Assembly: GCA_965226285.1 (NCBI GenBank)
Contig: CBDDCQ010000001.1
Coordinates: 119,916 to 183,915 of the forward strand
DNA length: 64,000 nucleotides
Source of the DNA: Ichthyobacteriaceae bacterium
GTDB taxonomy: Bacteria; Bacteroidota; Bacteroidia; Flavobacteriales; Ichthyobacteriaceae
Reading direction: 5' to 3'
Shown: piece after piece, positions 1-64,000 of the stretch
Layout: each line of letters starts with the position of its first letter
Numbering within the stretch: position 1 is the first letter of the stretch
Made by a program: the position numbers and the translations under genes
Notes under the pieces: generated by a model
What the model saw: the letters and a program-made list of their open reading frames with translations, nothing else
Told to the model about the DNA's origin: nothing
The model's database searches: none

Positions 1-2
1 AG

Positions 3-356
3 CACGATTGGAAACCATATCAAAATGCTTTTGTAAATATCCATTGTTCTTCGGACGCCATTGTTCCTCAATGGACTTTTATGCTCGTTGCTTCCTATTT
101 GAATCCGATATGTAAAAAGGTAATTAAAGGTAATCCTAAAGACTTAGAAAATATGATTTTTCAAGAAGTAATATCTTATTTGGACATTTCAAAATACAAA
201 GATAAAAAAGTAATCATAAAAGGTTGTGGACATCTTCCTATACCCGATAATGCCTATATATACATTGTAAATAAATTACAACCCGTAGTTAAATCTATCA
301 TGTATGGTGAGGCTTGTTCTGCTGTGCCTGTATATAAAAGACAGAGGTTAAAATAG
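3..356 (+). CDS. DUF2480-like protein, C-terminal part (gene starts upstream of window)
   Basis: The frame is open from the window edge (nt 3) to the stop at 354-356. The motif KGCGHLPIPDNAY...SIMYGEACSAVPVYKR recalls Bacteroidetes DUF2480 proteins. The family call is from memory only. Confidence 0.45.
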   Translation, partial: HDWKPYQNAFVNIHCSSDAIVPQWTFMLVASYLNPICKKVIKGNPKDLENMIFQEVISYLDISKYKDKKVIIKGCGHLPIPDNAYIYIVNKLQPVVKSIMYGEACSAVPVYKRQRLK

Positions 357-358
357 TA

Positions 359-1729
359 TTAAAATTTTTTTCTTAACCTAGATACAGGTATTTGTAATTG
401 TTCTCGGTATTTTGCTACAGTTCTTCTGGCAATAATGAATCTTTTTTCCTTGAGAAGTTCTACTATTTTATCATCAGATAGAGGGTGGGTTTTATCCTCC
501 TTATTTATAATTTCTAAGAGCGCATTTTTTACATGGATAGTAGATATTTCCTCTCCTTCTTTATTTACGGTGGCATCTGTAAATAAATCTTTAATTCGTA
601 CTATGCCGTAAGGAGCATCTACATATTTGTTACTCACTGCTCTAGAAACTGTAGATATATCCACTTGTATCGTTTCTGCAATAGATTTCATCGTCATAGG
701 TTTAAGTAAATTATCACTTCCAGACAAAAAATAATCATACTGCTTTTGCAGTATGGCATTCATAGTTTTATAAAGGGTTTGTTGCCTCTGTTTAATAGCC
801 TGTATGAAGAATTTAGCTGTATTTATCTTTTGCTTGATAAAACTCTCAACTTCTTTTTGCTCCCGTTTTCTGAGGTTGGTCTCTCCAAGTATATTATAGT
901 ATTCTTTTGATACTTTTAACGGTGGAATATTACCTTGATTGAGCTGAAGTTCAAGTTTTTCATTTTCTATTCGGATGATAAAGTCTGGAATAATAAGTTT
1001 ATTATTTTTTGCATGCTCAGAGAGAACACTACCCGGTTTGGGATTGAGTTTTTCTATTTTTTGTAATACTTGCGTAAGCTGTTCTTTAGTTACTATATTT
1101 TGATTTATGGGTTTATCATAATGTTTTTTGATGATGTGTTCATAGTGCTTCTTTAATACTTCTATAGTAAGTTTTACCGTAGGCGTTTGTTCTTGTCTAT
1201 AGAGTTGAAGGAGTAAGCATTCTTTTAACGAACGCGCGCCTATTCCAGCAGGGTCCATCTGATGGATAATATCTAACGCATATTCCATCTCATCTATAGA
1301 GGCATCTATGTTTTGAGTGAAAGTCATATCATCCATAATTTCATATAAATCCTTTCTAATATAACCATCACCATCTATGGTGCCTATCAAAAAATCTACT
1401 ATATTTCTTTGTTTCTCATCTAACTGAAAAGTAATAAGTTGTTCTCTCAATTTTTCTATAAAACTCTGTTCGTTAGAATAATTGAAAATTTGAGTGGTAT
1501 ATGGACTATCGTAAAAATGATGCTGAGATTGATATTTATATGATTCTTCGTTGCCCAATTCCTCGGTGTCGTCATCATCTACCGTATCTAAAGTAGGGTT
1601 CTCTTCTAATTCATTCTTAATTTCTTTTTCAAGTGCAAGGGTATCTAACTCTACTAAATTCATCAGTAGAATCTGCTGAGGAGATAATTTTTGCCCTAAT
1701 TTTAATTCTATATTTTGTTTGAGTTTCAT
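359..1729 (-). CDS. rpoN: RNA polymerase sigma-54 factor
   Basis: 456 aa. It has the region I glutamine/leucine-rich N-terminus (KLGQKLSPQQILLMNLVELDTLALEKEI), an acidic linker, and the C-terminal RpoN box ARRTVAKYREQLQIPVSRLRK. Confidence 0.95.
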   Translation of the reverse strand: MKLKQNIELKLGQKLSPQQILLMNLVELDTLALEKEIKNELEENPTLDTVDDDDTEELGNEESYKYQSQHHFYDSPYTTQIFNYSNEQSFIEKLREQLITFQLDEKQRNIVDFLIGTIDGDGYIRKDLYEIMDDMTFTQNIDASIDEMEYALDIIHQMDPAGIGARSLKECLLLQLYRQEQTPTVKLTIEVLKKHYEHIIKKHYDKPINQNIVTKEQLTQVLQKIEKLNPKPGSVLSEHAKNNKLIIPDFIIRIENEKLELQLNQGNIPPLKVSKEYYNILGETNLRKREQKEVESFIKQKINTAKFFIQAIKQRQQTLYKTMNAILQKQYDYFLSGSDNLLKPMTMKSIAETIQVDISTVSRAVSNKYVDAPYGIVRIKDLFTDATVNKEGEEISTIHVKNALLEIINKEDKTHPLSDDKIVELLKEKRFIIARRTVAKYREQLQIPVSRLRKKF

Positions 1730-2093
1730 ATTCCCAATTTTGCAACAAATTTAATGAAATTTGAACATACTCAAATTACACTAACTATTTATTTTTGCAA
1801 ATGTAATTCTCGAACAACTAATATATAGTTCATAAAGTTTTAGTCTCAAGATAATTTTAAGGTTTTCTTCTAACCCCATTTTGCGTCGATAATGATACCT
1901 CCATTCATACCATTTAAAGTGGTAACTGTTAAGTTTAGGCAACATTAAACCAGTTTTCAAAAACTTAATGTGAATTTATAAAAAATTAAATCTACTGTGA
2001 TAACTTTTATCGATTTTTAACTAAACGTTTAACGTAGTAATTTTAGGTTTGGGAATTAAAAGTATTGAACTCAAATAAAAAAATTTATTTTTC

Positions 2094-2123
2094 TTGATTC
2101 ATAATTATTTCTTTGTAAATTTG
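2094..2123 (+). promoter_or_regulatory. Candidate Bacteroidetes-type promoter for the 2254 lipoprotein gene
   Basis: TTG (2094-2096), a 19-nt spacer, then TAaaTTTG (2116-2123). This matches the -33 TTTG / -7 TAnnTTTG consensus, about 130 nt upstream of the ATG. Confidence 0.4.
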
Positions 2124-2253
2124 CACCTTTTAAAATTCTTAACAATAGAACATCGTTAGTGAATATATTTTATATATAATTTAAAATAACTTTTAAACCC
2201 TATGGTTAATATATTAGATATTGAAAATTTAACTTTAAAAAATAAATACTAAA

Positions 2254-5200
2254 ATGAGACAAGTTATGAAACCCATCAGATATTTTGTTAGTTTATTATT
2301 ATTGACAGCATTGATTACGTCAATGATTTATTGCAGTAAAGAAGAATCGAAACCCGATGATAAACCCACCCCTGCCCCTGCTCCTTCTCTTACTTATGCG
2401 GAGCAAACCATTGTTTTTTCTAGTGTTACAGGAGTCACTAAAACCTTGGCGGTTGCTAAGATACTGGCAGGCGTTAAAGGCTCAAAAGAGGGCTATACGA
2501 TAAAGTCTATTACGTTGGTGAGTAGTAATACAACGGCTTCAGCAAAGGTTTCAGGCACTCAATTAACCTTTAGCAAACCAGGGAACATCGTTTTTAATCT
2601 TGTTTTAAAACACGCGAGCAAGCAAGATGCTACCATTAAAAATTGTAAAATCATCATTAGTAAGGACGCAGCCGCTACTTTGACTTTTAACAGGGTGTCT
2701 AAGGCTTTTGTCAGCGGTGGTAGTTTTACCACATTGGAGATATTAGGGGGTGTAGCAGGAACGAAGTCGGGTTATACCCTCAAAGAGATAAAAGCGTTAG
2801 CACCGTCAGGCGTTGCAAACGTAACAGGCACCAAGCCTACTTTGTCATTAACCATGACCAAGATAGGTAGTTTTACGGCTACCATCGTTTTGGAACATTC
2901 CACGAAAGGTGATGTTACCATTACAGGTGCGCAGTTTAAGATTAGTACTTCTGCTGGGGAGTCTTTGACTTTTGACAAACTTAGCGAAGTTTATAGTAGT
3001 GTTGGTCTCTTTACCACAGAAGAGATTTTAGGAAGGATAGGAGGTAAAAAGGCTGGATATACTCTGAGAGAGATTAGGTCTTTAAACCCAATAGGTATTG
3101 CAAGCGTAACAGGTACGAAACCAAATTTGTATTTAAGCTATGTTAAGGCGGGTAATTTTACGGCTACTTTGGTATTAGAGCACGCTACCAAAGGCGATTC
3201 AACGATAGATAACGCATCCTTTGAGGTTACGAAGGCACCTGCTCCTCGTTTAACATGGACGAAACAAAGTAAGCCTTATGGTTCAGGTGGTGAGATAAGC
3301 AATGCAGAATTATTAGCGGGTTTGAATGGTACCAGTGCTGCCAAAACAGGCTATACCATTAAATCGGTAATCATCAGTAGTGCAAACGGTACGGGTGCAA
3401 GGGTTTCAGGCAGGGGTACTTCAGCTAAGATCGTTGGTTATACCCAGGCGGGCATCTTGACCTTGACGCTTGTATTTCAGCACCCCGCCAAAATGGATGT
3501 TACCCTTGCGGGCAAGAAGTTTGAGATTACAAAGGCAGATGCCTCTACTTTAACATGGAAGAAACAAAGTAAGGCTTATGTTTCAGGTGGTGAGATAAGC
3601 AATGCAGAATTATTAGCGGGTCTTACGGGTAGTAGTGCTGCCAAAACGGGCTATACCATTAAATCAGTAACCATCAGTAGTGCAAACGGCACAGGTGCAA
3701 GGGTTTCAGGTAATGGTACTTCGGCTAAGATCGTCGGTTATACCAAGGTGGGCATCTTGACCTTGACGCTTGTATTTCAGCACCCTGCCAAAGTGGATGT
3801 TACCCTTAGAGGCAAGGAGTTTGAGATTACGAAGGCAGTAGCAGAGCGTTTAACTTGGACAAAACAAACGAAGGTTTACAGCAGTAGCGGAGAAATTACC
3901 AATGCGCAGCTGTTATTAGGGGTACAGGGAAGTAAAACAGGTTACACCATTAAAACCGTTACCATTGCCAGTGCAGGCGGTACGGGTGCTACCGTTTCAG
4001 GAAGCGGTACTTCAGCTAAGATCATTGGTTATACCAAGGCGGGTAGTTTGACCTTAACGATTGTTTTAGAACACGCCACCAAAGCGGATGTTACCCTTAC
4101 AGGCCTGGCGTTTGAGATTACAAAGGCAAGAGCAGAAAGTTTAACCTTTAGCAAGCGTGTCAAGTCTTTTAGGGTTGGTAGTAGTTTTAGCACTTCGGAG
4201 ATACTAGCAGGGGTAGCAGGTACTAAAACGGGCTATACCCTCAAAGAGATAAAAAATCTAAGTCCCTCAGGCTTTGCTCGCGTTAACGGTACAAAACCCA
4301 ACCTTAGTTTGGGGATGATCAGGGTAGGTAACTTTACGGCTACGATTATATTGGAACACCCCAACAAAGCAGATGCCACGATAACTGGTACGACTTTTGA
4401 GATTAATAAAGGTACTTGGGACAAGGTTTTTGGGGGAAGTCGTAGTGATGTAGGCACTTCTATTGTGCAAACGTCTGACGGGGGCCTTGCCGTAACGGGA
4501 AGTACAGAAAGTAAAGGTGCAGGGGGTGATGATTTCTGGTTACTCAAATTAGATGCTTCTTTGGGTACTATTGTTTGGGAAAAGACCTTTGGGGAGAAGT
4601 ACAATGAGAAAAACCCTTCCCTTGTGCAGACGTCTGACGGGGGGGTTGCCGTAGCGGGACATAAACAAGATGATAAATCGTATTACGATTACTATATACT
4701 CAAGCTAAGTGCTTTGGGTACTATTGTTTGGGAAAAGACCTTTGGGGGGAGTAAGAACGAAAAAAACACTTCCGTGATTCAGACTTCTGACGGGGGCTTT
4801 GCCTTAGGGGGTACACGATTACAAAGTGCAGGAGGGGATTATGATGGATGGGTACTCAAGTTAGACGCTTCGGGTAGTATAGTTTGGAACAAGACCTTTG
4901 GGGGGAATAAGAGTGATAAAGTCCAATCCATCGTGCAAACGTCTGACGGGGGCTTTGCCGTAGCAGGATATAAAGCGAGCAACTCAAGGGGTAGTTATGA
5001 TGCTTGGGTATTCAAGTTAAACGCTTCAGGTAATAAGACTTGGGAAAAGACCTTTGGGGGGAGTAATGTCGATACAGCCGTTTCCATCATACAGACGTCT
5101 GACGGGGGCTTTGCCGTAACGGGACAGACAAATAGCGAAGGTAAAGGGAGTGCTGATATGTGGATACTCAAGTTAGATGCTTCGGGTACTATGGTTTGGA

Positions 5201-5508
5201 AAAAGGTCTTTGGGTGGCATGGTTATGATATAGGCCATTCCATCGTGCAAACGTCTGACGGGGGCTTTGCCGTAGCAGGATATACAGAGAGCAAAGGTTC
5301 AGGGGAGAGTGATTTCTGGGTACTCAAGTTAGATGCTTTGGGTACCATGGTTTGGGAAAAGTTCTTTGGGGGGAATGACTTTGATGTAGCTGAATCCATA
5401 GTGCAAACGTCTGACGGGGGCTTTGCCGTAGTAGGATATACAAATAGCAAAGGTTTAGGGGAGAGTGATATCTGGGTACTCAAGTTGGATAAGCATGGGA
5501 ATCTTTAA
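2254..5508 (+). CDS. Large modular surface lipoprotein (seven ~100-aa beta-sandwich-like modules plus a seven-blade propeller-like repeat domain)
   Basis: 1084 aa. The signal peptide has a lipobox (LITSMIYC/SKEE), and ATG 2266 is an alternative start. Seven tandem modules begin ..LT(F/W)..(Q/V)(S/T)K and contain GYT(I/L)K, followed by seven repeats of IVQTSDGGFAV.GYT.S.G.G..D.W.LKLD..G...W.KTFGG. Confidence 0.85.
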   Translation: MRQVMKPIRYFVSLLLLTALITSMIYCSKEESKPDDKPTPAPAPSLTYAEQTIVFSSVTGVTKTLAVAKILAGVKGSKEGYTIKSITLVSSNTTASAKVSGTQLTFSKPGNIVFNLVLKHASKQDATIKNCKIIISKDAAATLTFNRVSKAFVSGGSFTTLEILGGVAGTKSGYTLKEIKALAPSGVANVTGTKPTLSLTMTKIGSFTATIVLEHSTKGDVTITGAQFKISTSAGESLTFDKLSEVYSSVGLFTTEEILGRIGGKKAGYTLREIRSLNPIGIASVTGTKPNLYLSYVKAGNFTATLVLEHATKGDSTIDNASFEVTKAPAPRLTWTKQSKPYGSGGEISNAELLAGLNGTSAAKTGYTIKSVIISSANGTGARVSGRGTSAKIVGYTQAGILTLTLVFQHPAKMDVTLAGKKFEITKADASTLTWKKQSKAYVSGGEISNAELLAGLTGSSAAKTGYTIKSVTISSANGTGARVSGNGTSAKIVGYTKVGILTLTLVFQHPAKVDVTLRGKEFEITKAVAERLTWTKQTKVYSSSGEITNAQLLLGVQGSKTGYTIKTVTIASAGGTGATVSGSGTSAKIIGYTKAGSLTLTIVLEHATKADVTLTGLAFEITKARAESLTFSKRVKSFRVGSSFSTSEILAGVAGTKTGYTLKEIKNLSPSGFARVNGTKPNLSLGMIRVGNFTATIILEHPNKADATITGTTFEINKGTWDKVFGGSRSDVGTSIVQTSDGGLAVTGSTESKGAGGDDFWLLKLDASLGTIVWEKTFGEKYNEKNPSLVQTSDGGVAVAGHKQDDKSYYDYYILKLSALGTIVWEKTFGGSKNEKNTSVIQTSDGGFALGGTRLQSAGGDYDGWVLKLDASGSIVWNKTFGGNKSDKVQSIVQTSDGGFAVAGYKASNSRGSYDAWVFKLNASGNKTWEKTFGGSNVDTAVSIIQTSDGGFAVTGQTNSEGKGSADMWILKLDASGTMVWKKVFGWHGYDIGHSIVQTSDGGFAVAGYTESKGSGESDFWVLKLDALGTMVWEKFFGGNDFDVAESIVQTSDGGFAVVGYTNSKGLGESDIWVLKLDKHGNL
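3244..3843 (+). repeat. Two adjacent ~300-bp near-identical coding modules inside the lipoprotein gene
   Basis: 3244-3543 and 3544-3843 encode RLTWTKQSKPYGSGGEISNAELLAGLNGTSAAKTGYTIKSV... and TLTWKKQSKAYVSGGEISNAELLAGLTGSSAAKTGYTIKSV.... They are about 90 percent identical by eye. Confidence 0.85.
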
Positions 5509-6029
5509 TCATGGATAATGGTTTGTTTTTTAATTGCACTACAGGTTAAGATACATATTCAAAGAAATACAGGACAAATTCACATACCCTAAGACGTCAT
5601 TAAATTAAAGTTGTTTTTATTATTAAATTATATCGACCTATTAAATCCTCTAAGAAAACTTTATTATAACCTACTTAAATATTTAAGATAAACCACTACA
5701 TTTGTAAACACCTAATGTGGTGCAAAGCAACTGCTATAATTATCTAAAAAATTGGACATTTTGTTTTGACGATTATAGTTTCTTTTAATTTCCCAAATAC
5801 TGATACCTTGAAAATCGAAAAGAGTTAATACTTCCTTATGCTCTGTAGCATATTTTGATGTAACTGTGACTCTTTTAGTTTGTCCATAAAGCTAATATAC
5901 AAGTAAAAAATATGACTGTTGATAATATTCCTTTTATAATTTCAATGCTATTAAAAGTTATTCCAGATATAATTATACAATTTTTATTTGGTATTTTTGC
6001 GCAAAATACTTAATTCTTATTTATTAAAA

Positions 6030-7679
6030 ATGCTAGCATCTCTATCGGTAAAAAATTATGCTCTAATAGAAAGTTTAAATGTAGATTTTAAAAACGGTTT
6101 TTCAATTATTACGGGAGAAACAGGAGCAGGAAAATCTATCTTACTTGGAGCATTGGGACTGGCTTTAGGCAATAGAGCAGACCATAGGTCCCTCAAAAAC
6201 AAAGAAGAAAAATGCGTAATAGAAGTTCAATTTGACATAGAAAAATACAATCTATCAGCTTTTTTTGAGCAAGAAGATATAGATATAGAACATAAAACTA
6301 TTATCCGCAGAGAAATTTTACCATCTGGCAAATCTAGGGCATTTGTAAATGATACTCCTACAAGCTTAAATACACTCAAAAAACTTAGTAGTTATCTAAT
6401 AGACTTACATTCTCAACATCAAAATTTACAAGTATCTGATAGGGAATTTCAAATGTATTTTATAGATGCTATTGCAAGAAATCAAGATAATTTACAAAAA
6501 TACTGCAAAAACCTAAAGCAATTAGAAAAGTTAAAAACAAAACATAAAGAATTACTCACATCTAAATCAGAGTTAGATAGTAAAAGTGAGTATCATCAAT
6601 TTTTATTAGAGGAATTAGTAAAAGCAAATTTAAAAGCAGATGAATTAGAAGTATTAGAAAGACGCTTGGATAAACTTAACCAGATAGAAGAGATCAAACA
6701 AAAATTATTCTTTTCCCATCAACTGATCGAAGATGATACAATAGGCATTACAAGCAATCTGAACAAACTTAAAAACACCTTTGAAAAATTATATTGTATT
6801 TCAGGAGAATATAGCAATTTATATAATAGAATAAGTACCTGCTATATAGAAATAGACGACATACAGAAAGAGGTACATCACCTATTAGAACACACTGAAT
6901 ATGAACCAAAAGAAATAGAACAACTCAACGATAGACTGCAACTGATATATGATTTAAAACGAAAACACTCCGTAAAAAACACACAGCAATTACTCGGCAT
7001 CCAAGAGAAACTAAACGAACAAGTACACCATAATGAGCATATAAAAGATAGCATTAAAGCCTTAGAGATACAGATAAATGACCTTACGCAAACCCTAAAC
7101 AATATATCAAAAAAACTAAGTAACAATAGAAAGAAAATAATCCCACAAATAGAGGATAAAATACACGCTTATTTGAACGATTTAGGTATGCCCGATTCTA
7201 TCATAAAAATAGAGCTTACTGATACAGATGAGTTTTCAAGTACAGGAAAAAATAAAATAAACTTCCTTCTTTCAGCAAGTAAACAGAGCACAAAAAATGA
7301 AATAGCCAAAGTAGCCTCAGGAGGAGAACTATCTAGAATAATGTTTGCTATAAAAGTAATCCTATCGTCTTACAGTCAGCTACCTACTATTATATTTGAT
7401 GAGATAGACACTGGTATATCTGGAGAAATTGCAGATAAAATGGCTAAAATGATGCGAATACTAGCCCAAACGATACAAATTATTACCATTACTCATTTAC
7501 CTCAATTAGCTTCAAAAGGAACTGTACACTATAAAGTATTTAAGCAGGTAGGTAAGCAACCCAAAACTAAGATGATACAACTATCTATAGAAGATAGAAT
7601 TTTAGAGATAGCACAAATGATAAGTGGAGAGAGTATATCAAATGCAGCAAAAGAACAAGCCAAACAGTTATTACAATAA
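6030..7679 (+). CDS. recN: DNA repair protein RecN
   Basis: Walker A GETGAGKSI, coiled-coil middle, signature SGGELSR and Walker B IIFDEIDTGISG. ATG 6030 (MLASLSVKNYALIE) is preferred over the TTG at 5988 given in the ORF track. Confidence 0.93.
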   Translation: MLASLSVKNYALIESLNVDFKNGFSIITGETGAGKSILLGALGLALGNRADHRSLKNKEEKCVIEVQFDIEKYNLSAFFEQEDIDIEHKTIIRREILPSGKSRAFVNDTPTSLNTLKKLSSYLIDLHSQHQNLQVSDREFQMYFIDAIARNQDNLQKYCKNLKQLEKLKTKHKELLTSKSELDSKSEYHQFLLEELVKANLKADELEVLERRLDKLNQIEEIKQKLFFSHQLIEDDTIGITSNLNKLKNTFEKLYCISGEYSNLYNRISTCYIEIDDIQKEVHHLLEHTEYEPKEIEQLNDRLQLIYDLKRKHSVKNTQQLLGIQEKLNEQVHHNEHIKDSIKALEIQINDLTQTLNNISKKLSNNRKKIIPQIEDKIHAYLNDLGMPDSIIKIELTDTDEFSSTGKNKINFLLSASKQSTKNEIAKVASGGELSRIMFAIKVILSSYSQLPTIIFDEIDTGISGEIADKMAKMMRILAQTIQIITITHLPQLASKGTVHYKVFKQVGKQPKTKMIQLSIEDRILEIAQMISGESISNAAKEQAKQLLQ

Positions 7680-7723
7680 ATTTCATTACCTTTGTTCAAT
7701 ATAAACATAAAACAATAAAAATT

Positions 7724-8251
7724 ATGATAATGAGAAAAATATGGGATTACAACATGAAAAAAGGACTTTTTATAGGAGGTGCCGAAATTTTTATTTCAGT
7801 TATTTTTTATGTAACTATGAAATCTTATGTTGGTAATATTTCTGGAATATTTAGTATCTTAACGTGGTTAGGATTAACTTTATTTTTTATAAATAAATAT
7901 CGTAAGCAATGTGAGGTACTTACCTTTAGGCAAGCCTTTACCCTAAGTTTTGGGATGATGTTGTGTGCAGGACTAATAAATACGTTGTATATGTACATAC
8001 TTACTAATTTTATAGAGCCTGATTATATAAAATTAGTAATAGATAATTATAAAAACCTTATATCTTCATTATACTCAAAGATAGATGGCACTATGGAGGA
8101 CATTGAAGATAAACTTAATTATGATGAGAACCTTAGAGATTATTCATTAGGTAAGTATTTAAAAGGATTAGTAATTTCTTCTATCTTTTATGCGATATTC
8201 TCTTTGGTACTAGGTCTATTATTTACTAAAAACACAAAACAAGCAAAATAA
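7724..8251 (+). CDS. Small polytopic membrane protein, DUF4199-like
   Basis: 175 aa with about 4 hydrophobic helices. Size and layout resemble Bacteroidetes DUF4199. The start may be ATG 7754 (MKKGLFIGG). Confidence 0.5.
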   Translation: MIMRKIWDYNMKKGLFIGGAEIFISVIFYVTMKSYVGNISGIFSILTWLGLTLFFINKYRKQCEVLTFRQAFTLSFGMMLCAGLINTLYMYILTNFIEPDYIKLVIDNYKNLISSLYSKIDGTMEDIEDKLNYDENLRDYSLGKYLKGLVISSIFYAIFSLVLGLLFTKNTKQAK

Positions 8252-8263
8252 AGTAGTAGCTTT

Positions 8264-10276
8264 ATGAAGTTTCCAATAATACATATCGTAATATGTTTTA
8301 TTATTGGAGTTTATCTGAATGGTCTCTTCCAGATCGATTTTATATACATATCTATTTGCTTATTTATATGCTTTGGTCTATTGTATATATTTAAGACTAT
8401 TGCTGACAAACACTATACCTTTATAGGCTATAGAAGTATCATCATAGTCATGGGCGTACTGTGCGGTATGGTATCACATCATACATATAATAGAAAACCT
8501 GCAAATCATATTAGTCATTTTTTAAATGCTAATGCAACTATAGTTTCAGGAAAAATCAAAACAGTATTAAAATCCTCAGACAAATATCACAAATATATTA
8601 TAGAAGTAGATTATATAGAAGAAGCAAAAAATGTAAATGGTCAAATTTTAGTATATATTTCTATAACAGATTATAAGAAAAAACTTTTAACTGGGGATAG
8701 AATCTATTTTTATCAAAGATGTATGCCCATACCTTCCGCTCAAAATCCTAATCAGTTCGATTATGCAAACTATATGAAAAATAAAAGGATATATCATCAA
8801 GTATTTTTAAAACAAAATTCCTTTAAAGTAGTTCAGAGTAATGATTTCTCAATATTTAGACAAATACAAATCGCAAAAAATAAAATGGTATCCAATTTGA
8901 AATCAAAAGGACTAACCAAAGATGAATTAGGCATTATGGTATCTCTAGTTATGGGAGATAAAAGCAAAGTTTCAAAGGATTTATTAGATGATTATTCTAA
9001 AGCAGGTGCTATACATATTCTGGCTGTATCAGGACTGCATGTAGGAATAGTGTATTTTATTATAAGTACGCTATTTAGTTTTTTAAGAGTAATCAAAAAT
9101 GGAAACTACATCTTATTAATAACAATGTTAATAACGATGTGGGGGTATGCTGTATTTACAGGGCTAAGTCCTTCTGTTACTAGAGCAGTGGTAATGCTTT
9201 CTTTTGTTGCTATTGGCAAACAAATCAATAGGGCTACCAATATATATAATACTTTGGCTATTTCTGCTTTTCTATTATTACTTTATAATCCAAACTATCT
9301 ATTCGATGTAGGTTTTCAGCTCAGTTATCTAGCGGTTTTTAGTATTGTATATATCCATCGTATCATTGGAAAAATATACACTCCTAAGCACAAAATAGTG
9401 AATTACTTTTGGCAACTTACGAGTGTATCTGTAGCCGTACAAATAGGAACTTTTCCTATAAGTATATATTATTTTCACCAGTTTCCTACACTATTTATGA
9501 TTACCAACTGGGTATTAGTGCCTATTATAGGTATTGTATTGTTTTCAAGTCTATTTATCTCTATATTAAGCTATCTAGATATAGGTAACATATTATTTAC
9601 AATATATGGATACGTTATTAAGTGGATGAACCTGTTTGTTAGTTGGGTAGCATCGCTAGAGGATTATATGATTAAAGATGTTTACTTTGATGTATTTATG
9701 GTAGCGTTATTGTATATATTTATCCATTTTGCTATAAAAACGCTCAAACTAAATAAAGTGAAAAGTCTTTATTTAACCGCCACAAGCATTATTTGTATAC
9801 AAGGGTATGTACTATATGATCATTACCAATCATATAGTAAAAACGAATTAATTGTCTTTCATAAAAGGGGAAGTAGTATCGTAGGCATAAAAACAGGTCA
9901 TCAATTGAAACTACTCACAAATTATACAGATTACCATTATACTATTAAGAAATATGAACTTAAAAATAACATTAAAAAAATAGTAGTACAATCTACAGAG
10001 TATATTACATCTGTGGATAACGCAAACTTTTTGATGGTAGAAGGCACGTATATTAAGCAAAATTTTATCAAAGTTCAGCCTATAGAAACCCTCCTATTAA
10101 AAAACTCTACAAATTACGACCTAAATGATTTGATACAAAAAACCAAACCCAAACTTATCATAGCAGATGGAAGTAATAGTTTTTATTCAAAACAGAAATG
10201 GAAAAAGATTTGCAGACTAAAAAACATTGAATTTTACGATACTGATAAAAATGGATTCTTCAGATTAGAATTTTGA
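8264..10276 (+). CDS. comEC: ComEC/Rec2 family DNA internalization channel protein
   Basis: 670 aa and polytopic. It has the conserved core AGAIHILAVSGLHVGIV and GLSPSVTRA. Confidence 0.88.
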   Translation: MKFPIIHIVICFIIGVYLNGLFQIDFIYISICLFICFGLLYIFKTIADKHYTFIGYRSIIIVMGVLCGMVSHHTYNRKPANHISHFLNANATIVSGKIKTVLKSSDKYHKYIIEVDYIEEAKNVNGQILVYISITDYKKKLLTGDRIYFYQRCMPIPSAQNPNQFDYANYMKNKRIYHQVFLKQNSFKVVQSNDFSIFRQIQIAKNKMVSNLKSKGLTKDELGIMVSLVMGDKSKVSKDLLDDYSKAGAIHILAVSGLHVGIVYFIISTLFSFLRVIKNGNYILLITMLITMWGYAVFTGLSPSVTRAVVMLSFVAIGKQINRATNIYNTLAISAFLLLLYNPNYLFDVGFQLSYLAVFSIVYIHRIIGKIYTPKHKIVNYFWQLTSVSVAVQIGTFPISIYYFHQFPTLFMITNWVLVPIIGIVLFSSLFISILSYLDIGNILFTIYGYVIKWMNLFVSWVASLEDYMIKDVYFDVFMVALLYIFIHFAIKTLKLNKVKSLYLTATSIICIQGYVLYDHYQSYSKNELIVFHKRGSSIVGIKTGHQLKLLTNYTDYHYTIKKYELKNNIKKIVVQSTEYITSVDNANFLMVEGTYIKQNFIKVQPIETLLLKNSTNYDLNDLIQKTKPKLIIADGSNSFYSKQKWKKICRLKNIEFYDTDKNGFFRLEF

Positions 10277-10371
10277 TAATCAAACAAATGTATCAATAGA
10301 AAAACAAAATATTTTTTATGGTTAATAACTAAAAAATATTGTAATATTGCACCGTGATTTTTCAAGAAAAT

Positions 10372-10445
10372 GGTCTTGTAGCTCAGTTGGTTAGAGTAGC
10401 TGACTCATAATCAGTTGGTCCCTGGTTCGAGTCCAGGCTGGACCA
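10372..10445 (+). tRNA. tRNA with anticodon CAT (Met by anticodon; architecture resembles lysidine-modified tRNA-Ile2)
   Basis: The cloverleaf was folded by hand: acceptor GGTCTTG/CTGGACC, anticodon arm GCTGA-CTCATAA-TCAGT with a G27-U43 wobble pair, variable loop TGGTC, and T arm CCTGG-TTCGAGT-CCAGG. Confidence 0.9.
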
Positions 10446-10451
10446 CATTAG

Positions 10452-10495
10452 AAAACCTGAAAAGTGTAATTTTTTGCATTTTTCAGGTTTTTTTA
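10452..10495 (+). terminator. Rho-independent terminator after the tRNA
   Basis: AAAACCTGAAAA pairs with TTTTCAGGTTTT, followed by a T run. Confidence 0.6.
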
Positions 10496-10747
10496 TGCTT
10501 AATTATCCAATTATCAATCGAAAGCTGAGAATACCAAATTTCCATTTCGCTTGTATTTGGCTAATAATAGGCTACTATTATAATCGACAAAACGGAATGT
10601 TACTTTTGAAAAAAAATATGTCAATAGACGTTCTATGGAAAATATTTATTACTCTATTCCAATATTCCACAGTTTCTTTGTCTCTTTCGAAAACACTTTT
10701 CCAATAGGTTTCGTAGTCATATACATTACGATGGAAAAAGTAATTTT

Positions 10748-11203
10748 TCAATAATTCGGCACATACTTAATACAAGAAAACTCTCCGTTGTTTAAAATTG
10801 TTTGACTGTCTAACTTGTCTGGATTTACATTGTTTTCGAAAAATTTGTAGGCTCCAATAATATTGTCCGTAATATCGTATCTTTCAATTTCTCCCAACTC
10901 TTTTAGTTCCACGAATGTTTGAAACGAACTAATAAACTTGGAATCGCTGTTGTTATGCCATAAAGCAAATTTCCCGTGTTGAGCTCTAAAATGTCTGTCA
11001 AATAAATAATTGTTGCCAGTTTTTAGACACAGAACTTTGAAGAAAATATTTAGATTCGTTAATAAGTTTTGTTCTCCACCTCGTCCATAATTGTTATCAA
11101 TTAAAGTTTGAACATCGACAAAAATTTCTGAACTTGTGATTAGCTCTTGTTTTAAGGTTATAGTACCTAATGAAGTAGGCTTCTTAGAAGCAGATTCCAT
11201 CAT
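10748..11203 (-). CDS. Hypothetical protein (largest piece of a possibly fragmented gene)
   Basis: 151-aa ORF with no motif I recognise. Open frames in other phases continue on both sides (see findings). Confidence 0.4.
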   Translation of the reverse strand: MMESASKKPTSLGTITLKQELITSSEIFVDVQTLIDNNYGRGGEQNLLTNLNIFFKVLCLKTGNNYLFDRHFRAQHGKFALWHNNSDSKFISSFQTFVELKELGEIERYDITDNIIGAYKFFENNVNPDKLDSQTILNNGEFSCIKYVPNY

Positions 11204-11425
11204 TTCTAAAAATCTTTTCCCTGCGTCTTCGCACCAAACATAGGTTTGAAAAAAAAAACGAAATTTTTAAAACTCGTTTTCCGTTAAAAATTTCACTTAT
11301 TCTTTTTGTTGCTTCCATATTATTATTCATTCAATTTATTACTGTCATTTGTCGTTTCTTGTGCCTAACGTTTTTCATTGCATTATTTTTTGGTCATTAG
11401 GTGTACAATTATTATAATTGGCTGT

Positions 11426-12271
11426 TTATTTTTTCCACTCCTTTAAAAGTTGTTCATTTATAGAAATTAAATAGTTATTATTTACTCTTTTTGCAATAGA
11501 TAGAGACTGGTCAATGGCTTTAAATGCTTGTGTAGCTTCTCCTAATTTATAAAGGATCATGGCATAACTTCTATAATCCCAAGCATTGGGGGTTTCACGA
11601 AGTTCTATAACTAACTCTTGTAATTTCCTCGCTTTTTCCAGTTCAACCCCTTTTTCATAATAATAAGATGCCGCAATGGAATAGTCTGAAGCATTTTGAG
11701 TAAACTCTTTTTCTATAAAATCCTCCATTAATTGATCTGTAAAAAATTCAATAGGAATTTTAACCATTGTATTTTCCCAACTTATTCCCAAATTAGCTGT
11801 TGTCCGAGTCAAATCATAAAAATTAATTGTCAATGCCTCTTGAGGTTCTTTTAACCTATGAACTTTTGCTTTAGTAAGATAGATAAGTTTAGCGTCATCT
11901 ATGGGTCTGGGCAAACCCCAATTATTGGAATCTTTGTAAAGATATATTTCCCAATAATCTTTCATAGGTTTGGTAAATAATCCATACGTTCCCGCAGATA
12001 CATCTTTACCCGAAATTTTCACTTTATGGCTCAATGATAATTTTGTATTTTCATTAGCTCCAGTACGCCACATTTTTGCATAAGGTACAAGACCCCCAAA
12101 AATTTTCCTACCCCTGATTTGAGGTCTTGAAAATTCTACCGTTACATCTGTTACGCCAACTCTTTGCTGAATCTTTTGGGCAGGACTTACCCTCAAACGG
12201 ATGAGTTGAGCATTTAATAATGTAGTATTCATCAATGATACTACAAAAAATATTAAAATAGTTCTATTCAT
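11426..12271 (-). CDS. DUF2911 domain protein with C-terminal TPR-like region
   Basis: Signal peptide, then the characteristic VPYAKMWRTGANENTKLSLSHKVKISGKDVSAGTYGLF segment. Confidence 0.7.
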   Translation of the reverse strand: MNRTILIFFVVSLMNTTLLNAQLIRLRVSPAQKIQQRVGVTDVTVEFSRPQIRGRKIFGGLVPYAKMWRTGANENTKLSLSHKVKISGKDVSAGTYGLFTKPMKDYWEIYLYKDSNNWGLPRPIDDAKLIYLTKAKVHRLKEPQEALTINFYDLTRTTANLGISWENTMVKIPIEFFTDQLMEDFIEKEFTQNASDYSIAASYYYEKGVELEKARKLQELVIELRETPNAWDYRSYAMILYKLGEATQAFKAIDQSLSIAKRVNNNYLISINEQLLKEWKK

Positions 12272-12464
12272 TTTTTTTACATTTTTAATTAAACATTAGA
12301 ATATATTACTTTTGCTTTATATCAAAATCTTAGAAAGTAAATTCAAAGCAAAGTAACACGAAATTATTTAAGTTTGCTAATTTAGTAAATATATCTTAAA
12401 TTAACTAATCAGAAATTCAAATCCAAACAATACATCATAGAAGCTACTCAATAACCAATTTACG

Positions 12465-14564
12465 TCAACTGATATTACTCCAAATATCATTTTTCTTTAG
12501 AGACTCATAAACTGTTTTTAATATCCTGTTTTTTTCTAAATTCATTAAAGGATCTTCGTTTAATATTTCTATGGCTTTGCTTCTGGCAAGTGATAATATA
12601 CTTAAATCTGTAGCCAAATTAGCTATTTTAAGTTTAAGTATGCCACTTTGTTCTTTACCTTCTAAATTACCCGGACCTCTTAATTTCAAATCTGCATCAG
12701 CTACTTTAAAACCATCATTAGTTTCTACCATAGTATTTAACCGCGTTTTAGCTTCCTGCGATAATTTATAAGAACTCATCAGAATACAATACGATTGCTT
12801 TGCTCCTCTACCTACTCTACCTCTTAATTGATGCAATTGTGATAACCCAAATTTTTCAGCATTCTCTATGACCATTACAGAGGCATTGGGTATATTTACT
12901 CCTACTTCTATCACTGTGGTGGATATCATAATTTGCGTTTCGCCTTTGATAAATCTGTTCATCTCAAAATCCTTATCCTGCGCTTTCATTTTTCCGTGTA
13001 CAATACTTATTCTGTAGTCTGGCAATGGAAAATATCTAACTATATTGTCATATCCATCCATTAAATTTTGGTAATCTAATTTTTCAGATTCTTCTATAAG
13101 TGGATATACAATATATATTTGTCTGTCTTTTTCTATCTGTGTTTTTATAAAATGGAATACTGAAAGGCGTTTATCCTCATATTGGTGTATGGTTTTTATA
13201 GCTTTTCTATTGGGAGGTAATTCATCTATCACGGATATATCGAGGTCTCCATATAAACTCATAGCCAAGGTTCGAGGTATAGGAGTAGCCGTCATCACTA
13301 ATATATGAGGTGGTAAAGTATTTTTTGTCCACATTTTGGCTCTTTGTTCTACTCCAAATCGGTGTTGTTCGTCTATAATAGCAATTCCTAAATTTTTAAA
13401 CTGTATTTTTTTCTCCAACAACGCATGGGTGCCCACTATGATATGAGTATGTCCTGTGACTAAATCTTGGTGTATTTGTATTCTCTTTTTTGTTGGAGTA
13501 GAACCCGTAAGCAAATCTATATTCAAATTTATTCCTTTTAGGAGAAGGCATATTTCGTTAAAGTGTTGAGTAGCTAAAATCTCCGTAGGAGCCATGATAC
13601 AAGCCTGAAATCCATTGTCTATTGCCAATAACATACTTAATAATGCTACAATAGTTTTTCCACTACCTACATCTCCTTGAATAAGTCTGTTCATATGTTT
13701 AGCAACACTTACATCTCTACGGATTTCTTTTACTACTCTCTTTTGTGCATTAGTTAGTTCAAAGGGTAAATATTCCTTGTAAAAATTATTGAAATAATCT
13801 CCTACAACTTCAAATTTATAGCCTTTAAAATTCGTTTTATGTGTTATTTTTTTAGAGATGAGTTTGAGCTGTATATAGAATAACTCCTCGAATTTGAATC
13901 TAAAAATAGCTCTTTGCAAGGAGGCGTTATTCGATGGAAAGTGCAGCTCAAAAAAGGCTTTCATCCTATTTTCTAAATCTAAGTTATGCAGTAAATACTC
14001 CGGTAAAGATTCATGCAAATGCTCTTGTATTTGTTCTAAAAGATGCTGTAGTATCTTTCCAAAAAAATTACTATTGATATAATTTTTCTTTAACTTTTCA
14101 GTGGAGTGATATACCGCTTTTAACCCTATATTTAATTTGTTTTTATGGTCATCTAATAGTTCTAACTCAGGATGTATGATATTTATGCCTCCTAAAAATG
14201 ATGAAAGTTTTCCGAATACTACATAATTTTCATTGAGTTTGATACTGTTTTTGAAAAAATTTGTGCCTTTGAACCAAACGAGTTCCAATATTCCAGTATC
14301 GTCTATAAGTTTAGCGACTAACCTTTTACCCCTCTTTTGCGGAATTTCTTTTAGAGCAATTATTTTTCCTATAATCTGTACATCTGTCTGAACATTTTTA
14401 ACCTCTGATACCTTGTAGTATTTGGTTTTGTCCACATATCTATATGGAAAAAAAGTCAGTAAATCTATATAGGAGGATATGCCTAACTCTTGTCTTAATA
14501 ATGTAGCTTTTTTATCGCCTACACCCTTTAAAAACTCTATGGGTTTGTGGAGTATATTAGACAT
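12465..14564 (-). CDS. recG: ATP-dependent DNA helicase RecG
   Basis: 699 aa with an N-terminal wedge/OB region, Walker A GDVGSGKT, DEQHRFG, and helicase C motifs QLRGRVGRG. Confidence 0.95.
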   Translation of the reverse strand: MSNILHKPIEFLKGVGDKKATLLRQELGISSYIDLLTFFPYRYVDKTKYYKVSEVKNVQTDVQIIGKIIALKEIPQKRGKRLVAKLIDDTGILELVWFKGTNFFKNSIKLNENYVVFGKLSSFLGGINIIHPELELLDDHKNKLNIGLKAVYHSTEKLKKNYINSNFFGKILQHLLEQIQEHLHESLPEYLLHNLDLENRMKAFFELHFPSNNASLQRAIFRFKFEELFYIQLKLISKKITHKTNFKGYKFEVVGDYFNNFYKEYLPFELTNAQKRVVKEIRRDVSVAKHMNRLIQGDVGSGKTIVALLSMLLAIDNGFQACIMAPTEILATQHFNEICLLLKGINLNIDLLTGSTPTKKRIQIHQDLVTGHTHIIVGTHALLEKKIQFKNLGIAIIDEQHRFGVEQRAKMWTKNTLPPHILVMTATPIPRTLAMSLYGDLDISVIDELPPNRKAIKTIHQYEDKRLSVFHFIKTQIEKDRQIYIVYPLIEESEKLDYQNLMDGYDNIVRYFPLPDYRISIVHGKMKAQDKDFEMNRFIKGETQIMISTTVIEVGVNIPNASVMVIENAEKFGLSQLHQLRGRVGRGAKQSYCILMSSYKLSQEAKTRLNTMVETNDGFKVADADLKLRGPGNLEGKEQSGILKLKIANLATDLSILSLARSKAIEILNEDPLMNLEKNRILKTVYESLKKNDIWSNIS

Positions 14565-14594
14565 TGTAATATTAAAATGCTAATATACAAAAAA

Positions 14595-15158
14595 TTATCT
14601 TCTAGTAACGTCAAGCAATTCCATCTCAAATATCAGTACTGTATTTGCGGGTATATTGCCATACCCTCTTTTTCCATACGCTTGCTGAGAAGGAATACAC
14701 AAAATGGCTTTTCCAGTGTGTTTGTATTTTCCTGTAACTTTATCTTTTATACCCGATTTCATCTTTTGTATTCCTGTACGCCATCCCTTAATTACGCCAT
14801 CTAGTTTAAACTCAGTGGGGTATCCAGTTTTTGTGCTGTCATCAAATACTAATTCGCTTACATACTGTCCTGTATAATTTACTAAAACTTTATCATCTTT
14901 ATCTGGAGAAATGCCTTTTCCTTTAGTTATTTCGTAATAATATATACCGTCTCCATCTCTTATAGCTTTTTTATAAAGGGATTCGGCAGTCTTGCGGTCA
15001 TCTTCATCTATGTACTTTATAGAACCATTGATATATGCATGTGTCTTCAAGTACTTAACGATTGCTTTTTCATCATCTTTATTCTGCTGTTCTATACTCC
15101 AATTGTCTCCACAACTTATTTGTAATAATATGAGTAAGAGAAATATTAATTTTTTCAT
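14595..15158 (-). CDS. FKBP-type peptidyl-prolyl cis-trans isomerase lipoprotein
   Basis: Lipobox LLQISC/GD. The FKBP core is VLVNYTGQY..FDDS...P.EFKLDGVIKGWRTGIQKMK.G....ILCIPSQQAYG...IPANTVLIFEMELLDV. Confidence 0.9.
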   Translation of the reverse strand: MKKLIFLLLILLQISCGDNWSIEQQNKDDEKAIVKYLKTHAYINGSIKYIDEDDRKTAESLYKKAIRDGDGIYYYEITKGKGISPDKDDKVLVNYTGQYVSELVFDDSTKTGYPTEFKLDGVIKGWRTGIQKMKSGIKDKVTGKYKHTGKAILCIPSQQAYGKRGYGNIPANTVLIFEMELLDVTRR

Positions 15159-15673
15159 TTTTCTAATTTTTTTAAGATCAAGTCACTATAATCATATTTC
15201 TTATTTGCATATAGCATAAGTAATTGGCTGGATTTATCAAACATAAAATCAATTTTTTTATCTTTTACAATTTGCCTTACTACATTCCAAATCCTATCTT
15301 GTATGGGTTTTACTAATTGTTGTCTTTTAGCAATGAGTTCACCTTCAGGTCCGAACTTTTTTCGTTTTAAATTTTCTATATTTTTTTTTGCTGTGTCTAT
15401 TTCTAATTCTCTTTCTTCTAGCATATCCTTAGTAAGTAATACTTTATCTATATTGAGATTTTGTATCAATTTTTCTAGTTTTTCTTCTTCTATTGCCACT
15501 TCTGCCCACCATTTCTTAGACAGACTGTTTAATTTGTCTTGCGCTTCTACATATTCAGGAATATTTTCAAGAATATATTCTGTATCTACATATCCTATCC
15601 TTTGCTTTTGAGCATGACATAATAGAGTTGTGGTTAATAGTAATATAAGACTGTAATACCTCAATTTTATCAT
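15155..15673 (-). CDS. OmpH/Skp family periplasmic chaperone
   Basis: Signal peptide MIKLRYYSLILLLTTTLLCHAQ and a K/E-rich coiled-coil body, immediately downstream of bamA. The start is set at ATG 15673 rather than the bamA-overlapping 15757. Confidence 0.85.
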   Translation of the reverse strand: MIKLRYYSLILLLTTTLLCHAQKQRIGYVDTEYILENIPEYVEAQDKLNSLSKKWWAEVAIEEEKLEKLIQNLNIDKVLLTKDMLEERELEIDTAKKNIENLKRKKFGPEGELIAKRQQLVKPIQDRIWNVVRQIVKDKKIDFMFDKSSQLLMLYANKKYDYSDLILKKLEK

Positions 15674-15680
15674 TCTTAAC

Positions 15681-18224
15681 TTATATATTTCTACCAAATA
15701 TAAAATGGGTTTGCCATCCAGATATAGTATTTTTATCAGAAGCATTGTCAAATCCATAACCTATATCTATCCCTAGGAGCCCTAGCATAGGTAGGAATAT
15801 CCTAACGCCCATTCCTGTAGATCGCTTGAGTTCAAAAGGCTGATAATTATCAAAATCATCGAATGAAGCACCTGCCTCCACAAAACTAAGTACATAGATA
15901 CTTGTAGTAGGACTTAGTGTAATAGGATACCTTAACTCAAAGGTGAATTTATGATACATTGTACCTCCTCTTGAACTAGATAAACTATTGTTATCATAAC
16001 CTCTAAGAGCTATAGTTTCTCTACCATCTCGCCCATATTGATTGATACCATCACCTCCTACATAAAACCTTTCGAATGGAGATAAACCTACCTTAGGATT
16101 GTAATATTTCAAAAAACCTGCTTCTGCATTGGTTTTGAGTATTAGGTCTTTAAATATTTCAGTGTACCAGGTACCTTTTACATTTATTTTATAGTATTCT
16201 AACCATTTATATCGGTTTTGATTATACTCTTCTTTTTCAGCTTCGGTAGCGTCTTCTCCAGGGTCTTCATATACATTATTAAACATATATGAGTAAGGCA
16301 ATGTGACTTTTCCAGAAAGTAAGAATTCAGAACCTTGTTTGGGATATATAGGGCTGGGTCCAGATGAGTTTCTACCCAATGTGATTTTATAATTTAAATT
16401 ATTAGAAAAACCATTCTCGAAATCAAATAGATAAAAGGAAGAGTAATTATCTAGCACATACCTTTCGTAGTTGATGTTATGAGATAGGATAAAATAATCG
16501 TCAGGCCATTCTAATCTACTTGTGATTCCTATCCCACCACCAGTGATGTATAGTTTTTGTGAGGTATCCTTACCTCCTTTTATTCTAGAGTATGGTGAAC
16601 GCTGAGAATGGAATAATGAAACGGAAAACGCAGTAGGTTTTTCTCCTCCCAACCAGGGTTCAGAAAAAGATATACTATAGTGCTCAAAATAGTAACCCAT
16701 TTGAGTTTTAAGCGATACTGTTTGCCCATTACCTAATGGAAAAGGTCGCCAGGCACTAGCGTCAAACACATCTTGTATCGCAAAATTACCAAAAGAAAGC
16801 CCTACACTTCCTATAAATTGGTTGCCTCCCCATCCTCCTTGCAATTCTACTTGACTATTAGATTTTTCTACTAAAGTATATTTAATATCTACAGTGTTGG
16901 TTACAGGATCTGGTATAGGGTTCAATCCAATATTTTCAGGGTCAAAAAATTTCATCTGAGCAATTTCTCTAAAAGTTCTTTGCAAATCACTTTTTCTAAA
17001 TAGTTGTCCGGGTTTGGTTCTTATCTCTCTTAATATTACATGATCTTTGGTTCGTGTATTACCCTCTATAATTATTTTTTTGATGGTAGCAGGTTTTCCC
17101 TCGTGTATTCTTATTTCTATATCTATAGAATCGTTTTCTACTTTTGATTCTACTACAGAAACATTGGCAAATAGATAACCATTGTCTAAATACCAAGATC
17201 TGATATCATCATTGTCTGTACTTCCAGTAGCTCTTTCTTGTATTAAACTAGTATTATATATATCACCTTTTTTAATTTTCAACAAGCGTTTCAGAAAATT
17301 GGTATCGTATTTAGAATTTCCTACAATAGATATATTTCTATGGTGAAAACGATTTCCTTCGTCTATAGTCAATTGAATGTTAATCTTATTGTCTTTTACA
17401 TTATAGATACTATCCGATACGATCTTTGCATTTCTAAAGCCTTTTTCCTTATATAAGTCCAGTATTTTTATCTTATCATCTTCATAGTCGTCTTTGATGT
17501 ATTTAGAAGAGTTAAACCACTTCCAAAACTCCCAAAACCGCCAAGAATTGCTCGCAAAAGTATTTTCCATAGTATTTCTAAGTTCTTGCCCATCTATGGA
17601 ATGGTTATTTTTAAAGGTAATTAAATCTATTTTTACTTTTTCTCCTAAATCAATATTTACTTTTAATTTAGATACATTCTTTTCTGTTATTTCATCATCT
17701 GCCACAGCAGTTACATCTACTTTAGTGTGCAGATAACCATCTTTTATAAACTTGTTTCTAATATAGTTTCTACTATTTATAATTAGGTTTTCTGTAATCC
17801 TTTTACCTGAATTGAGACCTAATTCTTTGATGAGATCTTCTTGATCTCCTTCATCTATCCCTTCGAAATCATACGATGATAATCTTGGAAATTCTGTGAT
17901 CACAATTTCTATATCTATAGAATCATTTTTTGCATTAGAAGCATATACATTTACATCTTTAAAGAGTTGTTGTTTCCAAAGTTTTTTTACTACATCTGTT
18001 ATCTTTTCTCCGGGTATATTTATTTCTTGGTAAGGAGTGAGTCCAGAGAATGAAATAATTGTTTTAGATTCAAATCTAACGGTACCTGTAACGGAGATAT
18101 CTCTTATGGTATATGTTTGCGGTTTTTCTAAGGTTGCTTCATTTACATTTTGCCCATATATATATGATGTAAATAAATACAATATAAAGCAAGTGTAAAC
18201 ATTAAAACTTTTGAACATAAGCAA
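15681..18224 (-). CDS. bamA: Outer membrane protein assembly factor BamA
   Basis: 847 aa with a signal peptide, repeated POTRA-like units, and a C-terminal beta-barrel with aromatic-rich strands. Confidence 0.93.
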   Translation of the reverse strand: MLMFKSFNVYTCFILYLFTSYIYGQNVNEATLEKPQTYTIRDISVTGTVRFESKTIISFSGLTPYQEINIPGEKITDVVKKLWKQQLFKDVNVYASNAKNDSIDIEIVITEFPRLSSYDFEGIDEGDQEDLIKELGLNSGKRITENLIINSRNYIRNKFIKDGYLHTKVDVTAVADDEITEKNVSKLKVNIDLGEKVKIDLITFKNNHSIDGQELRNTMENTFASNSWRFWEFWKWFNSSKYIKDDYEDDKIKILDLYKEKGFRNAKIVSDSIYNVKDNKINIQLTIDEGNRFHHRNISIVGNSKYDTNFLKRLLKIKKGDIYNTSLIQERATGSTDNDDIRSWYLDNGYLFANVSVVESKVENDSIDIEIRIHEGKPATIKKIIIEGNTRTKDHVILREIRTKPGQLFRKSDLQRTFREIAQMKFFDPENIGLNPIPDPVTNTVDIKYTLVEKSNSQVELQGGWGGNQFIGSVGLSFGNFAIQDVFDASAWRPFPLGNGQTVSLKTQMGYYFEHYSISFSEPWLGGEKPTAFSVSLFHSQRSPYSRIKGGKDTSQKLYITGGGIGITSRLEWPDDYFILSHNINYERYVLDNYSSFYLFDFENGFSNNLNYKITLGRNSSGPSPIYPKQGSEFLLSGKVTLPYSYMFNNVYEDPGEDATEAEKEEYNQNRYKWLEYYKINVKGTWYTEIFKDLILKTNAEAGFLKYYNPKVGLSPFERFYVGGDGINQYGRDGRETIALRGYDNNSLSSSRGGTMYHKFTFELRYPITLSPTTSIYVLSFVEAGASFDDFDNYQPFELKRSTGMGVRIFLPMLGLLGIDIGYGFDNASDKNTISGWQTHFIFGRNI

Positions 18225-18840
18225 GATATTTAGATTCTAAGTATTTTTAAACCATTTTTTATGATAAGCGGCGGCAAACATACAAAATTTATTTAACATC
18301 AGATGACCTATCATCACAACTCAATACTAATTTATAAAACAAGACTATTAAGTCTTAAATTATTAAATCTATCACCTCCGAACTGTCTTATAATAACCAT
18401 TAAGTGTAACTTTTTAATTTTAAAATGGTATAAGACTATTGCGAAGCCAAGGGGTATGAAAGTTTTTATATTTTTTACACAAAACATAATTTATTGATTT
18501 TTAATATTTTATAATTTTACACTAAAAATGTAAACAATTTTACAATTAGTAAAATCACGACTTTAACAGAATTATAATTATTACCGTTATCACACTTCTT
18601 TATATCAGGAATTAGGAGTTTACACACCTTATAGAGGCATTAAAAAAAATTAGGTTATGATTTTTTAATAAAAAAATGTACCTTTGTCCATATATTAACC
18701 GTTCGTAATGTTATCAAATTTAATACATACCCATAAACAACGAAAAATAAGTTTTGATTTAGCTACATTGCCAGAAGTAATACGCAGGAGATGAGAAAAA
18801 TTTGTCAAATAGAGTAATTTTGGGAGAATAAAATATTTCT

Positions 18841-21666
18841 ATGATAAGAAAGGAGGATATACAAATTAGAAAGAAAACTGTTTATATAAATTATGTTGTA
18901 ATAGCGTTAATCATCGCAATTGGACAATTACAGATAATTGCATGGGCACAAGTTCCTGAAATTATCAAAAATAAACACGGTGAGAAAATAGCAAACCAAT
19001 CTACGTTGAATAAAGAAAAAAAACTACAAGCATTAAAAAATGCACCACAGCTTTATACACAAAATAATAGTACTATATATCAAAATGAAACATTAAATAA
19101 TATAGATTTTCATGTCGGTTCTATTGGTGGTGGAGCTATCCGTTTAGATGGTAAGGGACGTTTACATATTTGGCAAATTTTTAATAATCTTACTGAGTTG
19201 CCTTTGCCGGATAGTTTTTTTGCCATTCGTTGTCAAGAGAGAAATAAACCCGCAATTATTCGTCAGCTTAATACAGTAGGTCAAAAACCTTTTGTTGCGA
19301 TGCAATCAATAAAATTAGTTGGGGAATTTCCTTTTGCTACTTATCATTTTCAAGATAGTGAATTGCCTGTATCAGTTACTATGGAAGCATACAGTCCTTT
19401 TATTCCTTTGGATTTAAAAAATTCTACTTTGCCGGTGGCTATTTTTAATTTTACTATTGTTAATAATTCAAGTAAAGCACAGCAGGTTTCATTATTACAT
19501 AGTCAACAAAACGCTATTGGTTATCGCCCTGTACATGGGTATGATGGGGATAGTTGGAATAACGAATTTAATTTTGGTGAAAATTTTGGTTTAAAAAAAC
19601 ACCATTTCGTAATACAAGGAATACATTATCCACATTATGGTACTAATATCAATCAAATTAAAATTAACCCCAACTCAGTACAGACTTTACTATCTAGTCA
19701 ATTACCTGTTAAGCATCCTGATCATGCTACTTTAGCTACTGCATTATTGTCTGAACATAAAAATGTAGTCTTTACAGGTAAAAATGCTTGGCATGATATC
19801 AATCAACTATACAGTTTATGGAAAAAACACGGTGCATTTTCTAAGCAAAATTCTCGTAGTGCTCCTTCACCGAAAGGTCAAACTCATAATGTAGCTACAA
19901 ATGCACAATTTACTTTGCAAGCGAAAGCAAGCCTAAAAGTAACCGCTATCATAGCATGGCATGCCCCTAATGGATCGAATGGAGGTATTATTAATGCTAA
20001 ATGGTCTGAACCTGCTTGGGGAGGTAGAGATGTACAAGGTAAAGGTTGGGGTGGTAAGGGTAATGCTTATCAGCAATATTGGAGTAATGCTCAACAAGTA
20101 TTAAATTATGCCCAAAGACATTTAATTGAAAATGAAAACAATACCCGCAATTTTCATCGTGCTTTGTATAGCACTTCGTTGCCGTATTGGATGAAAGATC
20201 GTTTTTCTAGTCAGCTAGCGATATTGACAAGTAAAACACTATTTTGGACTGCAGATGATTATGTAGGTGGCTGGGAAGGTACTGGACCGGGTGATGGTTC
20301 TTGTGCAGGTAATTGCGGTCATGTTTGGCATTATGCTCAAAGTCATGCGAGATTATTCCCCTATTTAGCTCGTAGAATGCTCGAGCAGCAATTTTTCTAT
20401 CAAAAACCTAATGGAGCTATACCTTATCGTCAACCGGCAGGTGATGCTTCGGCAGATTGTCAAGCTGCTAGTATATTACAAGCCTACCGTGAACATTTAT
20501 TGCAAACTGATGAGCAATGGTTAAAACAATATTTTCCTGCCATTAAAAAAGCAATGAATTATTTTATCAATACCTGGGATGCCGACCGTGATGGAAGGCT
20601 TAGTGGATCTCAGCATACAACTTTAGATTGTGCTATTGGAGGTAATAGTTCTTGGATAGGTTCACTTTACGCTGCTGCACTTAAAGCGGGTAGTAAAATG
20701 GCAATGCTTTGTGGTGATAAACAAAATGCTAAACTATGGGATATATTAGCCAATAAAGCTATTCAATCACATACTCAAGAATTGTTTAATGGGGAATATT
20801 TTATTCAAAAACCACAACAGCGTTCTTTTAGAGATTACCATGACGGTTGTCTATTAGATCAAATGTTAGGTCAATGGTGGGCGTACCAATTAGGTTTAGG
20901 AATATTGTATCCACCTAAGCAATTTGTTAGTGCTATGCAATCGATATTTAAATATAATTTTCGTCCTGATTTTAAAGGTATTCGTCAAGTTCCACGCGAA
21001 TTTGTTCAAGAAGAAGATGCGGGTATGCAAATAATTACTTGGCCAAAAGGTAAAAGACCGAATGCACATACCGCTTATGCGGATGAAGTGATGAGTGGTT
21101 TTGAATATGCAACCATAGCGAATATGGTATATGCAGGATTAAAAGAACAAGCCTTTGTTTGTGCTAAGGCTATTGCAGATCGTTATGACGGAAGATTGCG
21201 ACAAGGTTACCGTGGTGCTTGGGGTAATTGGGGGTTTAGTGGTAATCCATTTGGTGATGATGAGTGTGGCAAAATGTATAGTAGAGCGTTATCCAATTGG
21301 AGTATTTTATTAGCTTATCAAGGATTTACTTATGATGGACCAAAACAAGCTATTGGTTTTATGCCAGCCTTCAAAGAAAAGAAACATCGTTCTTTTTTCA
21401 GTACTGCACAAGGTTGGGGGACTTTCCAGCAGTTGCAACAAGAAAGTAAAACTTTAGTTGAGATACAATTAGACTATGGTCAATTGAATCTTAAACAACT
21501 TAAATTAGCTGTTGACGTTCATAAAAAAATTAGTACAATTGCCGTTAAACAGCAAGGCAAGCCATTGCCTATACAATATAATCAGCAAGGTAATAGGTTA
21601 CACATTAGCTTACAAACGCAGTTAAAAGCTAACACTCGTTTAAAAATTACTATTCATTACAAATAA
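18841..21666 (+). CDS. Glycoside hydrolase family 116-like (GBA2-type beta-glucosidase/glucosylceramidase)
   Basis: 941 aa. The N-terminal part is GBA2-like (GSIGGGAIRLDGKGRLHIWQIFNN). The catalytic (alpha/alpha)6 region has GDGSCAGNCGHVWHYAQS. Confidence 0.75.
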   Translation: MIRKEDIQIRKKTVYINYVVIALIIAIGQLQIIAWAQVPEIIKNKHGEKIANQSTLNKEKKLQALKNAPQLYTQNNSTIYQNETLNNIDFHVGSIGGGAIRLDGKGRLHIWQIFNNLTELPLPDSFFAIRCQERNKPAIIRQLNTVGQKPFVAMQSIKLVGEFPFATYHFQDSELPVSVTMEAYSPFIPLDLKNSTLPVAIFNFTIVNNSSKAQQVSLLHSQQNAIGYRPVHGYDGDSWNNEFNFGENFGLKKHHFVIQGIHYPHYGTNINQIKINPNSVQTLLSSQLPVKHPDHATLATALLSEHKNVVFTGKNAWHDINQLYSLWKKHGAFSKQNSRSAPSPKGQTHNVATNAQFTLQAKASLKVTAIIAWHAPNGSNGGIINAKWSEPAWGGRDVQGKGWGGKGNAYQQYWSNAQQVLNYAQRHLIENENNTRNFHRALYSTSLPYWMKDRFSSQLAILTSKTLFWTADDYVGGWEGTGPGDGSCAGNCGHVWHYAQSHARLFPYLARRMLEQQFFYQKPNGAIPYRQPAGDASADCQAASILQAYREHLLQTDEQWLKQYFPAIKKAMNYFINTWDADRDGRLSGSQHTTLDCAIGGNSSWIGSLYAAALKAGSKMAMLCGDKQNAKLWDILANKAIQSHTQELFNGEYFIQKPQQRSFRDYHDGCLLDQMLGQWWAYQLGLGILYPPKQFVSAMQSIFKYNFRPDFKGIRQVPREFVQEEDAGMQIITWPKGKRPNAHTAYADEVMSGFEYATIANMVYAGLKEQAFVCAKAIADRYDGRLRQGYRGAWGNWGFSGNPFGDDECGKMYSRALSNWSILLAYQGFTYDGPKQAIGFMPAFKEKKHRSFFSTAQGWGTFQQLQQESKTLVEIQLDYGQLNLKQLKLAVDVHKKISTIAVKQQGKPLPIQYNQQGNRLHISLQTQLKANTRLKITIHYK

Positions 21667-21725
21667 AATCTTATACTTTAAAAGACAATTCACAACTCTT
21701 ATTTCTAACACTCATAGACAAACTT

Positions 21726-21907
21726 GTTGTAAATTGCTTTCAAAATCATATCTTTGCGGAGTATTCGCAACATAAGTAGTAGATTTTTTCAATGATAAGT
21801 TGTGAATTGCTTTCAAAATTTGTATCTTTTCAGAGTATTCGAAATCATTAATCATTATACCGTTGTAATTTGCTTTCAAAATTGTATCTTTGCAGAGTAT
21901 TCGCAAA
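21726..21907 (+). CRISPR. Degenerate 3-repeat CRISPR remnant
   Basis: Three decayed copies of the main repeat lie at 21726-21771, 21799-21845 and 21862-21907, in the same orientation. The spacers between them are 27 and 16 nt. Confidence 0.85.
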
Positions 21908-22011
21908 ATTGATAATAATAGTCAAAAAGATAAATATTTGATGGATATTTTATATTTTATTATTTCAAATGAAGATGATATTTGAAGAAAACAAAAATTT
22001 AATATATAATT

Positions 22012-23265
22012 TTAATTTTCTATAATATCCAATAGGTCTTTAGCGGATATGCTATTGTCGTATTGCATTTTGTGAGGTTCTTTTGTTTGTATTTCTTTGG
22101 GTATATTTTTTAGTAGCTTATCAAACTGCTGTGAATTTAAATTCTCTACAAAAGAGGCAAATTGATCGGATTCAGGGTTGGGTTCTATAGTTTTTCTATA
22201 TATTTTGGCAATTGATTTGAGCATGTACAAATAAGGATTTAAACTGGTAGTAGTAGAAGATTTGTCGCTATCTATCCAAGATATGGCTACTTTTTCTATA
22301 CAATTCTTGCTAATTAATTCAGATTTTAATAGAAGTTCTATATCAAATGCAAATTTTGTTTCTATTATTTGTCCTTTTGTGAGTATTTCTGTTAAGATTT
22401 CTTTTTTAAATGCTTTGAAACCACATTGGGAGTCTATTATATAATTTAGGTTTGGGATTAGTTTTTTCCAGATGAATATAAACATTTTTCCCCTATCGTT
22501 TCGGTTAGCTTTCTTTATAAGCATAGATTTTTTTTCTCTACGAGAGCCTATAGCTACTAATTTATTTTTGTTTAGTATAGGATCTATCAATAATCCTATT
22601 TGACCTAAATGTGTTGAGGTATCAGCATCAGTATATATATATATTAGTATATGATTTTTATCTTTACTATTTGTAATTGCGTGCCATAAGCCATATATTA
22701 TGGATCCTCCTTTTTGGCTTTGTTTTGTGCTATGCAATCCTTTGAAAATTTCTAATTTGTTTTCTATAGCTTCTTGCAAGAAAATAACCTTAACCTTATC
22801 ATTCCAATTATTTTCTTTTATTATATCTTTAGCTATTTTACCACTATTTTCTGGGCAGCCATCATCTACCAATATTATCTCCCAACTAAAGTTAGGATTA
22901 TTTTTGAAAAGCCAGTTTATTTGATGCATTTTTTCATTTAAAAAATCTTCTCCATGTGGATGTTCTTGGCTTGTTTTTATCCTGTTATGTTCTTTGTATA
23001 AGGCAATTATTATAGGAATTTTTATGGGTTTGGGGTATTTGTTTACTATATGTTTTGATTTGGCAATTTTTATAGCAGTTAATATAAATACAAGGGAATG
23101 ATCTTTTTTATTTATCAAGTAATCTTCTATTTTTTCTATATTAGAGTAGCTTTTGTAATGATCCAATATTTTTGTTGCTATTAGAGTTATTAGGGTAGAA
23201 TGTTGTTTGCTTGTAAGGTCTATGTATTTAGGACATAGTTTTATTAGCGTATTTATATTTTCCAT
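22012..23265 (-). CDS. Family 2 glycosyltransferase, ALG5/dolichyl-phosphate glucosyltransferase-like
   Basis: Motifs ILVDDGCPENS, YTDADTST, AIGSRRE, IIDSQCGFKAF and FAFDIELL. The start is set at ATG 23265 (MENINTL), because the longer ORF to 23352 runs into the first CRISPR repeat. Confidence 0.8.
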   Translation of the reverse strand: MENINTLIKLCPKYIDLTSKQHSTLITLIATKILDHYKSYSNIEKIEDYLINKKDHSLVFILTAIKIAKSKHIVNKYPKPIKIPIIIALYKEHNRIKTSQEHPHGEDFLNEKMHQINWLFKNNPNFSWEIILVDDGCPENSGKIAKDIIKENNWNDKVKVIFLQEAIENKLEIFKGLHSTKQSQKGGSIIYGLWHAITNSKDKNHILIYIYTDADTSTHLGQIGLLIDPILNKNKLVAIGSRREKKSMLIKKANRNDRGKMFIFIWKKLIPNLNYIIDSQCGFKAFKKEILTEILTKGQIIETKFAFDIELLLKSELISKNCIEKVAISWIDSDKSSTTTSLNPYLYMLKSIAKIYRKTIEPNPESDQFASFVENLNSQQFDKLLKNIPKEIQTKEPHKMQYDNSISAKDLLDIIEN

Positions 23266-23335
23266 AAGTATTAAATATTTTTTTGATAAATTAATTATGG
23301 AGTATTGCAAATTTACAACAAAATAATTTAAATAA

Positions 23336-26300
23336 GTTGTAAATTGCTTCAAAATTTGTATCTTTGCGGAGTATTCGCAACGTTACTTTTGTGTTGTTCG
23401 GCTGAAGTTTAGTTGTAAATTGCTTCAAAATTTGTATCTTTGCGGAGTATTCGCAACGATGGCATAATGATAAAGTTTGCATCCCTGGTTGTAAATTGCT
23501 TCAAAATTTGTATCTTTGCGGAGTATTCGCAACAAATTCGGAACATTATTTATCATGATATGGTTGTAAATTGCTTCAAAATTTGTATCTTTGCGGAGTA
23601 TTCGCAACCAAAGGAGGGTAAAGGAGCTAAGGGTTTAAGTTGTAAATTGCTTCAAAATTTGTATCTTTGCGGAGTATTCGCAACCTGAAAATAATGACAT
23701 CTTAATTACATAGTTGTAAATTGCTTCAAAATTTGTATCTTTGCGGAGTATTCGCAACTTATTATCGGCATTGTATTTTATATTACCGGTTGTAAATTGC
23801 TTCAAAATTTGTATCTTTGCGGAGTATTCGCAACAGTTTTCTATTGTTTCTAAGAACGGGGCAGTTGTAAATTGCTTCAAAATTTGTATCTTTGCGGAGT
23901 ATTCGCAACCTATTTCTTTACCTCTAAAACCTGCCTTTAGTTGTAAATTGCTTCAAAATTTGTATCTTTGCGGAGTATTCGCAACATAGTAATTATACTT
24001 ATGTTTGCCAAATCAGTTGTAAATTGCTTCAAAATTTGTATCTTTGCGGAGTATTCGCAACTTATATTGAATGAATACTACTACTTGATAGTTGTAAATT
24101 GCTTCAAAATTTGTATCTTTGCGGAGTATTCGCAACTACTGAATATCCCTAATAAAATACTACTATGTTGTAAATTGCTTCAAAATTTGTATCTTTGCGG
24201 AGTATTCGCAACTCCGTATATGTGGTATGATTTCTTAGTGTAGTTGTAAATTGCTTCAAAATTTGTATCTTTGCGGAGTATTCGCAACTGCCTTTGTAAA
24301 GGGCAAAGCAAGTTGGGAGTTGTAAATTGCTTCAAAATTTGTATCTTTGCGGAGTATTCGCAACTGCCTTTGTAAAGGGCAAAGCAAGTTGGGAGTTGTA
24401 AATTGCTTCAAAATTTGTATCTTTGCGGAGTATTCGCAACTTTCAGTTAGGATTTGGAAAACTGCGAAAAGTTGTAAATTGCTTCAAAATTTGTATCTTT
24501 GCGGAGTATTCGCAACTAATACGAAAAAGGTAGTAACTTCTGCGGGTTGTAAATTGCTTCAAAATTTGTATCTTTGCGGAGTATTCGCAACAATTCGCAT
24601 GGTTGGGATGATGTCGTAATCGTTGTAAATTGCTTCAAAATTTGTATCTTTGCGGAGTATTCGCAACTTCGGTAAATTTATGTAAATAGTTATAGCAGTT
24701 GTAAATTGCTTCAAAATTTGTATCTTTGCGGAGTATTCGCAACCCAAGTCAAAAGCATATCAACTACGGGCTAGTTGTAAATTGCTTCAAAATTTGTATC
24801 TTTGCGGAGTATTCGCAACTGTAAATTGTTCAAACGTGCCATCTACATTGTTGTAAATTGCTTCAAAATTTGTATCTTTGCGGAGTATTCGCAACAAATT
24901 ATGGAAACATATAAAGATGCAAATGGTTGTAAATTGCTTCAAAATTTGTATCTTTGCGGAGTATTCGCAACAAGAAGGTTTTAGAGAATGAAATATCTGC
25001 GGTTGTAAATTGCTTCAAAATTTGTATCTTTGCGGAGTATTCGCAACTAACCAAACAGGAGATAGAAGAATTAACTAGTTGTAAATTGCTTCAAAATTTG
25101 TATCTTTGCGGAGTATTCGCAACAAGAAGTTAGGAAAACTACCTATGACGCATGTTGTAAATTGCTTCAAAATTTGTATCTTTGCGGAGTATTCGCAACG
25201 CAAGCAAGCAGGCAAGCAAGCAGGCAAGCGTTGTAAATTGCTTCAAAATTTGTATCTTTGCGGAGTATTCGCAACTAAAATACCTAATCAAAAAACACCT
25301 ATAGGTTGTAAATTGCTTCAAAATTTGTATCTTTGCGGAGTATTCGCAACGAAAGAAAGTAAGTAATTTGAGGAGAGGGGGTTGTAAATTGCTTCAAAAT
25401 TTGTATCTTTGCGGAGTATTCGCAACTTTTTAATAAAATATGAAAGCAACATTAATGTTGTAAATTGCTTCAAAATTTGTATCTTTGCGGAGTATTCGCA
25501 ACTTAATATTGTTTGCCTTCTACCTCCTGTAAGTTGTAAATTGCTTCAAAATTTGTATCTTTGCGGAGTATTCGCAACATATATTTGAGATAGTACATGC
25601 AACGGGGTGTTGTAAATTGCTTCAAAATTTGTATCTTTGCGGAGTATTCGCAACAAATATGAGCCACAGAAACGCCCCTTAAAGGTTGTAAATTGCTTCA
25701 AAATTTGTATCTTTGCGGAGTATTCGCAACCAGTCTTAATATTAACTCTTAATGTATCAGTAGTTGTAAATTGCTTCAAAATTTGTATCTTTGCGGAGTA
25801 TTCGCAACACACACCTTATTCTTACCTTCCAAGAAAGTGTTGTAAATTGCTTCAAAATTTGTATCTTTGCGGAGTATTCGCAAACAATGGTGATTTTAGG
25901 AGTGCTGAGAGTATAGTTGTAAATTGCTTCAAAATTTGTATCTTTGCGGAGTATTCGCAACCTGAGCACTCTTAAACTGCATATTATGCGTGTTGTAAAT
26001 TGCTTCAAAATTTGTATCTTTGCGGAGTATTCGCAACTACAGGAGTAGCAATTATAGTCTTATCATTGTTGTAAATTGCTTCAAAATTTGTATCTTTGCG
26101 GAGTATTCGCAACACTAGTCGTTAATATCTGTTACCGTGTATGGTTGTAAATTGCTTCAAAATTTGTATCTTTGCGGAGTATTCGCAACATCGTATGGAA
26201 AATCCTGTTTTAGCACTTAGCGTTGTAAATTGCTTCAAAATTTGTATCTTTGCGGAGTATTCGCAACTATTTTGATATTATTTCTTCTTGTGAAATGTTG

Positions 26301-29300
26301 TAAATTGCTTCAAAATTTGTATCTTTGCGGAGTATTCGCAACCTTCATTGATTAAATAATAAAATATCTAAAGTTGTAAATTGCTTCAAAATTTGTATCT
26401 TTGCGGAGTATTCGCAACAAATTACAATAATCCTGTTCAAAAACTACGTTGTAAATTGCTTCAAAATTTGTATCTTTGCGGAGTATTCGCAACTCTTTAT
26501 AATCTAAAGGTATAGGGGGCTCAGGTTGTAAATTGCTTCAAAATTTGTATCTTTGCGGAGTATTCGCAACTTTTAGAGAAAAACACAAATGATTATGGTA
26601 GTTGTAAATTGCTTCAAAATTTGTATCTTTGCGGAGTATTCGCAACTGAGTGTGCGCTTTGTTACGAGAGTTTAGAGTTGTAAATTGCTTCAAAATTTGT
26701 ATCTTTGCGGAGTATTCGCAACATTATTCATATTTAAATATTTTTTTAATTAGTTGTAAATTGCTTCAAAATTTGTATCTTTGCGGAGTATTCGCAACTG
26801 TACCCAAGTATTGCATCAAAAGAACGAGTTGTAAATTGCTTCAAAATTTGTATCTTTGCGGAGTATTCGCAACTACCATTTATAATTGGTGAAAGGTCAT
26901 TCAGTTGTAAATTGCTTCAAAATTTGTATCTTTGCGGAGTATTCGCAACAGTAAGACTACTGCTATCACCAACCTCACTGTTGTAAATTGCTTCAAAATT
27001 TGTATCTTTGCGGAGTATTCGCAACTTGCAGAAGGAATTTAATTTTATAAACGCAGTTGTAAATTGCTTCAAAATTTGTATCTTTGCGGAGTATTCGCAA
27101 CCTTTAAGCCAATTATGATATTTATGAGAAAGTTGTAAATTGCTTCAAAATTTGTATCTTTGCGGAGTATTCGCAACTTATTAATCATCATTTTATGTCA
27201 TCATAGGGTTGTAAATTGCTTCAAAATTTGTATCTTTGCGGAGTATTCGCAACAAAAACAACAGAGAGAAGGTGGTGTTGATTGTTGTAAATTGCTTCAA
27301 AATTTGTATCTTTGCGGAGTATTCGCAACTCACTATAATGAACAGTGACACCATATTTAGTTGTAAATTGCTTCAAAATTTGTATCTTTGCGGAGTATTC
27401 GCAACATATAAGAGGCGATTTAATGTTATCGTATAGTTGTAAATTGCTTCAAAATTTGTATCTTTGCGGAGTATTCGCAACAAACAGGGATATTTGGATA
27501 TATGGTTTAGGGTTGTAAATTGCTTCAAAATTTGTATCTTTGCGGAGTATTCGCAACTGATTTTTTAAAATAAAATGACAAATGTAGTTGTAAATTGCTT
27601 CAAAATTTGTATCTTTGCGGAGTATTCGCAACAAAAATTATATGAACTTATTTTTGAAATAAGTTGTAAATTGCTTCAAAATTTGTATCTTTGCGGAGTA
27701 TTCGCAACTTTATTGATAGAAGAATAATGTACACTTTAGTTGTAAATTGCTTCAAAATTTGTATCTTTGCGGAGTATTCGCAACACAATTTTAGATATGG
27801 TGATAGAATATTAGGTTGTAAATTGCTTCAAAATTTGTATCTTTGCGGAGTATTCGCAACTAAGAAGTCAACAAATACAAGTGATTAAGGTTGTAAATTG
27901 CTTCAAAATTTGTATCTTTGCGGAGTATTCGCAACAATAATAAAAGACAACACCAAAGATACAGGTTGTAAATTGCTTCAAAATTTGTATCTTTGCGGAG
28001 TATTCGCAACCACCATTTAATAGTTTAAATTCATCTCTTAGTTGTAAATTGCTTCAAAATTTGTATCTTTGCGGAGTATTCGCAACATTTAAAATTATAA
28101 TATTGATGTAATTTAGTTGTAAATTGCTTCAAAATTTGTATCTTTGCGGAGTATTCGCAACTTATTTTACATAAGACGGTGACGCAATGCCTATAGGTTG
28201 TAAATTGCTTCAAAATTTGTATCTTTGCGGAGTATTCGCAACAATATGTTATTTCAAAATGTGGTTATCAAAAATTAGGTTGTAAATTGCTTCAAAATTT
28301 GTATCTTTGCGGAGTATTCGCAACAGAGGCAATTACATCGTTCTTAGGGACTATTTTAGTTGTAAATTGCTTCAAAATTTGTATCTTTGCGGAGTATTCG
28401 CAACATATGATAGTTCATTAGTAACTGAATCCGCCTATTAGTTGTAAATTGCTTCAAAATTTGTATCTTTGCGGAGTATTCGCAACTAATATCTTAGCAA
28501 AGATAAGATACTTGTATTGAGGTTGTAAATTGCTTCAAAATTTGTATCTTTGCGGAGTATTCGCAACAAATAAGGCTCGTAATTATCCCTTGCCTACTGT
28601 TAGTTGTAAATTGCTTCAAAATTTGTATCTTTGCGGAGTATTCGCAACATGGAAGTGGCATCATCAGTGATTAATAAAACCATTGTTGTAAATTGCTTCA
28701 AAATTTGTATCTTTGCGGAGTATTCGCAACAGGGCTTTGGAGATATAATTTAGCATAGTACAGGGTTGTAAATTGCTTCAAAATTTGTATCTTTGCGGAG
28801 TATTCGCAACTATCCGTGTAGCTTTCTTTATAGAAGCATCTTAGAGTTGTAAATTGCTTCAAAATTTGTATCTTTGCGGAGTATTCGCAACAATAACTAT
28901 GCAACAACTAGAGGAGGTCTAGCCTTTGTTGTAAATTGCTTCAAAATTTGTATCTTTGCGGAGTATTCGCAACAACTCAAGGAAATACCCAATTTAGAAA
29001 CTATAGGTACTGTTGTAAATTGCTTCAAAATTTGTATCTTTGCGGAGTATTCGCAACGTTTGCTTCAAATGAATATTTAGAAGATATGTTGTAAATTGCT
29101 TCAAAATTTGTATCTTTGCGGAGTATTCGCAACAATGAGGAAAATAAGGGGCGCGAAAAGTGTGTTGTAAATTGCTTCAAAATTTGTATCTTTGCGGAGT
29201 ATTCGCAACATCATAAGAAATAAATACAGCAGTAGATGGTTGTAAATTGCTTCAAAATTTGTATCTTTGCGGAGTATTCGCAACCCGCCTCCTCAGCAGT

Positions 29301-31871
29301 AACCCCAACCTTTGGTTGTAAATTGCTTCAAAATTTGTATCTTTGCGGAGTATTCGCAACAAAAGTATAATCACGATAAAACAGGAGAAGGTTGTAAATT
29401 GCTTCAAAATTTGTATCTTTGCGGAGTATTCGCAACTATATAAAGCACTTGAAGTAAACGATGCAGTTGTAAATTGCTTCAAAATTTGTATCTTTGCGGA
29501 GTATTCGCAACAATGAGGAGAATAAGGGGGGCGAAAAGTGTGTTGTAAATTGCTTCAAAATTTGTATCTTTGCGGAGTATTCGCAACCATGGCAATGATT
29601 ATAACTCGTTCTTGTATGTTGTAAATTGCTTCAAAATTTGTATCTTTGCGGAGTATTCGCAACATTACTCTTCAATTCGTGTTTCTCATCTATGTTGTAA
29701 ATTGCTTCAAAATTTGTATCTTTGCGGAGTATTCGCAACACGGGATTATAAAAATATCTCGTAAAATGAGTTGTAAATTGCTTCAAAATTTGTATCTTTG
29801 CGGAGTATTCGCAACTCCTAACAGTATTAATATCAGGGAATTGTAGTTGTAAATTGCTTCAAAATTTGTATCTTTGCGGAGTATTCGCAACATACTGCCC
29901 AAATTAAAAATAGTGCGGTAAGTTGTAAATTGCTTCAAAATTTGTATCTTTGCGGAGTATTCGCAACAAAAATATGTATTTAATGATGAATACGGGGTTG
30001 TAAATTGCTTCAAAATTTGTATCTTTGCGGAGTATTCGCAACGAATACCGACCGTAAATAACTATTTCATAGTTGTAAATTGCTTCAAAATTTGTATCTT
30101 TGCGGAGTATTCGCAACTGCTTGATTACGATTACTGGTTTTCTCTAAGTTGTAAATTGCTTCAAAATTTGTATCTTTGCGGAGTATTCGCAACATTATAT
30201 GACATACCAGATAAGGTAACGTGTTGTAAATTGCTTCAAAATTTGTATCTTTGCGGAGTATTCGCAACATAATCGGGCAACTTTTGGGAAACCAGTGGAA
30301 GTTGTAAATTGCTTCAAAATTTGTATCTTTGCGGAGTATTCGCAACTACTTATTTTTAACAATGCAAGCTTTTTTATGGAGTTGTAAATTGCTTCAAAAT
30401 TTGTATCTTTGCGGAGTATTCGCAACTATTAGCGACAATTTGGCAAAATTGGTATGAGTTGTAAATTGCTTCAAAATTTGTATCTTTGCGGAGTATTCGC
30501 AACCTTCCTATAGATATATTCTTGAGTAACATGATGTTGTAAATTGCTTCAAAATTTGTATCTTTGCGGAGTATTCGCAACTTATATGTTAAATTTCAGG
30601 ACAAATATGAAGTTGTAAATTGCTTCAAAATTTGTATCTTTGCGGAGTATTCGCAACACGTTGAGTAAAATATATAAGTATGAGAAGTTGTAAATTGCTT
30701 CAAAATTTGTATCTTTGCGGAGTATTCGCAACTAAAGAGGACTGCAAATTAATTATAGGAAGTTGTAAATTGCTTCAAAATTTGTATCTTTGCGGAGTAT
30801 TCGCAACGAGCAGGAGCAGGAGCAGGAGCAGGAGGAGGTTGTAAATTGCTTCAAAATTTGTATCTTTGCGGAGTATTCGCAACAAGATGATTTTAAAATA
30901 GATAAACCAATAGGTTGTAAATTGCTTCAAAATTTGTATCTTTGCGGAGTATTCGCAACGAAGATACTATAATTACCATTTTGCTTGTTGAAGTTGTAAA
31001 TTGCTTCAAAATTTGTATCTTTGCGGAGTATTCGCAACTTGAATGAATTGAAGGATGGTCGTAAAGGGGTTGTAAATTGCTTCAAAATTTGTATCTTTGC
31101 GGAGTATTCGCAACAGATTGGATATTTAGGGTCCCCATTTTCAAGTTGTAAATTGCTTCAAAATTTGTATCTTTGCGGAGTATTCGCAACTAATGTTTTT
31201 TTTATTTACATGGGTCCATGGTTGTAAATTGCTTCAAAATTTGTATCTTTGCGGAGTATTCGCAACTGTACCTATTACTTTGATAAACTATTAATAGTTG
31301 TAAATTGCTTCAAAATTTGTATCTTTGCGGAGTATTCGCAACCATTATTATTAACGCTTTCAATAGTTTACAGTTGTAAATTGCTTCAAAATTTGTATCT
31401 TTGCGGAGTATTCGCAACTATTTAAGTTATAAGATGTTAATACTTTAGTTGTAAATTGCTTCAAAATTTGTATCTTTGCGGAGTATTCGCAACTTATCAT
31501 TTCTCGTCTTTGGATGTTATGAGTTGTAAATTGCTTCAAAATTTGTATCTTTGCGGAGTATTCGCAACTATATATCTTATATATAGGTACAGGGAGGGTT
31601 GTAAATTGCTTCAAAATTTGTATCTTTGCGGAGTATTCGCAACGAAGAAACCCCTAAACTACACCAATACTAGTTGTAAATTGCTTCAAAATTTGTATCT
31701 TTGCGGAGTATTCGCAACAAAGAGGGAAGTAGCAATCTTAACTGAAAGGGTTGTAAATTGCTTCAAAATTTGTATCTTTGCGGAGTATTCGCAACAAAAC
31801 TAAATCAACAGTAGTTTTACGGGAGGTTGTAAATTGCTTCAAAATTTGTATCTTTGCGGAGTATTCGCAAC
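23336..31871 (+). CRISPR. Type II-C CRISPR array, 112 repeats / 111 spacers
   Basis: The 46-nt repeat is GTTGTAAATTGCTTCAAAATTTGTATCTTTGCGGAGTATTCGCAAC. The hand count was checked arithmetically: 112 x 46 plus the summed spacers equals 8536 nt. Spacers are 28-38 nt with a mode of 30. The plus-strand sense is inferred from tracrRNA complementarity. Confidence 0.98.
23337..23366 (+). promoter_or_regulatory. Repeat-embedded promoter motif (example in repeat 1; present in every canonical repeat)
   Basis: Repeat positions 2-4 are TTG, followed by exactly 19 nt, then positions 24-31 TAtcTTTG. This matches the Bacteroidetes -33/-7 consensus. Confidence 0.45.
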
Positions 31872-31931
31872 AGATAGTGGTTTAAGTTTTTGATATTCAA
31901 TAGTTTAAAACTTGAATTACAATTATAGAAA

Positions 31932-31956
31932 ACAGCCTTTAAAGGCTGTTTTTTTA
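31932..31956. terminator. Hairpin terminator between the array and cas2
   Basis: ACAGCCTTT/AAAGGCTGT stem followed by a T7 run on the plus strand. A shorter T run follows on the minus strand, so it may act in both directions. Confidence 0.65.
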
Positions 31957-31970
31957 TTTAATTATTCCTT

Positions 31971-32327
<357 letters not shown>

Positions 32328-33215
32328 TTATATAAATTTTGGATATAGGATTTTTCTAGATACTCCTTTAAAGCATTCATACAGTGAATTTGTAGTTCTA
32401 CTAGAGGCTATCATCAGTGGACTCTGTTTATTTCCGATCATAACATCCATGGTAATAATTTGTAATAGATGTTTTTTATGTTCTATAGTAAGTTCTTCAT
32501 AATTTTGATTATCTACAAAATCACAAACCAATCTATCTACAAATGGACGGTAGGGTTCCATAATATCATCAGCTAAGCAATAGGCATTATATTTATTTTT
32601 ATGAAATATTCCCAATGTAGGAAGTAAACCACTACTCACTAAAGAACGAGCAATTAAAGCTCTAAGTATAGCATATCCATAGTTGAGTAAGCCATTGGGC
32701 ATTTCTTCATTTGGTCCTCTTATAAATTCCATTTTAAAGATTTGCTTCCAATAGTAAACAGCTGATCTGGCTTCTTGATTCTTAGGATCTCCACTGGTAA
32801 TTCTCTCTGCCCAATACAGCATATTGTCGTGAGGAATACCTCTTTGTTTTAGAAGTTCTGCTTGGTTTTTAATTTTTGCTACTACAGTTTGTTTCCATAA
32901 ATTTTTTTTAAGGGTTTTAGTAGCAGAGATTTGATATTTGAATCTTTCACTTTGTTCAGTATGCGCATCTAATGGCATAAGTAATCCAATAGGATGGTGA
33001 CTTGCGTCACAATTGATAAGGGCTACATTGTTTTGAGTGATTTTTTCTAATAGTTTATTGGTAATGGTAATTTGAGGATGTTCTAAAACAATAAAACCAA
33101 TATCTTCTATGGGGACTTGTTTTTTGACTCCATCATTGGGATAGTTTACTACTAATTGCTCATTTTGGGTACTCAAGTAAGCAGGGTTACCAAAAAATAA
33201 AGTCTTTTTTACCAT
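32328..33215 (-). CDS. cas1: CRISPR-associated endonuclease Cas1 (type II)
   Basis: 295 aa with typical type II Cas1 segments: LNYGYAILRA, LPTLGIFHKNKYNAYCLADDIMEPYRP. Confidence 0.96.
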   Translation of the reverse strand: MVKKTLFFGNPAYLSTQNEQLVVNYPNDGVKKQVPIEDIGFIVLEHPQITITNKLLEKITQNNVALINCDASHHPIGLLMPLDAHTEQSERFKYQISATKTLKKNLWKQTVVAKIKNQAELLKQRGIPHDNMLYWAERITSGDPKNQEARSAVYYWKQIFKMEFIRGPNEEMPNGLLNYGYAILRALIARSLVSSGLLPTLGIFHKNKYNAYCLADDIMEPYRPFVDRLVCDFVDNQNYEELTIEHKKHLLQIITMDVMIGNKQSPLMIASSRTTNSLYECFKGVSRKILYPKFI

Positions 33216-33276
33216 CTCTTTTTACTATGTTTTAGAGGCAAGTTCTTAGATAAAGATACAATATGATAAATACTAA

Positions 33277-36200
33277 TCAAACTTTTGATGACTCAGAGTA
33301 TTTCACATTTTTGTGATGGTTGTTTACTTCTACAATTTTTCCTAATCGGTTTATCCGTACCTTTATTGCTTTAGTTAAAGGATGTTTATCTTTGTTTTTT
33401 ATATTAGGCAGACTCTTTACTACATAATAACAAATTCCTTTTAAATCTTCATTAGTATGATGGTTTTTTCCACTAACTACTCTTTCTCTATCTACATTAG
33501 TTTCTAAGTGGCTTCTAAAATAGTAATCCTTAGAACTAATTTTTTGCACTCTAAATAAATGTTTGCTGATTTCTTGAAAATTATTAGGATCCGTAAGGTC
33601 AATCTCTTGGGGATTAAATTCATCGTTACCAAATATAAAATAGTCATTCTGAGCTATACTAAATAAAAACTTCCAACCCTTATCTCGATTTTTTATTTTA
33701 TCAATAATAGGTAAACCTTGTTTTTTTCTTTCTACAGTTTCCCAAAAACTTACTACTTCCTCCTGCCAATTTCCTTTTTCATCTTCATAAATTGCTATAT
33801 GTTGATTATTACGTGTTTGTACAAAGTCAGTCTGAATGATTTCTCCTTTGGTATTTTTCCTTTTGATAGGCTTGGCAGATGTAATTCCTGTTATAGAAAC
33901 TTTTTTAATTTGAATATTTTTTTCTTTGTTTAGGTAAATAGGGTTTTCTTCTAAGTTAGAGAGTGCTTTTTTCTTATCTCCATTGTACTGTTCAATTCTA
34001 TTTTGGAGGATTTTTTGGATGCCTTTATCTATTATTTTTTCAATCTTAAGGTCTGGTTTAACTTCTTTTCTAATGGTATAGATTTCTTTAAAAGTTACTA
34101 ATTTTACTTTTTCAGGAAGTGTCTTACCATTACAATCAAGGACAGGATTTTTAGTAAAGCTATTTTTACCCGAAAAGGCTTTTTTAAAGTTATTATTAAA
34201 TTCTTGTAATCTATTTATAAGGGCATTTTTATGCTTAAAGTTGGCTACAGAATTTATTTTATGTAAATCGAGTGTAGCATCTATTTTTTTTTGTTTAGTT
34301 TGATATCGTTTTATTTTTCTATACAAAGTATCTTTGTGTAAGGGACCTCTTGGAGTCAATACTACCTGTTTCTTAAACTTATTTTTATCTTTAATTTTAA
34401 TTTTATTAATATTTTTGGTTGCTGTTTTATTTTTAGCTTTAAATGATATTAACATATTTTCTAAAACTGATTTAGCTTCTCCTCTAAAATTTGGGAAGGG
34501 CTTCTTAAATCTTAGTTTATTTTTATGGTCTCGGTAAAGTTCTTTTTGTTCTATACCATAAATGCTACTAGTTTTGTTACTTTTGGCTTTCAAGTTATTT
34601 AAGTATTGTATATGGCTAGGTTTTGTAAATGCTACAATGAGTGCGTCCATAGCATGGTGTCTGTGGTCGTCTCGTTTTGCCCAGCCTTTTATTTTGTAAA
34701 TAGTATCTCCTTTTTCTCCTTTTTCAGTATTGGTAAGTCCTATCCTTTCATACTTGTCAAAATTAATTTCTTTCATAATATCTATCAATCCCCAGTCTTC
34801 TCTTAATCTATCAGTAACTTTTCCAGTAGTTGTATGCACTTTTTTACAAATATTACCTAATATTTGAATGGTTTTTTTAGCTATATACTGTGAATCTCTT
34901 AAGTCTCGTTCTATAAAATCTTCAGGTATTTCAGAAGATTTCATTCGTAATTTACTTCGTTTGGTTTTACTTATCAACTCTTTTTTATAAAATTCGTCAA
35001 CCCTATCTTTATACTGTTCAAACTCTGTTTCATTGTATTTATCTTTGAGAAAATCATAGGCAGTTTGGTCACTTTTATGCTGGTTTAATTTTCTTTCACA
35101 GAGTATTTTGTTAGAAAAAGAATCATCAAACAATTTTGCTGTAGGTATAATATGGTCAATATTGTATTTATTGGTAAATAGAGCGGATACTTTTATGGGT
35201 TTTCCTGTATAAATGGATATTCCTTTAGTCTCTTCCCAAAGTTTATAGCGAATAATATCATTTCGTGTAACCTTTTCAATCTTATATTCACTTTGTAATT
35301 TTTTTCTTATTTCTTCATTTTTTTTAGTAGCATCTCTAATATGAGCGATCATCTTTTTCCTATCTTCTTTACTCTGTTTAAGTTCTCTCGCAAGTTCTAC
35401 TCTTATTTCATCGGGCTTTCCGTATGTTTTTATAATTTCATTTACAGTGTTGATAGTTTGATTTAAGATTTTTTCTATTACAGGGGTTCTAAGCGCATTC
35501 TTGGGTAGTAAATCTAAAGTGTCTTTTATAGGTTTACTTTGTATTTGTTTTTTATTGAGCACGTGAGAATGATTGTATCCTGCTAATTGACATGCCTTAT
35601 CGTATGGGTATCCCTCTTTTAGATGAGGCAAAATTTTTCTAATAGCTCTAGCACTGAGATTCCCATAATCAGAATCTAACCTTATTTGAGTGAGTATTTT
35701 ACCATGAGATTTTTTAAATCCAAATTTTTCGTGAAGTTTTTGGATTAACTTTTCATTGTTTTCAATAGAATAAATGAGATGCCATAATTGAAAATAAGAT
35801 TGTTTATCAAAATCATTACCCCTTAGGTTACTATCAAAGTTTAAAACATCAGTATTGATATCTAAACTTTTAAATATTTTTGTTATAGTGTTTCTAATCT
35901 CATCAGCACTCATAGAGAAATCAAACTCATAGCCTTCTACATTTGAAATAGCTTGAAAAGCCTGATATAATAAATAATTTGTATGGTTTCCTTCTAAGTC
36001 TTCAAAGTTCAATTTCCAATTTCTCAGGTTGTATCCTAAAATTTTGAATATCTCTCTTTTAGAAAGACGGAATTTTAAATTGGCATGTTCAAAGAGAACT
36101 TGTTTAAGTTCCAAATCTAATTTTAGTTCTGTTTTATCTTTAACATTAGTAAAGGTGAGATCATTAATATTTTGCCAAATTTTAAATTCTTGAAATAGAG

Positions 36201-37566
36201 GAGAAGATTTGGAACATGCTTTATGGTGCTTTTCAAATTGACAGTCTGAAATAAGATGCTTACATGATTTTAAAGGTCTTTGATAAAAAATGATAGTATC
36301 TTTAATTTCTTTTTCTAATTTAGAATCTAGTTCATGATAGTGTTTCTTCTGTTCTTGCCAAATGGCATCGAATTCATTGATATAATCTTTTCGGTAGAAT
36401 ATTTGATTTCTTAGATTGGTATGTGGATTGCGTTCTATTTGTTCATATAAGTATTGCCCTATAGTTTTACCCTTAAAATGCAATTTTTTACTTCTATCAC
36501 TGATGATGCCTAAGTATTTACTCGCTTGATTGATTTGGCTATTAATTTCTATTAAAATGTAAGCTACTTGTGTAATGTCAAGTTGTTTGTTTAAAGCATC
36601 TGTACGGTAACTGTACTGTTGCAATTGTTTTTCATCACTTTTTCCTTTGGGTTCTGCAATATATTTTGTAGGTAAAATAATGTTTAGGCTGTTCTTAAAG
36701 AATTTCTCTATTTCATTTAATCTTACTTGTTGATTCTCAAAATAAGTTTCTTTGGCTTTGGCGGTTAAAATTTTGGGGTATTTATCTTTTAATTCCTCCC
36801 ATTTTTGAAGAGCGTTATTTTTAAATTCTTGTACAAAAATAGACCTAAAAGCACTCGCAGTTTGTGTCCTATTTAATCCGTATAAGTCTTTTTTGAGTTT
36901 ATCGGTCAATATATTGGGATAAAACTCTTGTTGAAAATCGAATATAATATCAAATTCCCTTTGCAGATCAGATTTATAAAATACAGGAACTTCATAAGTT
37001 TTCTTTTCTTTTTTTCGTTCCTGTATCTTTTGTAATACATATTGTCCTATGGTTATATTTTGATCTTTTAATATTTTAGCAATTTCAATATTATCTATAG
37101 CTTGTCCTAAATCTTCGGAATTATCTTTCTTTCTATTACTTTTATATCCTCGTTTCTTGTTAATTGAAAGTAGTACTCTTACAAAATCTACCTTAGATAA
37201 TTGCTCATTGGGGGCTTTAGCACGAAGTTTTAGTAATTGATGAGTAGTTTTTTTTCCTTCTTCTCTAAGTATGTGATCGTTATTTATAAAACCTATCTTT
37301 TTAAAGGTATTTATAATACGTTGCCTTCTTAATTTGTAACGGAAATTATTTCTTCTTGAACTTCTTTTTAAAGTTCTTTCAGCATTGATGGTAATGCTAT
37401 TGCCTTTTTCAAAGTTATTCTTTTCATCAATAGTAAGAGACACTACTCTTACACCACCATCAATAATTTTAGAATTTTCTCTATTTTCATGCTCTTCTAC
37501 AACTGACCATCCAATAGTAGTTGTTCCCAAATCTAATCCGAGTATTTTTTTATGCACACTATCCAT
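33277..37566 (-). CDS. cas9: Type II-C Cas9 (cas9-1, intact)
   Basis: 1429 aa. RuvC-I ILGLDLGTTTIGWSVV, RuvC-II IRVELARE, HNH YNIDHIIP...NKILCERKLNQHKSDQ, RuvC-III HHAMDALIVAF. No csn2 or cas4 is present in the locus. Confidence 0.97.
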   Translation of the reverse strand: MDSVHKKILGLDLGTTTIGWSVVEEHENRENSKIIDGGVRVVSLTIDEKNNFEKGNSITINAERTLKRSSRRNNFRYKLRRQRIINTFKKIGFINNDHILREEGKKTTHQLLKLRAKAPNEQLSKVDFVRVLLSINKKRGYKSNRKKDNSEDLGQAIDNIEIAKILKDQNITIGQYVLQKIQERKKEKKTYEVPVFYKSDLQREFDIIFDFQQEFYPNILTDKLKKDLYGLNRTQTASAFRSIFVQEFKNNALQKWEELKDKYPKILTAKAKETYFENQQVRLNEIEKFFKNSLNIILPTKYIAEPKGKSDEKQLQQYSYRTDALNKQLDITQVAYILIEINSQINQASKYLGIISDRSKKLHFKGKTIGQYLYEQIERNPHTNLRNQIFYRKDYINEFDAIWQEQKKHYHELDSKLEKEIKDTIIFYQRPLKSCKHLISDCQFEKHHKACSKSSPLFQEFKIWQNINDLTFTNVKDKTELKLDLELKQVLFEHANLKFRLSKREIFKILGYNLRNWKLNFEDLEGNHTNYLLYQAFQAISNVEGYEFDFSMSADEIRNTITKIFKSLDINTDVLNFDSNLRGNDFDKQSYFQLWHLIYSIENNEKLIQKLHEKFGFKKSHGKILTQIRLDSDYGNLSARAIRKILPHLKEGYPYDKACQLAGYNHSHVLNKKQIQSKPIKDTLDLLPKNALRTPVIEKILNQTINTVNEIIKTYGKPDEIRVELARELKQSKEDRKKMIAHIRDATKKNEEIRKKLQSEYKIEKVTRNDIIRYKLWEETKGISIYTGKPIKVSALFTNKYNIDHIIPTAKLFDDSFSNKILCERKLNQHKSDQTAYDFLKDKYNETEFEQYKDRVDEFYKKELISKTKRSKLRMKSSEIPEDFIERDLRDSQYIAKKTIQILGNICKKVHTTTGKVTDRLREDWGLIDIMKEINFDKYERIGLTNTEKGEKGDTIYKIKGWAKRDDHRHHAMDALIVAFTKPSHIQYLNNLKAKSNKTSSIYGIEQKELYRDHKNKLRFKKPFPNFRGEAKSVLENMLISFKAKNKTATKNINKIKIKDKNKFKKQVVLTPRGPLHKDTLYRKIKRYQTKQKKIDATLDLHKINSVANFKHKNALINRLQEFNNNFKKAFSGKNSFTKNPVLDCNGKTLPEKVKLVTFKEIYTIRKEVKPDLKIEKIIDKGIQKILQNRIEQYNGDKKKALSNLEENPIYLNKEKNIQIKKVSITGITSAKPIKRKNTKGEIIQTDFVQTRNNQHIAIYEDEKGNWQEEVVSFWETVERKKQGLPIIDKIKNRDKGWKFLFSIAQNDYFIFGNDEFNPQEIDLTDPNNFQEISKHLFRVQKISSKDYYFRSHLETNVDRERVVSGKNHHTNEDLKGICYYVVKSLPNIKNKDKHPLTKAIKVRINRLGKIVEVNNHHKNVKYSESSKV

Positions 37567-37579
37567 ATTATAGCAAAAT

Positions 37580-37666
37580 AATAAAAAAGCGACAAATGAA
37601 ATTTGCCGCTTTCAAATGTTTTCACAACGGAATAATCCTTATTGTGAATTGCTTCAAAATTTCAAC
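37580..37666 (-). ncRNA. tracrRNA copy A
   Basis: The minus-strand RNA is UUGAAAUUUUGAAGCAAUUCACAAUAAGGAUUAUUCCGUUGUG...GCGGCAAAUUUCAUUUGUCGCUUUUUU. Its 22-nt anti-repeat is complementary to repeat positions 1-22 (one mismatch, one GU pair). It has a nexus-like hairpin and a terminator hairpin plus U6. A -7 box TAtaTTTG lies at 37670-37677. Confidence 0.85.
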
Positions 37667-37716
37667 TTGCAAATATAGATTTATTTTTTCTTTTTTCGTG
37701 TTTTTTTTTCTTTTTT

Positions 37717-37822
37717 CAATAATTTCAGAATTTTCTCTATTTTCATGCTCTTCTACAACTGACCATCCAATAGTAGTTGTTCCCAAATCCAATCCGAGTA
37801 TTTTTTTATGCACACTATCCAT
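37717..37822 (-). pseudogene. Orphan cas9 N-terminal fragment (first ~35 codons)
   Basis: It encodes MDSVHKKILGLDLGTTTIGWSVVEEHENRENS, identical to the cas9-1 N-terminus, then runs into upstream-flank sequence. Confidence 0.9.
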
Positions 37823-37839
37823 ATTATAATAGCAAAATA

Positions 37840-37917
37840 ATAAAAAAGCGACAAATTTGCCGCTTTAAATGTTTTCACAACGGAATAATCCTTATTGTGA
37901 ATTGCTTCAAAATTTCA
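37840..37917 (-). ncRNA. tracrRNA copy B
   Basis: Same anti-repeat and nexus as copy A. The terminator loop is shortened (GCGGCAAAUUUGUCGC plus a U run). A -7 box lies at 37922-37929. Confidence 0.8.
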
Positions 37918-38196
37918 ATTGCAAATATAGATTTATTTTTTCTTTTTTCGTGTTTTTTGTTTCTTTTTTTAAGCCAATGTATCGTTTCTGTGCGGTGTTG
38001 AGCTTGGCAACATTGCAAATACGTTAATCCGTTTTGCCAGCCTCATTGCAAAAAAAGCATGTAATTCAATGTTTACGGGCGATCATAGTGTTTTTAGAAT
38101 ATTTTTTTTAGTATCTCTCATGCAAGTTCTATTAAAAATGAAACAGTTGATAGGGTAATTTTAGGAACTATCCCAATACTCATTTTATATCTCATA

Positions 38197-38231
38197 TTGG
38201 ATAATAGATACAGTAAATTAGAAACAATTAT
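38197..38231 (+). pseudogene. Fragment of cyoE (matches 43257-43291) at the duplication junction
   Basis: TTGGATAATAGATACAGTAAATTAGAAACAATTAT versus cyoE TTTGGGAATAGATACAGTAGATTGGAAACAATTAT. Hand alignment gives 30 of 35 identical. Confidence 0.6.
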
Positions 38232-41200
38232 TCATACTTATGCACATTTTTGTGAGGGTTGTTTACTTTTACAATTTTTCCTAATTGGTTTATCCGTACC
38301 TTTATTGCTTTATTTAAAAGATGTTTATCTTTGTTTTTTGTATTAGGCAGGCTCTGAATTCTATACTTACAAATTCTTTCTAAATCTCTATTTACAGTAG
38401 TTTCTAAATGGTTTCTAAACCTGTAATCGTTAGAACTAATACTTTGCACTCTAAATAAATGTCTGCTGATTTCTTGAAAATTATTAGGATCCGTAAAGTC
38501 AATATCTTGAGGATTAAATTCATCGCTACCAAATATAAAATAGTCATTAATGAGCCATACTAAATAAAAACTTCCAATCCTTATCCCGATTTTTTATTTT
38601 ATCAATAATAGGTAACCCTTGTTTTTTTCTTTCTACAGCTTCCCAAAAACTTACTACGTCTTCTTGCCAATTTCCTTTTTCATCTTCATAAATTGCTATA
38701 TGGTGATTATTACCTGTTTGTACAAAGTCAGTATGAGTAATTTCTCCTTTGGTATTTTTCCTTTCGATAGACTCGGCAGATGTAATTCCTGTTATAGAAA
38801 CTCTTTTAATTTGAATATTTTTTTCTTCGTTTAGGTAAATAGGGTTTTCTTCTAAGTTAGAGAGTGCTTTTTTCTTATCTCCATTGTATTGTTTAATTCT
38901 ATTTTGGAGGATTTTTTGGATGCCCTCATCTACTATTTTTTCAATATTAAGTTTTGGGTTAACTTCTTTTCTAATGGTATAGATTTCTTTAGAAGTTACT
39001 AATTTTTCAGGAAGTTTCTTACCATCATCATCGAGAATACGATTTTTAGTAAGGTTCTTTTTAGAAAAGGCTTTTTTAGGTTCATTATTAAATTCTTGTA
39101 ATCTCTTTTTAAGGGCATTTTTATGCTTAACGTTGGCTATAGAATTTATTTTATCTAAATTGAGTTTATCATCTATTTTTAGTTTTTTAAAAATTACTAA
39201 TTTTTCAGGAAGTTTCTTACCATTACCATCGAGGATAGGATTTTTAGTAAGGTTATCTTCAGAAAAGGCTTTTTTAGGTTCATTATTAAATTCTTGTAAT
39301 CTCTTTTTAAGGGCATTTTTATGTTTATCGTTGGTTATAGAATTTATTTTATCTAAATTGAGTTTATCATCTATTTTTAGTTTTTTAGTTTCATATTGTT
39401 TTATTTTTCCATATAAAGTTTCTTCGTGTAAGGGACCTCTTGGAGTCAATACTACTTGTTTCTTAAACGTATTTTTACCAAACTCATCTTTACATTTAAT
39501 TTTATTAGTATTTCTGGTTACTGTTTTATTTTTAGCTTTAAATGATATTAAAATTTTTTCTAAAAATAATTTAGCTTCTCTTCTAAAATTTGGGATGGGC
39601 TTCTTAAATATTAGTTTCTTTTTTTTAGTGTCCCAGTAAAGTTCTTTTTGTTGTATACCATAGATGATACTATTTTTGTCACTTTTGGCATTCAAATTAT
39701 TTAAGTATTGTATATAACTATGTTTTGTAAATGCTACAGTGAGTGCGTCCATAGCATGGTGTCTGTGGTCGTTTCGTTTTGTCCAGTCTTTTATTTTGTA
39801 AAGAGTATCTCCATGTTTTCCTTTTTCAGTATAAGTAAGTCCTAACCTTTCATACTTGTCAAAATTAATTTCTCTCATAATATCTTCCAATCCCCAGTCT
39901 TTTCTTAATCTATTAGTAACTTTTCCAGTAGTTGTATGCACTATTTTACAAATATCACCTAATATTTGAGTAGTTTTTTTAGCTATATATTGTGAATTTC
40001 TTAAGTCTCGTTCTAAAAAATCTTTAGGTATTTCAGAAGATTCCCTTAGCAAGTTCTCTTTTTTGGTTTCACTTATCAACTCTTTTTTATAAAATTCTTC
40101 AACCCTATTTAAATACTCTTTAAACTCTGTTTCATTGTATTTATCTTTGAGAAAATCATGGGCAGTTTGGTTACTTTTATCTTGGTTTAATTTGCTTTCA
40201 CAGAGTGTTTTGTTAGAAAAAGAATCATCAAACAATTTTGACTTAGGTATAATATGTTCAATATGGTATTTATTGGTAAATAGATCGCATCGTTTTATGA
40301 GTTTTCCTGTATAAATGGATATTCCTTTAGTCTCTTCCCAAAGTTTATCACGAATCTCATCATTTCTTGTAACCCTTTCAATCTTATATTCACTTTGTAA
40401 TTTTTTTCTTATTTCTTCGTTTTTGTTAGTAGCATCTTTAATATGCTGGGTCGTTTTTTCCCTTTCTTCTTTACTCTGTTTAAGTTCTCTCGCAAGTTCT
40501 ACTCTTATTTCATCGGGCTTTCCGTATGTTTTTATAATTTCGTTTACAGTGTTGATAGTTTGATTTAAGATTTTTTCTACTACGGGGTTTCTAAGCGCAT
40601 TCTTGCGTAGTAAATCTAAAGTGTCTTTTGTAGGTTTATTTTCTATTTGTTTTTTATTGAGCGCGTGAGAGTGATTGTATCCTGCTAATTCACATGCCTT
40701 ACTGTATGGGTGTCCCTCTTTTAGATGAGGTAAAATTTTTCTAATAGCTCTAGCACTAAGCTTTCCATAATCAGACTCTAACCTTATTATTTGAGCGAGT
40801 ATTTTACCATGAGGTTTTTTAAATCCAAATTTTTCGTGAAGTTTTTGGACTAACGTTTCATCGTTTTCAACAGAATAAATGAGATGCCATAATTGAAAAT
40901 AAGGTTGTTTATCAAAATCATTCCCCGCTAAGTTACTATCAAAGTTTAAAACATCAGTATTAATATCTAAACTTTTAAATACAGTGTTTATTTCTGTTCT
41001 AATCTCAGCAGCACGCCTTTTAGAAAAATCCAATTCCCATTCTCCTTTTTTTAAAATATAAAAATCAAACTCATGGTCTTCTTCTTTTAAAATAGCTTGA
41101 AAAGCATGACATAATGAATGATTTGTACGGTTTCCTTCTAAGCCTTTATCTTTATCTTTAAGTTTCAATTCCCAATCTTTTGGGTTGTATCCTAAAATTT

Positions 41201-42704
41201 TGAATATCTCTTTTTTAGAAAGACGGGATTTTAAATTAGCATGTTCAAAGAGATCTTGTTTACGTTCCAAATCTAATTTTAGTTCGCTTTTATCTTTAAC
41301 ATTAGTAAAGGTAAGATCATTAATATTTTGCCAAATTCTAAATTCTTGAAATAGAGGAGAAGATTTGGGACATGCTTTATGGTGCTTTTCAAATTCACAA
41401 GATGAAATAAGATGCTTACAAGATTTTAAAGGTCTTTGATAAAAAATGATAGTATCTTTAATTTCTTTTTCTAATTTAGAATCTAGTTCATGATAGTGTT
41501 TCTTCTGTTCTTGCCAAATGGCATCGAATTCCTTGATATAATCTTTTCGGTAGAATACTTGATTTCTTAGATTGGTATGTGGATTGCGTTCTATTTGTTC
41601 ATATAAGTATTGCCCTACAGTTTTATCCTCAAGATGCAATTTTTTACTTCTATCACTGATGACACCTAAGTGTTTACTAACTTTATTGATTTGGTTATTA
41701 ATTTCTATTAAAATGTAAGCTACTTGTGTAATGTCAAGTTGTCTGTTTAAAGCATCTGCACGGTAAGTGTACTGTTGCAATTGTTTTTCATCACTTTTTC
41801 CTTTGGGTTCTGCAATATATTTTGTAGGTAAAACAACGTTTAGCTTGCTGTTAAAGAATTTTTCTATTTCCTCTAGTTTTATTTTTGGATTCTCAAAATA
41901 AGTTTCTTTGGCTTTGGCGGTTAAAATTTGGGGGTATTTATCTTCTAATTCCTCCCATTTTTGAAGAGCGTTATTTTTAAATTCTTTTACAAAAATAGAC
42001 TTAAAAACGTTCGCAGTTTTTTTCTTATTTAATCCGTCTAATTCTTTTTTGAGTTTATCGGTCAATATATCGGGATAAAACTCTTGTTGAAAATCGAATA
42101 TACTATCAAATTCCTTTTGCAAATCAGATTTATAAAATGCAGGAACTTCGTATATTTTCTTTTCTTTTTTTCGTTCCTGTATCTTTTGTAATACATATTG
42201 TCCTACGGTTATATTTTGATCGTTTAATATTTTAGCAATTTCAATACCATCAACAGCTTGTCCTAAATCTTCAGAACTCTTTTCTTTTCTATTACTTTTA
42301 TATCCTCGTTTCTTGTTAATTAAAAGTAGTACTCTTACAAAATCTACCTTAGATAATTGCTCATTGGGGGCTTTAGCACGAAGTTTTAGTAATTGATGCT
42401 TAATATTCTCTACTTGTATGTAGTCGTTATTTATAAAACCTATCTTTTTAAAGGTATTTATAATACGTTGCCTTCTTAATTTGTAACGGAAATTACTTCT
42501 TCTTGCACCTCTTTTTAAAGTTCTGTCAGCATTGGTGGTAATGCTCTTGCCTTTTTCAACGTTATCCTTTTCATCAGTAGTAAGAGGCACCACTCTCACA
42601 CCACAATCAATAATTTTAGAATTTTCTTCATTTTCATCTTCTTGCACCAAAGCCCAACCGATACTATTTGTTCCCAAATCTAATCCAAGTATTTTTTTAT
42701 GCAT
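38228..42704 (-). pseudogene. cas9: Second cas9 paralog (cas9-2), frame-shifted near the 3' end
   Basis: The 1385-aa ORF (38547-42704) is collinear with cas9-1. The remaining 106 codons of the C-terminal domain continue in another frame (38228-38548). RuvC and HNH motifs are present (ILGLDLGTNSIGWALV, YHIEHIIP, HHAMDALTVAF). Confidence 0.85.
38996..39391. repeat. In-frame 198-bp tandem duplication inside cas9-2
   Basis: 38996-39193 and 39194-39391 are near-identical. They encode two copies of KLKIDDKLNLDKINSI.N.KHKNALKKRLQEFNNEPKKAFS..NLTKN.ILD..GKKLPEKLV. cas9-1 has one copy. Confidence 0.9.
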
Positions 42705-42731
42705 ACGATATAAGAGTTATTAGTTAAAATA

Positions 42732-42825
42732 ATAAAAAAGCGACAAACGCCATTTGCCTGACATTTGCCGCTTTAAAATGTTTTCACAACGGAATAATCC
42801 TTATTGTGAATTGCTTCAAAATATT
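42732..42825 (-). ncRNA. tracrRNA copy C (upstream of cas9-2)
   Basis: The anti-repeat ATTGTGAATTGCTTCAAAAT (plus sense) is identical over 20 nt and diverges after that. The terminator stem carries an insertion (GCGGCAAAUGUCAGGCAAAUGGCGUUUGUCGC plus U6). A -7 box lies at 42830-42837. Confidence 0.75.
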
Positions 42826-43085
42826 AATGCAAATATAGATTTATTTTTTCTTTTTTCGTGTTTTTTTATTTTTTTTTTAGCCAGTTGTATCATTTCTGTG
42901 CAGTGTTGAGCTTGGCAACATTGCAAAAAAAGCCTGTAAGTCAATGTTTACGGGCGATCATAGTATTTTTAGAATATTTTATCTTTCGTATCTCTCATGC
43001 AAGTTCTATTTAAAAATGAAACAGTTGAGAGGGTAATTTTAGAAACTATGCTCATGTATTCGTTTTATATTTCAGAAGTATTATT

Positions 43086-43093
43086 TATCTTTG
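43086..43093 (+). promoter_or_regulatory. Candidate -7 box for the cyoE/cox operon
   Basis: TAtcTTTG lies 42 nt upstream of ATG 43135. Confidence 0.35.
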
Positions 43094-43134
43094 CCACTTG
43101 AAAAAATTAAAGATATTCTTTTTATTCTGATGAT

Positions 43135-44040
43135 ATGAAATGCAAAAATATAGTGAAACAGGATACATCTTTTAAAACCATGCTTTTAGATCTTAAACAA
43201 ATTACAAAATTTGGATTGACTATAAGTGTTGTATTTTCAGCTTTGATAGGTTACCTTTTGGGAATAGATACAGTAGATTGGAAACAATTATGCACACTTG
43301 TAATAGGAGGTTATTTGATGGTAGGGTCATCTAATACCTTCAATCAAGTAATAGAAAGGGATAGAGATAAGGTAATGAAACGAACTAAAAACAGACCTAT
43401 TCCCGCAGGAAGAATGTCTGTAAATACAGGACTTATGATTGGTTTTTTATGTGCTACACTTGGGCTGTATTTGCTTTATTTGATCAATGTTAAAACTTTC
43501 ACGTTGGGCTTTATTTCCATGCTTATATATGTATTGGCATATACCCCTTTGAAAACTAAAACGCCTCTTTCAGTACTTGTGGGAGCATTTCCTGGTGCTA
43601 TTCCTTTTGCATTGGGTTGGGTTGCAGCTACAGATAGATTTGATGAAGTTGGCTTATTTCTTTTTCTCTTTCAGTTTTTATGGCAATTCCCCCATTTTTG
43701 GGCAATTGCTTGGTTGCTCGATGAAGATTATAAAAAGGCAGGGTTTAAACTTTTGCCTACAGGAAAAAAAGATAATATTGCCGCTTTGCAAATATTTTTA
43801 TATACCTTGATTATGATCCCAGTATCACTGTTTCCTGCATCAGGTTTACTAAAAGGATTAAATTTATCTGGTGTTTCTGGAATATTGGTGTTTTCACTGG
43901 GCTTATATATATTGTATTATGCTATAAAAATGATTAAGGAAAAGACTAATGCTACTGCAAAAAAAATGATGCTCATGGCAGTAATATATTTGCCTTTAGT
44001 ACAATTGGTATATATTATTGATAAAGTTTTTAACAGATAA
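43135..44040 (+). CDS. cyoE: Protoheme IX farnesyltransferase (heme O synthase)
   Basis: 301 aa, a polytopic UbiA-family protein. Motifs NQVIERDRDKVMKRTKNRPIP and FLWQFPHFWAIAW. Confidence 0.93.
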   Translation: MKCKNIVKQDTSFKTMLLDLKQITKFGLTISVVFSALIGYLLGIDTVDWKQLCTLVIGGYLMVGSSNTFNQVIERDRDKVMKRTKNRPIPAGRMSVNTGLMIGFLCATLGLYLLYLINVKTFTLGFISMLIYVLAYTPLKTKTPLSVLVGAFPGAIPFALGWVAATDRFDEVGLFLFLFQFLWQFPHFWAIAWLLDEDYKKAGFKLLPTGKKDNIAALQIFLYTLIMIPVSLFPASGLLKGLNLSGVSGILVFSLGLYILYYAIKMIKEKTNATAKKMMLMAVIYLPLVQLVYIIDKVFNR

Positions 44041-44062
44041 ATACATTAAAATTTAAAAAGTT

Positions 44063-44632
44063 ATGAATACATTATCTTATGAGGAAAAACGAAAAGTAGG
44101 TAAACCTATGATATGGGTAGCTATCATAAGTATAGTAATGGCATTTGCCGGTCTTACCAGTGCTGTACTGGTACGAAGAGAATCTGAAGATTGGATACCT
44201 ATAGAATTTCCCTATATGTTTTATGTGAGTTCAGCAGTCATTCTATTGAGCAGTATCACAATAGAATTTGCTAAATTTTTTGCAAAAAGACAAGATAAGG
44301 ATAAAGCTACTAAGTTATTAGCCGTTACACTGGGATTGGGGTTGATATTTTTCTATACTCAATTTTCAGGTTTTGGAACATTGGTAGAAAATGGGGTGTT
44401 TTTCACAGGTAAAAACAGCAATATCTCAGGATCTTTTATATATGTAATTACGGTATTACACTTACTACATGTATTGGCAGGAGTAATCTCTCTAATGATA
44501 GTTTTGTACCAAAATTATAAAGGTAAATACTTGCATGGAAAAACATTGGGATTAGAAATATCATGCATATTTTGGCACTTTTTGGATATATTGTGGATAT
44601 ACCTTTTTATATTCCTTATTTTTATTCAGTAA
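44063..44632 (+). CDS. Cytochrome c oxidase subunit III family protein (short)
   Basis: 189 aa and polytopic. The C-terminal signature is FWHFLDILWIYLF. Confidence 0.8.
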   Translation: MNTLSYEEKRKVGKPMIWVAIISIVMAFAGLTSAVLVRRESEDWIPIEFPYMFYVSSAVILLSSITIEFAKFFAKRQDKDKATKLLAVTLGLGLIFFYTQFSGFGTLVENGVFFTGKNSNISGSFIYVITVLHLLHVLAGVISLMIVLYQNYKGKYLHGKTLGLEISCIFWHFLDILWIYLFIFLIFIQ

Positions 44633-44715
44633 AAATAAAATAAAAATGCTTGAGTTGAGTATTTTTCTATCGCTTTTTAACTAAATTTGCAGACTACATT
44701 TATATTGAAATTAAC

Positions 44716-45618
44716 ATGAATACAACAACAATAGAACACAAAACAGGTACTTGGGACGGAGGAAACGAACCGTTTAAAGTTAGTTATGGTAAAAAGATGA
44801 TGTGGTTCTTTATCGTTTCAGATGCACTTACATTTGCTGGTTTTTTGGCTACTTATGGTTTTATGAGGTATAGGTTTCCAGATACATGGCCCTTAGCAGA
44901 TGAGGTATTTACTCATTTCCCATTTTTAGATGGAGAATATCCTATGCTCTATGTAGCATTGATGAGTTTTATACTTATTGTTTCTTCAGTTACTATGGTG
45001 CTCGCAGTGGATGCAGGACACAAGATGCAAAAGGCAAAGGTTACCTTTTATATGTTTCTCACTATTATAGGAGGACTTATATTTTTGCTTTCTCAAGCGT
45101 GGGAATGGAACCACTTTATACATGGTTCGCATGGAGCTATGGCACTCAAAGGAGGAGGTGATGTTGTACACTTTGCCAATAGCGAAGGAGAAAAAGTAAC
45201 CTTAGCAAGTTTTGTAGGCAACCAGCCCCATGGCAAACACACCACCTATTCTGTAGAGCAAGTAAAAGAGGCTTTTGCAAAGCATCCAGAATTAAACCTA
45301 AGACTTAGTAATAGAACCCTTGTACCCCAAGCAGAAGCTATGAAATACTTTGACGGGGCTCAGATAGTACAAGGAGCAAACCTAAAACAAAATGAATATG
45401 GTAAAACATTATTCGCTGATTTGTTCTTTTTTATTACTGGGTTTCATGGATTCCATGTATTCACAGGTATTATTATTAATATTGTAATATTTATAAATAT
45501 ACTTTTGGGTACTTATGAAAAGAGAAAAAGTTATGAAATGGTAGAGAAAGTAGGACTATATTGGCATTTTGTAGATTTGGTCTGGGTTTTTGTATTTACA
45601 TTCTTCTACTTGGTATAA
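44716..45618 (+). CDS. Cytochrome c oxidase subunit III
   Basis: 300 aa. Motifs GFHGFHVFTG and YWHFVDLVWVFVF. Confidence 0.85.
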   Translation: MNTTTIEHKTGTWDGGNEPFKVSYGKKMMWFFIVSDALTFAGFLATYGFMRYRFPDTWPLADEVFTHFPFLDGEYPMLYVALMSFILIVSSVTMVLAVDAGHKMQKAKVTFYMFLTIIGGLIFLLSQAWEWNHFIHGSHGAMALKGGGDVVHFANSEGEKVTLASFVGNQPHGKHTTYSVEQVKEAFAKHPELNLRLSNRTLVPQAEAMKYFDGAQIVQGANLKQNEYGKTLFADLFFFITGFHGFHVFTGIIINIVIFINILLGTYEKRKSYEMVEKVGLYWHFVDLVWVFVFTFFYLV

Positions 45619-45646
45619 ATGATCTAATCATAAAACACTATTCAAA

Positions 45647-45970
45647 ATGGGAAATCACAATAAAGGAACAAAGTGGATTTGGATAATATTTTTAATATTA
45701 CTAATTATTACAACTATAGAAGTGATATTAGGTATCATTAAGCCAAAAGGTTTAGTGAGTACAGAATTACTTCATCTTAGCTTGCTAAATTGGTCGTTTT
45801 TGATACTTACTATACTCAAGGCTTATTATATTGTTTGGTACTTTATGCATCTAAAAGACGAGAAAAAAGGTATGAGATTAAGCGTTACGCTACCCTTATA
45901 TATTTTTATACCTTATTTGGCTTTTATCGTATTGATAGAAGCAGCTTATACCTATGATATATTGGGGTGA
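45647..45970 (+). CDS. Cytochrome c oxidase subunit IV family protein
   Basis: 107 aa with three hydrophobic helices, in the expected position after the subunit III genes. Confidence 0.65.
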   Translation: MGNHNKGTKWIWIIFLILLIITTIEVILGIIKPKGLVSTELLHLSLLNWSFLILTILKAYYIVWYFMHLKDEKKGMRLSVTLPLYIFIPYLAFIVLIEAAYTYDILG

Positions 45971-46620
45971 TGAAACATAAAAAGAAATGGGCAATATTGA
46001 TTGCTATATTATTGCTTCCTTCTTTTGTTTATTTAGGATTAACTACAGGTAAACACCATTTTGATAGATTGCCTATAGTGGATAGTCTTTTTTTAGAAAG
46101 TGATCATAATAATGCACTTGTTTTTAAAAATATTAAACAGATATTAGCAAATCGAATCAGTATTATCCACTTTCTCGGAAAGTTCAACAATGAGAGTAGA
46201 AATGTAAGTTTGAATGGACTTAAAAAATTATATGAAAAATATCATCGTTATCCTGATTTTCAAATGGTTTCTTTTATAGTGGGAAATAAAAAGGAAATTA
46301 TAGAAGAATTATCCTCTGTAAGCACTTCTTTTTCTGAAGATAAATGGCATTTTGTATCCATGATAGAAAATGAAATATTACTACTCAATGAGCAATTGAA
46401 TCTTTTTAATACATTGAATAAAAATTATTATTCACCCTATTTCTTTATCATAGATAAGGATATTCATGTAAGAGCTGGGTATCCTGAAAGTCATCCTAAT
46501 GAGCCATTTAAATATAATGGTAACGATGTATCTATGCTAAAAAAAATGGTAGATGATATACAAGTGTTATTAGCCGAATATAGCATGGAACTCAAAAAGA
46601 ATAACAAGTATAAGATGTAA
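45967..46620 (+). CDS. Hypothetical membrane-anchored protein in the cox cluster
   Basis: 217 aa with an N-terminal anchor and no CxxxC motif. It is translationally coupled on both sides through overlapping stop/start codons. Confidence 0.5.
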   Translation: MMKHKKKWAILIAILLLPSFVYLGLTTGKHHFDRLPIVDSLFLESDHNNALVFKNIKQILANRISIIHFLGKFNNESRNVSLNGLKKLYEKYHRYPDFQMVSFIVGNKKEIIEELSSVSTSFSEDKWHFVSMIENEILLLNEQLNLFNTLNKNYYSPYFFIIDKDIHVRAGYPESHPNEPFKYNGNDVSMLKKMVDDIQVLLAEYSMELKKNNKYKM

Positions 46621-47249
46621 TGAAAAAAAACTGGATTATTATATTTATATTGGGGGGATTACTTATCTTTTGGGTTGTTAAGCAGTTTGTTTACAGAGCA
46701 GAAAAAGGAAAAACAGCATTAGCAACCATACAGAGAGTCCCAAACTTTAAGTTAGTCAATCAAGATGGAAAATACATTACAAATAAGGATTATTTAGGCA
46801 AGGTATATGTAGCAGAATTCTTTTTTACCACTTGTCCTAACATTTGTAAAGATATGAATGCCAATATGTTAAAATTACAAAATCACTTTTTTGGGCATAA
46901 GAACTTTGGAATTTTATCTTTCAGCGTAAATCCCGAGTACGATACCACTGAAGTGCTCAAGGCGTATGCAAATAAATTAGGTGTAGTTTCTCCAAATTGG
47001 AATTTTCTTACTGGAGATCAAAGGTATATTTATAATTTGGCATTAAAAGGGTATTTTGTAACGGCTAAAGAAGATGAAATAGCTGAAGGTGGGTTTGTTC
47101 ATTCTGAATATTTTGTTTTGGTAGATAAAAAAGGTAATATAAGATCTAGAGTGGAAAACGGTACCCCTAAAGCAGTGTATTTTGGTACTAATCCCAAAGA
47201 AATTCAAAAATTAAAGGAAGATATAACTATATTATTAAATGAAGAGTAA
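46620..47249 (+). CDS. SCO1/SenC family copper chaperone
   Basis: Thioredoxin-fold protein with FFFTTCPNICKDM (CxxxC) and a downstream conserved His (GGFVHSEYFVLVD). Confidence 0.85.
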   Translation: MKKNWIIIFILGGLLIFWVVKQFVYRAEKGKTALATIQRVPNFKLVNQDGKYITNKDYLGKVYVAEFFFTTCPNICKDMNANMLKLQNHFFGHKNFGILSFSVNPEYDTTEVLKAYANKLGVVSPNWNFLTGDQRYIYNLALKGYFVTAKEDEIAEGGFVHSEYFVLVDKKGNIRSRVENGTPKAVYFGTNPKEIQKLKEDITILLNEE

Positions 47250-47766
47250 AGATAATATATTTGTTCCCATTATTTATGCATTGTCTATCATAATTCCCAT
47301 TGTAGTTGCACTATTGATATACCTGCCAGAAAGGTATGAACTCATAGGTGCTAAGGTAGATTCATTACCTTTTTTTCACGCTGTATTGAACGGTTCTACA
47401 GCTATATTGCTTATATTAGCATTTATACAAGTAAAGAACAAGAAATATGATGCCCACAAAAAAACGATGACAATAGCTTTTATATTCTCCTCTATATTCC
47501 TTGTATCTTATGTGGTTTCAAAATTAGAGCACTCTCCTACACCTTATGGAGGCGAAGGGTTGATACGGTATTTGTATTTCTTTATTCTTATTACTCATAT
47601 AGTATTTGCCATATTTATCGTTCCCTTAGCTTTGTTTTCTTTTTATAGAGGGCTTACCCATAATTTAGAAAAGCATAAAAAAATATCCCGATGGACACTT
47701 CCTATATGGCTTTATGTAGCCGTTACAGGGGTATTAGTGTATGTATTTATGATGCCTTATTATTAA
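47239..47766 (+). CDS. DUF420 family membrane protein
   Basis: 175 aa with about 4 helices. It occupies the usual position next to SCO in Bacteroidetes oxidase clusters. Confidence 0.7.
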   Translation: MKSKDNIFVPIIYALSIIIPIVVALLIYLPERYELIGAKVDSLPFFHAVLNGSTAILLILAFIQVKNKKYDAHKKTMTIAFIFSSIFLVSYVVSKLEHSPTPYGGEGLIRYLYFFILITHIVFAIFIVPLALFSFYRGLTHNLEKHKKISRWTLPIWLYVAVTGVLVYVFMMPYY

Positions 47767-47774
47767 AAAATAAC

Positions 47775-47996
47775 ATGAAAAAAATACTTTATTTATTTGT
47801 TCTATTCTTTTATACGGATGTAATAAAATCCCAGTGCTCTATGTGTAAAGCCGTGGTAGAAACTGGAGAAGGAAACAATATGGCTGAGGGTATCAATGGG
47901 GGAATTTTATACCTTATGGCATTTCCTTATGTACTAGTAGGTATCGCTCTATTGGTATGGTATAAAAGGTATAAGGTAGGCAAAAAACATCAATAG
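47775..47996 (+). CDS. Small membrane protein with CSMCK motif
   Basis: 73 aa, starting at ATG 47775 (MKKILYLFVLFF...). It has a signal/anchor plus one C-terminal helix. The longer ORF from 47691 overlaps the preceding gene. Confidence 0.5.
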   Translation: MKKILYLFVLFFYTDVIKSQCSMCKAVVETGEGNNMAEGINGGILYLMAFPYVLVGIALLVWYKRYKVGKKHQ

Positions 47997-48298
47997 ATAA
48001 TAAAGTTATATACTTTATCCTAAAATAGTTGCACCCGTAAAATTATCATTTAGGGAATGATAAACTTTTTATTTATATAGAATATTTTTATTGAGTTTAT
48101 TCAGTAAGAACGTTTTATTTTACAGACGTGTAAATAAGCAAATTGAGTTTAAAAAGAGTATGTTTGAACCAGTCCTAAAGTAAAAAGTAGTTTTAAAAAT
48201 GGAGCGGAAACAGCAGAGTTTACTATGAGAATTAGCAAGTTAGACAAGTTTATCTAAAAAAAATTAAGAAAAAGCTTTGCCATGTCAAAATTTTTTCT

Positions 48299-48306
48299 TA
48301 TGTTTG
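48299..48306 (+). promoter_or_regulatory. Candidate -7 box upstream of the GIY-YIG gene
   Basis: TAtgTTTG lies 86 nt upstream of ATG 48392. Confidence 0.3.
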
Positions 48307-48391
48307 TAATACATAAAATTATCAAAAAATACTATGAAAAGTAGGTAATTATAACATTTACAATTTAATAAATTATATATATTAAAAAAAT

Positions 48392-49411
48392 ATGGGAAAA
48401 ACGATTACTACACATTTAGTAGATGGTAAAATTGAGGGAATACAACGAATTCAAAGCAATGATTTTAATATGGGTGCATCTGTGATCCCTCAAGCAAAAT
48501 TCAAAAATATCAGCAAAGACGATATACATGATGAAGATACACTTGATGAAGTTACACGTGAATTAAAAAAACCTTGTTTATATATTTTAATAGGGGAAGG
48601 AGAGCAAAAAAATGCGATTCAAGTCAAAGTGGCTCACAAGGAGGGCAATAGATTGAAGGTTGACAAAATATATGAAACTAAAATATATATTGGGCAAAGC
48701 GAGGATTTTTTAGAAAGAATTAGGGGTCACATGAATGATGATAAAAAAACTTTTGTTCAAAAAGCTATAATTTTTACTTCTGAATCTAACAGTCTTAACA
48801 CAACATATACAAAATATTTAGAATGTTTAGCTATTAAAGAAGCAGATAAATGTGGCAATTGTTCCATTGAAAATAAGAATAAAAATCCTAAAGATCCTAC
48901 ATTAAAGAAACACGAAGTTTCTGATGTAAAAAAGTTTTTCGAGCAAATAAAATTTATTACAGAATTTATAGGTATTTCTATTTTTAGAAGTAATACTACA
49001 AAAGAAAAAACAAAACAGAAAGAAAAACAACCTTTAAACACCTCCAATATTCCCAACCGTACTACAAAAGAACAAATAAAACAGAAAGAAGAACAACATG
49101 AAATATTTTTTTGTAAAAGAAAAGATACTATTGCACGAGGATATTATGATGGAAACGGTTTTACAGTATTAGCTGGAAGTACCATACAAAAGGAGGTTAC
49201 ACCTTCATTTGAAAAAAGAGCATCAAAAAAACGAAAAGAGAAACGAGAAAAAATATTAAAAGAATTTGTAGAATTAGAAAATGGGAAATATCGCTTGACT
49301 GAAGACTATCGCTTTAATTCACCAAATGAGGCATATAGTATTTGTACGGGAGGTATTGCTAACAGTAAGGAGGAGTGGAAAAAAACAGGTAAAACTTTGA
49401 AGGAAATGTAA
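48392..49411 (+). CDS. GIY-YIG nuclease-like protein with C-terminal DUF4357-like domain
   Basis: N-terminal LYILIGEG...KIYIGQSEDFLERIRGHMND...YLECLAIKEA fits a GIY-YIG fold with an insertion. A K/E-rich linker follows. The C-terminal part is IARGYYDGNGFTVLAGS...FNSPNEAYSICTGGIANSKEEWK. Confidence 0.65.
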   Translation: MGKTITTHLVDGKIEGIQRIQSNDFNMGASVIPQAKFKNISKDDIHDEDTLDEVTRELKKPCLYILIGEGEQKNAIQVKVAHKEGNRLKVDKIYETKIYIGQSEDFLERIRGHMNDDKKTFVQKAIIFTSESNSLNTTYTKYLECLAIKEADKCGNCSIENKNKNPKDPTLKKHEVSDVKKFFEQIKFITEFIGISIFRSNTTKEKTKQKEKQPLNTSNIPNRTTKEQIKQKEEQHEIFFCKRKDTIARGYYDGNGFTVLAGSTIQKEVTPSFEKRASKKRKEKREKILKEFVELENGKYRLTEDYRFNSPNEAYSICTGGIANSKEEWKKTGKTLKEM

Positions 49412-49428
49412 AAGATTTAAATAAAAAA

Positions 49429-50970
49429 ATGTTTAGATACGGATTAGATCATTTAACAGTAGGAAAAGCCTTACAGATATTAAAGGGAACATTATCTACA
49501 AATATTACTAAAGAAACAGAAGAAAAGATCACACATTGCCACAATCAAGTATTAGCTATTGCATACGCAGACAAAGCGGTTTATGGTATCAATACAGGTT
49601 TTGGACCTCTATGTAATACGATTATAGATAAAGAACAAACTAGTGAGTTACAACGTAATATTTTATTGAGTCATAGTGTGGGCGTAGGAAAACCTATACC
49701 TAAAGATATTGCCAAGTTAATGCTGATATTAAAAATTCACTCTTTTGCACAAGCTTATTCAGGTGTCTCGATGAGTGTGATCAACCGCATTTTGTGGCAT
49801 ATTGAAAATGATATAATTCCAGTAGTACCCGAGCAAGGTTCGGTAGGAGCTTCAGGGGATTTATGCCCTTTAGCTCACTTATTTATTCCTTTATTAGGCG
49901 AAGGAGAAGTATATTATAAAGGAGACCGAAAACCGGCTAACGAAGTATTAAAAGAATTTAATTTACTTCCTATTCAACTTGAACCCAAAGCTGGTTTGGC
50001 ACTTATCAATGGTACACAATTTATTCTGGCACACGCAGTAATGGTGGTACACAAATTACACAATTGCCTAAACCAAGCCGACATTATTACAGCTTTGATG
50101 ATAGAGGGGCTATTGGCATCTAAGATGCCATTCCATGAAAATTTGCATAAAATAAGACCCTTTAAAGGCAATATACATGTAGCCCAAAGGATTTGGCAAT
50201 TATTAAAGAATTCTAAAATTATAGAATCACATACAGATTGTAACCGTGTGCAAGACCCTTACTCGCTAAGATGTGTGCCACAAGTACATGGCAGCTCACG
50301 TTCGGCATGGTTACACCTAAAGGAAACCGTAGAAATAGAAATGAATGCCATTACTGATAATCCTATTATATTTTCTAAAGATTTGACCATTAGTGGAGGT
50401 AATTTTCACGGGCAACCTTTGGCAATGCCGTTAGATTACGCTTGCTTAGCTGCTGCTGAACTCGGTAGTATTTCTGATAGAAGGTCTTATTTCTCATTAG
50501 AAGGCAAAGCAGAAAATACCCCAAAATTACTACTTAAAGAAACAGGTATATACTCTGGATTTATGATGATACAATACACTTCTGCCGCGTTAGCAAGTGA
50601 AAATAAAGGACTTTGTTTTCCCGCAAGTGCCGATAGTATTCCTACCTCCCTCGGACAAGAAGATCACGTAAGTATGGGTTCTATTTCAGGACGTAAGGCA
50701 TTGAAAGTTTGTGAAAATTTAGAGAATATTTTAGCTTGTGAGCTCATTTGTGCTGCTCAAGCCTTTGATTTTAAACGTCCTTTAAAGTCTAGTGAAGTCT
50801 TAGAAAAAGTACATACATATATTAGAGAACATATTAACCATATTACTGTAGATAGAATTTTTGCCAATGATATAACCAAAGCCAGAAAAATTATAAAAGG
50901 TCAAAAACTTATAGAACTAACAAAACCATACACCACTACAGATTTTGATGAGTTATTCGAAAATTATTAA
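49429..50970 (+). CDS. hutH: Histidine ammonia-lyase
   Basis: 513 aa with the MIO-forming motif GSVGASGDLCPLAHL. Confidence 0.95.
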   Translation: MFRYGLDHLTVGKALQILKGTLSTNITKETEEKITHCHNQVLAIAYADKAVYGINTGFGPLCNTIIDKEQTSELQRNILLSHSVGVGKPIPKDIAKLMLILKIHSFAQAYSGVSMSVINRILWHIENDIIPVVPEQGSVGASGDLCPLAHLFIPLLGEGEVYYKGDRKPANEVLKEFNLLPIQLEPKAGLALINGTQFILAHAVMVVHKLHNCLNQADIITALMIEGLLASKMPFHENLHKIRPFKGNIHVAQRIWQLLKNSKIIESHTDCNRVQDPYSLRCVPQVHGSSRSAWLHLKETVEIEMNAITDNPIIFSKDLTISGGNFHGQPLAMPLDYACLAAAELGSISDRRSYFSLEGKAENTPKLLLKETGIYSGFMMIQYTSAALASENKGLCFPASADSIPTSLGQEDHVSMGSISGRKALKVCENLENILACELICAAQAFDFKRPLKSSEVLEKVHTYIREHINHITVDRIFANDITKARKIIKGQKLIELTKPYTTTDFDELFENY

Positions 50971-51181
50971 AATAGGATAAGCGTAAATTATTAATTTGGA
51001 ATTTTTAACGTTCAAAAATAATAAAAACAAATTTAAAATTTTTCATAATTTAAATATAACTTTAATTTATTAGTCTTTTGGTTTATTAGCATTCATATTT
51101 TCTATAAGCCAACTGACCCAATGTACTAAAGACGATAAATCTTCGGAAAAGAGCAAAGAAGCATCCATCATCTCCTTTGAA

Positions 51182-54100
51182 TTGGGCACTTATAAAGGCA
51201 AGTTAAACGGCACCTCATTATTGATAGAGGTTCCTTATGGAACGGATATAAATTCTTTATTGGCAAAGGTAGAGTTATCGTCAAAGGCAACGATCAAACC
51301 CGACCCAACCACAGTGAAAGATTGGAGCAATCCAGTATCGTTTACGGTAACCGCAGAAAATGGAAATACCAATAAATATACAGTAGAGGTAAAAATATTA
51401 CCTCCAGTATTGACCTTTGAAAAACTGACCAAAGAATATACAAAAGGTGGTCATTTGAATGCTACAGAAATTCTAAAGCATGTAAAAGGTGAAAAGGCGG
51501 GCTATACTTTAAAAGAGATCACAGATCTGAATCCTAATGATATAGTAACGGTCAATGGAAGTGCGCCAAATTTAAGGTTAGCATTTAATCGGGCGGGTGT
51601 TTTTACGGCTTCGTTGCGCTTAAAACACAATGCTACCTCAGATTTGGATGTAACGCTCAGTAATGCAGCGTTTGAAATTACAAAGGGGATTGCTCCATCA
51701 GATTTAAGCTGGAGAACACCAAGCAAGGTTTATGCTTCGGGTGGAGAGATCAGCAATGGGGAATTATTAGCAGGTCTTAACGGTACAAAAACAGGCTATA
51801 CCCTTAAAACAGTAACCATCAGTGATGCAGGAGGCACAGGTGCAAGGGTTTCAGGGAGTGGCACTTCAGCTAAGATTGGTAGTTATACGCAAGCGGGTAA
51901 CTTGACCTTAACACTTGTATTTGAACACGCTACCAAAGCAGATAAAACCATAACGGCGGCAGTATTTGAAATTACAAAGATGGCTGCACCTACCAATTTA
52001 ACTTGGGTAAAACAATTGAAGAGGTATCGTTCTGGAGAGGAGATAAGCAATGCTGAATTATTAGAAGGTCTCGAAGGTTCAAAAGTAGGGTATCGGATTA
52101 AAACCGTAGAGATTACGACTGATTCAGGGGGTAGTGGTGCGCGTGTTTCAGGTAGTGGAACTGCAGCTAAAATCGTGGGTTATGGCAAGCCTACTATCTT
52201 GACGTTGACACTTGCATTTGAACACGCTACCAAAGCAGACAAAACCATAACGGGTGCACAATTTGAACTTACCAGTGGAGCTGTATCTGTACCTTTAAGT
52301 TGGAGCAGACAAAGCAAGGTGTACAGTCTTGCAGGAGAGATAAGCAATGCAGAATTATTGGGCGGTGTGCGCGGTACAAAAGACGGCTATCGTATCAAAT
52401 CAATACAGATTACGACTGATTCAGGGGGCAGTGGTGCAAGGGTTTCAGGAAGTGGTACTGCAGCTAAGATCGTTGGTTATCGCAAAGCCACTATCTTGAC
52501 GTTGACGCTTGTACTTCAACACGCTACCAAACCACAAAAAACGCTCAGTAATGCACAATTTGAAATTAGGAAGATGCCCGTACCAGCTGATTTAACTTGG
52601 CGTAAACAAAGTAAGGTTTATAGTTTTGGAGGAGAGATCAGCAATGGAGAATTATTAAGAGGTCTTAGCGGTACAAAAACAGGGTATCGAATAAAAACAG
52701 TAAGCATAAGTGATGCAGGAGGTACAGGTGCAAGGGTTTCAGGTAGTAGCACTTCAGCTAAGATCGTGGGTTATACCAAGACGGGTACTTTGACTTTATC
52801 GATTGTATTTGAACATGATACGAAAGAAGATAGAACCATAACGGGTGCAGAATTTGAAATTACGAAGGGTGCAACACCAAGTTTAAGTTGGACAAAGCAA
52901 ACGAAGCCGTTTAGCAGTGGCGGAGAAATTACCCATGCCGATTTATTAGCAGGGGTTACGGGCAGTGGTAAGACGGGCTACACCCTTAAAACCATTAACA
53001 TTACGAATAAAAACGGTACAGGTGCGACTGTTTCAGGGAGCGGTACTTCAGCCAAAATTACGAGTTATACCAAAATGGGTACGCTTACGCTCACCCTTGT
53101 TTTACAACACACTGCTAAACCAGATGTAACCCTTAGCAATGCACAGTTTGAAATTACGAGGGGCAGTGCGGAAAGTTTAAGTTGGACGAAGCAAACGAAA
53201 CCGTTTAGCAGTGGTGGCGAAATTACGAATCCCGAGCTATTAGCAGGCGTTACGGGCAGTGGTAAGACGGGTTACACCATTAAAACGGTTACCATTACCC
53301 ATACAAACGGTACAAGTGCGACTGTTTCAGGGAGCGGCAGGGCTGTAAAAATTACGAGTTATACCAAAATTGGTACGCTTACGCTCACCCTTGTTTTAGC
53401 ACACCACAGCAAAGAAGATGTAACCCTTACAGGTGCACAGTTTGAAATTACGAAGGCGTCAGCACCACCTTTAAGTTGGACAAATCAGACGAAGCCGTTT
53501 AGCAGTGGTGACGAAATTACCAATGCCGAGCTATTAGCAGGCGTTACAGGTAGTGGTAAGAATGGATACACCATTAAAACCGTTACCATTACCCATACAA
53601 ACGGTACAAGTGCGAGGGTTTCAGGGAGCGGTACTTCAGCTAAAATTACGAGTTATACCAAAGTAGGTACGCTTACCCTTACGATTGTTTTACAACACGA
53701 TGCTAAAGAAGATGTAACCCTTAGAAAAGCAGAGTTTCATATTTATCGTGATATTTTTACGATAAGTAGTAGTGGGGAAGTAACACTTAAAGCAAGCGTT
53801 GACAAAAGTAGTTTAACAACAGTAACCATTCCTTATATGATTAACGGTACCAACGTAACCAGTATTAGAAGTTCGGCATTTGTTGGTTGTACTTCACTTA
53901 CCAGTATTACGATTCCTAATTCCGTAACCAGTATTGGACGGGGTGCATTTAGTCTTTGTGCCAAACTTACCAGTATTACGATGGGTAATTCCGTAACCAG
54001 TATTGGACGTGAAGGATTTTATGGTTGTACTTCACTTACCAGTATTACGATTCCTAATTCCGTAACTAGTATTGGGCAGTACGTATTTTCTTATTGTACT

Positions 54101-54607
54101 TCACTTACCCGTATTACGATGGGTAATTCCGTAACCAGTATTGGAACTCAGACATTTAAGGGTTGCAGTTCACTTACCCGTATTACGCTTCCTAATTCCG
54201 TAACCAGTATTGGAAATCAGACATTTTCTGAATGTACTTCACTTACCAGTGTTACGATTCCTAATTCCGTAACCAGTATTGGACGTTTGGCATTTCATGC
54301 TTGTACTTCACTTACCCGTATTACGATTCCTAATTCCGTAACCGATATTGTACATGGGGCATTTTTTGGTTGTACTTCACTTACAAGTATCACGATGGGT
54401 AATTCCGTAACCAGTATTGGAAAGTGGATATTTAGAAATTGTAGCTCTCTCATGACTATCAAACTGCCTAATTCCATAACCACTATTGGAGATGAACCAT
54501 TTAGAGATTGTAGCAAGCTCATTACCATACGGGTACCCAATGCAAAAGTGACTACTTGGCAAGCGAACCTAAGAAAAGGTAATCCTGCATCGGTGGTGGG
54601 GTATTAA
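51182..54607 (+). CDS. Modular surface protein with C-terminal BspA-type leucine-rich repeats (paralog A; possibly 5'-truncated)
   Basis: The frame is open from 51074 and encodes a lipobox segment GLLAFIFSISQLTQC, but no ATG/GTG/TTG occurs before 51182. It has about nine ~100-aa modules related to those of the 2254 gene, then LRR units ITIPNSVTSIG..AF..C.SLTS. Confidence 0.75.
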   Translation: MGTYKGKLNGTSLLIEVPYGTDINSLLAKVELSSKATIKPDPTTVKDWSNPVSFTVTAENGNTNKYTVEVKILPPVLTFEKLTKEYTKGGHLNATEILKHVKGEKAGYTLKEITDLNPNDIVTVNGSAPNLRLAFNRAGVFTASLRLKHNATSDLDVTLSNAAFEITKGIAPSDLSWRTPSKVYASGGEISNGELLAGLNGTKTGYTLKTVTISDAGGTGARVSGSGTSAKIGSYTQAGNLTLTLVFEHATKADKTITAAVFEITKMAAPTNLTWVKQLKRYRSGEEISNAELLEGLEGSKVGYRIKTVEITTDSGGSGARVSGSGTAAKIVGYGKPTILTLTLAFEHATKADKTITGAQFELTSGAVSVPLSWSRQSKVYSLAGEISNAELLGGVRGTKDGYRIKSIQITTDSGGSGARVSGSGTAAKIVGYRKATILTLTLVLQHATKPQKTLSNAQFEIRKMPVPADLTWRKQSKVYSFGGEISNGELLRGLSGTKTGYRIKTVSISDAGGTGARVSGSSTSAKIVGYTKTGTLTLSIVFEHDTKEDRTITGAEFEITKGATPSLSWTKQTKPFSSGGEITHADLLAGVTGSGKTGYTLKTINITNKNGTGATVSGSGTSAKITSYTKMGTLTLTLVLQHTAKPDVTLSNAQFEITRGSAESLSWTKQTKPFSSGGEITNPELLAGVTGSGKTGYTIKTVTITHTNGTSATVSGSGRAVKITSYTKIGTLTLTLVLAHHSKEDVTLTGAQFEITKASAPPLSWTNQTKPFSSGDEITNAELLAGVTGSGKNGYTIKTVTITHTNGTSARVSGSGTSAKITSYTKVGTLTLTIVLQHDAKEDVTLRKAEFHIYRDIFTISSSGEVTLKASVDKSSLTTVTIPYMINGTNVTSIRSSAFVGCTSLTSITIPNSVTSIGRGAFSLCAKLTSITMGNSVTSIGREGFYGCTSLTSITIPNSVTSIGQYVFSYCTSLTRITMGNSVTSIGTQTFKGCSSLTRITLPNSVTSIGNQTFSECTSLTSVTIPNSVTSIGRLAFHACTSLTRITIPNSVTDIVHGAFFGCTSLTSITMGNSVTSIGKWIFRNCSSLMTIKLPNSITTIGDEPFRDCSKLITIRVPNAKVTTWQANLRKGNPASVVGY

Positions 54608-54635
54608 GGTAAATTAAAGTGATGTTCATCATGTT

Positions 54636-54686
54636 ATAAATACGCAAAAAAGTAGGGACCTGTCCCTACTTTTTTGCGTATTTATA
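54636..54686 (+). terminator. Strong hairpin terminator after paralog A
   Basis: 23-nt perfect inverted arms ATAAATACGCAAAAAAGTAGGGA / TCCCTACTTTTTTGCGTATTTAT. The inner stem is followed by a T6 run. Confidence 0.8.
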
Positions 54687-54986
54687 CACCCTTTTTAAAG
54701 GCTTTCGCCCGTAATTTTTTTGAAATTTTACCAAAGATGCCGCTATTAAAACAATTTCTTTCTATACTTGTTTTGAGACTCAAAAAAAAATTATTTTTTT
54801 GGTTTATTAGCATTCATATTTTCCATTACCCAACTTACCCAATGTAATAAGGAAGATAAGCCTTCGGAAAAGAGTAAAGAGGCATCCATCATCTCCTTTG
54901 AATTAGGTACTTATAAAGGCAAATTAAACGGCACTTCATTATCATTATTAATAGAGTTACCATACGGAACGGATATAAGTTCTTTA

Positions 54987-57900
54987 TTGGCAAAGGTAGA
55001 GTTATCGGCAAAGGCAACGATCAAACCCGACCCAAAGACAGTAAAAGATTGGAGCAATCCAGTATCATTTACGGTAACCGCAGAAAATGGAAATACCAAA
55101 AAATATACAGTAGAGGTAAAAATATTACCTGCGGTATTGACCTTTGAAAAACTGACCAAAAAATATACAAAAGGTGGGCATTTGAATGCTACAGAAATTC
55201 TAAAGCATGTAAAAGGGCAAAAGGCTGGCTATACTTTAAAAGAGATCACAAATCTGAATCCTAATGATATAGTAAGGGTCAATGGAACTGCACCAAATCT
55301 AAGGTTAGCATTTAATCGGGCGGGCGTTTTTACGGCTTCGTTGCGTTTAAAACACAATGCTACATCAGATTTGGATGTAACGCTCAGTAATGCAGCGTTT
55401 GAAATTACAAAGGGGGTTGCTCCATCGGATTTAAGCTGGAGAAAACAAAGCAAGGTTTATGGTTCGGGGGGAGAGATCAGCAATGGGGAATTATTAGGCG
55501 GTGTATTGGGTCCAAAAGAGGGCTATCGTGTAAAATTGGTACAGATTACCAGTGATTCAGGGGGCAGTGGTGCAAGGGTTTCAGGAAGTGGTAGCGGTGC
55601 TAAGATCGTTGGTTACGGCAAAGCCACCGTCTTAACGTTGACGCTTGTACTTCAGCACGATACCAAAGCAGAAAAAACCATAACGGGTGCACAATTTGAA
55701 ATTACAAAGATGATGGGACCTACCAATTTAACTTGGGTAAAACAATTAAAGAGGTATCGTTCTGGTGAAGAGATAAGCAACGTTGAATTGTTGTCAGGTC
55801 TCGAAGGTTCAAAAGTAGGGTATCGTATGAAAACCGTACAGATTACGGATGATTCCTCAAGTAGTGGTGCGCGTGTTTCAGGGAGTGGTACTGCAGCTAA
55901 GATCGTTGGTTATGGCAAACCTACTATCCTGACGTTGACACTTGTATTTGAACACGATACCAAAGCAGATAAAACCATAACGGGTGCACAATTTGAACTT
56001 ACCAGTGGAACTGTATCTGTACCTTTAAGTTGGAGCAGACAAAGCAAGGTTTATGGTTCCCCAGCAGAGATAAGCAATGCAGCGTTATTGGGCGGTGTGA
56101 GAGGTACAAAAACAGGTTATCGTATCAAATCAGTACAGATTACAGATGATTCAACAAGCAGTGGTGCGCGTGTTTCAGGTAGTGGTACTGCAGCTAAGAT
56201 CGTCAGTTATGGCAAAGCCACTATCTTGACGTTGACGCTTGTACTTCAGCACGATACCAAAGCAGAAAAAACGCTCAGTAATGCAGTGTTTGAAATTAGA
56301 AAGATGCCCGTACCGGCTGATTTGAGTTGGCGTAAACAAAGTAAGGTTTACAGCGTTAGAGGAGAGATCAGCAATGGAGAATTATCAAGAGGTCTTAGTG
56401 GTACAAAAACAGGGTATCAAATAAAAACAGTAACCATAAGTGATACAAGAGGTACAGGCGCAAGGGTTTTAGGTAATGGCACTTCAGCTAAGATCGTCAG
56501 TTATACCAAGGCAGGTACTTTGACCTTATCGATTGTATTTGAAAACGATACCAAGGAGGATAAAAACATCACTGGTGCGGAGTTTGAAATTACGAAGGGT
56601 TCAGCATCGAGTTTAAGCTGGACCAAGCAAAGGAAGCCGTTTAGCAGAGGCGGAGAAATTACCAACGCCAATCTATTAGCAGGCGTTACGGGCAGTGGTA
56701 AGAATGGATACACCCTTAAAACCGTTACGATTAGTAATGATGGAGGTACAAGTGCAGTGGTTTCAGGGAGCGGTAGGGCTGCTAAAATTACGAGTTATAC
56801 CAAAGCGGGTACGCTTACGCTCACCCTTGTGTTAGCACACGATACTAAAAAAGATGCTACTATTAGAAATGCACAGTTTGAAATTACGAATGATGCTGCA
56901 CCGCTTTTAACTTGGAACAAGCAAACGAAACCGTTTAGCAGTAGTGGCGAAATTACCAATACTGAGCTATTAGCAGGTGTTACGGGCAGTGGTAAGAATG
57001 GATACACCATTAAAACCGTTAACATTACCAGTACAAACGGTACAGGTGCGAGGGTTTCAGGGAGCGGTACTTCAGCTAAAATTACGAGTTATACCAAAGC
57101 GGGTACGCTTACGCTCACCCTTGTTTTACAACACACTAGTAAACCAGATGTAACCCTTAGGAATGCACAGTTTGAAATTACGAAGGGCAGTGCGGAAAGT
57201 TTAAGTTGGACCAAGCAAACAAAGGCGTTTAGCAGTGGTGGCGAAATTACCAATGCCAATTTATTAGCAGGCGTTACGGGCAGTGGCAAGACGGGTTACA
57301 CCATCAAAACCGTTACCATTAGTAATGATGGCGGCATGACCAGTGCAAGGGTTTCAGGGAGCGACAGAGCAGCTAAAATTACGAGTTATACCAAAGCAGG
57401 TACGCTTACGCTCACCCTTGTTTTACAACACGATACTAAAAATGATGTAACCCTTAGAAACGCACAGTTTGAGATTATGCCTTTAAGTTGGACCAAGCAA
57501 ACGAAGCCGTTTAGCAGTAGTGGGGAGATAAGCAATGCAGAAATCTTAACAGGCATTACGGGCAGTGGTAAGACAGGCTACACCATTAAAACCGTTAGCA
57601 TTACCAATAAAAACGGTACAAGTGCGCGGGTTTCAGGGAGCGGTACTTCAGCTAAAATTACGAGTTATACCAAAGCAGGTACGCTTACCCTAACTATTGT
57701 CTTAGAACAAGATGCTAAAGACGATGTAACCCTTAGAAACGCACAGTTTCATATTTATAGAGATATTTTTAAGATAAGTAGTGGTGGGGAAATAACACTT
57801 AAAACAGGCGTTGACAAAAATAGTTTAACAACAGTAACCATTCCTTATATGATTAGCAGTACCACCGTAACCAGTATTGGAAGGCACGCATTTATAGACT

Positions 57901-58550
57901 GTACGAAACTTACCAGTATTACGATTCCTAATTCCGTAACCAGTATTGGAGTTTCGGCATTTGAAAATTGTCGTTCATTTACCAGTATTACGATTCCTAA
58001 TTCCGTAAAAAGTATTGGAACGTTTGCATTTCGAGTTTGTGTTTCACTTACCAGTATTACGATTCCTAATTCCGTAACCAGTATTGGAATTTCGGCATTT
58101 GATTCTTGTACTTCACTTACCAGTATTACGATTCCTAATTCCGTAACCAGTATTGAAGAGGGTGTATTTGAGGATTGTCGTTCACTTACCAGTATTACGA
58201 TTCCTAATTCCGTAAAAAGTATTGGAACTAAGGCATTTTCTACTTGTACTTCACTTACTAGTGCTACGCTTTCTAATTCGTTAAAAATTATTGAAAGAAC
58301 ATTATTTTATGCTTGTAGCGCACTTACCAGTATTACGATTCCTAATTCCGTAACCAGCATTGGAAAGTGGATATTTTTTGGTTGTAGCTCCCTCACTACA
58401 ATCAAGTTGCCTGATTCCATAACAACTATTGGAGATGAGCCATTTAGAAATTGTAGCAAGCTCACTACCATAGAGGTACCTAATGCAAAAGTGTCTGATT
58501 GGGAAGCGAACCTAAAAATAGGTAATCCTGCATCAGTGGTGGGGTATTAA
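54987..58550 (+). CDS. Modular surface protein with C-terminal BspA-type leucine-rich repeats (paralog B)
   Basis: The frame is open from 54777 and encodes KKNYFFGLLAFIFSITQLTQC, with no in-frame start before TTG 54987. The architecture matches paralog A and the two are highly similar throughout. Confidence 0.75.
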   Translation: MAKVELSAKATIKPDPKTVKDWSNPVSFTVTAENGNTKKYTVEVKILPAVLTFEKLTKKYTKGGHLNATEILKHVKGQKAGYTLKEITNLNPNDIVRVNGTAPNLRLAFNRAGVFTASLRLKHNATSDLDVTLSNAAFEITKGVAPSDLSWRKQSKVYGSGGEISNGELLGGVLGPKEGYRVKLVQITSDSGGSGARVSGSGSGAKIVGYGKATVLTLTLVLQHDTKAEKTITGAQFEITKMMGPTNLTWVKQLKRYRSGEEISNVELLSGLEGSKVGYRMKTVQITDDSSSSGARVSGSGTAAKIVGYGKPTILTLTLVFEHDTKADKTITGAQFELTSGTVSVPLSWSRQSKVYGSPAEISNAALLGGVRGTKTGYRIKSVQITDDSTSSGARVSGSGTAAKIVSYGKATILTLTLVLQHDTKAEKTLSNAVFEIRKMPVPADLSWRKQSKVYSVRGEISNGELSRGLSGTKTGYQIKTVTISDTRGTGARVLGNGTSAKIVSYTKAGTLTLSIVFENDTKEDKNITGAEFEITKGSASSLSWTKQRKPFSRGGEITNANLLAGVTGSGKNGYTLKTVTISNDGGTSAVVSGSGRAAKITSYTKAGTLTLTLVLAHDTKKDATIRNAQFEITNDAAPLLTWNKQTKPFSSSGEITNTELLAGVTGSGKNGYTIKTVNITSTNGTGARVSGSGTSAKITSYTKAGTLTLTLVLQHTSKPDVTLRNAQFEITKGSAESLSWTKQTKAFSSGGEITNANLLAGVTGSGKTGYTIKTVTISNDGGMTSARVSGSDRAAKITSYTKAGTLTLTLVLQHDTKNDVTLRNAQFEIMPLSWTKQTKPFSSSGEISNAEILTGITGSGKTGYTIKTVSITNKNGTSARVSGSGTSAKITSYTKAGTLTLTIVLEQDAKDDVTLRNAQFHIYRDIFKISSGGEITLKTGVDKNSLTTVTIPYMISSTTVTSIGRHAFIDCTKLTSITIPNSVTSIGVSAFENCRSFTSITIPNSVKSIGTFAFRVCVSLTSITIPNSVTSIGISAFDSCTSLTSITIPNSVTSIEEGVFEDCRSLTSITIPNSVKSIGTKAFSTCTSLTSATLSNSLKIIERTLFYACSALTSITIPNSVTSIGKWIFFGCSSLTTIKLPDSITTIGDEPFRNCSKLTTIEVPNAKVSDWEANLKIGNPASVVGY

Positions 58551-58825
58551 GTAGTAGGGAGAGCCCCGTGGCTGTCCTAAAATGGTGGTGAATACTTTTT
58601 ACCCCCCCTTAGTCCCCCTTTTTAAAAGGGGACTAAGAGCGGATGCCCGCAATTTTTTTGAAATTTTACTAAAGGTCCCCCCTACTAAAACAATTTCTCT
58701 CTATACATGTTTTGAGACTCAAAAAAAATTTATTTTTCTGGTTCATTGATAATTTTTTTATAAATTTACATCACATTAAATAATTGATAATTAATCATTG
58801 ATAATTAATAATTAATCATTTAAAT

Positions 58826-60835
58826 ATGAACACTAACATTTTAAAATTTCAAAAAGAGATAGAAGCGGGCATACCTGCAACTTTACCTGCTAAAAAAAAA
58901 TATCCCAAAGGAAGTAACCCTGCACCTAAGAGAAAAGATATACTCAACACTGATGAAAAGAAGTTAGCTGTCCAAAATGCTTTGCGTTATTTCCCAAAGT
59001 TATGGCATAGGGAGTTAGCGGAGGAATTTGCCTTTGAGCTCAAAGAATATGGCAGAATATATATGCACCGTTTTAAGCCGTCTTATCAAATATATGCTCG
59101 ACCTTTAGAATATTATCCCTATAAATCTATACAAGCAGGTGCTATTATGTTAATGATACAAAATAATTTAGACCCTGAAGTAGCACAACACCCTGAAGAA
59201 TTAATCACCTACGGTGGTAATGGTGCTGTGTTTCAAAATTGGGCTCAATATTTGCTTACTATGCAATACCTGAGTGAGATGACAAACGAACAAACTCTAC
59301 ATATCTATTCAGGACATCCTGCAGGTCTATTCCCGTCTCACAAAGAAGCTCCTAGGGTGGTAGTAACTAATGGTATGATGATACCTAACTATTCACAATC
59401 AGATAATTGGGAAAAATTTAACGCACTGGGAGTAACACAATATGGACAAATGACAGCGGGGTCGTATATGTATATCGGACCTCAAGGGATAGTGCACGGT
59501 ACTACTATTACTGTGATAAATGCCTTTAGGAAAAATTTACTTCAAGGAGAAACAACAAAGGGTAAAATATTCTTAACTGCTGGGCTAGGTGGGATGAGTG
59601 GAGCTCAACCTAAAGCCGGAAACATTGCTAAATGTATTACGGTATGTGCTGAAGTAAACCCAGAAGTAGCAAAAAAAAGACATCAGCAAGGCTGGATAGA
59701 TGAAATCATAGAGAATATAGAAGATGTTGTAGAGCGAACACTAAAGGCTCAACAGAATAAAGAAGTAGTTTCTATAGGGTATATAGGTAATATAGTAGAA
59801 GTATGGGAACGTTTTTATGATGAAAATATTTTTGTGCATTTAGGTTCAGACCAAACATCACTACATAATCCTTGGGCAGGTGGATATTACCCTGTAGGAT
59901 TATCTTACGAAGAATCCAATAAAATGATGGCAAATCGACCAAAAAAATTCAAGGAAAAAGTACAAGAATCTTTACGTCGGCAAGCTACAGCGATAAATAA
60001 ACACACGCAAAGAGGTACTTATTTTTTTGACTATGGCAATGCGTTTTTATTGGAAGCCTCAAGATCAGGAGGCGATGTAATGGCAGATAATGGTATAGAT
60101 TTTAAGTATCCATCCTATGTACAAGACATCTTAGGTCCTATGTGTTTTGATTATGGTTTTGGACCTTTTCGATGGGTGTGTACTTCAGGAAAACCAGAAG
60201 ATTTATATGCTACGGATAAAATTGCCATGCAAGTGTTACAAGAAATTATGGAAGCCTCTCCAAAGGAAATTCAATTGCAAATGCAAGATAATATCAACTG
60301 GATAAAAGATGCCCATCAGAACAATTTAGTGGTAGGTTCACAAGCTCGAATTTTATACGCTGATGCCGAAGGTAGAATTAAAATAGCAGAAGCATTTAAT
60401 CGAGCTATCGCTCAGGGAAAAATTGGAAGTGTGGTGTTAGGTAGAGATCATCACGATGTAAGCGGTACAGACTCCCCTTACAGAGAAACGAGCAATATAT
60501 ACGATGGTAGTAAATTTACTGCTGATATGGCGATACAAAATGTAATAGGCGATAGTTTTAGAGGTGCTACATGGGTATCTATACACAACGGTGGTGGCGT
60601 AGGTTGGGGTGAAGTGATCAACGGTGGTTTTGGAATGCTTTTAGATGGAACTAAAGAAGCTTCTGTAAGACTTAAAAATATGTTGTTTTACGATGTAAAT
60701 AATGGGATTAACCGTAGAGCATGGGCAAGAAATAAGGAAGCCTTATTTGCCATTAAAAGAGAAATGGAAAGAACTCCTACTCTTAAAGTAACATTACCTC
60801 AAGTAGTAGATAAGCATATCTTGGAAAGTCTTTAA
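58826..60835 (+). CDS. hutU: Urocanate hydratase
   Basis: 669 aa. Conserved segments are TYGGNGAVFQNWAQY, GLGGMSGAQPKA and GRDHHDVSGTDSPYRETS. Confidence 0.95.
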   Translation: MNTNILKFQKEIEAGIPATLPAKKKYPKGSNPAPKRKDILNTDEKKLAVQNALRYFPKLWHRELAEEFAFELKEYGRIYMHRFKPSYQIYARPLEYYPYKSIQAGAIMLMIQNNLDPEVAQHPEELITYGGNGAVFQNWAQYLLTMQYLSEMTNEQTLHIYSGHPAGLFPSHKEAPRVVVTNGMMIPNYSQSDNWEKFNALGVTQYGQMTAGSYMYIGPQGIVHGTTITVINAFRKNLLQGETTKGKIFLTAGLGGMSGAQPKAGNIAKCITVCAEVNPEVAKKRHQQGWIDEIIENIEDVVERTLKAQQNKEVVSIGYIGNIVEVWERFYDENIFVHLGSDQTSLHNPWAGGYYPVGLSYEESNKMMANRPKKFKEKVQESLRRQATAINKHTQRGTYFFDYGNAFLLEASRSGGDVMADNGIDFKYPSYVQDILGPMCFDYGFGPFRWVCTSGKPEDLYATDKIAMQVLQEIMEASPKEIQLQMQDNINWIKDAHQNNLVVGSQARILYADAEGRIKIAEAFNRAIAQGKIGSVVLGRDHHDVSGTDSPYRETSNIYDGSKFTADMAIQNVIGDSFRGATWVSIHNGGGVGWGEVINGGFGMLLDGTKEASVRLKNMLFYDVNNGINRRAWARNKEALFAIKREMERTPTLKVTLPQVVDKHILESL

Positions 60836-60965
60836 ATATCAATAGTCGATATGATGATTAAGAATTTAAATATTTAAAGAGAACATTTTACAAAAAATTT
60901 CATAAAATAAGACCGTTGCAAAGGAAATACTTGTAAACTTGGATAATCTATCATTTTTAAGAAGT

Positions 60966-61955
60966 TTAAATCAATTTATTTTCAATAAGGTATTCGGCAA
61001 TTTGTATTGTATTGGTAGCCGCTCCTTTTCGTAGATTATCTGCTACAATCCATATATTTAGCGTGTTCTTTTGAGAGAAATCTCGTCTTATTCTTCCTAC
61101 AAATACTTCGTCTTTTCCCTCTGCATATATAGGCATAGGGTATTTATTATTTTGTATATCATCTTGAACAAGAACTCCGGGAGTGTTTTGTAATAGTTCT
61201 TTTACCTGATGGATGTCAAATTCATTTTCAAATTCAATATTTACACTTTCGGAGTGTCCTCCTACTACAGGTATTCTAACAGCAGTAGCAGTTACATTTA
61301 CAGTGTCATCTCGTAGTATTTTTTTCGTCTCATTAGTGAGTTTCATCTCTTCTTTGGTGTATCTATTATCTTGGAATACATCGCAGTGTGGGAGTGCATT
61401 TTTATGGATGGGATGAGGGTAAATTTTTTCATTGGTTCTTCCATTAAACTCTGCTTCTAATTGTTTTACAGCTTGTATTCCCGTACCAGTAACAGATTGA
61501 TAAGTAGATACAATTACCCTTTTAGCTTTATATTTTTGATGCAGTGGTGCCAGTACCATCACTAGTTGAATGGTACTACAATTGGGGTTTGCAATAATCT
61601 TATCTTCTTTGTTAAGAAGATTTGCATTAATCTCAGGAACTACTAATTTTTTTGTAACATCCATTCTCCAAGCAGATGAATTATCTACTACGGTAGTACC
61701 TATTTTCGCAAATTTAGGAGCCCATTCTAATGAAGTGTCTCCACCAGCAGAAAATAAAGCAATGTTGGGTTTATCGTTTAACGCGCTCTGAAGTCCTACC
61801 ACTGTTAGTATCTTTCCATCATAAGATACTTCTTTGCCGATTGATCTTTCAGAGGCGACAAGTAAGAGTTCATCGGCAGGGAAATTTCGATCGTTTAGAA
61901 CTTTCAGCATTATATTTCCCACCATTCCGGTAGCACCCACTACAGCTATTTTCAT
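60966..61955 (-). CDS. asd: Aspartate-semialdehyde dehydrogenase
   Basis: 329 aa with an NAD(P) fold VVGATGMVG and the active-site motif IIANPNCSTIQ. Confidence 0.95.
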   Translation of the reverse strand: MKIAVVGATGMVGNIMLKVLNDRNFPADELLLVASERSIGKEVSYDGKILTVVGLQSALNDKPNIALFSAGGDTSLEWAPKFAKIGTTVVDNSSAWRMDVTKKLVVPEINANLLNKEDKIIANPNCSTIQLVMVLAPLHQKYKAKRVIVSTYQSVTGTGIQAVKQLEAEFNGRTNEKIYPHPIHKNALPHCDVFQDNRYTKEEMKLTNETKKILRDDTVNVTATAVRIPVVGGHSESVNIEFENEFDIHQVKELLQNTPGVLVQDDIQNNKYPMPIYAEGKDEVFVGRIRRDFSQKNTLNIWIVADNLRKGAATNTIQIAEYLIENKLI

Positions 61956-62165
61956 GACTTAAAAAATGAATTAATATTATGAATAGGCAAAAATAACTAA
62001 TTTTAATAATTTCTTATAAAAGAGGATGAATTTTATAATGTTTTTCATCGATGAGTAAAAAGATGAATGCTCCTATCTGTTGAGAATTACACAGGTCTAT
62101 AAAAGGCAGAATATAAAAAGTTAAACTTATATTTGGATTCATTTATGATTTAGCAAAAATATTTT

Positions 62166-62173
62166 TAATTTTG
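62166..62173 (+). promoter_or_regulatory. Candidate -7 box for serC
   Basis: TAatTTTG lies 28 nt upstream of ATG 62201. Confidence 0.35.
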
Positions 62174-62200
62174 TAGTCGGAATGTATTTTAATTTTTTAA

Positions 62201-63250
62201 ATGGAAAAATATAACTTTAGTGCGGGTCCTTCTATTCTTCCACAGGAGGTAATTCAAAAAGCGAGTGCTGCAATACTTAATTTTTCGGAGATAGGTTTGT
62301 CTATCTTGGAAATATCACACCGAAGGAAAGAGTATGTAAAGGTGGTAGAAAGAGCTAAAGATTTAGTAAAAGAATTATTAGAAATCCCACAGGGGTATTC
62401 TATCTTGTTTTTGCAAGGAGGGGCTAGCACTCAATTTTTAATGGTACCCGTTAACTTTTTAAACCGGTCGGCGGCATATTTAGATACAGGTACTTGGGCA
62501 AGTAAAGCCATTAAAGAGGCTAAATGTTATGGAAAAGTAAATGTAGTGGCTTCATCTAAAGATAAAAATTATAGTTATATCTCAAAAAACTACTCTATAC
62601 CTAATGGTGTAGATTATTTTCATATTACAACTAATAATACCATATATGGTACTCAAATCAAAGAGGTGCCAAATGTAGAGGTGCCACTTATAGCAGATAT
62701 GTCTTCGGATATATTTAGTAAACCTATAGACATATCTAAATATGCTCTTGTTTATGCAGGTGCACAAAAAAATTTAGGACCTGCAGGAGCTACTCTGGTA
62801 ATTGTAAAAGATGAATTACTAAGTAAGGTAGATAGACAAATTCCAACAATGTTGGACTATCAAACGCATATAGATAAAGGCAGTATGTTTAATACTCCTC
62901 CGGTATTTTCAATATATGTATCTATGCTTAATTTAGAATATACTAAGAAGATAGGAGGACTTAAAGAAATAGAGAAGAAAAACAACAAAAAAGCTGCATT
63001 GCTTTATAATGAAATAGATAAAAACCCGTTATTCAAAGGTACAGTAGTTAAAGAAGATCGTTCGCTAATGAATGTATGTTTTTTACTTACAGATACTCTC
63101 TTAAAAGATAAATTTGATTCAATGTGTAAAGAAGCTGGTATTAGCGGTATAAAAGGGCATCGTTCAGTAGGAGGATATAGAGCTTCTATATATAATGCCA
63201 TGCCTATAGAGAGTGTACAAGTTCTTGTAGATGTGATGAGCGCATTATAG
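62201..63250 (+). CDS. serC: Phosphoserine aminotransferase
   Basis: 349 aa. It has NFSAGPSILPQEV and the PLP-lysine motif YAGAQKNLGPAG. Confidence 0.95.
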   Translation: MEKYNFSAGPSILPQEVIQKASAAILNFSEIGLSILEISHRRKEYVKVVERAKDLVKELLEIPQGYSILFLQGGASTQFLMVPVNFLNRSAAYLDTGTWASKAIKEAKCYGKVNVVASSKDKNYSYISKNYSIPNGVDYFHITTNNTIYGTQIKEVPNVEVPLIADMSSDIFSKPIDISKYALVYAGAQKNLGPAGATLVIVKDELLSKVDRQIPTMLDYQTHIDKGSMFNTPPVFSIYVSMLNLEYTKKIGGLKEIEKKNNKKAALLYNEIDKNPLFKGTVVKEDRSLMNVCFLLTDTLLKDKFDSMCKEAGISGIKGHRSVGGYRASIYNAMPIESVQVLVDVMSAL

Positions 63251-63366
63251 GTTTAATTTGAAATCAATCATTAGAAAAATAAGTAGAGTTTGAGTAACGT
63301 AATAAAAATAGTATTTTTGTTTCTCTAAATTTTTTGGATTGTATTTTGGTAGTAAAAAAAAGTTCA

Positions 63367-64000
63367 ATGAATATATTAGCAAATGATGGTATATCGAATA
63401 GTGGCAAGATATACTTAGAACAAAATGGGTTTAATGTTATTACAGATACCATTCCGCAGGATAATTTGATAGATTATATTAATGATAATCATATAAAGGT
63501 TTTACTGGTTAGGAGTGCCACACAGGTAAGAAAAAATATTATAGATGCCTGTTGTTATAGCCTCAAAATTATAGGTAGGGGTGGAGTAGGAATGGACAAT
63601 ATAGATGTAGATTATGCCATAGCTAAGGGTATAGAGGTAATCAATACTCCTTCAGCGTCATCGTCTTCTGTAGCGGAATTGGTATTTGCCCATTTATTTT
63701 CTTTGGTTCGCTTTCTACATGATTCCAATAGGAATATGCCTTTAGAAGGAGATGTGAATTTTAAGGGGTTGAAAAAGAGATATACCAAAGGTAGAGAGCT
63801 TAGAAGAAAGACAATAGGAATTATAGGAGCTGGGAGGATAGGTCAGGAAGTTGCTAAAATAGCAGTAGGTTTGGGTATGCAAGTTTTGATTTACGATATG
63901 TTTATAGATAAGGTAAAGTTTGATTTTGAATTTTTTAATGGACAGAAAATACCCTTTGAATTTAAAACAGTTCCCATAGAAGAGGTACTCAAACAGTCAG
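63367..64000 (+). CDS. serA: D-3-phosphoglycerate dehydrogenase, N-terminal part (runs off the window)
   Basis: The frame is open from ATG 63367 to the window end. It shows 2-hydroxyacid dehydrogenase motifs IGRGGVGMDNIDV and GIIGAGRIGQEVA, and it follows serC. Confidence 0.85.
   Translation, partial: MNILANDGISNSGKIYLEQNGFNVITDTIPQDNLIDYINDNHIKVLLVRSATQVRKNIIDACCYSLKIIGRGGVGMDNIDVDYAIAKGIEVINTPSASSSSVAELVFAHLFSLVRFLHDSNRNMPLEGDVNFKGLKKRYTKGRELRRKTIGIIGAGRIGQEVAKIAVGLGMQVLIYDMFIDKVKFDFEFFNGQKIPFEFKTVPIEEVLKQS

Follow-up and report, generated by a model that had tools for sequence, protein, structure and literature searches.

The type II-C CRISPR-Cas9 system with 47-bp repeats described in Flavobacteriales takes up new spacers adjacent to cas2 (PMC6008519). 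With uptake on that side, the far end of the array is its oldest part, and the first repeat of type II-C arrays has been reported to be the oldest one (PMC12080349). Mutated 'extra' repeats at the oldest end were surveyed by Feussner et al. 2025, who counted a mutated repeat only at a distance of 20-45 nt from the array's last repeat (PMC12080349). Repeats away from cas genes are also known as orphan or degenerate arrays and as solitary repeat units, the latter described mainly on viruses and proviruses (PMC8616872). In the window, by which we mean the whole 64,000-nt stretch of DNA that was analysed, a minus-strand glycosyltransferase (GT) gene has a fossil of three decayed repeat units on one side and a large, live CRISPR-Cas9 array on the other, which faces the gene with what by the published polarity would be its oldest end. 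A protein gene in this position was not part of the described flavobacterial system (PMC6008519).

In most other respects the live array resembles that system, with the order cas9-cas1-cas2 and then the array, a tracrRNA upstream of cas9, 46-47-nt repeats of the form GTTG...GCAAC, spacers of about 30 nt and, presumably, uptake on the cas2 side (PMC6008519). It occupies 23336-31871 on the plus strand, where 112 repeats of 46 nt enclose 111 spacers; all repeats but one are identical. The number of repeats, the unmutated state of the presumably oldest repeat and a duplicated tracrRNA-cas9 unit are peculiar to the present locus in this comparison. A leader-side region (31872-31970, strandless) with a bidirectional terminator hairpin, AAAACAGCCTTTAAAGGCTGTTTTTTT, separates the array from three minus-strand genes, namely cas2 (31971-32324; TIGR01573, E 4e-20), cas1 of the type II NMENI class (32328-33215; TIGR03639, E 8e-92) and cas9-1, which encodes 1429 aa (33277-37566; TIGR01865, E 1e-160). 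The presence of cas9, cas1 and cas2 without csn2 or cas4, as judged from NCBIfam and Pfam models, and of a tracrRNA anti-repeat against the 5' part of the repeat places the system in type II-C. No further cas ORF was found between cas2 and the array or beyond the array.

Three tracrRNA anti-repeats lie on the minus strand at 37642-37662, 37895-37915 and 42804-42822, and each has a nexus-like segment and then a terminator downstream on that strand. They match the 46-nt repeat form with TTC, at 20 of 21 positions in two copies and at 18 of 19 in the third. From their orientation, the crRNAs are read on the plus strand toward cas2, and by analogy with the published polarity of type II-C arrays (PMC6008519, PMC12080349) position 23336 would be the oldest end, cas-distal and transcriptionally upstream. 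One guide in the live array matches the cell's own nth gene perfectly. When positions 24000-31900, most of the array, were compared with 50,697 phage records for inference of the PAM, only chance-level matches were obtained.

The three fossil units are all on the plus strand. Repeat Ra (21726-21771, 46 nt; nhmmer E 9.7e-15) shows 4 differences from the main repeat and only 2 from units 8 and 10 of a second decayed array elsewhere in the genome, hereafter fossil array 2, with which it has the TTTC form and a CATATC variant in common. It is followed by a 27-nt spacer, S_ab (21772-21798), and then by Rb (21799-21845, 47 nt; E 9e-12), the most diverged unit, which has 6 differences from the main repeat, at least 5 from every other copy and a -7 box weakened to TATCTTTT. 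A shortened spacer of 15-16 nt, (C)ATTAATCATTATACC (21846-21861), leads to Rc (21862-21907, 46 nt; E 2.7e-14), which carries the GTTGTAATTTGC variant and has 5 differences from the main repeat. A solo repeat on contig 6 (C6:164601-164647) has the A8T variant of Rc and, in front of it, the same 15 nt as Rc. Altogether the three units match the resident repeat at 41-43 of 46-47 positions, with genome-wide nhmmer E values of 1e-14 to 9e-12 that are far beyond chance.

These relationships extend to a whole family of fossils in the genome. Fossil array 2 (C1:200605-201546) has 13 units and lies 59 kb away, and solo repeats were located at C1:95911, C6:73081, C6:164601 and C6:1158954, in addition to partial copies, all confirmed by nhmmer. 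The three repeats have their nearest kin among these other fossils, in fossil array 2 and in the solo repeat on contig 6. The 15-mer ATTAATCATTATACC precedes the solo repeat C6:164601 as well, and in fossil array 2 longer forms, ending in ATTATACA, stand before units 9-13. The junction between TTAATCATTATAC and the repeat occurs seven times genome-wide, each time directly before a fossil repeat. The terminal spacer-repeat junction is common to these arrays and solo copies, and they are therefore descended from a single old array.

Like the reviewed orphan arrays and solitary repeat units (PMC8616872), the fossils are without cas genes, have resident-like but heterogeneous repeats and include duplicated or self-matching spacers; they differ from solitary units in that the common junction reveals common descent. 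No phage genes were seen near the fossil copies in a first look at the flanking ORFs. The fossil units are of the TTTC type. The TTC type, with one base fewer, is that of the live array and of all three tracrRNAs. Both types were almost absent from 300 genomes scanned across the order, which gave one TTTC-type match. With the Rfam model CRISPR-DR50, Ra scored 34.7 bits and the main repeat 28.6, and Rc was likewise above the live repeat. Mainly from these scores, and from the one outgroup match, we infer that the TTTC form is ancestral. This kinship comes close to assigning the repeats at 21726-21907 to an independent and older array, a relation that the original prediction had named as fatal to its own reading, although it falls short of proof.

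The gene itself (22012-23265, minus strand; 417 aa) is a single, intact ORF with its ATG at 23265 and its stop codon at 22012-22014. On the left, the fossil repeats are adjoined by a plus-strand GH116 glycoside hydrolase gene (18841-21666; Pfam Glyco_hydr_116N and GH116 catalytic domains, E 1e-45 and 1e-40). On the right, a strandless gap of 70 nt (23266-23335) extends from the start codon to repeat 1, and the first repeat-like letters appear after 33 nt. Homologues of the gene elsewhere have upstream spacings of at least 100 nt (105 nt in locus L010 and 160-470 nt in L014-L016), and the short upstream region here hints at a breakpoint near the start of the gene. The gap includes a 9-15-nt inverted match, at 23311-23319, to the start of repeat 1, and the hairpin formed by the two has a minimum free energy of -18.1 kcal/mol (z -2.56), which was equalled in 7 of 200 shuffles.

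Long arrays are difficult to assemble, and the array in the assembly of a sister strain contains inverted blocks; the gene could thus have been mis-joined into a repeat-rich region. We consider such an artefact scarcely conceivable. The second assembly (L020/L102) is independent and has an identical layout with flanks of 99.98% identity, while its upstream cas9 differs. The region 21600-23400 is base-identical in the two assemblies, with unique flanks on both sides, and the junctions fall in unique sequence outside the repeats. The spacer differences of the sister strain at the cas2 end resemble errors of low-coverage long reads.

The bracketing of the gene by CRISPR repeats in one orientation, as first noticed, is thus genuine: the three degenerate units on the left are true relatives of the array repeat by nhmmer, the canonical repeat 1 on the right starts at 23336 and the sister strain is alike. 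What did not hold was the supposed 3' half of a repeat just before repeat 1 (GGAGTATT-GCAA, 23299-23310). Its local-alignment score of 10 was reached by 50% of composition-matched AT-rich 70-nt windows of this genome (P about 0.5), and the nhmmer repeat search of the genome did not report it. No significant remnant of a repeat or spacer was present at either junction, the left flank showing only a weak inverted match (P 0.04).

The encoded protein was recognized by Pfam Glycos_transf_2 (PF00535) with 33.4 bits against a cutoff of 23.3. Its AlphaFold model (pLDDT 87) was matched by Foldseek with probability 1.00 to dolichyl-phosphate mannose synthase (DPMS), ArnC and GpgS, and also to the GT-A fold of MpgS, the best matches being 5mlz, 8vxh and 4ddz. 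The motifs VDDGCP, YTDAD and DSQCGFKAF, together with the modelled fold, agree with a core like that of ALG5 and DPM1. D134-D135 and D213-A214-D215 do not vary within the family alignment, and a Rossmann-like GT-A fold is combined with a DxD motif for metal and nucleotide-sugar binding. Such DxD-type motifs (DDG and DAD) and the fold are also found in DPM1, ALG5, ArnC and GtrB and in the soluble enzymes GpgS and MpgS, and the Q-C-G-F-K motif is one that polyprenyl-phosphate glycosyltransferases typically have. In contrast to DPM1, ALG5, ArnC and GtrB, the protein lacks transmembrane helices, for no stretch of 19 residues has a mean Kyte-Doolittle value above 1.05, and by the same measure the C-terminal transmembrane or interface helices of polyprenyl-phosphate glycosyltransferases were not found. 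Another difference from these enzymes is a family-specific four-helix domain at the N-terminus and a helical domain at the C-terminus. Searches of PDB sequences with the single sequence and with a profile gave no match.

The homologues number roughly 970. Identity is 50-65% in at least 120 of them, with alignments that cover 94-100% of the length, apart from one truncated sequence at 89%. The family, of about 410 aa, has a mean column identity of 69%, with the catalytic motifs intact and conserved columns at both termini. Hence the original description as a single minus-strand GT2 gene with an ALG5-like core was borne out by the ORF, the Pfam match and the modelled fold, but the terminal extensions that it took to be unique are conserved throughout the family. 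The gene is single-copy, conserved and flavobacterial, and a contig search with the protein as query returned only distant archaeal and CPR glycosyltransferases.

It was suggested at first that this gene might be an inserted cassette, perhaps a defence gene that modifies a phage receptor. We examined its base composition and codon usage and found both to be native: GC3 falls at the 42nd percentile and the codon-use likelihood at the 57th. Neither marks of mobility nor a target-site duplication were found, and the PADLOC defence library gave no match. In 45 homologous loci (286 kb) there was no CRISPR array, no homologue of cas9, cas1 or cas2 and no repeat-like sequence, and the five loci for which neighbouring genes were listed represented five different neighbourhoods. 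A CRISPR-like periodic repeat 4 kb from one homologue (L041) was a plain tandem repeat of 45-46 bp without spacers. Neither the cassette nor the defence gene is supported by these results. The protein is probably an ordinary, vertically inherited and functional enzyme, predicted to be a soluble GT-A member of a family found throughout the Flavobacteriia. The gene has no functional tie to CRISPR and adjoins the array by happenstance.

We also compared synteny among relatives, but none was close enough to give the ancestral order. The sole near relative is the sister strain, which has the same layout. One genome of the same family (G001) had no GT gene, GH116 gene or cas9, and BamA and cyoE are unlinked in it. 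The nearest homologues of the GT and GH116 genes, from sample ERZ25071801, are on separate contigs in unrelated contexts; there the GT gene is flanked by UvrD and pyrE, which are 214 kb apart in the present genome. The contexts of more distant GT homologues were unrelated as well.

How did the native gene come to lie between the two sets of repeats? We hold with moderate confidence that the three repeats are what an earlier generation of the array left as a fossil, and that a rearrangement placed them next to the gene. They would be the collapsed remnant of an older generation of the same repeat family. The spacer S_ab was taken from the cell's own comM-like gene, for it has an exact match of 22/22 nt to a comM/YifB-like ORF (C6:163652-163673), inside the coding region and not in the promoter, and only 930 bp from the solo repeat C6:164601. 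Self-targeting is a classic cause of array silencing and decay, and it may have silenced the old array. The order of fossil, gene and live array would then be the scar of recombination or rearrangement among dispersed repeats at a CRISPR-prone site, and the live array would have grown afterwards from the cas2 side.

The closeness of the two sets of repeats runs against this reading, and so does the hint of a breakpoint given by the short upstream region of the gene. The fossil is separated by only 1.4 kb from the old end of the array and has its orientation; for about 9 fossil loci spread over 2.6 Mb, the chance of such proximity is about 1%. Some historical link between the fossil and the live array is needed to account for it, and the simplest source of such a link is a once-continuous array.

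This is what the original prediction proposed: an array once continuous from Ra, Rb and Rc to repeat 1, into which a 1.4-kb piece with the GT gene was inserted or captured near the old end, after which the severed units decayed. The fossil does lie beyond the old end (PMC6008519), where decayed repeats are expected, and its repeats are related and in the same orientation; that much of the proposal stands. Since repeats are copied from the cas2-proximal one, a one-base deletion there would produce a young TTC block beside old TTTC units, as is seen here. The very short upstream region of the gene would also fit, and the dispersed repeats could supply the homology for excision of the gene and its re-integration between two of them. 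However, a split array should consist of one generation or show a gradient of decay, with split remnants at the junctions. The differences instead change abruptly from 0 in repeat 1 to 4-6 in the fossil units, the spacers of which have 27 and 15-16 nt, and the putative repeat fragment at the right junction is no better than chance. Moreover, the nearest kin of Ra and Rc lie at the separate fossil loci described above, and two other fossil loci end with the same terminal spacer-repeat unit and have no live array after it, which suggests that the old array already ended there. The gene likewise lacks the traits of a cassette. On this balance we regard the interruption of a continuous array as unlikely, though it deserves serious consideration.

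The mutated 'extra' repeats of other type II-C arrays offer a parallel, in that decay affects the cas-distal, transcriptionally upstream end and some mutations fall in the part that pairs with the tracrRNA (PMC12080349). Here, however, a gene and a distance of 1.4 kb separate the decayed units from the array, and the repeat that corresponds to the extra one is free of mutations.

Another explanation is that the mini-array was retained for a function, its plus-strand transcripts serving as crRNA-like guides or running antisense across the GT gene into repeat 1. Regulatory and decoy mini-arrays and solitary repeat units have been described (reviewed in PMC8616872). The Bacteroidetes -7 box (TATCTTTG), from which plus-strand transcripts could start, is intact in Ra, Rc and nearly all fossil copies, but its preservation among copies of shared descent is no evidence of selection, and the box of Rb is damaged. 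The 5' part of Rb pairs with the tracrRNA anti-repeat save for one bulged base, and S_ab-Rb would give a seed-complete guide to comM; yet the tracrRNA-pairing positions of the repeats vary freely, and a full 22-nt match with a PAM, if present, would mean cleavage and not regulation. A retained function therefore appears improbable to us. A scan for sigma-70 promoters and terminators was uninformative, the host belonging to the Bacteroidota.

A bolder form of this idea is that the fossil repeats, each with a putative promoter inside the repeat, are not inert, that S_ab-Rb could give a guide loadable on Cas9 and that the type II-C system may steer comM and nth, and with them competence and DNA repair, through self-guides, the mini-array beside the GT gene being a retained regulator. 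We consider this very improbable. The 3' flanks of the two self-matches are unlike each other (TTTACAACTC at comM and GATATATTTG at nth). If the cell tolerates or uses these guides, they would represent control of endogenous genes by a type II-C system.

The locus gives reason for caution, because CRISPR repeats on both sides of a gene can mimic cargo embedded in an array. In this genome the gene encodes a native enzyme of housekeeping type, and the repeats beyond it are probably part of an older family of fossils that was scattered independently. The locus is also a worked example of the ageing of a type II-C array, in which repeat and tracrRNA probably co-evolved by a one-base deletion, self-derived spacers are present and old units persist as fossils in several places. 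Given closer relatives, it could show how dispersed repeats drive rearrangements around CRISPR loci.

Three degenerate CRISPR repeats lie on the + strand to the left of the glycosyltransferase gene, in the orientation of the live array: Ra (21726-21771), Rb (21799-21845) and Rc (21862-21907), with 27 nt between Ra and Rb and 15-16 nt between Rb and Rc. They stood well above chance in an nhmmer search of the whole genome (E 1e-14 to 9e-12), and the original prediction was right in treating them as real. The left neighbour of Ra is a GH116 hydrolase gene that ends at 21666. Between these fossils and repeat 1 of the live array (the copy at 23336) there is, as predicted, a single minus-strand gene, an intact ORF of 417 aa (22012-23265), which is 104 nt from Rc and has its start codon 70 nt from repeat 1. 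A contig of a second assembly (L020/L102) represents a sister strain, as its flanks are 99.98% identical over 11.4 kb while the cas9 upstream differs. The order of fossil, gene and array is base for base identical in this separate assembly, so that an assembly artefact was ruled out.

A partial repeat 3' half, also proposed before repeat 1 (GGAGTATT-GCAA, 23299-23310), was at chance level. Its local-alignment score of 10 was equalled by half of the composition-matched 70-nt windows of the genome (18% when both strands were summed), and it was not among the genome-wide nhmmer matches. Within the same letters, 10 nt match the start of repeat 1 in inverted orientation. The 9-15 nt directly before repeat 1 pair with its first bases (23311-23350), and the resulting hairpin (-18.1 kcal/mol, z -2.56) is of marginal significance. 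In type II-A systems, leader-repeat hairpins suppress extraneous crRNA, and the marginal hairpin here is reminiscent of them. The 42 nt after Rc (21909-21950) show a weak alignment to the repeat's reverse complement (score 14) and may be a heavily decayed head-to-head copy. The 14-mer TATACTTTAAAAGA occurs at 46 genome sites (e.g. 21672-21685, 51503-51516 and 55230-55243), often serially with a spacing of 3-4 kb, and is probably a regulatory or 5'-UTR motif common to a gene family.

The live array (23336-31871, 112 repeats of 46 nt, 111 of them identical) is part of a standard Flavobacteriales type II-C system, with cas2 (31971-32324), cas1 (32328-33215) and cas9-1 (33277-37566) on the minus strand and a second, frameshifted cas9 (38547-42704) upstream of cas9-1. 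There are three tracrRNA genes, whose anti-repeats (at 37642, 37895 and 42804) copy 19-21 nt of repeat positions 2-22 on the + strand; on the minus strand, a nexus-like segment and a terminator lie downstream of each anti-repeat. Because of their orientation, the crRNA is read on the + strand, left to right toward cas2. The locus resembles that of Riemerella anatipestifer, also of the Flavobacteriales, in which the tracrRNA lies upstream of cas9, the repeats are 47 bp and the spacers 30 bp (PMC6008519). In that species, spacer-repeat additions between cas2 and the adjoining repeat have been proven experimentally (PMC6008519), and in type II-C systems 60% of arrays carry a mutated first repeat, which is the oldest one (PMC12080349). 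If this polarity is applied here, 23336 would be the oldest end, and decayed repeats beyond it would be on the expected side. This favours the original prediction, in which the gene was inserted or captured within a once-continuous array and the severed part decayed. The closeness of the fossil to the live array, their common orientation and the unusually short gap between start codon and repeat 1 agree with such a split.

Eleven successive spacers of the live array (64-74, 28162-29011) are 34-38 nt long; nearly all the others are 28-32 nt, and two further ones 33-34 nt. This suggests that spacer length was for a time set by another ruler, possibly tied to the second cas9. One repeat-spacer unit has been duplicated in tandem, so that spacers 13 and 14 (24289-24318, 24365-24394) have the same sequence. 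Spacer 42 (26494-26524) matches the genome itself at 31/31 positions (contig 5, 439531-439561) within an endonuclease III (nth)-like ORF, with GATATATTTG as the 3' flank. A missing PAM at the target, inactive Cas9 interference or tolerance of the match by the cell are all possible.

Nothing in the gene points to mobility or to an origin outside this genome, which speaks against its insertion into an array. Its GC3 (42nd percentile of the genome's long ORFs) and synonymous-codon likelihood (57th percentile) are ordinary, so that the captured cassette found no backing in base composition and codon usage. Neighbouring genes were called at five homologous loci and were different at each (UvrD and pyrE; a Y1 transposase and a VWA gene; ThrRS; PASTA/RluD with Ddl). 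No CRISPR array, cas9, cas1, cas2 or repeat-like sequence was found across 45 homologous loci (286 kb); the periodic repeat at one of them, L041, is a plain tandem repeat. PADLOC gave no match for the glycosyltransferase, and the speculation that it is a defence gene is therefore left without support.

The Pfam GT2 match was weak yet above threshold (33.4 bits). A protein search returned 973 relatives, the best 120 of which had 50-65% identity, 94-100% query coverage (one truncated sequence excepted) and lengths of 403-430 aa (one excepted). In an alignment of 22 relatives the mean column identity was 69%, the catalytic motifs VDDGCP, YTDAD, GSRRE, RNxRGK and D(S/T)QCG(F/Y)K were invariant, and conserved columns reached both termini, so the N- and C-terminal extensions are a family property and not, as had been claimed, unique. 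A two-residue insertion, I208-Y209 (22627-22632; LIYIYTDAD), directly before the catalytic DAD motif was present in both strains and in 0/21 aligned homologues. No PDB sequence match was obtained with either the single sequence or the profile. An AlphaFold model built from the family alignment was confident (pLDDT 87, pTM 0.89), and its core matched dolichyl-phosphate mannose synthase (DPMS), ArnC, GtrB and the soluble GpgS, MpgS and MGS with a Foldseek probability of 1.00 (target TM-scores 0.53-0.66 for the top DPMS, ArnC and GpgS matches); the predicted ALG5-like core thus holds as a resemblance. In the model, this core would be accompanied at the N-terminus by a four-helix domain specific to the family and at the C-terminus by a helical domain. 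No hydrophobic stretch was found in the protein (maximum 19-residue Kyte-Doolittle mean 1.05), and thus it looks like a soluble enzyme.

The fossil repeats have kin elsewhere in the genome. Array 2, a cas-less array of 13 heterogeneous decayed units of 46-47 nt (contig 1, 200605-201546), lies on the minus strand, opposite to the fossils studied here, 59 kb to their right and outside the window; its spacers are internally duplicated, one being in three copies. Full-length solo repeats occur at C1:95911, C6:73081, C6:164601 and C6:1158954 and partial copies at C5:485166, C5:332846 and C2:59018, spread across four contigs. One scattered copy directly follows a DNA methyltransferase-like gene, and a second gene of this type has another copy about 1.1 kb away; the copy at C5:485166 precedes an ORF start by 25 nt, a promoter-like position. 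Every fossil copy but C1:95911 has GCTTTCAAAAT, the TTTC form. In the live array and in each of the three tracrRNA anti-repeats this is GCTTCAAAAT, one base shorter; the deletion therefore co-evolved in the live system. Rfam CRISPR-DR50 scores (Ra 34.7, Rc 33.9, live repeat 28.6 bits) fit an older TTTC form, and an order-wide scan for repeat forms added next to nothing on this question. An array split by the gene could also yield this pattern, since the cas2-proximal repeat is the template for new ones, and a deletion in it would leave the old TTTC units at the opposite end.

Units 8 and 10 of array 2 have TTTCAAAATCATATC in common with Ra and 2 differences from it, against 4 between Ra and the live repeat. 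Rc and the C6:164601 solo repeat share the A8T variant and the preceding 15 nt (ATTAATCATTATACC), and all seven genome occurrences of TTAATCATTATAC are directly before a fossil repeat (five in array 2, one before Rc, one before the C6 solo). The shared variants and this junction show that the three loci descend from one old array, and each of them terminates in the same spacer-repeat unit. The live array, after the gene, is present at only one of the three. The spacer between Ra and Rb (21772-21798) has a 22/22 nt match within a comM/YifB-like ORF (C6:163652-163673; about 1e-4 expected by composition), 930 bp from the C6 solo repeat (C6:164601-164647). On this match the spacer is self-derived, and the position of its target suggests that the old array was once located at, or took spacers beside, that site. 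The AT-rich fossil "spacers" are similar to an (ATTAATC)n microsatellite common in this genome's intergenic DNA. Tracts like it occur at many intergenic sites (e.g. C1:112255-112315, C1:233477-233800, C6:164159-164532 and C6:992594-993317), the last spacers of array 2 are of this kind, and four fossil repeat loci are within or beside such tracts.

Kin that end in the same unit count against a split array, and so does the lack of a decay gradient, with 0 differences at repeat 1 and then 5 in Rc, 6 in Rb and 4 in Ra. Neither junction holds a significant repeat or spacer remnant; the inverted match after Rc is weak (P 0.04). We consider the split unlikely. Retention of the fossil for a regulatory role appears very improbable. 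We see an even chance that the fossil belongs to an earlier array generation and was brought or left beside a native gene through rearrangement among dispersed repeat copies, which would have produced the present gene order. The remaining probability was given to no particular reading. No relative close enough to show the ancestral order was found in the collections searched.

Orphan arrays and solitary repeat units have already been described, as have oldest repeats that have degenerated and self-targeting spacers next to decayed repeats (PMC12080349, PMC8616872). What is unusual in this organism is that a conserved chromosomal gene sits precisely where a perfect oldest repeat gives way to decayed units, and that one array has left so many scattered fossils in a single 2.6-Mb genome.

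Follow-up and report, generated by a model that had tools for sequence, protein, structure and literature searches.

Every repeat of a long type II-C CRISPR array from a Bacteroidota bacterium carries a predicted primary-sigma promoter

We found that all 112 repeats of a type II-C CRISPR array contain, on the strand that yields crRNA, both elements of a Bacteroidota promoter at canonical spacing, and we consider it probable, judging from sequence, that every one of these 46-nt units forms a full promoter, recognised by the primary sigma factor of Bacteroidota and read toward cas2. The array occupies positions 23336–31871 of the 64,000-nt stretch of DNA that was analysed (the window, within which all coordinates are given), has its crRNA sense on the plus strand, and consists of 112 repeats of 46 nt and 111 spacers, most of them 29–30 nt long. 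An exact scan returned the identical 46-mer GTTGTAAATTGCTTCAAAATTTGTATCTTTGCGGAGTATTCGCAAC for 111 of the 112 repeats; the single variant (25839–25884) has A as its final base. On the plus strand each repeat reads G-TTG-N19-TATCTTTG-N15, with TTG at repeat positions 2–4, TATCTTTG at positions 24–31, exactly 19 nt separating the two and another 15 nt 3′ of the box, the same layout that an earlier note on this DNA had given as gTTG-N19-TAtcTTTG. In the first repeat the two elements, both present in all repeats, lie at 23337–23339 and 23359–23366 (plus strand), and the motif scan placed a complete TTG-N19-TATCTTTG in the last, cas2-proximal repeat (31827–31856, plus strand), from which a transcript would extend into the leader. 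The further claim that a consensus Bacteroidetes promoter motif is found in every repeat also holds at the level of the sequence, with TTG-N19-TAnnTTTG exact in 112 of 112 repeats on the crRNA strand. Across the window this pattern matched 117 times against an expectation of 2.5; apart from the 112 array matches, which amount to one event because the repeats are copies of one another, there were 2 in a degenerate mini-array and just 3 in the rest of the window. The mini-array comprises three repeats (21726–21907, plus strand) in the same orientation as the main array and at its old end; exact TTG-N19-TATCTTTG is retained in two of the three, and a glycosyltransferase gene sits between the mini-array and the main array.

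Promoters of the Bacteroidota primary sigma factor carry TTTG or TTG at -33 and TAnnTTTG at -7, according to the passages of PMC7366714 and PMC2483708 that relay Bayley et al. (2000) and Chen et al. (2007). The repeats have the -7 TAnnTTTG, a TTG at about -33 where TTG or TTTG is expected, and a gap within the range of roughly 17–23 nt; both elements match exactly, at a spacing of 19 nt. The host uses this -33/-7 grammar, as a sense-strand TAnnTTTG was present within 150 nt upstream of 16 of 28 genes in a crude gene set, compared to 5 in the antisense control, and upstream of all three tracrRNA genes. Chen and colleagues reportedly found in 2007 that a 19-nt spacing is optimal. Whereas the usual place of such a promoter is upstream of a gene, here a CRISPR array carries 112 copies of it.

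The direction of the array is given by the tracrRNA genes, of which there are three copies, all on the minus strand and each with its own -7 box, conserved scaffold and terminator. Copy 1 (37578–37677) has the -7 box TATATTTG at 37677–37670, an anti-repeat at 37662–37641, the scaffold TAAGGATTATTCCGTTGTGAAAACATT and a terminator at 37613–37585, and runs in the same direction as the first cas9 gene, immediately upstream of it. The plus strand at 37641–37662 reads ATTGTGAATTGCTTCAAAATTT, which is repeat-like and thus places the anti-repeat on the minus strand. Copy 2 (37838–37929; -7 box 37929–37922, terminator 37866–37845) lies within a tandem duplication that includes the first codons of cas9, and copy 3 spans 42737–42837 (-7 box 42837–42830, anti-repeat 42824–42803, terminator 42774–42737). 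Since the anti-repeats are complementary to positions 1–22 of the plus-strand repeat, the crRNAs are plus-strand and converge on cas2-cas1-cas9; this arrangement, with a minus-strand tracrRNA, had been claimed earlier, and the -7 box, anti-repeat and terminator confirm it. The same convergence of crRNA sense and cas operon was seen in every related locus with a detected tracrRNA, and the tracrRNA scaffold is conserved in nine related loci; an Rfam search of the tracrRNA matched no family. Degenerate repeats are found at the cas-distal end, and together with the tracrRNA complementarity they indicate transcription of the array in the direction of the cas genes and of the end where spacers are acquired. 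Experimental demonstration of the read direction comes from relatives only (PMC4911918).

The cas genes follow on the minus strand: cas2 (31971–32324; PF09827, 1.9e-18), cas1 (32328–33215; PF01867, 5e-32), a cas9 of 1429 aa with RuvC_III and HNH_4 domains (33277–37566) and a second cas9 paralog of 1385 aa, assigned with Pfam (38547–42704), which is 76–80% identical to the first and has a shorter C-terminus. Listing of ORFs of at least 80 aa over 18000–40000 revealed none between cas2 and the array, and the neighbouring ORFs tested encode a glycosidase and a glycosyltransferase. With Cas9 (RuvC and HNH), Cas1 and Cas2, without csn2 or cas4, and with a tracrRNA that has an anti-repeat, a structured 3′ part and a terminator, the locus is a type II-C CRISPR-Cas9 system of a low-GC Bacteroidota bacterium. 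Its Cas1 is Flavobacterium-like (64–68% identity to homologs among the matches listed, some of them named Flavobacterium). The 46-nt repeat, which falls in the 46–48-nt GTTGTGA/GTTGTAA class, and the Bacteroidota-lineage Cas proteins place it in the long-repeat Bacteroidetes II-C subcluster.

Downstream of the last repeat, the leader contains a strong inverted repeat or hairpin (31877–31920, plus strand; folding z = -5.3 for 31872–31970), followed by an intrinsic terminator with a 12-bp stem and a T-run (31927–31954, plus strand) that folds strongly and is placed to end plus-strand transcription of the array. The hairpin and T-run that the earlier note had reported at 31932–31956 are therefore present, at slightly different coordinates, and the element is bidirectional, as it also reads on the minus strand as a weaker terminator after cas2. 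A terminator-like hairpin was found 55–80 nt beyond the cas2-proximal repeat in 22 of 43 related loci, and it accompanied 15 of 18 loci whose repeat has an exact box as opposed to 7 of 25 others (Fisher p = 5e-4, a statistic that ignores relatedness).

We then compared the repeat with 44 distinct related repeats of 46–49 nt that could be aligned with it. An exact TAnnTTTG was present on the crRNA strand in 20 of the 44, starting at positions 23–27, and in none on the opposite strand; all 20 have a TTG 18–22 nt upstream, usually at 19 nt. The corresponding means in shuffled repeats were 2.4 (box) and 0.18 (box with TTG), and the counts among related repeats overstate the number of independent events because of shared ancestry. 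Sixteen further repeats have a one-mismatch box at the same place, and across these 36 repeats T1, A2, T5 and T6 of the box are nearly invariant, while positions 3–4 (nn) and 7–8 are more variable, TC being predominant at nn. In most exact-box repeats nn is TC, though the promoter consensus does not demand it. Pairwise identity among exact-box repeats was 0.96 within the box, 0.40 over the next 10 nt and 0.60 over the preceding 5 nt. The exact box is missing from 24 of the 44, including the closest Cas1 relatives (TATTTTTA or TATTTTAG), so a perfect box is not essential to this repeat family. Pairing of tracrRNA anti-repeats is confined to repeat positions 2 to about 24–28, so that the box lies outside the tracrRNA duplex and pairing does not account for its conservation. 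The pattern in relatives thus supports a function of the motif. Of the interpretations considered, a promoter in the repeat is the best supported by this sequence comparison: the -7 box shows conservation, keeps to one strand, stands at the right distance from the TTG and is not part of the duplex. The leading GTTGT is conserved across type II repeats generally, and the -33 TTG may for that reason exist on other grounds.

Conservation of this kind could also arise if the TATCTTTG island were a DNA-level signal unrelated to transcription, such as an internal anchor for the Cas1-Cas2 integrase that duplicates the long repeat, with the promoter match incidental or secondary. Such an anchor would explain why the box is conserved beyond what the promoter consensus needs, why CTTTG is retained in repeats that have lost TA, and why length is held tightly to 46–49 nt while the tail sequence is free, as under a ruler-type constraint. 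We nevertheless regard it as unlikely, since variation over the wider set follows the promoter consensus, with its fixed and looser positions, the distance between box and TTG stays at 18–22 nt though the intervening sequence and length change, and the host clearly uses the motif as a promoter. We know of no integrase requirement in the middle of a type II repeat. Alternatively, the repeat motifs could be silent and the array copied into a single long precursor, either from one promoter ahead of the first repeat or through read-through, with RNase III and tracrRNA then cleaving it in the II-A manner. This is the default model for most CRISPR arrays, and the 47-nt Riemerella repeats were reported to be promoter-free, a promoter being predicted in the leader on the cas2 side (PMC5006608). 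The predictions in that work came from BDGP, a general neural-network promoter predictor, and not from the Bacteroidetes -33/-7 consensus (PMC5006608), and a cas2-side promoter would be on the wrong strand, given the tracrRNA complementarity and the metatranscriptome orientation in B. fragilis (PMC4911918). Here, no plus-strand TAnnTTTG occurs in the 70 nt that precede the first repeat, a segment that is the promoter region of a divergent glycosyltransferase gene, the newest spacers would be 8.5 kb downstream of a lone start, and in an array of this repeat family that an IS has split, both sides of the insertion are transcribed (PMC10309648), which makes a single precursor a decidedly improbable source of the crRNAs. 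A chance match in an AT-rich repeat can practically be set aside, for although GC is 33% in the window and each strand has about 1.2 TAnnTTTG per kb outside the array, chance would give the full pattern only ~3e-4 times per 46-mer on one strand, and the motif is conserved and strand- and position-specific among relatives that have diverged flanks and are not near-identical copies.

If the repeats are promoters, the -33 TTG at positions 2–4, the 19-nt spacer and the -7 TATCTTTG at positions 24–31 would together recruit RNA polymerase. From the geometry of the box and the tracrRNA promoters we infer a transcription start at about repeat positions 35–38, roughly 9–12 nt 5′ of the spacer; the earlier estimate of 8–10 nt before the 3′ end of the repeat was thus right in placing the start inside the repeat and is shifted slightly in distance. 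Each transcript would comprise the last 9–12 nt of its own repeat, the adjoining spacer and the following repeats on the plus strand, would head for the cas2-proximal end, which is the end of spacer addition in II-C systems, and would halt at the hairpin and T-run. The minus-strand tracrRNA would pair with positions 1–22 of the repeat 3′ of each spacer and thereby set the 3′ part of the crRNA, presumably via RNase III cleavage, and at the 5′ end a short repeat-derived tag may be kept or trimmed off. The Neisseria-style label 'processing-independent' does not follow, as a start inside the repeat leaves a 5′ extension of repeat origin plus the full 30-nt spacer; a mature 5′ end defined by the start, with RNase III dispensable, is probably not a feature here. 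For the related Fp2Cas9, spacers of 24–26 nt work best (PMC12609912), and with about 10 extra 5′ nt and a 30-nt spacer further trimming would be needed to reach that optimum. A 36-nt repeat variant in one related locus (L074) keeps the box and has a tail of just 7 nt, which locates the extra length of long repeats exactly between box and spacer. It is conceivable, though we hold it only tentatively, that the long 46–48-nt Bacteroidota II-C repeats are self-contained transcription units with a full -33/-7 promoter, a start site and a constant 9–12-nt initial transcribed segment, in which case each crRNA would start with a repeat-derived 5′ tag whatever the sequence of its spacer. Such a tag would either have a function or be taken off in some trimming step; to our knowledge, a repeat-derived 5′ crRNA tag is found in no characterised Cas9 system.

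Promoters in the repeats would mean that the 8.5-kb array expresses its newest spacers no less well than its oldest and that a leader promoter is unnecessary for the array, in keeping with accepted II-C logic. For long-repeat Bacteroidota Cas9 systems they provide a precise and testable model (TTG at 2–4, box at 24–31, start near 36), under which primary crRNAs should carry a 5′ extension from the repeat and crRNA orientation, and hence the PAM side, is fixed in these loci. The model may be of use in annotating CRISPR arrays of gut and aquatic Bacteroidota and when guides are designed for their Cas9 enzymes.

The idea of a promoter embedded in the repeat is not new. In the standard II-C model each repeat has a promoter, transcription of the array heads for the acquisition end and new spacers are inserted at the last repeat (PMC12080349), and repeat-embedded crRNA promoters are attributed to the II-C systems of N. 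meningitidis and C. jejuni in the part of that source that cites Zhang et al. (2013) and Dugar et al. (2013, 2018). The present locus resembles those systems in having only cas9-cas1-cas2, with the array after cas2 and read toward the cas genes and acquisition end, a promoter element per repeat, and a tracrRNA complementary to the 5′ portion of the repeat after each spacer. It differs from them in its two-part -33/-7 Bacteroidota promoter, its 46-nt repeat and a predicted start within the repeat, 9–12 nt before the spacer. Zhang and colleagues in 2013 reportedly found 36-nt repeats whose 3′ end holds a sigma-70 extended -10 element, with a start within the spacer that makes the mature 5′ end.

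Within the long-repeat Bacteroidetes II-C subcluster, where repeats reach 48 nt (Chylinski et al., 2013, PMC3737331) and those of Bacteroides fragilis measure 47 bp (PMC5704556, PMC4911918), the locus shares repeat length, Cas9 lineage and layout. Convergence was demonstrated in B. fragilis, whose 47-nt array is transcribed face to face with the cas genes in eight metatranscriptomes (PMC4911918). The papers on this subcluster (PMC3737331, PMC5704556, PMC4911918) describe no repeat promoter; unlike its members, the window repeat has lost the bulge nucleotide, and the tracrRNA is co-directional with cas9 as opposed to divergent in the related loci examined.

Bacteroidetes-type promoters have been proposed to be repeat-encoded in Flavobacterium columnare in 2021 (36-bp repeats; PMC8092290) and in F. 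psychrophilum in 2023 (PMC10309648), the latter with 46-bp repeats, the same length as ours, and RNA-seq that found both halves of an IS256-split array transcribed (PMC10309648). Phylum, promoter grammar and repeat-driven transcription toward the variable end are shared with these proposals, which name only a TTG 33–35 bp before the spacer (repeat positions 9–11 here), assume a start at the spacer and identify no -7 box in the repeat. Here, in contrast, a TTG at positions 2–4 is joined to a perfect TAnnTTTG at canonical spacing with the start predicted inside the repeat, which corrects the vaguer placement. To these we add the -33/-7 motif in full and its conservation among related repeats, an incremental advance and no new principle.

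In the CRISPR array at 23336–31871, 111 spacers, mostly 29–30 nt long, separate 112 direct repeats, each of 46 nt; 111 of the repeats share one sequence, and the single variant (at 25839) ends in A. On its right the array adjoins cas2 (31971–32324), followed by cas1 (32328–33215) and cas9 (33277–37566), all on the minus strand; since neither csn2 nor cas4 was found beside these three genes, the locus is type II-C. Cas1 was 64–68% identical to its listed homologs, those named Flavobacterium among them, and the GC content of the window is 33%. On the plus strand each repeat reads G-TTG-TAAATTGCTTCAAAATTTG-TATCTTTG-CGGAGTATTCGCAAC, i.e., a TTG at positions 2–4, 19 nt, a TAnnTTTG box at positions 24–31 and a further 15 nt. 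The Bacteroidota promoter consensus, as quoted from earlier literature in two papers (PMC7366714; PMC2483708), is a −7 TAnnTTTG and a −33 TTTG or TTG. The full pattern TTG-N19-TAnnTTTG occurs 117 times in the window vs. 2.5 times expected (112 array repeats, 2 repeats of a degenerate mini-array and 3 other sites), confirming an earlier note that had reported this motif in every repeat. The repeats are copies of one another, so chance has to be reckoned for a single 46-mer, and comes to about 3e-4 per strand. The 19-nt distance was reportedly found by Chen et al. in 2007 to be the optimal −33/−7 spacing. Promoters of this type are in use in the host: a sense TAnnTTTG lay ≤150 nt upstream of the start in 16 of 28 crudely called window genes, vs. 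5 in the antisense control. Together with the Cas1 relatives, this promoter usage points to the Bacteroidota as the source phylum. We consider it probable that the repeats are active promoters, a reading that the earlier note had put forward and that is supported as far as sequence analysis allows.

The direction of the array was judged from the tracrRNA. Just upstream of cas9, the plus strand at 37641–37662 reads ATTGTGAATTGCTTCAAAATTT, which is repeat-like, so that the minus strand carries its complement, an anti-repeat. On the minus strand we found, in order, a −7 box (TATATTTG, 37677–37670), 7 nt, the anti-repeat, TAAGGATTATTCCGTTGTGAAAACATT and a terminator composed of a 13-bp hairpin and a T-run (37613–37585). 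The scaffold following the anti-repeat is also present in nine related loci, indicating that this is a genuine minus-strand tracrRNA; a search of Rfam returned zero families matching these tracrRNAs. Since the anti-repeat pairs with positions 1–22 of the plus-strand repeat, the crRNAs are plus-strand and converge on cas2, just as had been claimed. Wherever a tracrRNA could be located in a related locus, crRNAs and cas operon likewise ran in opposite senses, and a 47-nt Bacteroides fragilis II-C array shows the same face-to-face direction in metatranscriptomes (PMC4911918). The plus-strand hairpin and T-run said to follow the last repeat were also recovered, as a 12-bp hairpin with a T-run at 31927–31954, 56 nt past the last repeat. 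On the minus strand this hairpin is also downstream of cas2 and thus keeps the two convergent units insulated from each other. Of 43 related loci, 22 had a comparable hairpin 55–80 nt beyond the repeat nearest cas2; it was present in 15 of 18 loci with an exact box vs. 7 of 25 others (Fisher p = 5e-4, uncorrected for kinship). The leader, ahead of the terminator, holds a strong 14-bp inverted repeat just past the last repeat (31877–31920); in Riemerella there is a palindrome in the equivalent leader (PMC5006608).

Two further tracrRNA copies are found at about 37918–37838 and 42824–42737. Copy 2 sits in a tandem duplication (37500–37700 vs. 37740–37940) in which the first cas9 codons were also copied, and copy 3 (42737–42837), with a longer terminator stem, lies ahead of a second cas9. 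The two tandem cas9 paralogs, both on the minus strand (33277–37566 and 38547–42704), are 76–80% identical; the upstream paralog has a ~60-aa internal duplication and ends ~120 aa early, and cas1-cas2 and the array come after the downstream copy only. The window tracrRNA (37578–37677) is co-directional with cas9, with its terminator ending ~10 nt before the cas9 ATG, and cas9 could be transcribed by read-through of this terminator. The tracrRNA is divergent from cas9 in the related loci examined (L001, 9850–9990; L007, ~1000–1190). Positions 12–16 of the main-array repeat read GCTTCAAAA, and those of the mini-array (21726–21907) and nearly all relatives read GCTTTCAAA, whose extra T bulges out (1 nt) of the duplex with the tracrRNA anti-repeat. 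The T deletion is present in 112/112 main-array repeats, and the window repeat/anti-repeat duplex is bulge-free, position 6 of the repeat forming an A.C mismatch.

For comparison, loci were collected around Cas9 relatives and Cas1 relatives, and repeats were extracted by script. A Cas9-anchored scan of genome contigs gave four loci only, with arrays in two; the usable set came from a Cas1-profile scan of metagenome contigs. Orienting the repeats by their GTTGTGA start, in agreement with the tracrRNA evidence, gave 44 distinct repeats of 46–49 nt, the window's repeat included. The exact TAnnTTTG was present on the crRNA strand in 20 of these 44 repeats, which are related by descent, starting at positions 23–27, and on the opposite strand in 0 of 44. 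In all 20, a TTG preceded the box by 18–22 nt, most often 19, and a tail of 14–17 nt followed it. Shuffling the repeats produced 2.4 with the box on average (at most 9, over 2000 shuffles) and 0.18 with the full TTG-plus-box pattern (at most 3). A one-mismatch box was found at the same place in 16 further repeats (e.g., TATTTTTA, TATCTTAG, TAAATTAG). Over these 36 repeats T1, A2, T5 and T6 were nearly invariant and positions 3–4 (nn) and 7–8 more variable, TC predominating at nn, a division into fixed and variable positions that is broadly that of the promoter consensus. TC fills the nn positions more often than a promoter requires, the perfect box is absent from more than half of the family, the nearest Cas1 relatives included, and GTTGT at the repeat start is conserved in type II repeats generally. 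When co-variation of the repeat box with host promoter grammar was looked for in the related loci, using crude gene calls on short metagenome contigs, sense and antisense counts came out alike in every group.

The idea that long repeats exist to fit a promoter is weakened, as the promoter would span only positions 2–31 and a related locus (L074, 1823–2056) carries a 36-nt version of the repeat (GTTGTGATTCGTTTTCAAATTGTATTTTAGTACAGC) that keeps a box-like element at the same place with a tail of only 7 nt; the extra ~10 nt of long repeats thus fall between box and spacer. Mean pairwise identity among the exact-box repeats was 0.96 in the box, 0.40 over the next ten bases and 0.60 over the preceding five, and because identity falls in the flanking bases the box is, by this measure, a conserved island. 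Pairing with the tracrRNA was rejected as the source of this conservation, since pairing with the anti-repeats ends at about position 24–28 of the repeat and duplex formation cannot account for it; each tracrRNA has its own −7 box 0–7 nt upstream of its anti-repeat.

Degenerate repeats lie on the cas-distal (left) side (the mini-array and a single variant repeat), and related loci often show a truncated terminal repeat at their cas-distal end, which fits spacer acquisition at the cas2-proximal repeat, as reported for II-C systems (PMC12080349) and F. columnare (PMC8092290). With acquisition at that end internal promoters make sense, as a single distal promoter would put the newest spacers 8.5 kb downstream. 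The terminal cas-distal repeat of five related loci (L036, L020, L045, L024 and L011) keeps box and tail and is missing the 5′ part that pairs with the tracrRNA, as would a remnant retained only as a promoter for the first spacer or, just as well, a repeat truncated from outside. The three degenerate repeats of the mini-array (21726–21907) are split from the main array by an opposite-strand family 2 glycosyltransferase gene (22012–23265), which looks like insertion or rearrangement within an older array. The flank before the first repeat (23300–23335) reads GGAGTATTGCAA followed by ATTTACAAC, a repeat-3′-like piece joined to an inverted repeat 5′ end. Its minus strand carries a perfect −7 box (TAAATTTG) ~50 nt before the ATG of the glycosyltransferase gene, and its plus-strand RNA can form base pairs with the first repeat (z = −2.6), which resembles the hairpin strategy against extraneous crRNAs (PMC12080349).

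Within the array, 11 consecutive units (28162–29011) have spacers of 34–38 nt, the rest being 28–34 nt and nearly all 29–30, which suggests that this block was recombined, or acquired in an episode when the setting of spacer length differed. An exact duplicate spacer occupies adjacent units (24289–24318 and 24365–24394), and the spacers at 29134–29163 and 29512–29541 differ at two positions, as if one target had been sampled from two variants. The last spacer base before the repeat was a purine in 86 of 111 cases (A 55, G 31, T 21, C 4), which could reflect an acquisition preference or a repeat boundary one base off. Protospacers were sought so as to check the crRNA strand independently: a blastn comparison of 7.9 kb of the array with 50,697 phage records yielded two 26-nt chance-level matches only (E = 2) and exact IMG/VR scans with two spacers gave zero matches, so that no PAM was derivable.

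The concept of repeat promoters is already known and has been proposed for this repeat family. A promoter in each repeat, with reading toward the acquisition end, is the general description of II-C arrays (PMC12080349). For the 36-bp II-C repeats of F. columnare, Hoikkala et al. (2021; PMC8092290) suggested a promoter within the repeat, with eight supporting reads and a TTG 33 bp ahead of the spacer as the sole element named. For the 46-bp repeats of F. psychrophilum, of the same family as ours, only a TTG 35 bp before the spacer was named, and the same paper recognises TAnnTTTG upstream of cas9 (PMC10309648). A study of the 47-nt Riemerella repeats that used a general neural-network predictor (BDGP), not the Bacteroidetes −33/−7 consensus, found no promoters in them (PMC5006608). 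Our literature search on the −7 consensus together with CRISPR repeats found nothing more specific; the −33/−7 assignment, the start position and the family-wide conservation appear not to have been spelled out before in the literature searched. The advance is a sharper motif model, of modest novelty.

In the mechanism proposed, the primary sigma factor of the Bacteroidota would read each repeat as a promoter and start transcription near repeat positions 35–38, i.e., 9–12 nt before the spacer, judging from box geometry and analogy with the tracrRNA promoters. Transcripts would cross the spacer and downstream units to the terminator at 31954, and the tracrRNA would pair with the first 22 nt of the following repeat, setting the 3′ side. 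The resulting transcripts would carry a 5′ extension of about 10 nt and the full 30-nt spacer, and since the related Fp2Cas9 works best with 24–26-nt spacers (PMC12609912), trimming or tolerance would be needed. Since a start inside the repeat would leave that extension, the model does not imply processing-independent crRNAs of the kind to which the earlier note likened this array. In Neisseria, Zhang et al. reportedly placed the start inside the spacer in 2013, where it directly makes the mature crRNA 5′ end, whereas here it is predicted to lie inside the repeat.

Follow-up and report, generated by a model that had tools for sequence, protein, structure and literature searches.

Several type II CRISPR-Cas systems can occur in one genome, and more than one Cas9 in one cell, as with CRISPR1 and CRISPR3 of Streptococcus thermophilus, where the Cas9s belong to separate loci, each with a cas1 and cas2, array, repeat type and tracrRNA of its own. 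Immune hotspots in general, at which effector or defense genes are duplicated and exchanged, have conserved flanks, cargo that varies between strains and elevated amino-acid substitution. In the canonical type II-C systems of Bacteroidota (Cas9 of ~1350-1450 aa), the repeat is long (46-47 nt) and cas9 is directly preceded by a tracrRNA on its own strand. Among solved structures, the nearest to the proteins described here is that of Chryseobacterium CbCas9 (PDB 8IYQ), whose system includes the accessory gene PcrIIC1 (PMC13153721, citing Zhang et al. 2024). In Ligilactobacillus salivarius NCK1355, a single-base indel splits cas9, annotated as "two cas9 genes," and the functionality of the frameshifted product has been tested (PMC11288051).

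We analyzed a 64,000-nt stretch of the genome of an Ichthyobacteriaceae bacterium (the window). RecG shows 61-63% identity to Flavobacteriaceae genera, from which an affiliation with that family was deduced. The window contains a type II-C CRISPR-Cas locus with two diverged cas9 genes in tandem, a rare arrangement. The gene set, the repeat length and the position of the tracrRNA are those of the canonical Bacteroidota type II-C systems, and Flavobacterium Cas9s are 49-51% identical to Cas9-1; the locus differs in that one adaptation module and one array are accompanied by two cas9 genes and by three copies of the tracrRNA. Multiple Cas9s per cell are a feature shared with S. thermophilus, but here they are adjacent paralogs beside one array, and the cores of their tracrRNAs are identical. 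Whereas the NCK1355 "genes" are halves of one cas9, these are two full-length paralogs, from one of which a frameshift removes the C-terminal ~7%. Unlike the CbCas9 system, the present locus has no PcrIIC1-like accessory gene. Conserved flanks, variable cargo and elevated substitution are features in common with immune hotspots, but the cargo that appears to be exchanged here is a single-protein effector, while the remainder of the CRISPR system is shared.

A scan of GTDB genomes recovered 80 related Bacteroidota type II-C loci (44-51% identity), and none of the 80 has a second cas9, which bears out the view of an earlier note on this DNA that one cas9 per locus is the norm. A scan of JGI metagenomes gave no close relative. 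Exact-protein look-ups with Cas1, Cas2, CtaB, RecG and Cas9-2 (P0002) returned only the contig of a sister strain or nothing. Our literature search returned engineering papers and one frameshift-split cas9, with no natural tandem or duplicated cas9 and no description of effector exchange of this kind for cas9.

Organization of the locus

The sister strain is represented by an independently assembled contig (L001; ENA ERZ25073751 ctg100454, 57,270 bp). In the window, the order is ctaB, flank C, tracrRNA C, cas9-2, a ctaB remnant, flank B, tracrRNA B, a cas9 5' stub, tracrRNA A, cas9-1, cas1, cas2 and the array. The principal genes and the array are as follows.

23336-31871, plus strand: CRISPR array, 112 repeats with a 46-nt unit (GTTGTAAATTGCTTCAAAATTTGTATCTTTGCGGAGTATTCGCAAC) and a period of 75-76 nt
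31971-32324, minus strand: cas2, 117-aa ORF; the identical protein of L001 matches PF09827 (CRISPR_Cas2)
32328-33215, minus strand: cas1, 295-aa ORF; the identical protein of L001 matches PF01867 (Cas_Cas1)
33277-37566, minus strand: cas9-1, intact, 1429 aa, with HNH_4 and RuvC_III domains and the HNH motif NIDHIIP
38547-42704, minus strand: cas9-2 ORF, 1385 aa, RuvC and HNH catalytic residues intact, HNH motif HIEHIIP
43135-44040, plus strand: ctaB/cyoE-like gene for a UbiA-family prenyltransferase (Pfam UbiA, E 3e-56)

Assignment to type II-C follows from a cas9 with RuvC and HNH domains, cas1 and cas2, an anti-repeat complementary to the repeat, and an adjoining array. The cas genes are cas9, cas1 and cas2, without csn2 (II-A) or cas4 (II-B); cas1 and cas2 are the only ORFs of at least 80 aa between cas9-1 and the array. 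Both cas9-1 and cas9-2 match Pfam HNH_4 and RuvC_III, their closest relatives are annotated as type II Cas9, and all PDB matches are Cas9. On the opposite side of the locus, beyond cas9-2, are ctaB/cyoE and a COX3 gene.

The array ends 100 nt away from cas2. Predicted crRNAs read on the plus strand, converging on the cas operon, because the anti-repeat pairing implies that direction. Within the array repeat, TATCTTTG agrees with the Bacteroidetes -7 box TAnnTTTG, and we take it to be a putative promoter element. When the complete array was compared by megablast with 50,697 phage records, no protospacers were found, so no PAM was inferred.

Two diverged cas9 genes

The two cas9 genes are collinear and lie head to tail on the minus strand. 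Three blastn blocks span both at 89.5-90.3% identity, and global alignment gives 90.9% nucleotide identity, consistent with the tandem duplication of ~5 kb with two diverged, collinear cas9 genes that the earlier note had described. The proteins are 80.6% identical across 1404 aligned residues; about one residue in five differs, more than the one in six that had been estimated by eye. Identity per domain ranges from 74 to 89%, and the PAM-interacting (PI) region is not more diverged than the HNH region.

The three length differences that had been noted in cas9-2 are all present by alignment: a REC-lobe insert (13 aa plus 4 aa), a shorter C terminus (a 13-aa deletion), and an internal duplication of 64-66 aa (192 nt as an alignment gap, 198 nt as repeat spacing). 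The duplication is in the WED/PI region directly after RuvC-III, and it is recent, since its units are nearly identical where they overlap, with a few differences.

39064-39459, minus strand: in-frame internal tandem duplication of cas9-2, two 198-nt units (39064-39261 and 39262-39459)

In an alignment of 15 sequences that includes cas9-2, the catalytic columns (RuvC-I D, RuvC-II E, HNH H/N, RuvC-III H/D) are invariant. The HNH difference between the copies had been read as a D-to-E change in cas9-2, but its polarity is the reverse: IEHIIPK occurs in 15/15 outgroup Cas9s, and because E-H is the clade consensus, HIEHIIP of cas9-2 is ancestral and the D-H of NIDHIIP in cas9-1 derived. Several positions that are otherwise invariant have changed radically in cas9-1 (G159N, G1083R, G1252R and H1255Q), the shift of the conserved motif TGNNHH to TRNNQH among them, so that the activity of Cas9-1 is not assured.

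Divergence is markedly higher over the first ~95 nt of cas9-2 than over the remainder of the gene. Identity to cas9-1 is 74% over 129 nt spanning the start and 83.8% over the first 37 aligned codons. The first 32 residues of cas9-2 are identical to those of the upstream Cas9 of the sister strain. Part of cas9-2 thus has a mosaic history.

Frameshift in cas9-2

The reading of cas9-2 as one ORF from 38228 to 42704 does not hold. The ORF covers 38547-42704, and a 1-nt insertion puts the last 106 codons out of frame.

38543-38555, minus strand: frameshift site, a 1-nt insertion (GCTCATTAATGAC versus GCTCA-GAATGAC in cas9-1) that creates TAA TGA
38228-38548, minus strand: out-of-frame C-terminal remainder of cas9-2, 106 PI-domain codons, identified by tblastn, three-frame translation and DNA alignment

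The inserted base is an extra T near 38549, and the site is not in a long homopolymer. The insertion ends the protein at 1385 aa, cutting ~106 residues (the C-terminal ~7%) from the PAM-interacting domain; the remainder is homologous to residues 1307-1421 of Cas9-1. A complete WED and PAM-interacting C-terminal region is thus no longer encoded in a single frame. We modeled a 390-residue C-terminal region, which resembles the corresponding regions of CbCas9, Nme1Cas9 and SaCas9; the frameshift falls at residue 267 of the model and would remove several predicted beta strands. Because of the 1-nt insertion, with ~106 residues lost, and the in-frame 198-nt internal duplication, the Cas9-2 encoded here has most likely ceased to be an active nuclease. 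An assembly error might account for the frameshift, although neighboring genes in the window are unbroken.

tracrRNAs, flanks and the duplication junction

Each cas9 copy does have its own tracrRNA and a shared flank upstream, as the earlier note had proposed, although the tracrRNA copies number three rather than two.

37583-37666, minus strand: predicted tracrRNA copy A, with anti-repeat, nexus hairpin and intrinsic terminator (37613-37585)
37842-37919, minus strand: predicted tracrRNA copy B, inside the upstream unit of a 256-bp tandem duplication
42734-42828, minus strand: predicted tracrRNA copy C, minimum free energy (MFE) -32.6 kcal/mol, z -5.9, with a longer terminator hairpin
37716-37969, minus strand: upstream unit of the 256-bp tandem duplication (partner 37460-37716, 94% identity)
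37926-38227, minus strand: flank B, a copy of the upstream intergenic flank of cas9-2, 89% identical to flank C
42835-43134, minus strand: flank C, the original intergenic sequence separating tracrRNA C from ctaB/cyoE; the sister strain matches it at 100% identity
38203-38239, plus strand: 5' remnant of ctaB/cyoE, 89% identical to 43263-43299, overlapping the end of cas9-2

Copies A, B and C have an identical 47-nt core of anti-repeat and nexus, and a terminator follows each. Over the 5' ~21 nt of the CRISPR repeat, pairing with the anti-repeat has one mismatch. Terminators come from a scan whose sigma-70 promoter part is uninformative for Bacteroidota, and its terminator matches alone were used. 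The predicted fold of copy A has an MFE of -24.4 kcal/mol (z -3.9), and the ATG of cas9-1 (37566) is 16 nt past the U tract of its terminator, with the tracrRNA ending at 37583. A TATATTTG box lies beside copy A (37670-37677) and beside copy C (42830-42837). An Rfam search of 37400-43400 gave no tracrRNA family and merely two chance-level matches.

The upstream unit of the 256-bp duplication carries the first 35 codons of cas9-1 (37716-37822), and an ORF of 66 aa (37622-37822) encodes this duplicated start; the sister strain is without the 256-bp duplication. The flanks match by blastn at 89.7% (38194-38044 versus 43074-42919) and 82.8% (38019-37716 versus 42927-42607). The ctaB/cyoE remnant at the 3' end of the truncated cas9-2 shows where the two units of the tandem duplication meet, the duplicated unit having included ~165 nt from the start of ctaB/cyoE. 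The junction also includes a deletion of ~180 nt and a flank of only 89% identity. Collinear direct copies, a distal-to-proximal junction and the recurrence of that junction in a second, separately assembled contig identify the structure as a tandem duplication.

A different upstream effector in the sister strain

L001 has the same junction, the same ctaB remnant and two cas9 genes. Between it and the window there is a 1-nt difference over the 4290 nt of cas9-1 and none in cas1-cas2. Flank B is 94.6% identical, as are the first 35 codons of the upstream cas9, and the body of that gene is only ~62% identical in nucleotides. The upstream cas9 of L001 is intact, encodes 1534 aa and is ~54% identical to either window copy. 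In the search for its donor, the nearest relative (P0007; 63% identity by BLASTP, 68% in the multiple alignment) is in an ordinary single-cas9 locus, and P0241 is an unrelated split cas9.

Because L001 shares the junction and cas9-1 yet holds a very different upstream gene, the upstream position appears to be a slot exchanged by recombination; we infer the direction and mechanism of the swap. Turnover of effectors by recombination was one of the explanations offered in the earlier note, and the sister strain gives it direct support. In the collections searched there are only two genomes of the lineage and no single-copy relative was found, so the age and direction of events are read from divergence levels alone.

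Divergence and constraint

Between the two cas9 genes of the window dN/dS is 0.96 and dS is 0.10. Polarization assigns 53 amino-acid changes to the cas9-2 branch and 57 to the cas9-1 branch. The 383 substitutions include no nonsense codon, where simulation under neutrality gives ~20 stops; the probability of no stop would be 0.01 even were only 96 of the substitutions neutral. Indels are multiples of 3 in 11 of 12 cases (9 of the 10 internal to the coding sequence are in frame). Of the columns invariant among outgroups, 10% differ between the copies, compared with 1.5-2.8% in ordinary ortholog pairs of like divergence. Both copies were thus kept open, while on each branch constraint was strongly relaxed or diversifying.

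Flanks B and C differ by 11%, comparable with the dS of 0.10 between the genes, and these matching figures are consistent with one duplication followed by parallel divergence. We considered gene conversion between the copies, but the longest identical run is 110 nt (68 expected, 95th percentile 92) and there are no large tracts. Divergence specific to the PI domain was likewise considered as a signal of PAM change and rejected, as identity is uniform across domains.

Origin and possible role of the second effector

We consider it probable (roughly 0.6) that the locus arose by an old tandem duplication of the effector module, after which both copies diverged, cas9-2 was recently damaged and the upstream slot remained swappable. 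A unit of ~4.9-5.1 kb would have been copied head to tail, made up of cas9 minus the final ~9 codons, the tracrRNA together with the promoter flank, and ~165 nt from the start of ctaB/cyoE. The cas9 copies would then have diverged by ~9% in DNA and 19% in protein while both were kept open, and cas9-2 would recently have gained the 1-nt insertion and the 198-nt in-frame internal duplication. The working system would now consist of Cas9-1, any of the three tracrRNA copies and the single cas1-cas2-array, and homologous recombination via the conserved flanks may exchange the second-effector slot upstream. Guide RNAs are presumably common to both Cas9s. That cas9-2 was instead recombined in from a diverged strain that was already tandem, the ~10% being allelic divergence between lineages, is possible but doubtful. 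Window and sister strain are nearly identical outside the tract, yet flank B differs by 5.4% and the body of cas9-2 by ~38%, so that one or both of the upstream units must be recent imports, and the first 35 codons of cas9-2 match the upstream gene of the sister strain, not cas9-1. The symmetric branch lengths are also as two functional alleles would show, but a dN/dS of ~1 is not expected of ordinary functional alleles, and the equality of dS with the divergence of flanks B and C is exactly what divergence in place predicts. No donor lineage for cas9-2 was found in any collection searched. It is very improbable that the tandem is an assembly product in which two strain haplotypes of a single-copy cas9 were placed end to end. 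The contigs do come from metagenome assemblies, and two strains of the lineage are recorded, which may stem from one study; however, a junction with a ctaB remnant, a ~180-nt deletion and an 89%-identical flank is not what simply joining haplotypes would give, 12 indels and the internal duplication in cas9-2 distinguish the copies, and the other contig has the same junction with a different upstream gene.

How far the second effector functions is a related question. We give hardly any credence to cas9-2 as a dead pseudogene decaying since the duplication: neutrality predicts ~10 stops on one branch, where there are none (P <=0.01 even for a quarter of the substitutions), 9/10 coding-internal indels are in frame, and the intact cas9-1 branch changes as often (57 versus 53). 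In favor of this reading are the frameshift, the internal duplication and the dN/dS of ~1. At the other extreme, both Cas9s could be active on one crRNA and tracrRNA pool, with the frameshift artefactual or tolerated and the benefit lying in PAM breadth or escape from anti-CRISPRs. The absence of nonsense codons among 383 substitutions, the 11/12 in-frame indels, the intact second cas9 kept in the slot of the sister strain and the identical anti-repeat and nexus across the tracrRNA copies all fit, as does amino-acid change raised on both branches (dN/dS ~1), which an arms race predicts. We nevertheless regard it as unlikely, given that the assembled cas9-2 is without ~106 PI-domain residues and that the flattened conservation gradient resembles relaxed constraint more than targeted positive selection. 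Phage records gave no protospacers, hence no PAM. The diversification of PAM or target range suggested in the earlier note gains no specific support, as divergence is even across domains (74-89% identity) rather than concentrated in the PI domain, which is itself truncated in cas9-2.

More tentatively, and with somewhat low confidence, the locus may be a two-effector system in which a resident cas9-1 is accompanied by an upstream cassette slot that is repeatedly replaced or diversified, shares its guides and is kept for anti-CRISPR evasion or PAM range; the frameshift would then be a transient loss-of-function allele. Type II loci as a rule have one cas9, and here a tandem state with 9% DNA divergence, in which amino acids changed at close to the neutral rate while both copies remained open, is common to two strains that are otherwise nearly identical and have radically different upstream genes. 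If the slot is functional, it would be a natural case of effector redundancy or exchange inside one CRISPR system, would have a bearing on anti-CRISPR escape and on shifts of PAM specificity in Cas9, and would supply Cas9s, both closely and distantly related, that work with one guide RNA. If it is not, the locus still records a single-effector system duplicating, diverging and losing an effector gene.

A relic array

The earlier note had one cas1-cas2 pair and one array. There is a single pair and a single large array of 112 repeats, but a three-repeat relic is also present, with a GT2-like ORF (22012-23352, minus strand) between it and the main array.

21726-21907, plus strand: relic mini-array of three degenerate repeats, found by a mismatch-tolerant repeat search and read directly in the sequence

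Locus organization

The feature is a type II-C CRISPR-Cas locus with a duplicated and diverged effector module, an arrangement that is both real and unusual. Every cas gene of the locus lies on the minus strand, and the rest of the window encodes chromosomal housekeeping genes. RecG has 61-63% identity to Aquimarina, Joostella, and Cellulophaga, which places the uncultured host within or close to the Flavobacteriaceae. A 1084-aa ORF (2254-5508) is without a convincing Pfam match: its only hit is RPAP1_C at the cut-off (27.5 bits versus 27), and no domain stretch passes alone.

Features of the locus, from the first element in transcription order, with the ctaB/cyoE gene last
43134-42835, minus: flank C, intergenic flank 5' of tracrRNA C
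42828-42734, minus: tracrRNA C, between flank C and cas9-2
42704-38547, then out of frame down to 38228, minus: cas9-2, the upstream copy
38239-38203: 37-nt ctaB/cyoE remnant at the 3' end of cas9-2
38227-37926, minus: flank B, between the ctaB/cyoE remnant and tracrRNA B
37919-37842, minus: tracrRNA B, between flank B and the cas9-1 stub
37822-37716, minus: stub, first 35 codons of cas9-1, between tracrRNA B and tracrRNA A
37666-37583, minus: tracrRNA A, directly ahead of cas9-1
37566-33277, minus: cas9-1, the downstream copy, between tracrRNA A and cas1
33215-32328, minus: cas1, after cas9-1
32324-31971, minus: cas2, after cas1
31871-23336: CRISPR array, 112 repeats, beyond cas2
22012-23352, minus: GT2-like ORF, 446 aa, between the main array and the relic mini-array
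21726-21907: relic mini-array, short spacers and three degenerate repeats that are variants of GCTTTCAAAA
43135 (start), plus: ctaB/cyoE gene, UbiA family

Divergence and constraint of the two cas9 copies

The earlier note had described two collinear cas9 genes with homologous upstream flanks, and alignment bears this out: the genes share ~90% DNA identity and 80.6% protein identity over 1404 aligned residues, and the flanks are 83-90% identical. Identity is even across domains (74-89%) in the per-domain comparison which that note had suggested, and a search for large gene-conversion tracts between the copies revealed none.

By the Nei-Gojobori method, dS is 0.102 and dN is 0.098 (dN/dS = 0.96). 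When 383 substitutions with the observed spectrum were scattered neutrally over cas9-1, the simulation gave 281 amino-acid changes versus 273 observed, and ~20 stop codons were expected versus none observed; with 96 neutral substitutions, the open frame survived in just 1% of simulations. Eleven of the 12 indels between the copies are multiples of three. The lack of stop codons and the in-frame indels show that both copies stayed protein-coding through nearly all of their divergence.

Constraint on amino-acid identity was nonetheless weak in both copies. At columns invariant in the outgroups, 10% differ between the two, versus 1.5-2.8% in ordinary ortholog pairs that are at least as diverged, and the share of differences climbs less steeply from conserved to variable columns (10-29%, versus 1.5-60% in ortholog pairs). 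Polarization with 15 outgroups assigned 53 changes to the cas9-2 branch and 57 to the cas9-1 branch, so change in the intact gene has kept pace with that in the broken one.

The D/E difference in the HNH motif, previously read as a D-to-E change in cas9-2, runs in the opposite direction: all 15 outgroup Cas9s read IEHIIPK, which makes E-H, found in cas9-2, the ancestral state and D-H, found in cas9-1, a derived one. The changes in cas9-1 include several glycine replacements, and some are radical at sites that do not vary among 15 relatives: G159N, G1083R, and TGNNHH to TRNNQH (residues 1252-1255). Such changes may have altered the activity or specificity of the intact 1429-aa protein.

The upstream copy is frameshifted

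The indels first noticed in cas9-2 are present: a REC-lobe insert (13 aa plus 4 aa), an internal tandem duplication of 64-66 aa (192 nt as an alignment gap, 198 nt as repeat spacing), and a 13-aa deletion near the C-terminus. The 13-aa insert LKKGEWELDFSKR (40990-41040, residues ~548-565) repeats the neighboring EFDF/ELDFSK motif and thus appears to be a minor in-frame duplication of local origin, not a foreign segment.

The gene is not, as had been assumed, a single ORF. At 38543-38555, cas9-2 reads GCTCATTAATGAC versus GCTCA-GAATGAC; the difference, a single inserted T, gives TAA TGA after codon 1385 and leaves the last 106 codons in another frame. The public protein call for the contig is the same 1385-aa product. 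Since the frameshift is the only frame-breaking lesion in cas9-2, and the two units of the 198-nt duplication are near-identical to each other across their overlap, both events look recent.

We modeled the last 390 residues of Cas9-1 from a 26-sequence alignment (mean pLDDT 74.5). In a Foldseek search, the model aligned with the C-terminal regions of CbCas9 (E 4.5e-13), Nme1Cas9, and SaCas9, which we infer to be the WED and PAM-interacting part of the protein. The frameshift, at residue 267 of the model, deletes several predicted beta strands. All catalytic residues of cas9-2 are conserved. The truncated product would be unable to read a PAM and would not be an active effector. The second effector in the window is probably a recently inactivated allele.

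Origin of the duplication

The alignment of the two genes ends at base 33304 of cas9-1, opposite position 38243 in cas9-2, and right past this point cas9-2 runs into sequence that is 89% identical to 43263-43299, inside ctaB/cyoE. Such a junction is expected from tandem copying of a unit that begins shortly ahead of the cas9 stop codon and reaches ~codon 55 of ctaB. A later loss of ~180 nt from flank B took the ctaB start with it. The 89% identity of flanks B and C and the cas9 dS of 0.10 give equal ages for the duplicated genes and flanks.

A sister strain carries a different upstream cas9

An exact-protein look-up with Cas9-1 identified a contig from a sister strain (L001; ENA ERZ25073751 ctg100454; 57,270 bp, 5x coverage) that has two tandem cas9 genes and the same ctaB-remnant junction. 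Compared with the window, its cas9-1 differs at 1 nt in 4290, cas1-cas2 has no differences, and identity is 100% over flank C and 99.5% over the ctaB-cox region. The common architecture indicates that the tandem state is older than the split of the two haplotypes.

The upstream gene of L001 is an intact 1534-aa cas9 with ~54% protein and ~62% DNA identity to both window copies. Unlike the remainder, its first 35 codons are 94.6% identical to cas9-2, and flank B is only 94.6% identical between strains. From these alignments, recombination in one of the strains appears to have swapped a tract that begins at ~nt 95 of the upstream cas9 and extends across flank B. No donor lineage turned up in the collections searched; the nearest relative of the 1534-aa protein (63% identity by BLASTP, 68% in the multiple alignment) comes from an ordinary locus with a single cas9.

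A second cas9 seems to be rare. The survey of relatives that had been proposed, with one genome per GTDB species, covered 80 Bacteroidota type II-C loci (44-51% identity), with at least 5 kb upstream of cas9 in 66 and at least 5 kb downstream in 41; none of the 80 has a second cas9. No close relative was found in a JGI metagenome scan. Full-text literature searches, incomplete in coverage and hence only weakly informative, turned up engineering papers and a single frameshift-split cas9 but no naturally duplicated or tandem cas9.

Of more interest than the second effector of the window are the population-level facts. Two strains have kept the two-cas9 state, neither copy gained a nonsense mutation while their amino acids evolved at a nearly neutral rate, and the cas9 in the upstream slot differs radically between strains that are almost the same elsewhere. 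If the second slot brings any selective benefit, candidates are evasion of anti-CRISPRs and broader PAM recognition.

tracrRNAs, array, and neighboring genes

A tracrRNA does precede each cas9, as reported, but the total is three rather than two: a tandem duplication of 256 bp (units 37460-37716 and 37716-37969, 94% identity), absent from L001, carries a tracrRNA and the first 35 codons of cas9-1. It gave rise to the third tracrRNA, whose terminator loop is shortened, and to a stub ORF of 66 aa (37622-37822). The 47-nt core of anti-repeat and nexus is identical in all three tracrRNAs, which differ solely in the terminator hairpin; each has a terminator-like site and an upstream TATATTTG, which matches the Bacteroidetes -7 box. 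The same crRNA:tracrRNA duplex would meet any Cas9 of this locus.

Read on the plus strand, the repeat pairs through its 5' portion with the anti-repeat, so the array is transcribed towards cas2. Every repeat in 23336-31871 contains TATCTTTG on the predicted crRNA strand, a match to the Bacteroidetes -7 promoter box TAnnTTTG. Promoters may therefore lie within the repeats, like those of other type II-C systems, and array transcription would converge on cas2. In L001, both ends of the array are common with the window and the middle spacers are different. A block of ~15 repeats there (15975-17387) has the opposite orientation to the rest; either a true inversion or a mistake in the 5x-coverage assembly could account for it.

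The claim of one main array stands, with the addition of the relic mini-array. The GT2-like gene is placed as if inserted near an old array end, and adjoins the array in the sister strain too. A GH116-family glycosidase gene adjoins the CRISPR locus in the window (18841-21666) and in L088 (6644-9274), an unrelated metagenomic contig with a split cas9 of the same subclade as the L001 upstream gene; this common neighborhood could reflect chance or shared ancestry.

Follow-up and report, generated by a model that had tools for sequence, protein, structure and literature searches.

A type II-C CRISPR locus with two cas9 genes and three predicted tracrRNA genes, two of which lie in a nested 256-bp tandem duplication

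The window, i.e., the whole 64,000-nt stretch of Ichthyobacteriaceae DNA that was analysed, harbors a chromosomal CRISPR-Cas locus with the gene order cas9-cas1-cas2-array, with no other gene in between and with neither csn2 nor cas4; the presence of cas9, cas1, cas2, and the array only places it in type II-C. The features of the locus are the following, in order of position:

23336-31871, plus strand: CRISPR array, single, with 111 identical 46-nt repeats GTTGTAAATTGCTTCAAAATTTGTATCTTTGCGGAGTATTCGCAAC
31971-32324, minus strand: cas2 (PF09827)
32328-33215, minus strand: cas1 (PF01867)
33277-37566, minus strand: cas9-1, 1429 aa, intact, catalytic motifs present (TIGR01865, 537 bits)
37460-37715, minus strand: unit A, comprising tracrRNA A with its promoter box and the genuine start of cas9-1
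37579-37664, minus strand: predicted tracrRNA A; -7 box at 37677-37670, anti-repeat at about 37662-37641, nexus at 37640-37628, 13-bp terminator hairpin at 37613-37585, and T-run
37822-37622, minus strand: orphan ORF of 66 aa, with 32 Cas9 N-terminal residues and then a read-through of the tracrRNA A promoter and anti-repeat
37716-37971, minus strand: unit B, comprising tracrRNA B with its promoter box and an orphan 5' piece of cas9
37839-37916, minus strand: predicted tracrRNA B; -7 box TATATTTG at 37929-37922, anti-repeat at about 37916-37894, 9-bp terminator hairpin at 37866-37845, and T-run
37972-38176, minus strand: U', a copy of the intergenic segment preceding tracrRNA C, between the cas9-2 end and unit B
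38243-38548, minus strand: final ~115 codons of cas9-2, out of frame, with 70% identity to the C-terminus of Cas9-1 (tblastn)
38547-42704, minus strand: cas9-2, 1385-aa ORF, 76-80% identical to Cas9-1, with a +1 insertion near 38553
38988-39387, minus strand: in-frame 198-bp tandem duplication within cas9-2, copies 93-94% identical
about 42731-42826, minus strand: predicted tracrRNA C; -7 box at 42837-42830, anti-repeat at about 42824-42803, and 16-bp terminator hairpin at 42774-42737
42880-43054, minus strand: U, intergenic, between the divergent ubiA (43135, plus strand) and tracrRNA C

The window contains one array and one repeat type, with TATCTTTG in each repeat on the plus strand, indicating that the crRNAs are read on that strand. 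The extra C near 38553 puts the last ~115 codons of cas9-2 out of frame, and its removal gives an ORF of 1491 aa; the disrupted frame suggests that cas9-2, whose catalytic motifs are intact, is a pseudogene, with a sequencing error as a possible cause. The two cas9 genes differ by 225 transitions and 187 transversions with a dN/dS near 1, and DGR-like or otherwise biased mutagenesis was rejected as the cause of this ratio, the substitution spectrum being symmetrical and ordinary. A homologue search of 5.8 billion proteins returned nothing at 51-76% identity except the window's own genes, which implies that the donor of cas9-2 is absent from the searched database, and the comparison of Cas9-1 with species-representative genomes yielded relatives at 35-45% identity only and no close strain. 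Three families from the repeat search (D11, D15, and D16) relate U' to 42919-43049 at 88-95% identity; no ORF is conserved between U and U', so that a small protein gene in these segments was discarded.

The three RNAs are identified as tracrRNAs on sequence grounds, namely by their anti-repeats, their position in the locus, their promoter and terminator motifs, and their homology to a Cas9-binding scaffold. Specifically, the first 21 nt of the repeat, searched with up to 3 mismatches, match 112 array repeats and only three further sites, against a chance expectation of 0.02, and these are the anti-repeats at 37642-37662 (1 mismatch), 37895-37915 (1 mismatch), and 42804-42824 (2 mismatches). 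When the repeat is joined to each tracrRNA through GAAA in a single-chain construct, the in silico fold contains a repeat:anti-repeat duplex of 13-15 bp. The TATATTTG box, recognized by motif only, lies 7-8 nt ahead of the anti-repeat in A and B and 5 nt ahead of it in C, while a terminator scan predicts three minus-strand terminators within 6 kb, which are exactly the hairpins of A, B, and C. Boxes and terminators are thus on the strand expected for the three genes that the preliminary description had proposed. The 3' end of the tracrRNA is ~13 nt from the cas9-1 start codon for A and ~27 nt from that of cas9-2 for C, the cas9-2 ATG at 42704 lying directly downstream of copy C, in agreement with the earlier assignment of this copy to the second cas9. 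A cmscan of 28000-44000 against Rfam gave no match to the tracrRNA model at E <= 1; all it listed were CRISPR-DR50 hits on the array, below threshold, and a single RNAI hit due to chance. This null result says little, as the model presumably covers tracrRNAs of the Streptococcus type.

In silico folding of each variant, which had been suggested as a check, gives a nexus and a terminator hairpin in A, B, and C (13, 9, and 16 bp, respectively), to be compared with a family range of 0-17 bp and an interquartile range of 8-12; the hairpin of B is the weakest of the three (-10.7 kcal/mol). The differences among the copies are confined to the extreme 5' end, the linker, and the terminator hairpin. 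The alignment bears out the two peculiarities attributed to C, that is, a divergent distal anti-repeat (TTAATATTTTG vs GTTGAAATTTTG) and a terminator stem longer by 16 nt. The terminator loops are UUUCAUUU in A, an AAAUUUG junction in B, and GUCAGGCAAAUGG in C, and a single-base deletion in B restores the family-typical linker AUUUAAAG. With every element intact and a hairpin within the family range, the idea that B is a decayed copy finds no support.

Copies A and B had been ascribed to nested tandem units of 256 bp that include the cas9 start, and the alignment of 37460-37715 with 37716-37971 agrees: the repeat search and MAFFT detect head-to-tail 256-bp copies, with start-to-start spacings of 256, 253, and 252, although Tandem Repeats Finder does not list them. 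Pairwise, 244/249 aligned bases match, with 5 mismatches and 5 gap events totaling 14 nt, and the differences include changes outside homopolymers. On the minus strand, each unit contains, as described before, the Bacteroidetes -7 box TATATTTG, the anti-repeat, the nexus AAGGATTATTCCG, the hairpin, and a T-run, and ends with ATGGATAGTGTGCAT..., i.e., the first 34-35 codons of cas9. The orphan cas9 fragment expected from the second unit is present and is in fact a 66-aa ORF that opens in unit B at 37822, reaches into tracrRNA A, and stops at 37622; an exact database look-up of its product found no gene on record. In the assembly sequence, the two head-to-tail copies share one novel junction, as in a tandem segmental duplication; it reads ...AAATTATTGA|AAAAAG... 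(right side AAAAAGAAAAAAAAACACG; spanning sequence TTATTGAAAAAAG) and, judged from these letters, looks illegitimate.

Exact look-ups of Cas1 and of Cas9-1 both lead to the same contig, here called L005, which allows a strain comparison of two genotypes only. L005, a ~5x contig, codes for an identical Cas9-1 and matches the window at 99.5% identity over its upstream flank; the two arrays are largely colinear, with patches in that of L005 that resemble consensus noise. L005 has a single 256-bp unit and lacks unit B. Unit A departs from the L005 unit only in lacking three nucleotides (TAT) and in having its upstream poly-A run longer by one A, while unit B differs from it by 2 substitutions and 3 indels. 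Moreover, the upstream slot of L005 is occupied by a different cas9 (1534 aa, ~45% identical to cas9-2), preceded by a tracrRNA C that is identical in the two strains. Overall, the strains differ in a 4.9-kb block (42610-37716) that has unit B at its right-hand edge, they are ~95% identical in U' and 99-100% identical from unit A onward, and the B/A junction is <=3 nt from the point where they diverge in module C. A self-targeting spacer that cuts at cas9 codon 35 was considered as a cause of these coincident junctions and rejected, as the spacers match the locus only by chance hits of 16-21 nt.

The 35-nt core of the tracrRNAs occurs without mismatch in at least 120 metagenome contigs, adjoining cas9, and is invariant among loci whose Cas9 is only 45-51% identical to Cas9-1. 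None of 120 related loci with this core carries a second tracrRNA copy among the matches listed, which sustains the earlier remark that the arrangement is unusual. The orientation is also atypical for this Cas9 family: in the window, the tracrRNA gene immediately precedes cas9 and points the same way, an arrangement found in 0/104 relatives, all 104/104 being divergent, as are the nearest Cas9 relatives, a rule that is an observation made here on the relatives and not a published definition. By its 46-nt length, the repeat fits the Bacteroidetes long-repeat Cas9 subgroup, with repeats of ~46-48 nt (Chylinski 2013, PMC3737331), whereas by its co-directional cas9/tracrRNA pair the locus departs from the divergent pair of those relatives.

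The sequence UUUUGAAGCAAUUCACAAUAAGGAUUAUUCCGUUGUGAAAACAUUU, which contains the 35-nt core, is identical in A, B, and C; the identity runs from UUUUGAAGC to GUGAAAACAUUU, and the identical stretch around the core measures 46 nt. The core is also identical within the tracrRNA of Fp2Cas9 from F. psychrophilum, a 99-nt RNA with which DNA is cleaved in vitro (PMC12609912, Table S2) and of which the part essential for Fp2Cas9 was established in vitro (PMC12609912). The region shared by A, B, and C covers this essential part, and the differences among the copies fall outside it. On this evidence, the three tracrRNA copies look interchangeable.

Taken together, these data make it reasonably probable that unit B is a by-product of recombination, that the copies are equivalent, and that B yields a redundant tracrRNA. 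An older tandem duplication of ~4.9 kb, comprising [U - tracrRNA - cas9], would have given rise to two modules feeding one array, one with copy C and cas9-2, the other with copy A and cas9-1. The intact cas9-1 would rely on unit A as its resident and working tracrRNA gene, and unit B would be a strain-specific extra made of a tracrRNA and the first 34-35 codons of cas9, left by the recombination that shaped or imported the 4.9-kb block rather than being a designed feature. With the tracrRNA gene placed immediately ahead of a co-directional cas9, any duplication including the cas9 5' end also brings the tracrRNA with it. B may have been gained in the window lineage or lost in L005, either course being compatible with the sequences. 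With its promoter box, hairpin, U-tract, and invariant Cas9-binding core preserved, B is probably a functional tracrRNA gene, interchangeable with A and C, and its effect would be redundancy or a modest increase of the tracrRNA dose; a dosage effect of the extra gene, as proposed earlier, is possible.

Some features of unit B sit less easily with a by-product. The retention of all its functional elements together with the restored family-typical linker could mean selection over neutrality, and the coincidence of the junction with the strain divergence in module C is explained only loosely. As for redundancy, B could be silent.

A first alternative, which is unlikely, is that B followed by A forms a series of promoters that was selected, raising the tracrRNA level and, by read-through first at the weak terminator of B and next at that of A, the transcription of cas9-1; it assumes a cas9-1 without a promoter of its own. 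A motif scan of the interval from the tracrRNA terminator to the cas9 ATG found no TAnnTTTG box, and cas9 may therefore need read-through from the tracrRNA promoter, and both the weakness of the B hairpin and the intactness of the functional elements of B fit such a design. However, B is absent from the sister strain despite the identical Cas9-1 and the largely common array, a tandem of this kind occurs in 0/120 relatives among the matches listed, the junction looks illegitimate, and the orphan ORF enters tracrRNA A.

The chances are slimmer still that the 256-bp repeat is an assembly artefact, absent from the genome and derived from mis-joined strain variants or a chimeric read. The window comes from a metagenome-type assembly in which the paralogous modules A and C hamper polishing, and the related long contig has one unit only. 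Conversely, the units are non-identical (5 mismatches and 5 indels, some of them non-homopolymer), an assembler can emit the junction only if reads contained it, and long reads far exceed 256 bp. In addition, the only other two-copy tandem duplication in the 64 kb is the 198-bp one within cas9-2, and the assembly therefore does not make them widely, while L005 represents a truly different strain, with another gene as its slot-2 cas9. The paralog-specific pairing suggested in the preliminary description, taken here as a divergence of A, B, and C by which every copy would have its own Cas9 paralog as partner, through pairing or binding, can draw on the presence of two cas9 genes and on the differences in the distal anti-repeat and terminator length, but it is highly improbable given that the 46-nt stretch is the same in all three copies, that its core is unchanged across such divergent Cas9 proteins, that the differences spare the region essential for Fp2Cas9, that a single array with a single repeat type is available, that C is constant between strains whose slot-2 Cas9s are ~45% identical, and that cas9-2 carries a frameshift.

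Additional tracrRNA-related RNAs with a regulatory role occur in other type II systems, namely in the autoregulation by the long-form tracrRNA of Streptococcus pyogenes and in the scaRNA of Francisella novicida, where added 5' sequence or a distinct pairing partner steers Cas9 to a promoter. No feature like the long tracrRNA or scaRNA was found here, unit B being a near-copy of A, and the array spacers contain no spacer or guide-like match to the locus beyond chance hits. The II-C loci of Neisseria meningitidis and Campylobacter jejuni have sigma-70-type -10 boxes, 36-nt repeats, and a single tracrRNA elsewhere in the locus. The window resembles them in its minimal cas9-cas1-cas2 operon and in an array that is read against the operon from predicted promoters within the repeats, each of which carries TATCTTTG (cf. 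PMC10309648).

Among the closest known counterparts is the II-C system of F. psychrophilum (Fp1Cas9/Fp2Cas9), whose Cas9 belongs to the same family (P0023, 49% identical to Cas9-1) and whose tracrRNA shares, besides the identical core, a near-identical tail (AUUUAAAGCGGCC...GGUCGCUUUUUU; PMC12609912); long repeats of the GUUGUGAAUUGCUUUCAAAAU type with promoters within the repeats are also common to both. In F. psychrophilum, cas9 alleles are replaced between strains via homologous recombination in a conserved II-C locus (PMC10309648). Descriptions of that species give a single cas9 and a single tracrRNA for each locus (PMC10309648, PMC12609912), whereas the window has two tandem cas9 modules, three predicted tracrRNA genes, and tracrRNAs that abut cas9 co-directionally. 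Multiple copies have precedents in the two anti-repeats of the Lactobacillus gasseri II-A locus (Chylinski et al. 2013, PMC3737331) and in type II loci with several tracrRNA 'solutions' (Dooley et al., bioRxiv 10.1101/2020.09.02.279885), which the authors read as duplication or second acquisition (PMC3737331; 10.1101/2020.09.02.279885). In those loci, in contrast, the copies are non-identical and occupy separate positions, ahead of cas9 and in the cas9-cas1 interval. Their descriptions mention neither a head-to-tail arrangement with a duplicated cas9 start nor a pairing with a second cas9.

The layout is unusual and reads as a recombination scar rather than as a new mechanism; provided that the copies are equivalent, the 256-bp repeat is a minor scar of little weight. 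Still, the locus offers a natural case of two Cas9 genes, each with its own tracrRNA ahead of it, that have an array in common, and the upstream Cas9 is almost wholly different between two otherwise near-identical strains. A broader reading, which is doubtful but may be entertained, is that the tracrRNA and the first 34 codons of cas9 serve as a portable homology arm for stacking or swapping whole cas9 genes in the upstream second slot, with a single array, a single cas1-cas2 pair, and a single universal guide scaffold retained; the same ~110 spacers would in that case guide two nucleases whose PAM preferences probably differ, unit B would remain from such an exchange, and the near-neutral dN/dS would reflect diversification, e.g., under anti-CRISPR or PAM-escape pressure. 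The common 35-nt guide core, together with the difference in the slot-2 Cas9, suggests that Cas9 can be exchanged in this group without re-tuning of the RNA, which would bear on the evolution of PAM specificity and of anti-CRISPR resistance and, on the practical side, points to orthologues that may accept a single sgRNA scaffold.

The window is chromosomal, has a G+C content of 33%, and carries rpoN, comEC, recG, bamA, hutH, and hutU together with a CRISPR locus in which a module of ~4.9 kb, composed of an intergenic segment (U), a tracrRNA gene, and cas9, is duplicated in tandem. The elements of the locus are arranged as follows:

43135 onward, plus strand: ubiA, divergent
43054-42880, minus strand: intergenic segment U
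~42826-42731, minus strand: tracrRNA C, in front of cas9-2
42704-38547, minus strand: cas9-2
38176-37972, minus strand: U', a copy of U
37971-37716, minus strand: unit B
37715-37460, minus strand: unit A
37566-33277, minus strand: cas9-1, 1429 aa
33215-32328, minus strand: cas1
32324-31971, minus strand: cas2
31871-23336: single array of 111 identical 46-nt repeats

Because TATCTTTG within each array repeat reads on the plus strand, the crRNAs are assigned to the plus strand and the complementary tracrRNAs to the minus strand. Position 6 is A in 111 of 111 live repeats, which leaves an A.C mismatch opposite each of the tracrRNA copies. Past the old end of the array, ~1.4 kb from it, are three degenerate repeats of 47 nt (window 21726-21906; 22012-23352 region); one begins with GTTGTGAATTGC, which complements the anti-repeat perfectly, and the gap holds a 446-aa minus-strand ORF without an NCBIfam match. 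Elsewhere in the window, three very large ORFs (2254-5508, 51182-54607, and 54987-58550) are made up of tandem coding repeats of ~156, 294-300, and 69 nt, and are probably repeat-rich surface proteins with no bearing on the tracrRNA duplication.

The preliminary description placed two tracrRNA genes in head-to-tail 256-bp units, A and B, that also copy the cas9 start, and a third, C, in front of cas9-2; repeat search and alignment locate all of them where it had put them. Specifically, the unit halves recur at start-to-start spacings of 256 and 253 nt, a third copy of the unit sequence lies ~4.9 kb upstream, and A and B align with 244 matches, 5 mismatches, and 5 gap events. In minus-strand order, each unit comprises an A-rich stretch, TATATTTG, the anti-repeat AAATTTTGAAGCAATTCACAAT, AAGGATTATTCCG, a linker, a hairpin rich in G+C that leads into T6, and then ATGGATAGTGTGCATAAAAAAATACTCGGATT..., the first ~35 codons of cas9. 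The cas9 fragment described as orphaned in unit B is present, but its frame is a 66-aa ORF that reaches through the promoter and anti-repeat of A. In unit A, a deletion of 3 nt has given rise to TTGTCG-17-TATAAT, extended by TG, right before the cas9-1 ATG (37567-37595, minus strand), scoring 10/12 against the sigma-70 consensus; in a Bacteroidota host, this promoter-like element is probably irrelevant. The true cas9-1 start may be the GTG at 37557, giving MHKKILGLDLG as in cas9-2.

At the sequence level, the identification of A, B, and C as tracrRNA genes is secure. Allowing up to 3 mismatches, the 21 nt at the start of the repeat hit nothing but the array and the three candidate anti-repeats (chance expectation 0.02), and the only three minus-strand terminators predicted within 6 kb are the three tracrRNA hairpins. 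Each anti-repeat follows a TAnnTTTG box, at a distance of 7-8 nt for copies A and B and 5 nt for copy C. Moreover, the 35-nt core GCAATTCACAATAAGGATTATTCCGTTGTGAAAAC has exact matches in at least 120 metagenome contigs, 104 of which carry a cas9 start beside it. Together with the AUUUAAAGCGGCC...GGUCGCUUUUUU that follows, this core is also contained in the 99-nt Fp2Cas9 tracrRNA of F. psychrophilum, which supports DNA cleavage in vitro and whose essential region maps to nt 25-64 (PMC12609912). Rfam holds no family matching these RNAs. From UUUUGAAGC through GUGAAAACAUUU the three copies do not differ, and four places vary outside this stretch: the short segment separating the TAnnTTTG box from the anti-repeat (CAAGTTGAAA, CAATTGAAA, and CATTAATA for A, B, and C), one linker base (AUUUGAAAG, AUUUAAAG, and AUUUUAAAG, respectively), the terminator hairpin (13, 9, and 16 bp, shortened by a 5-nt deletion in B and lengthened by a 16-nt insertion in C), and the spacer ahead of the start codon. 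Since hairpins across 101 distinct tracrRNA tails of the family span 0-17 pairs (median 10, interquartile range 8-12), all three fall inside natural variation, B toward the weaker hairpins and C close to the strongest.

Bearing on the origin of the repeat is a sister-strain contig (L005; ENA ERZ25073751, 57 kb, ~5x coverage), found by exact-protein look-up, which encodes an identical Cas9-1 and has a single 256-bp unit. In the upstream flank, L005 and the window are 99.5% identical as far as window position 42610, and identity is 99-100% from unit A onward and ~95% in U'. The arrays of the two strains are largely colinear, with patches of probable consensus noise in L005 at this low coverage; 15 repeats at L005:~16300-17440 are inverted and several spacers lie 1-5 edits away from those of the window, which may be noise of the 5x assembly or a real inversion. 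In the upstream slot, that is, the place of cas9-2, L005 carries an intact cas9 of 1534 aa (L005:2712-7316; window counterpart 42610-38243) that is only ~45-50% identical to either window cas9. The first 34 codons of this gene and the upstream tracrRNA C are identical in both strains, thus setting the swap junction at codon ~34. The two genotypes differ by one block, 42610-37716, comprising the cas9-2 body, U', and unit B. Across the 64 kb there are just two tandem duplications of the two-copy kind, the 256-bp one and an in-frame 198-bp one within cas9-2 (38988-39387), and both are inside or at the edge of this block. Compared with the L005 unit, A has the 3-nt deletion and a one-base poly-A length difference, whereas B has two substitutions and three indels; this asymmetry fits arrival of B with the diverged block, or an origin predating the strain split, and fits a very recent in-place duplication less well.

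In module C, identity between the window and L005 ends after ...TCTAAAATTAT, and the B/A junction follows ...GAAATTATTGA, so that the two points lie at the same cas9 position, at most 3 nt apart, in this comparison of two genotypes. The swap junction could lie where the conserved tracrRNA-cas9 5' homology runs out; the tandem junction could have used an ATTGA microhomology, an imperfect fit as the junction lacks CTT (L005 reads CATTGACTT at the boundary of U' and the poly-A run); or the cas9-2 body, U', and unit B could have moved together in a single event. A self-targeting spacer as the cause of the coincidence was tested and rejected.

The gene within the block, cas9-2, shares 76-80% protein identity and ~91% DNA identity with cas9-1. 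An additional C near 38553 throws its last ~115 codons out of frame (38243-38548); with this base removed, the ORF has 1491 aa. Catalytic motifs are intact in Cas9-1, cas9-2, and the L005 slot-2 protein, and eight of nine coding indels between the paralogs are in frame. Their dN/dS is 0.96 by Nei-Gojobori, a method that may be biased in A+T-rich DNA, and columns conserved across 60 homologues have changed in both paralogs, in a 36 to 29 split, with the more radical changes in cas9-2. It looks as though the cas9-2 frame was maintained over most of the gene's past and disrupted recently.

Unit B is rather likely to be a recombination by-product at the block edge that probably still yields an interchangeable tracrRNA. 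In F. psychrophilum, homologous recombination has been described as replacing the cas9 allele within a conserved II-C locus (PMC10309648). Two anti-repeats were noted in one L. gasseri locus (PMC3737331) and multiple tracrRNA solutions in some loci (bioRxiv 10.1101/2020.09.02.279885); a literature search of incomplete coverage turned up neither tandem tracrRNA-cas9 modules with a shared array nor a tracrRNA gene repeated head to tail.

That the B-A tandem is instead a design selected for dosage or read-through seems unlikely. An assembly artefact is more doubtful still, as A and B differ at non-homopolymer sites and reads must have contained the junction. The paralog-specific pairing put forward in the preliminary description is very unlikely, given the identical core in all copies, the single repeat type, and a tracrRNA C that is unchanged before two very different cas9 alleles.

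In related loci, tracrRNA and cas9 are divergent in 104 of 104 cases with a cas9 start in reach, in the nearest Cas9 relatives (51% identity), and in the 35-45% relatives from genome bins with a core found. Among the matches listed, neither a second core copy (up to 6 substitutions) nor a pair of cas9 N-termini occurs in any of the 120 loci. A palindrome, TACGG-N4-CCGTA, absent from the window, lies upstream of the core at a fixed distance (52-60 nt) in 9 of 115 related loci (L007, L010, L011, L052, L064, L066, L085, L106, L122), where 9 of the 12 copies present in ~1 Mb are found; it could serve as an operator between cas9 and the tracrRNA gene. In at least 6 of 108 loci (L022, L023, L085, L090, L100, L122), a second 'AAAACATTyAAgg + hairpin + T-run' tail follows the first terminator, ~85-95 nt downstream of the core. 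In four of them (L022, L085, L090, L122) it comes after an inverted AAATGTTTC(A/G)(C/T)GAA, of which L023 has a variant and L100 no counterpart. It looks as if the 3' tail of the tracrRNA had been partly duplicated in these loci, with no anti-repeat included.

By this comparison of sequences, only the lineage of the window has tracrRNA and cas9 co-directional and abutting, and only there is the module duplicated. As the terminator of tracrRNA A ends ~13 nt ahead of the cas9-1 ATG and no TAnnTTTG box separates the two, cas9 may be transcribed by read-through. If unit B is a recombination by-product, swap or import of the 4.9-kb block would have left it at the block edge, and its tracrRNA, interchangeable with A and C, would provide redundancy or a modest dosage effect.
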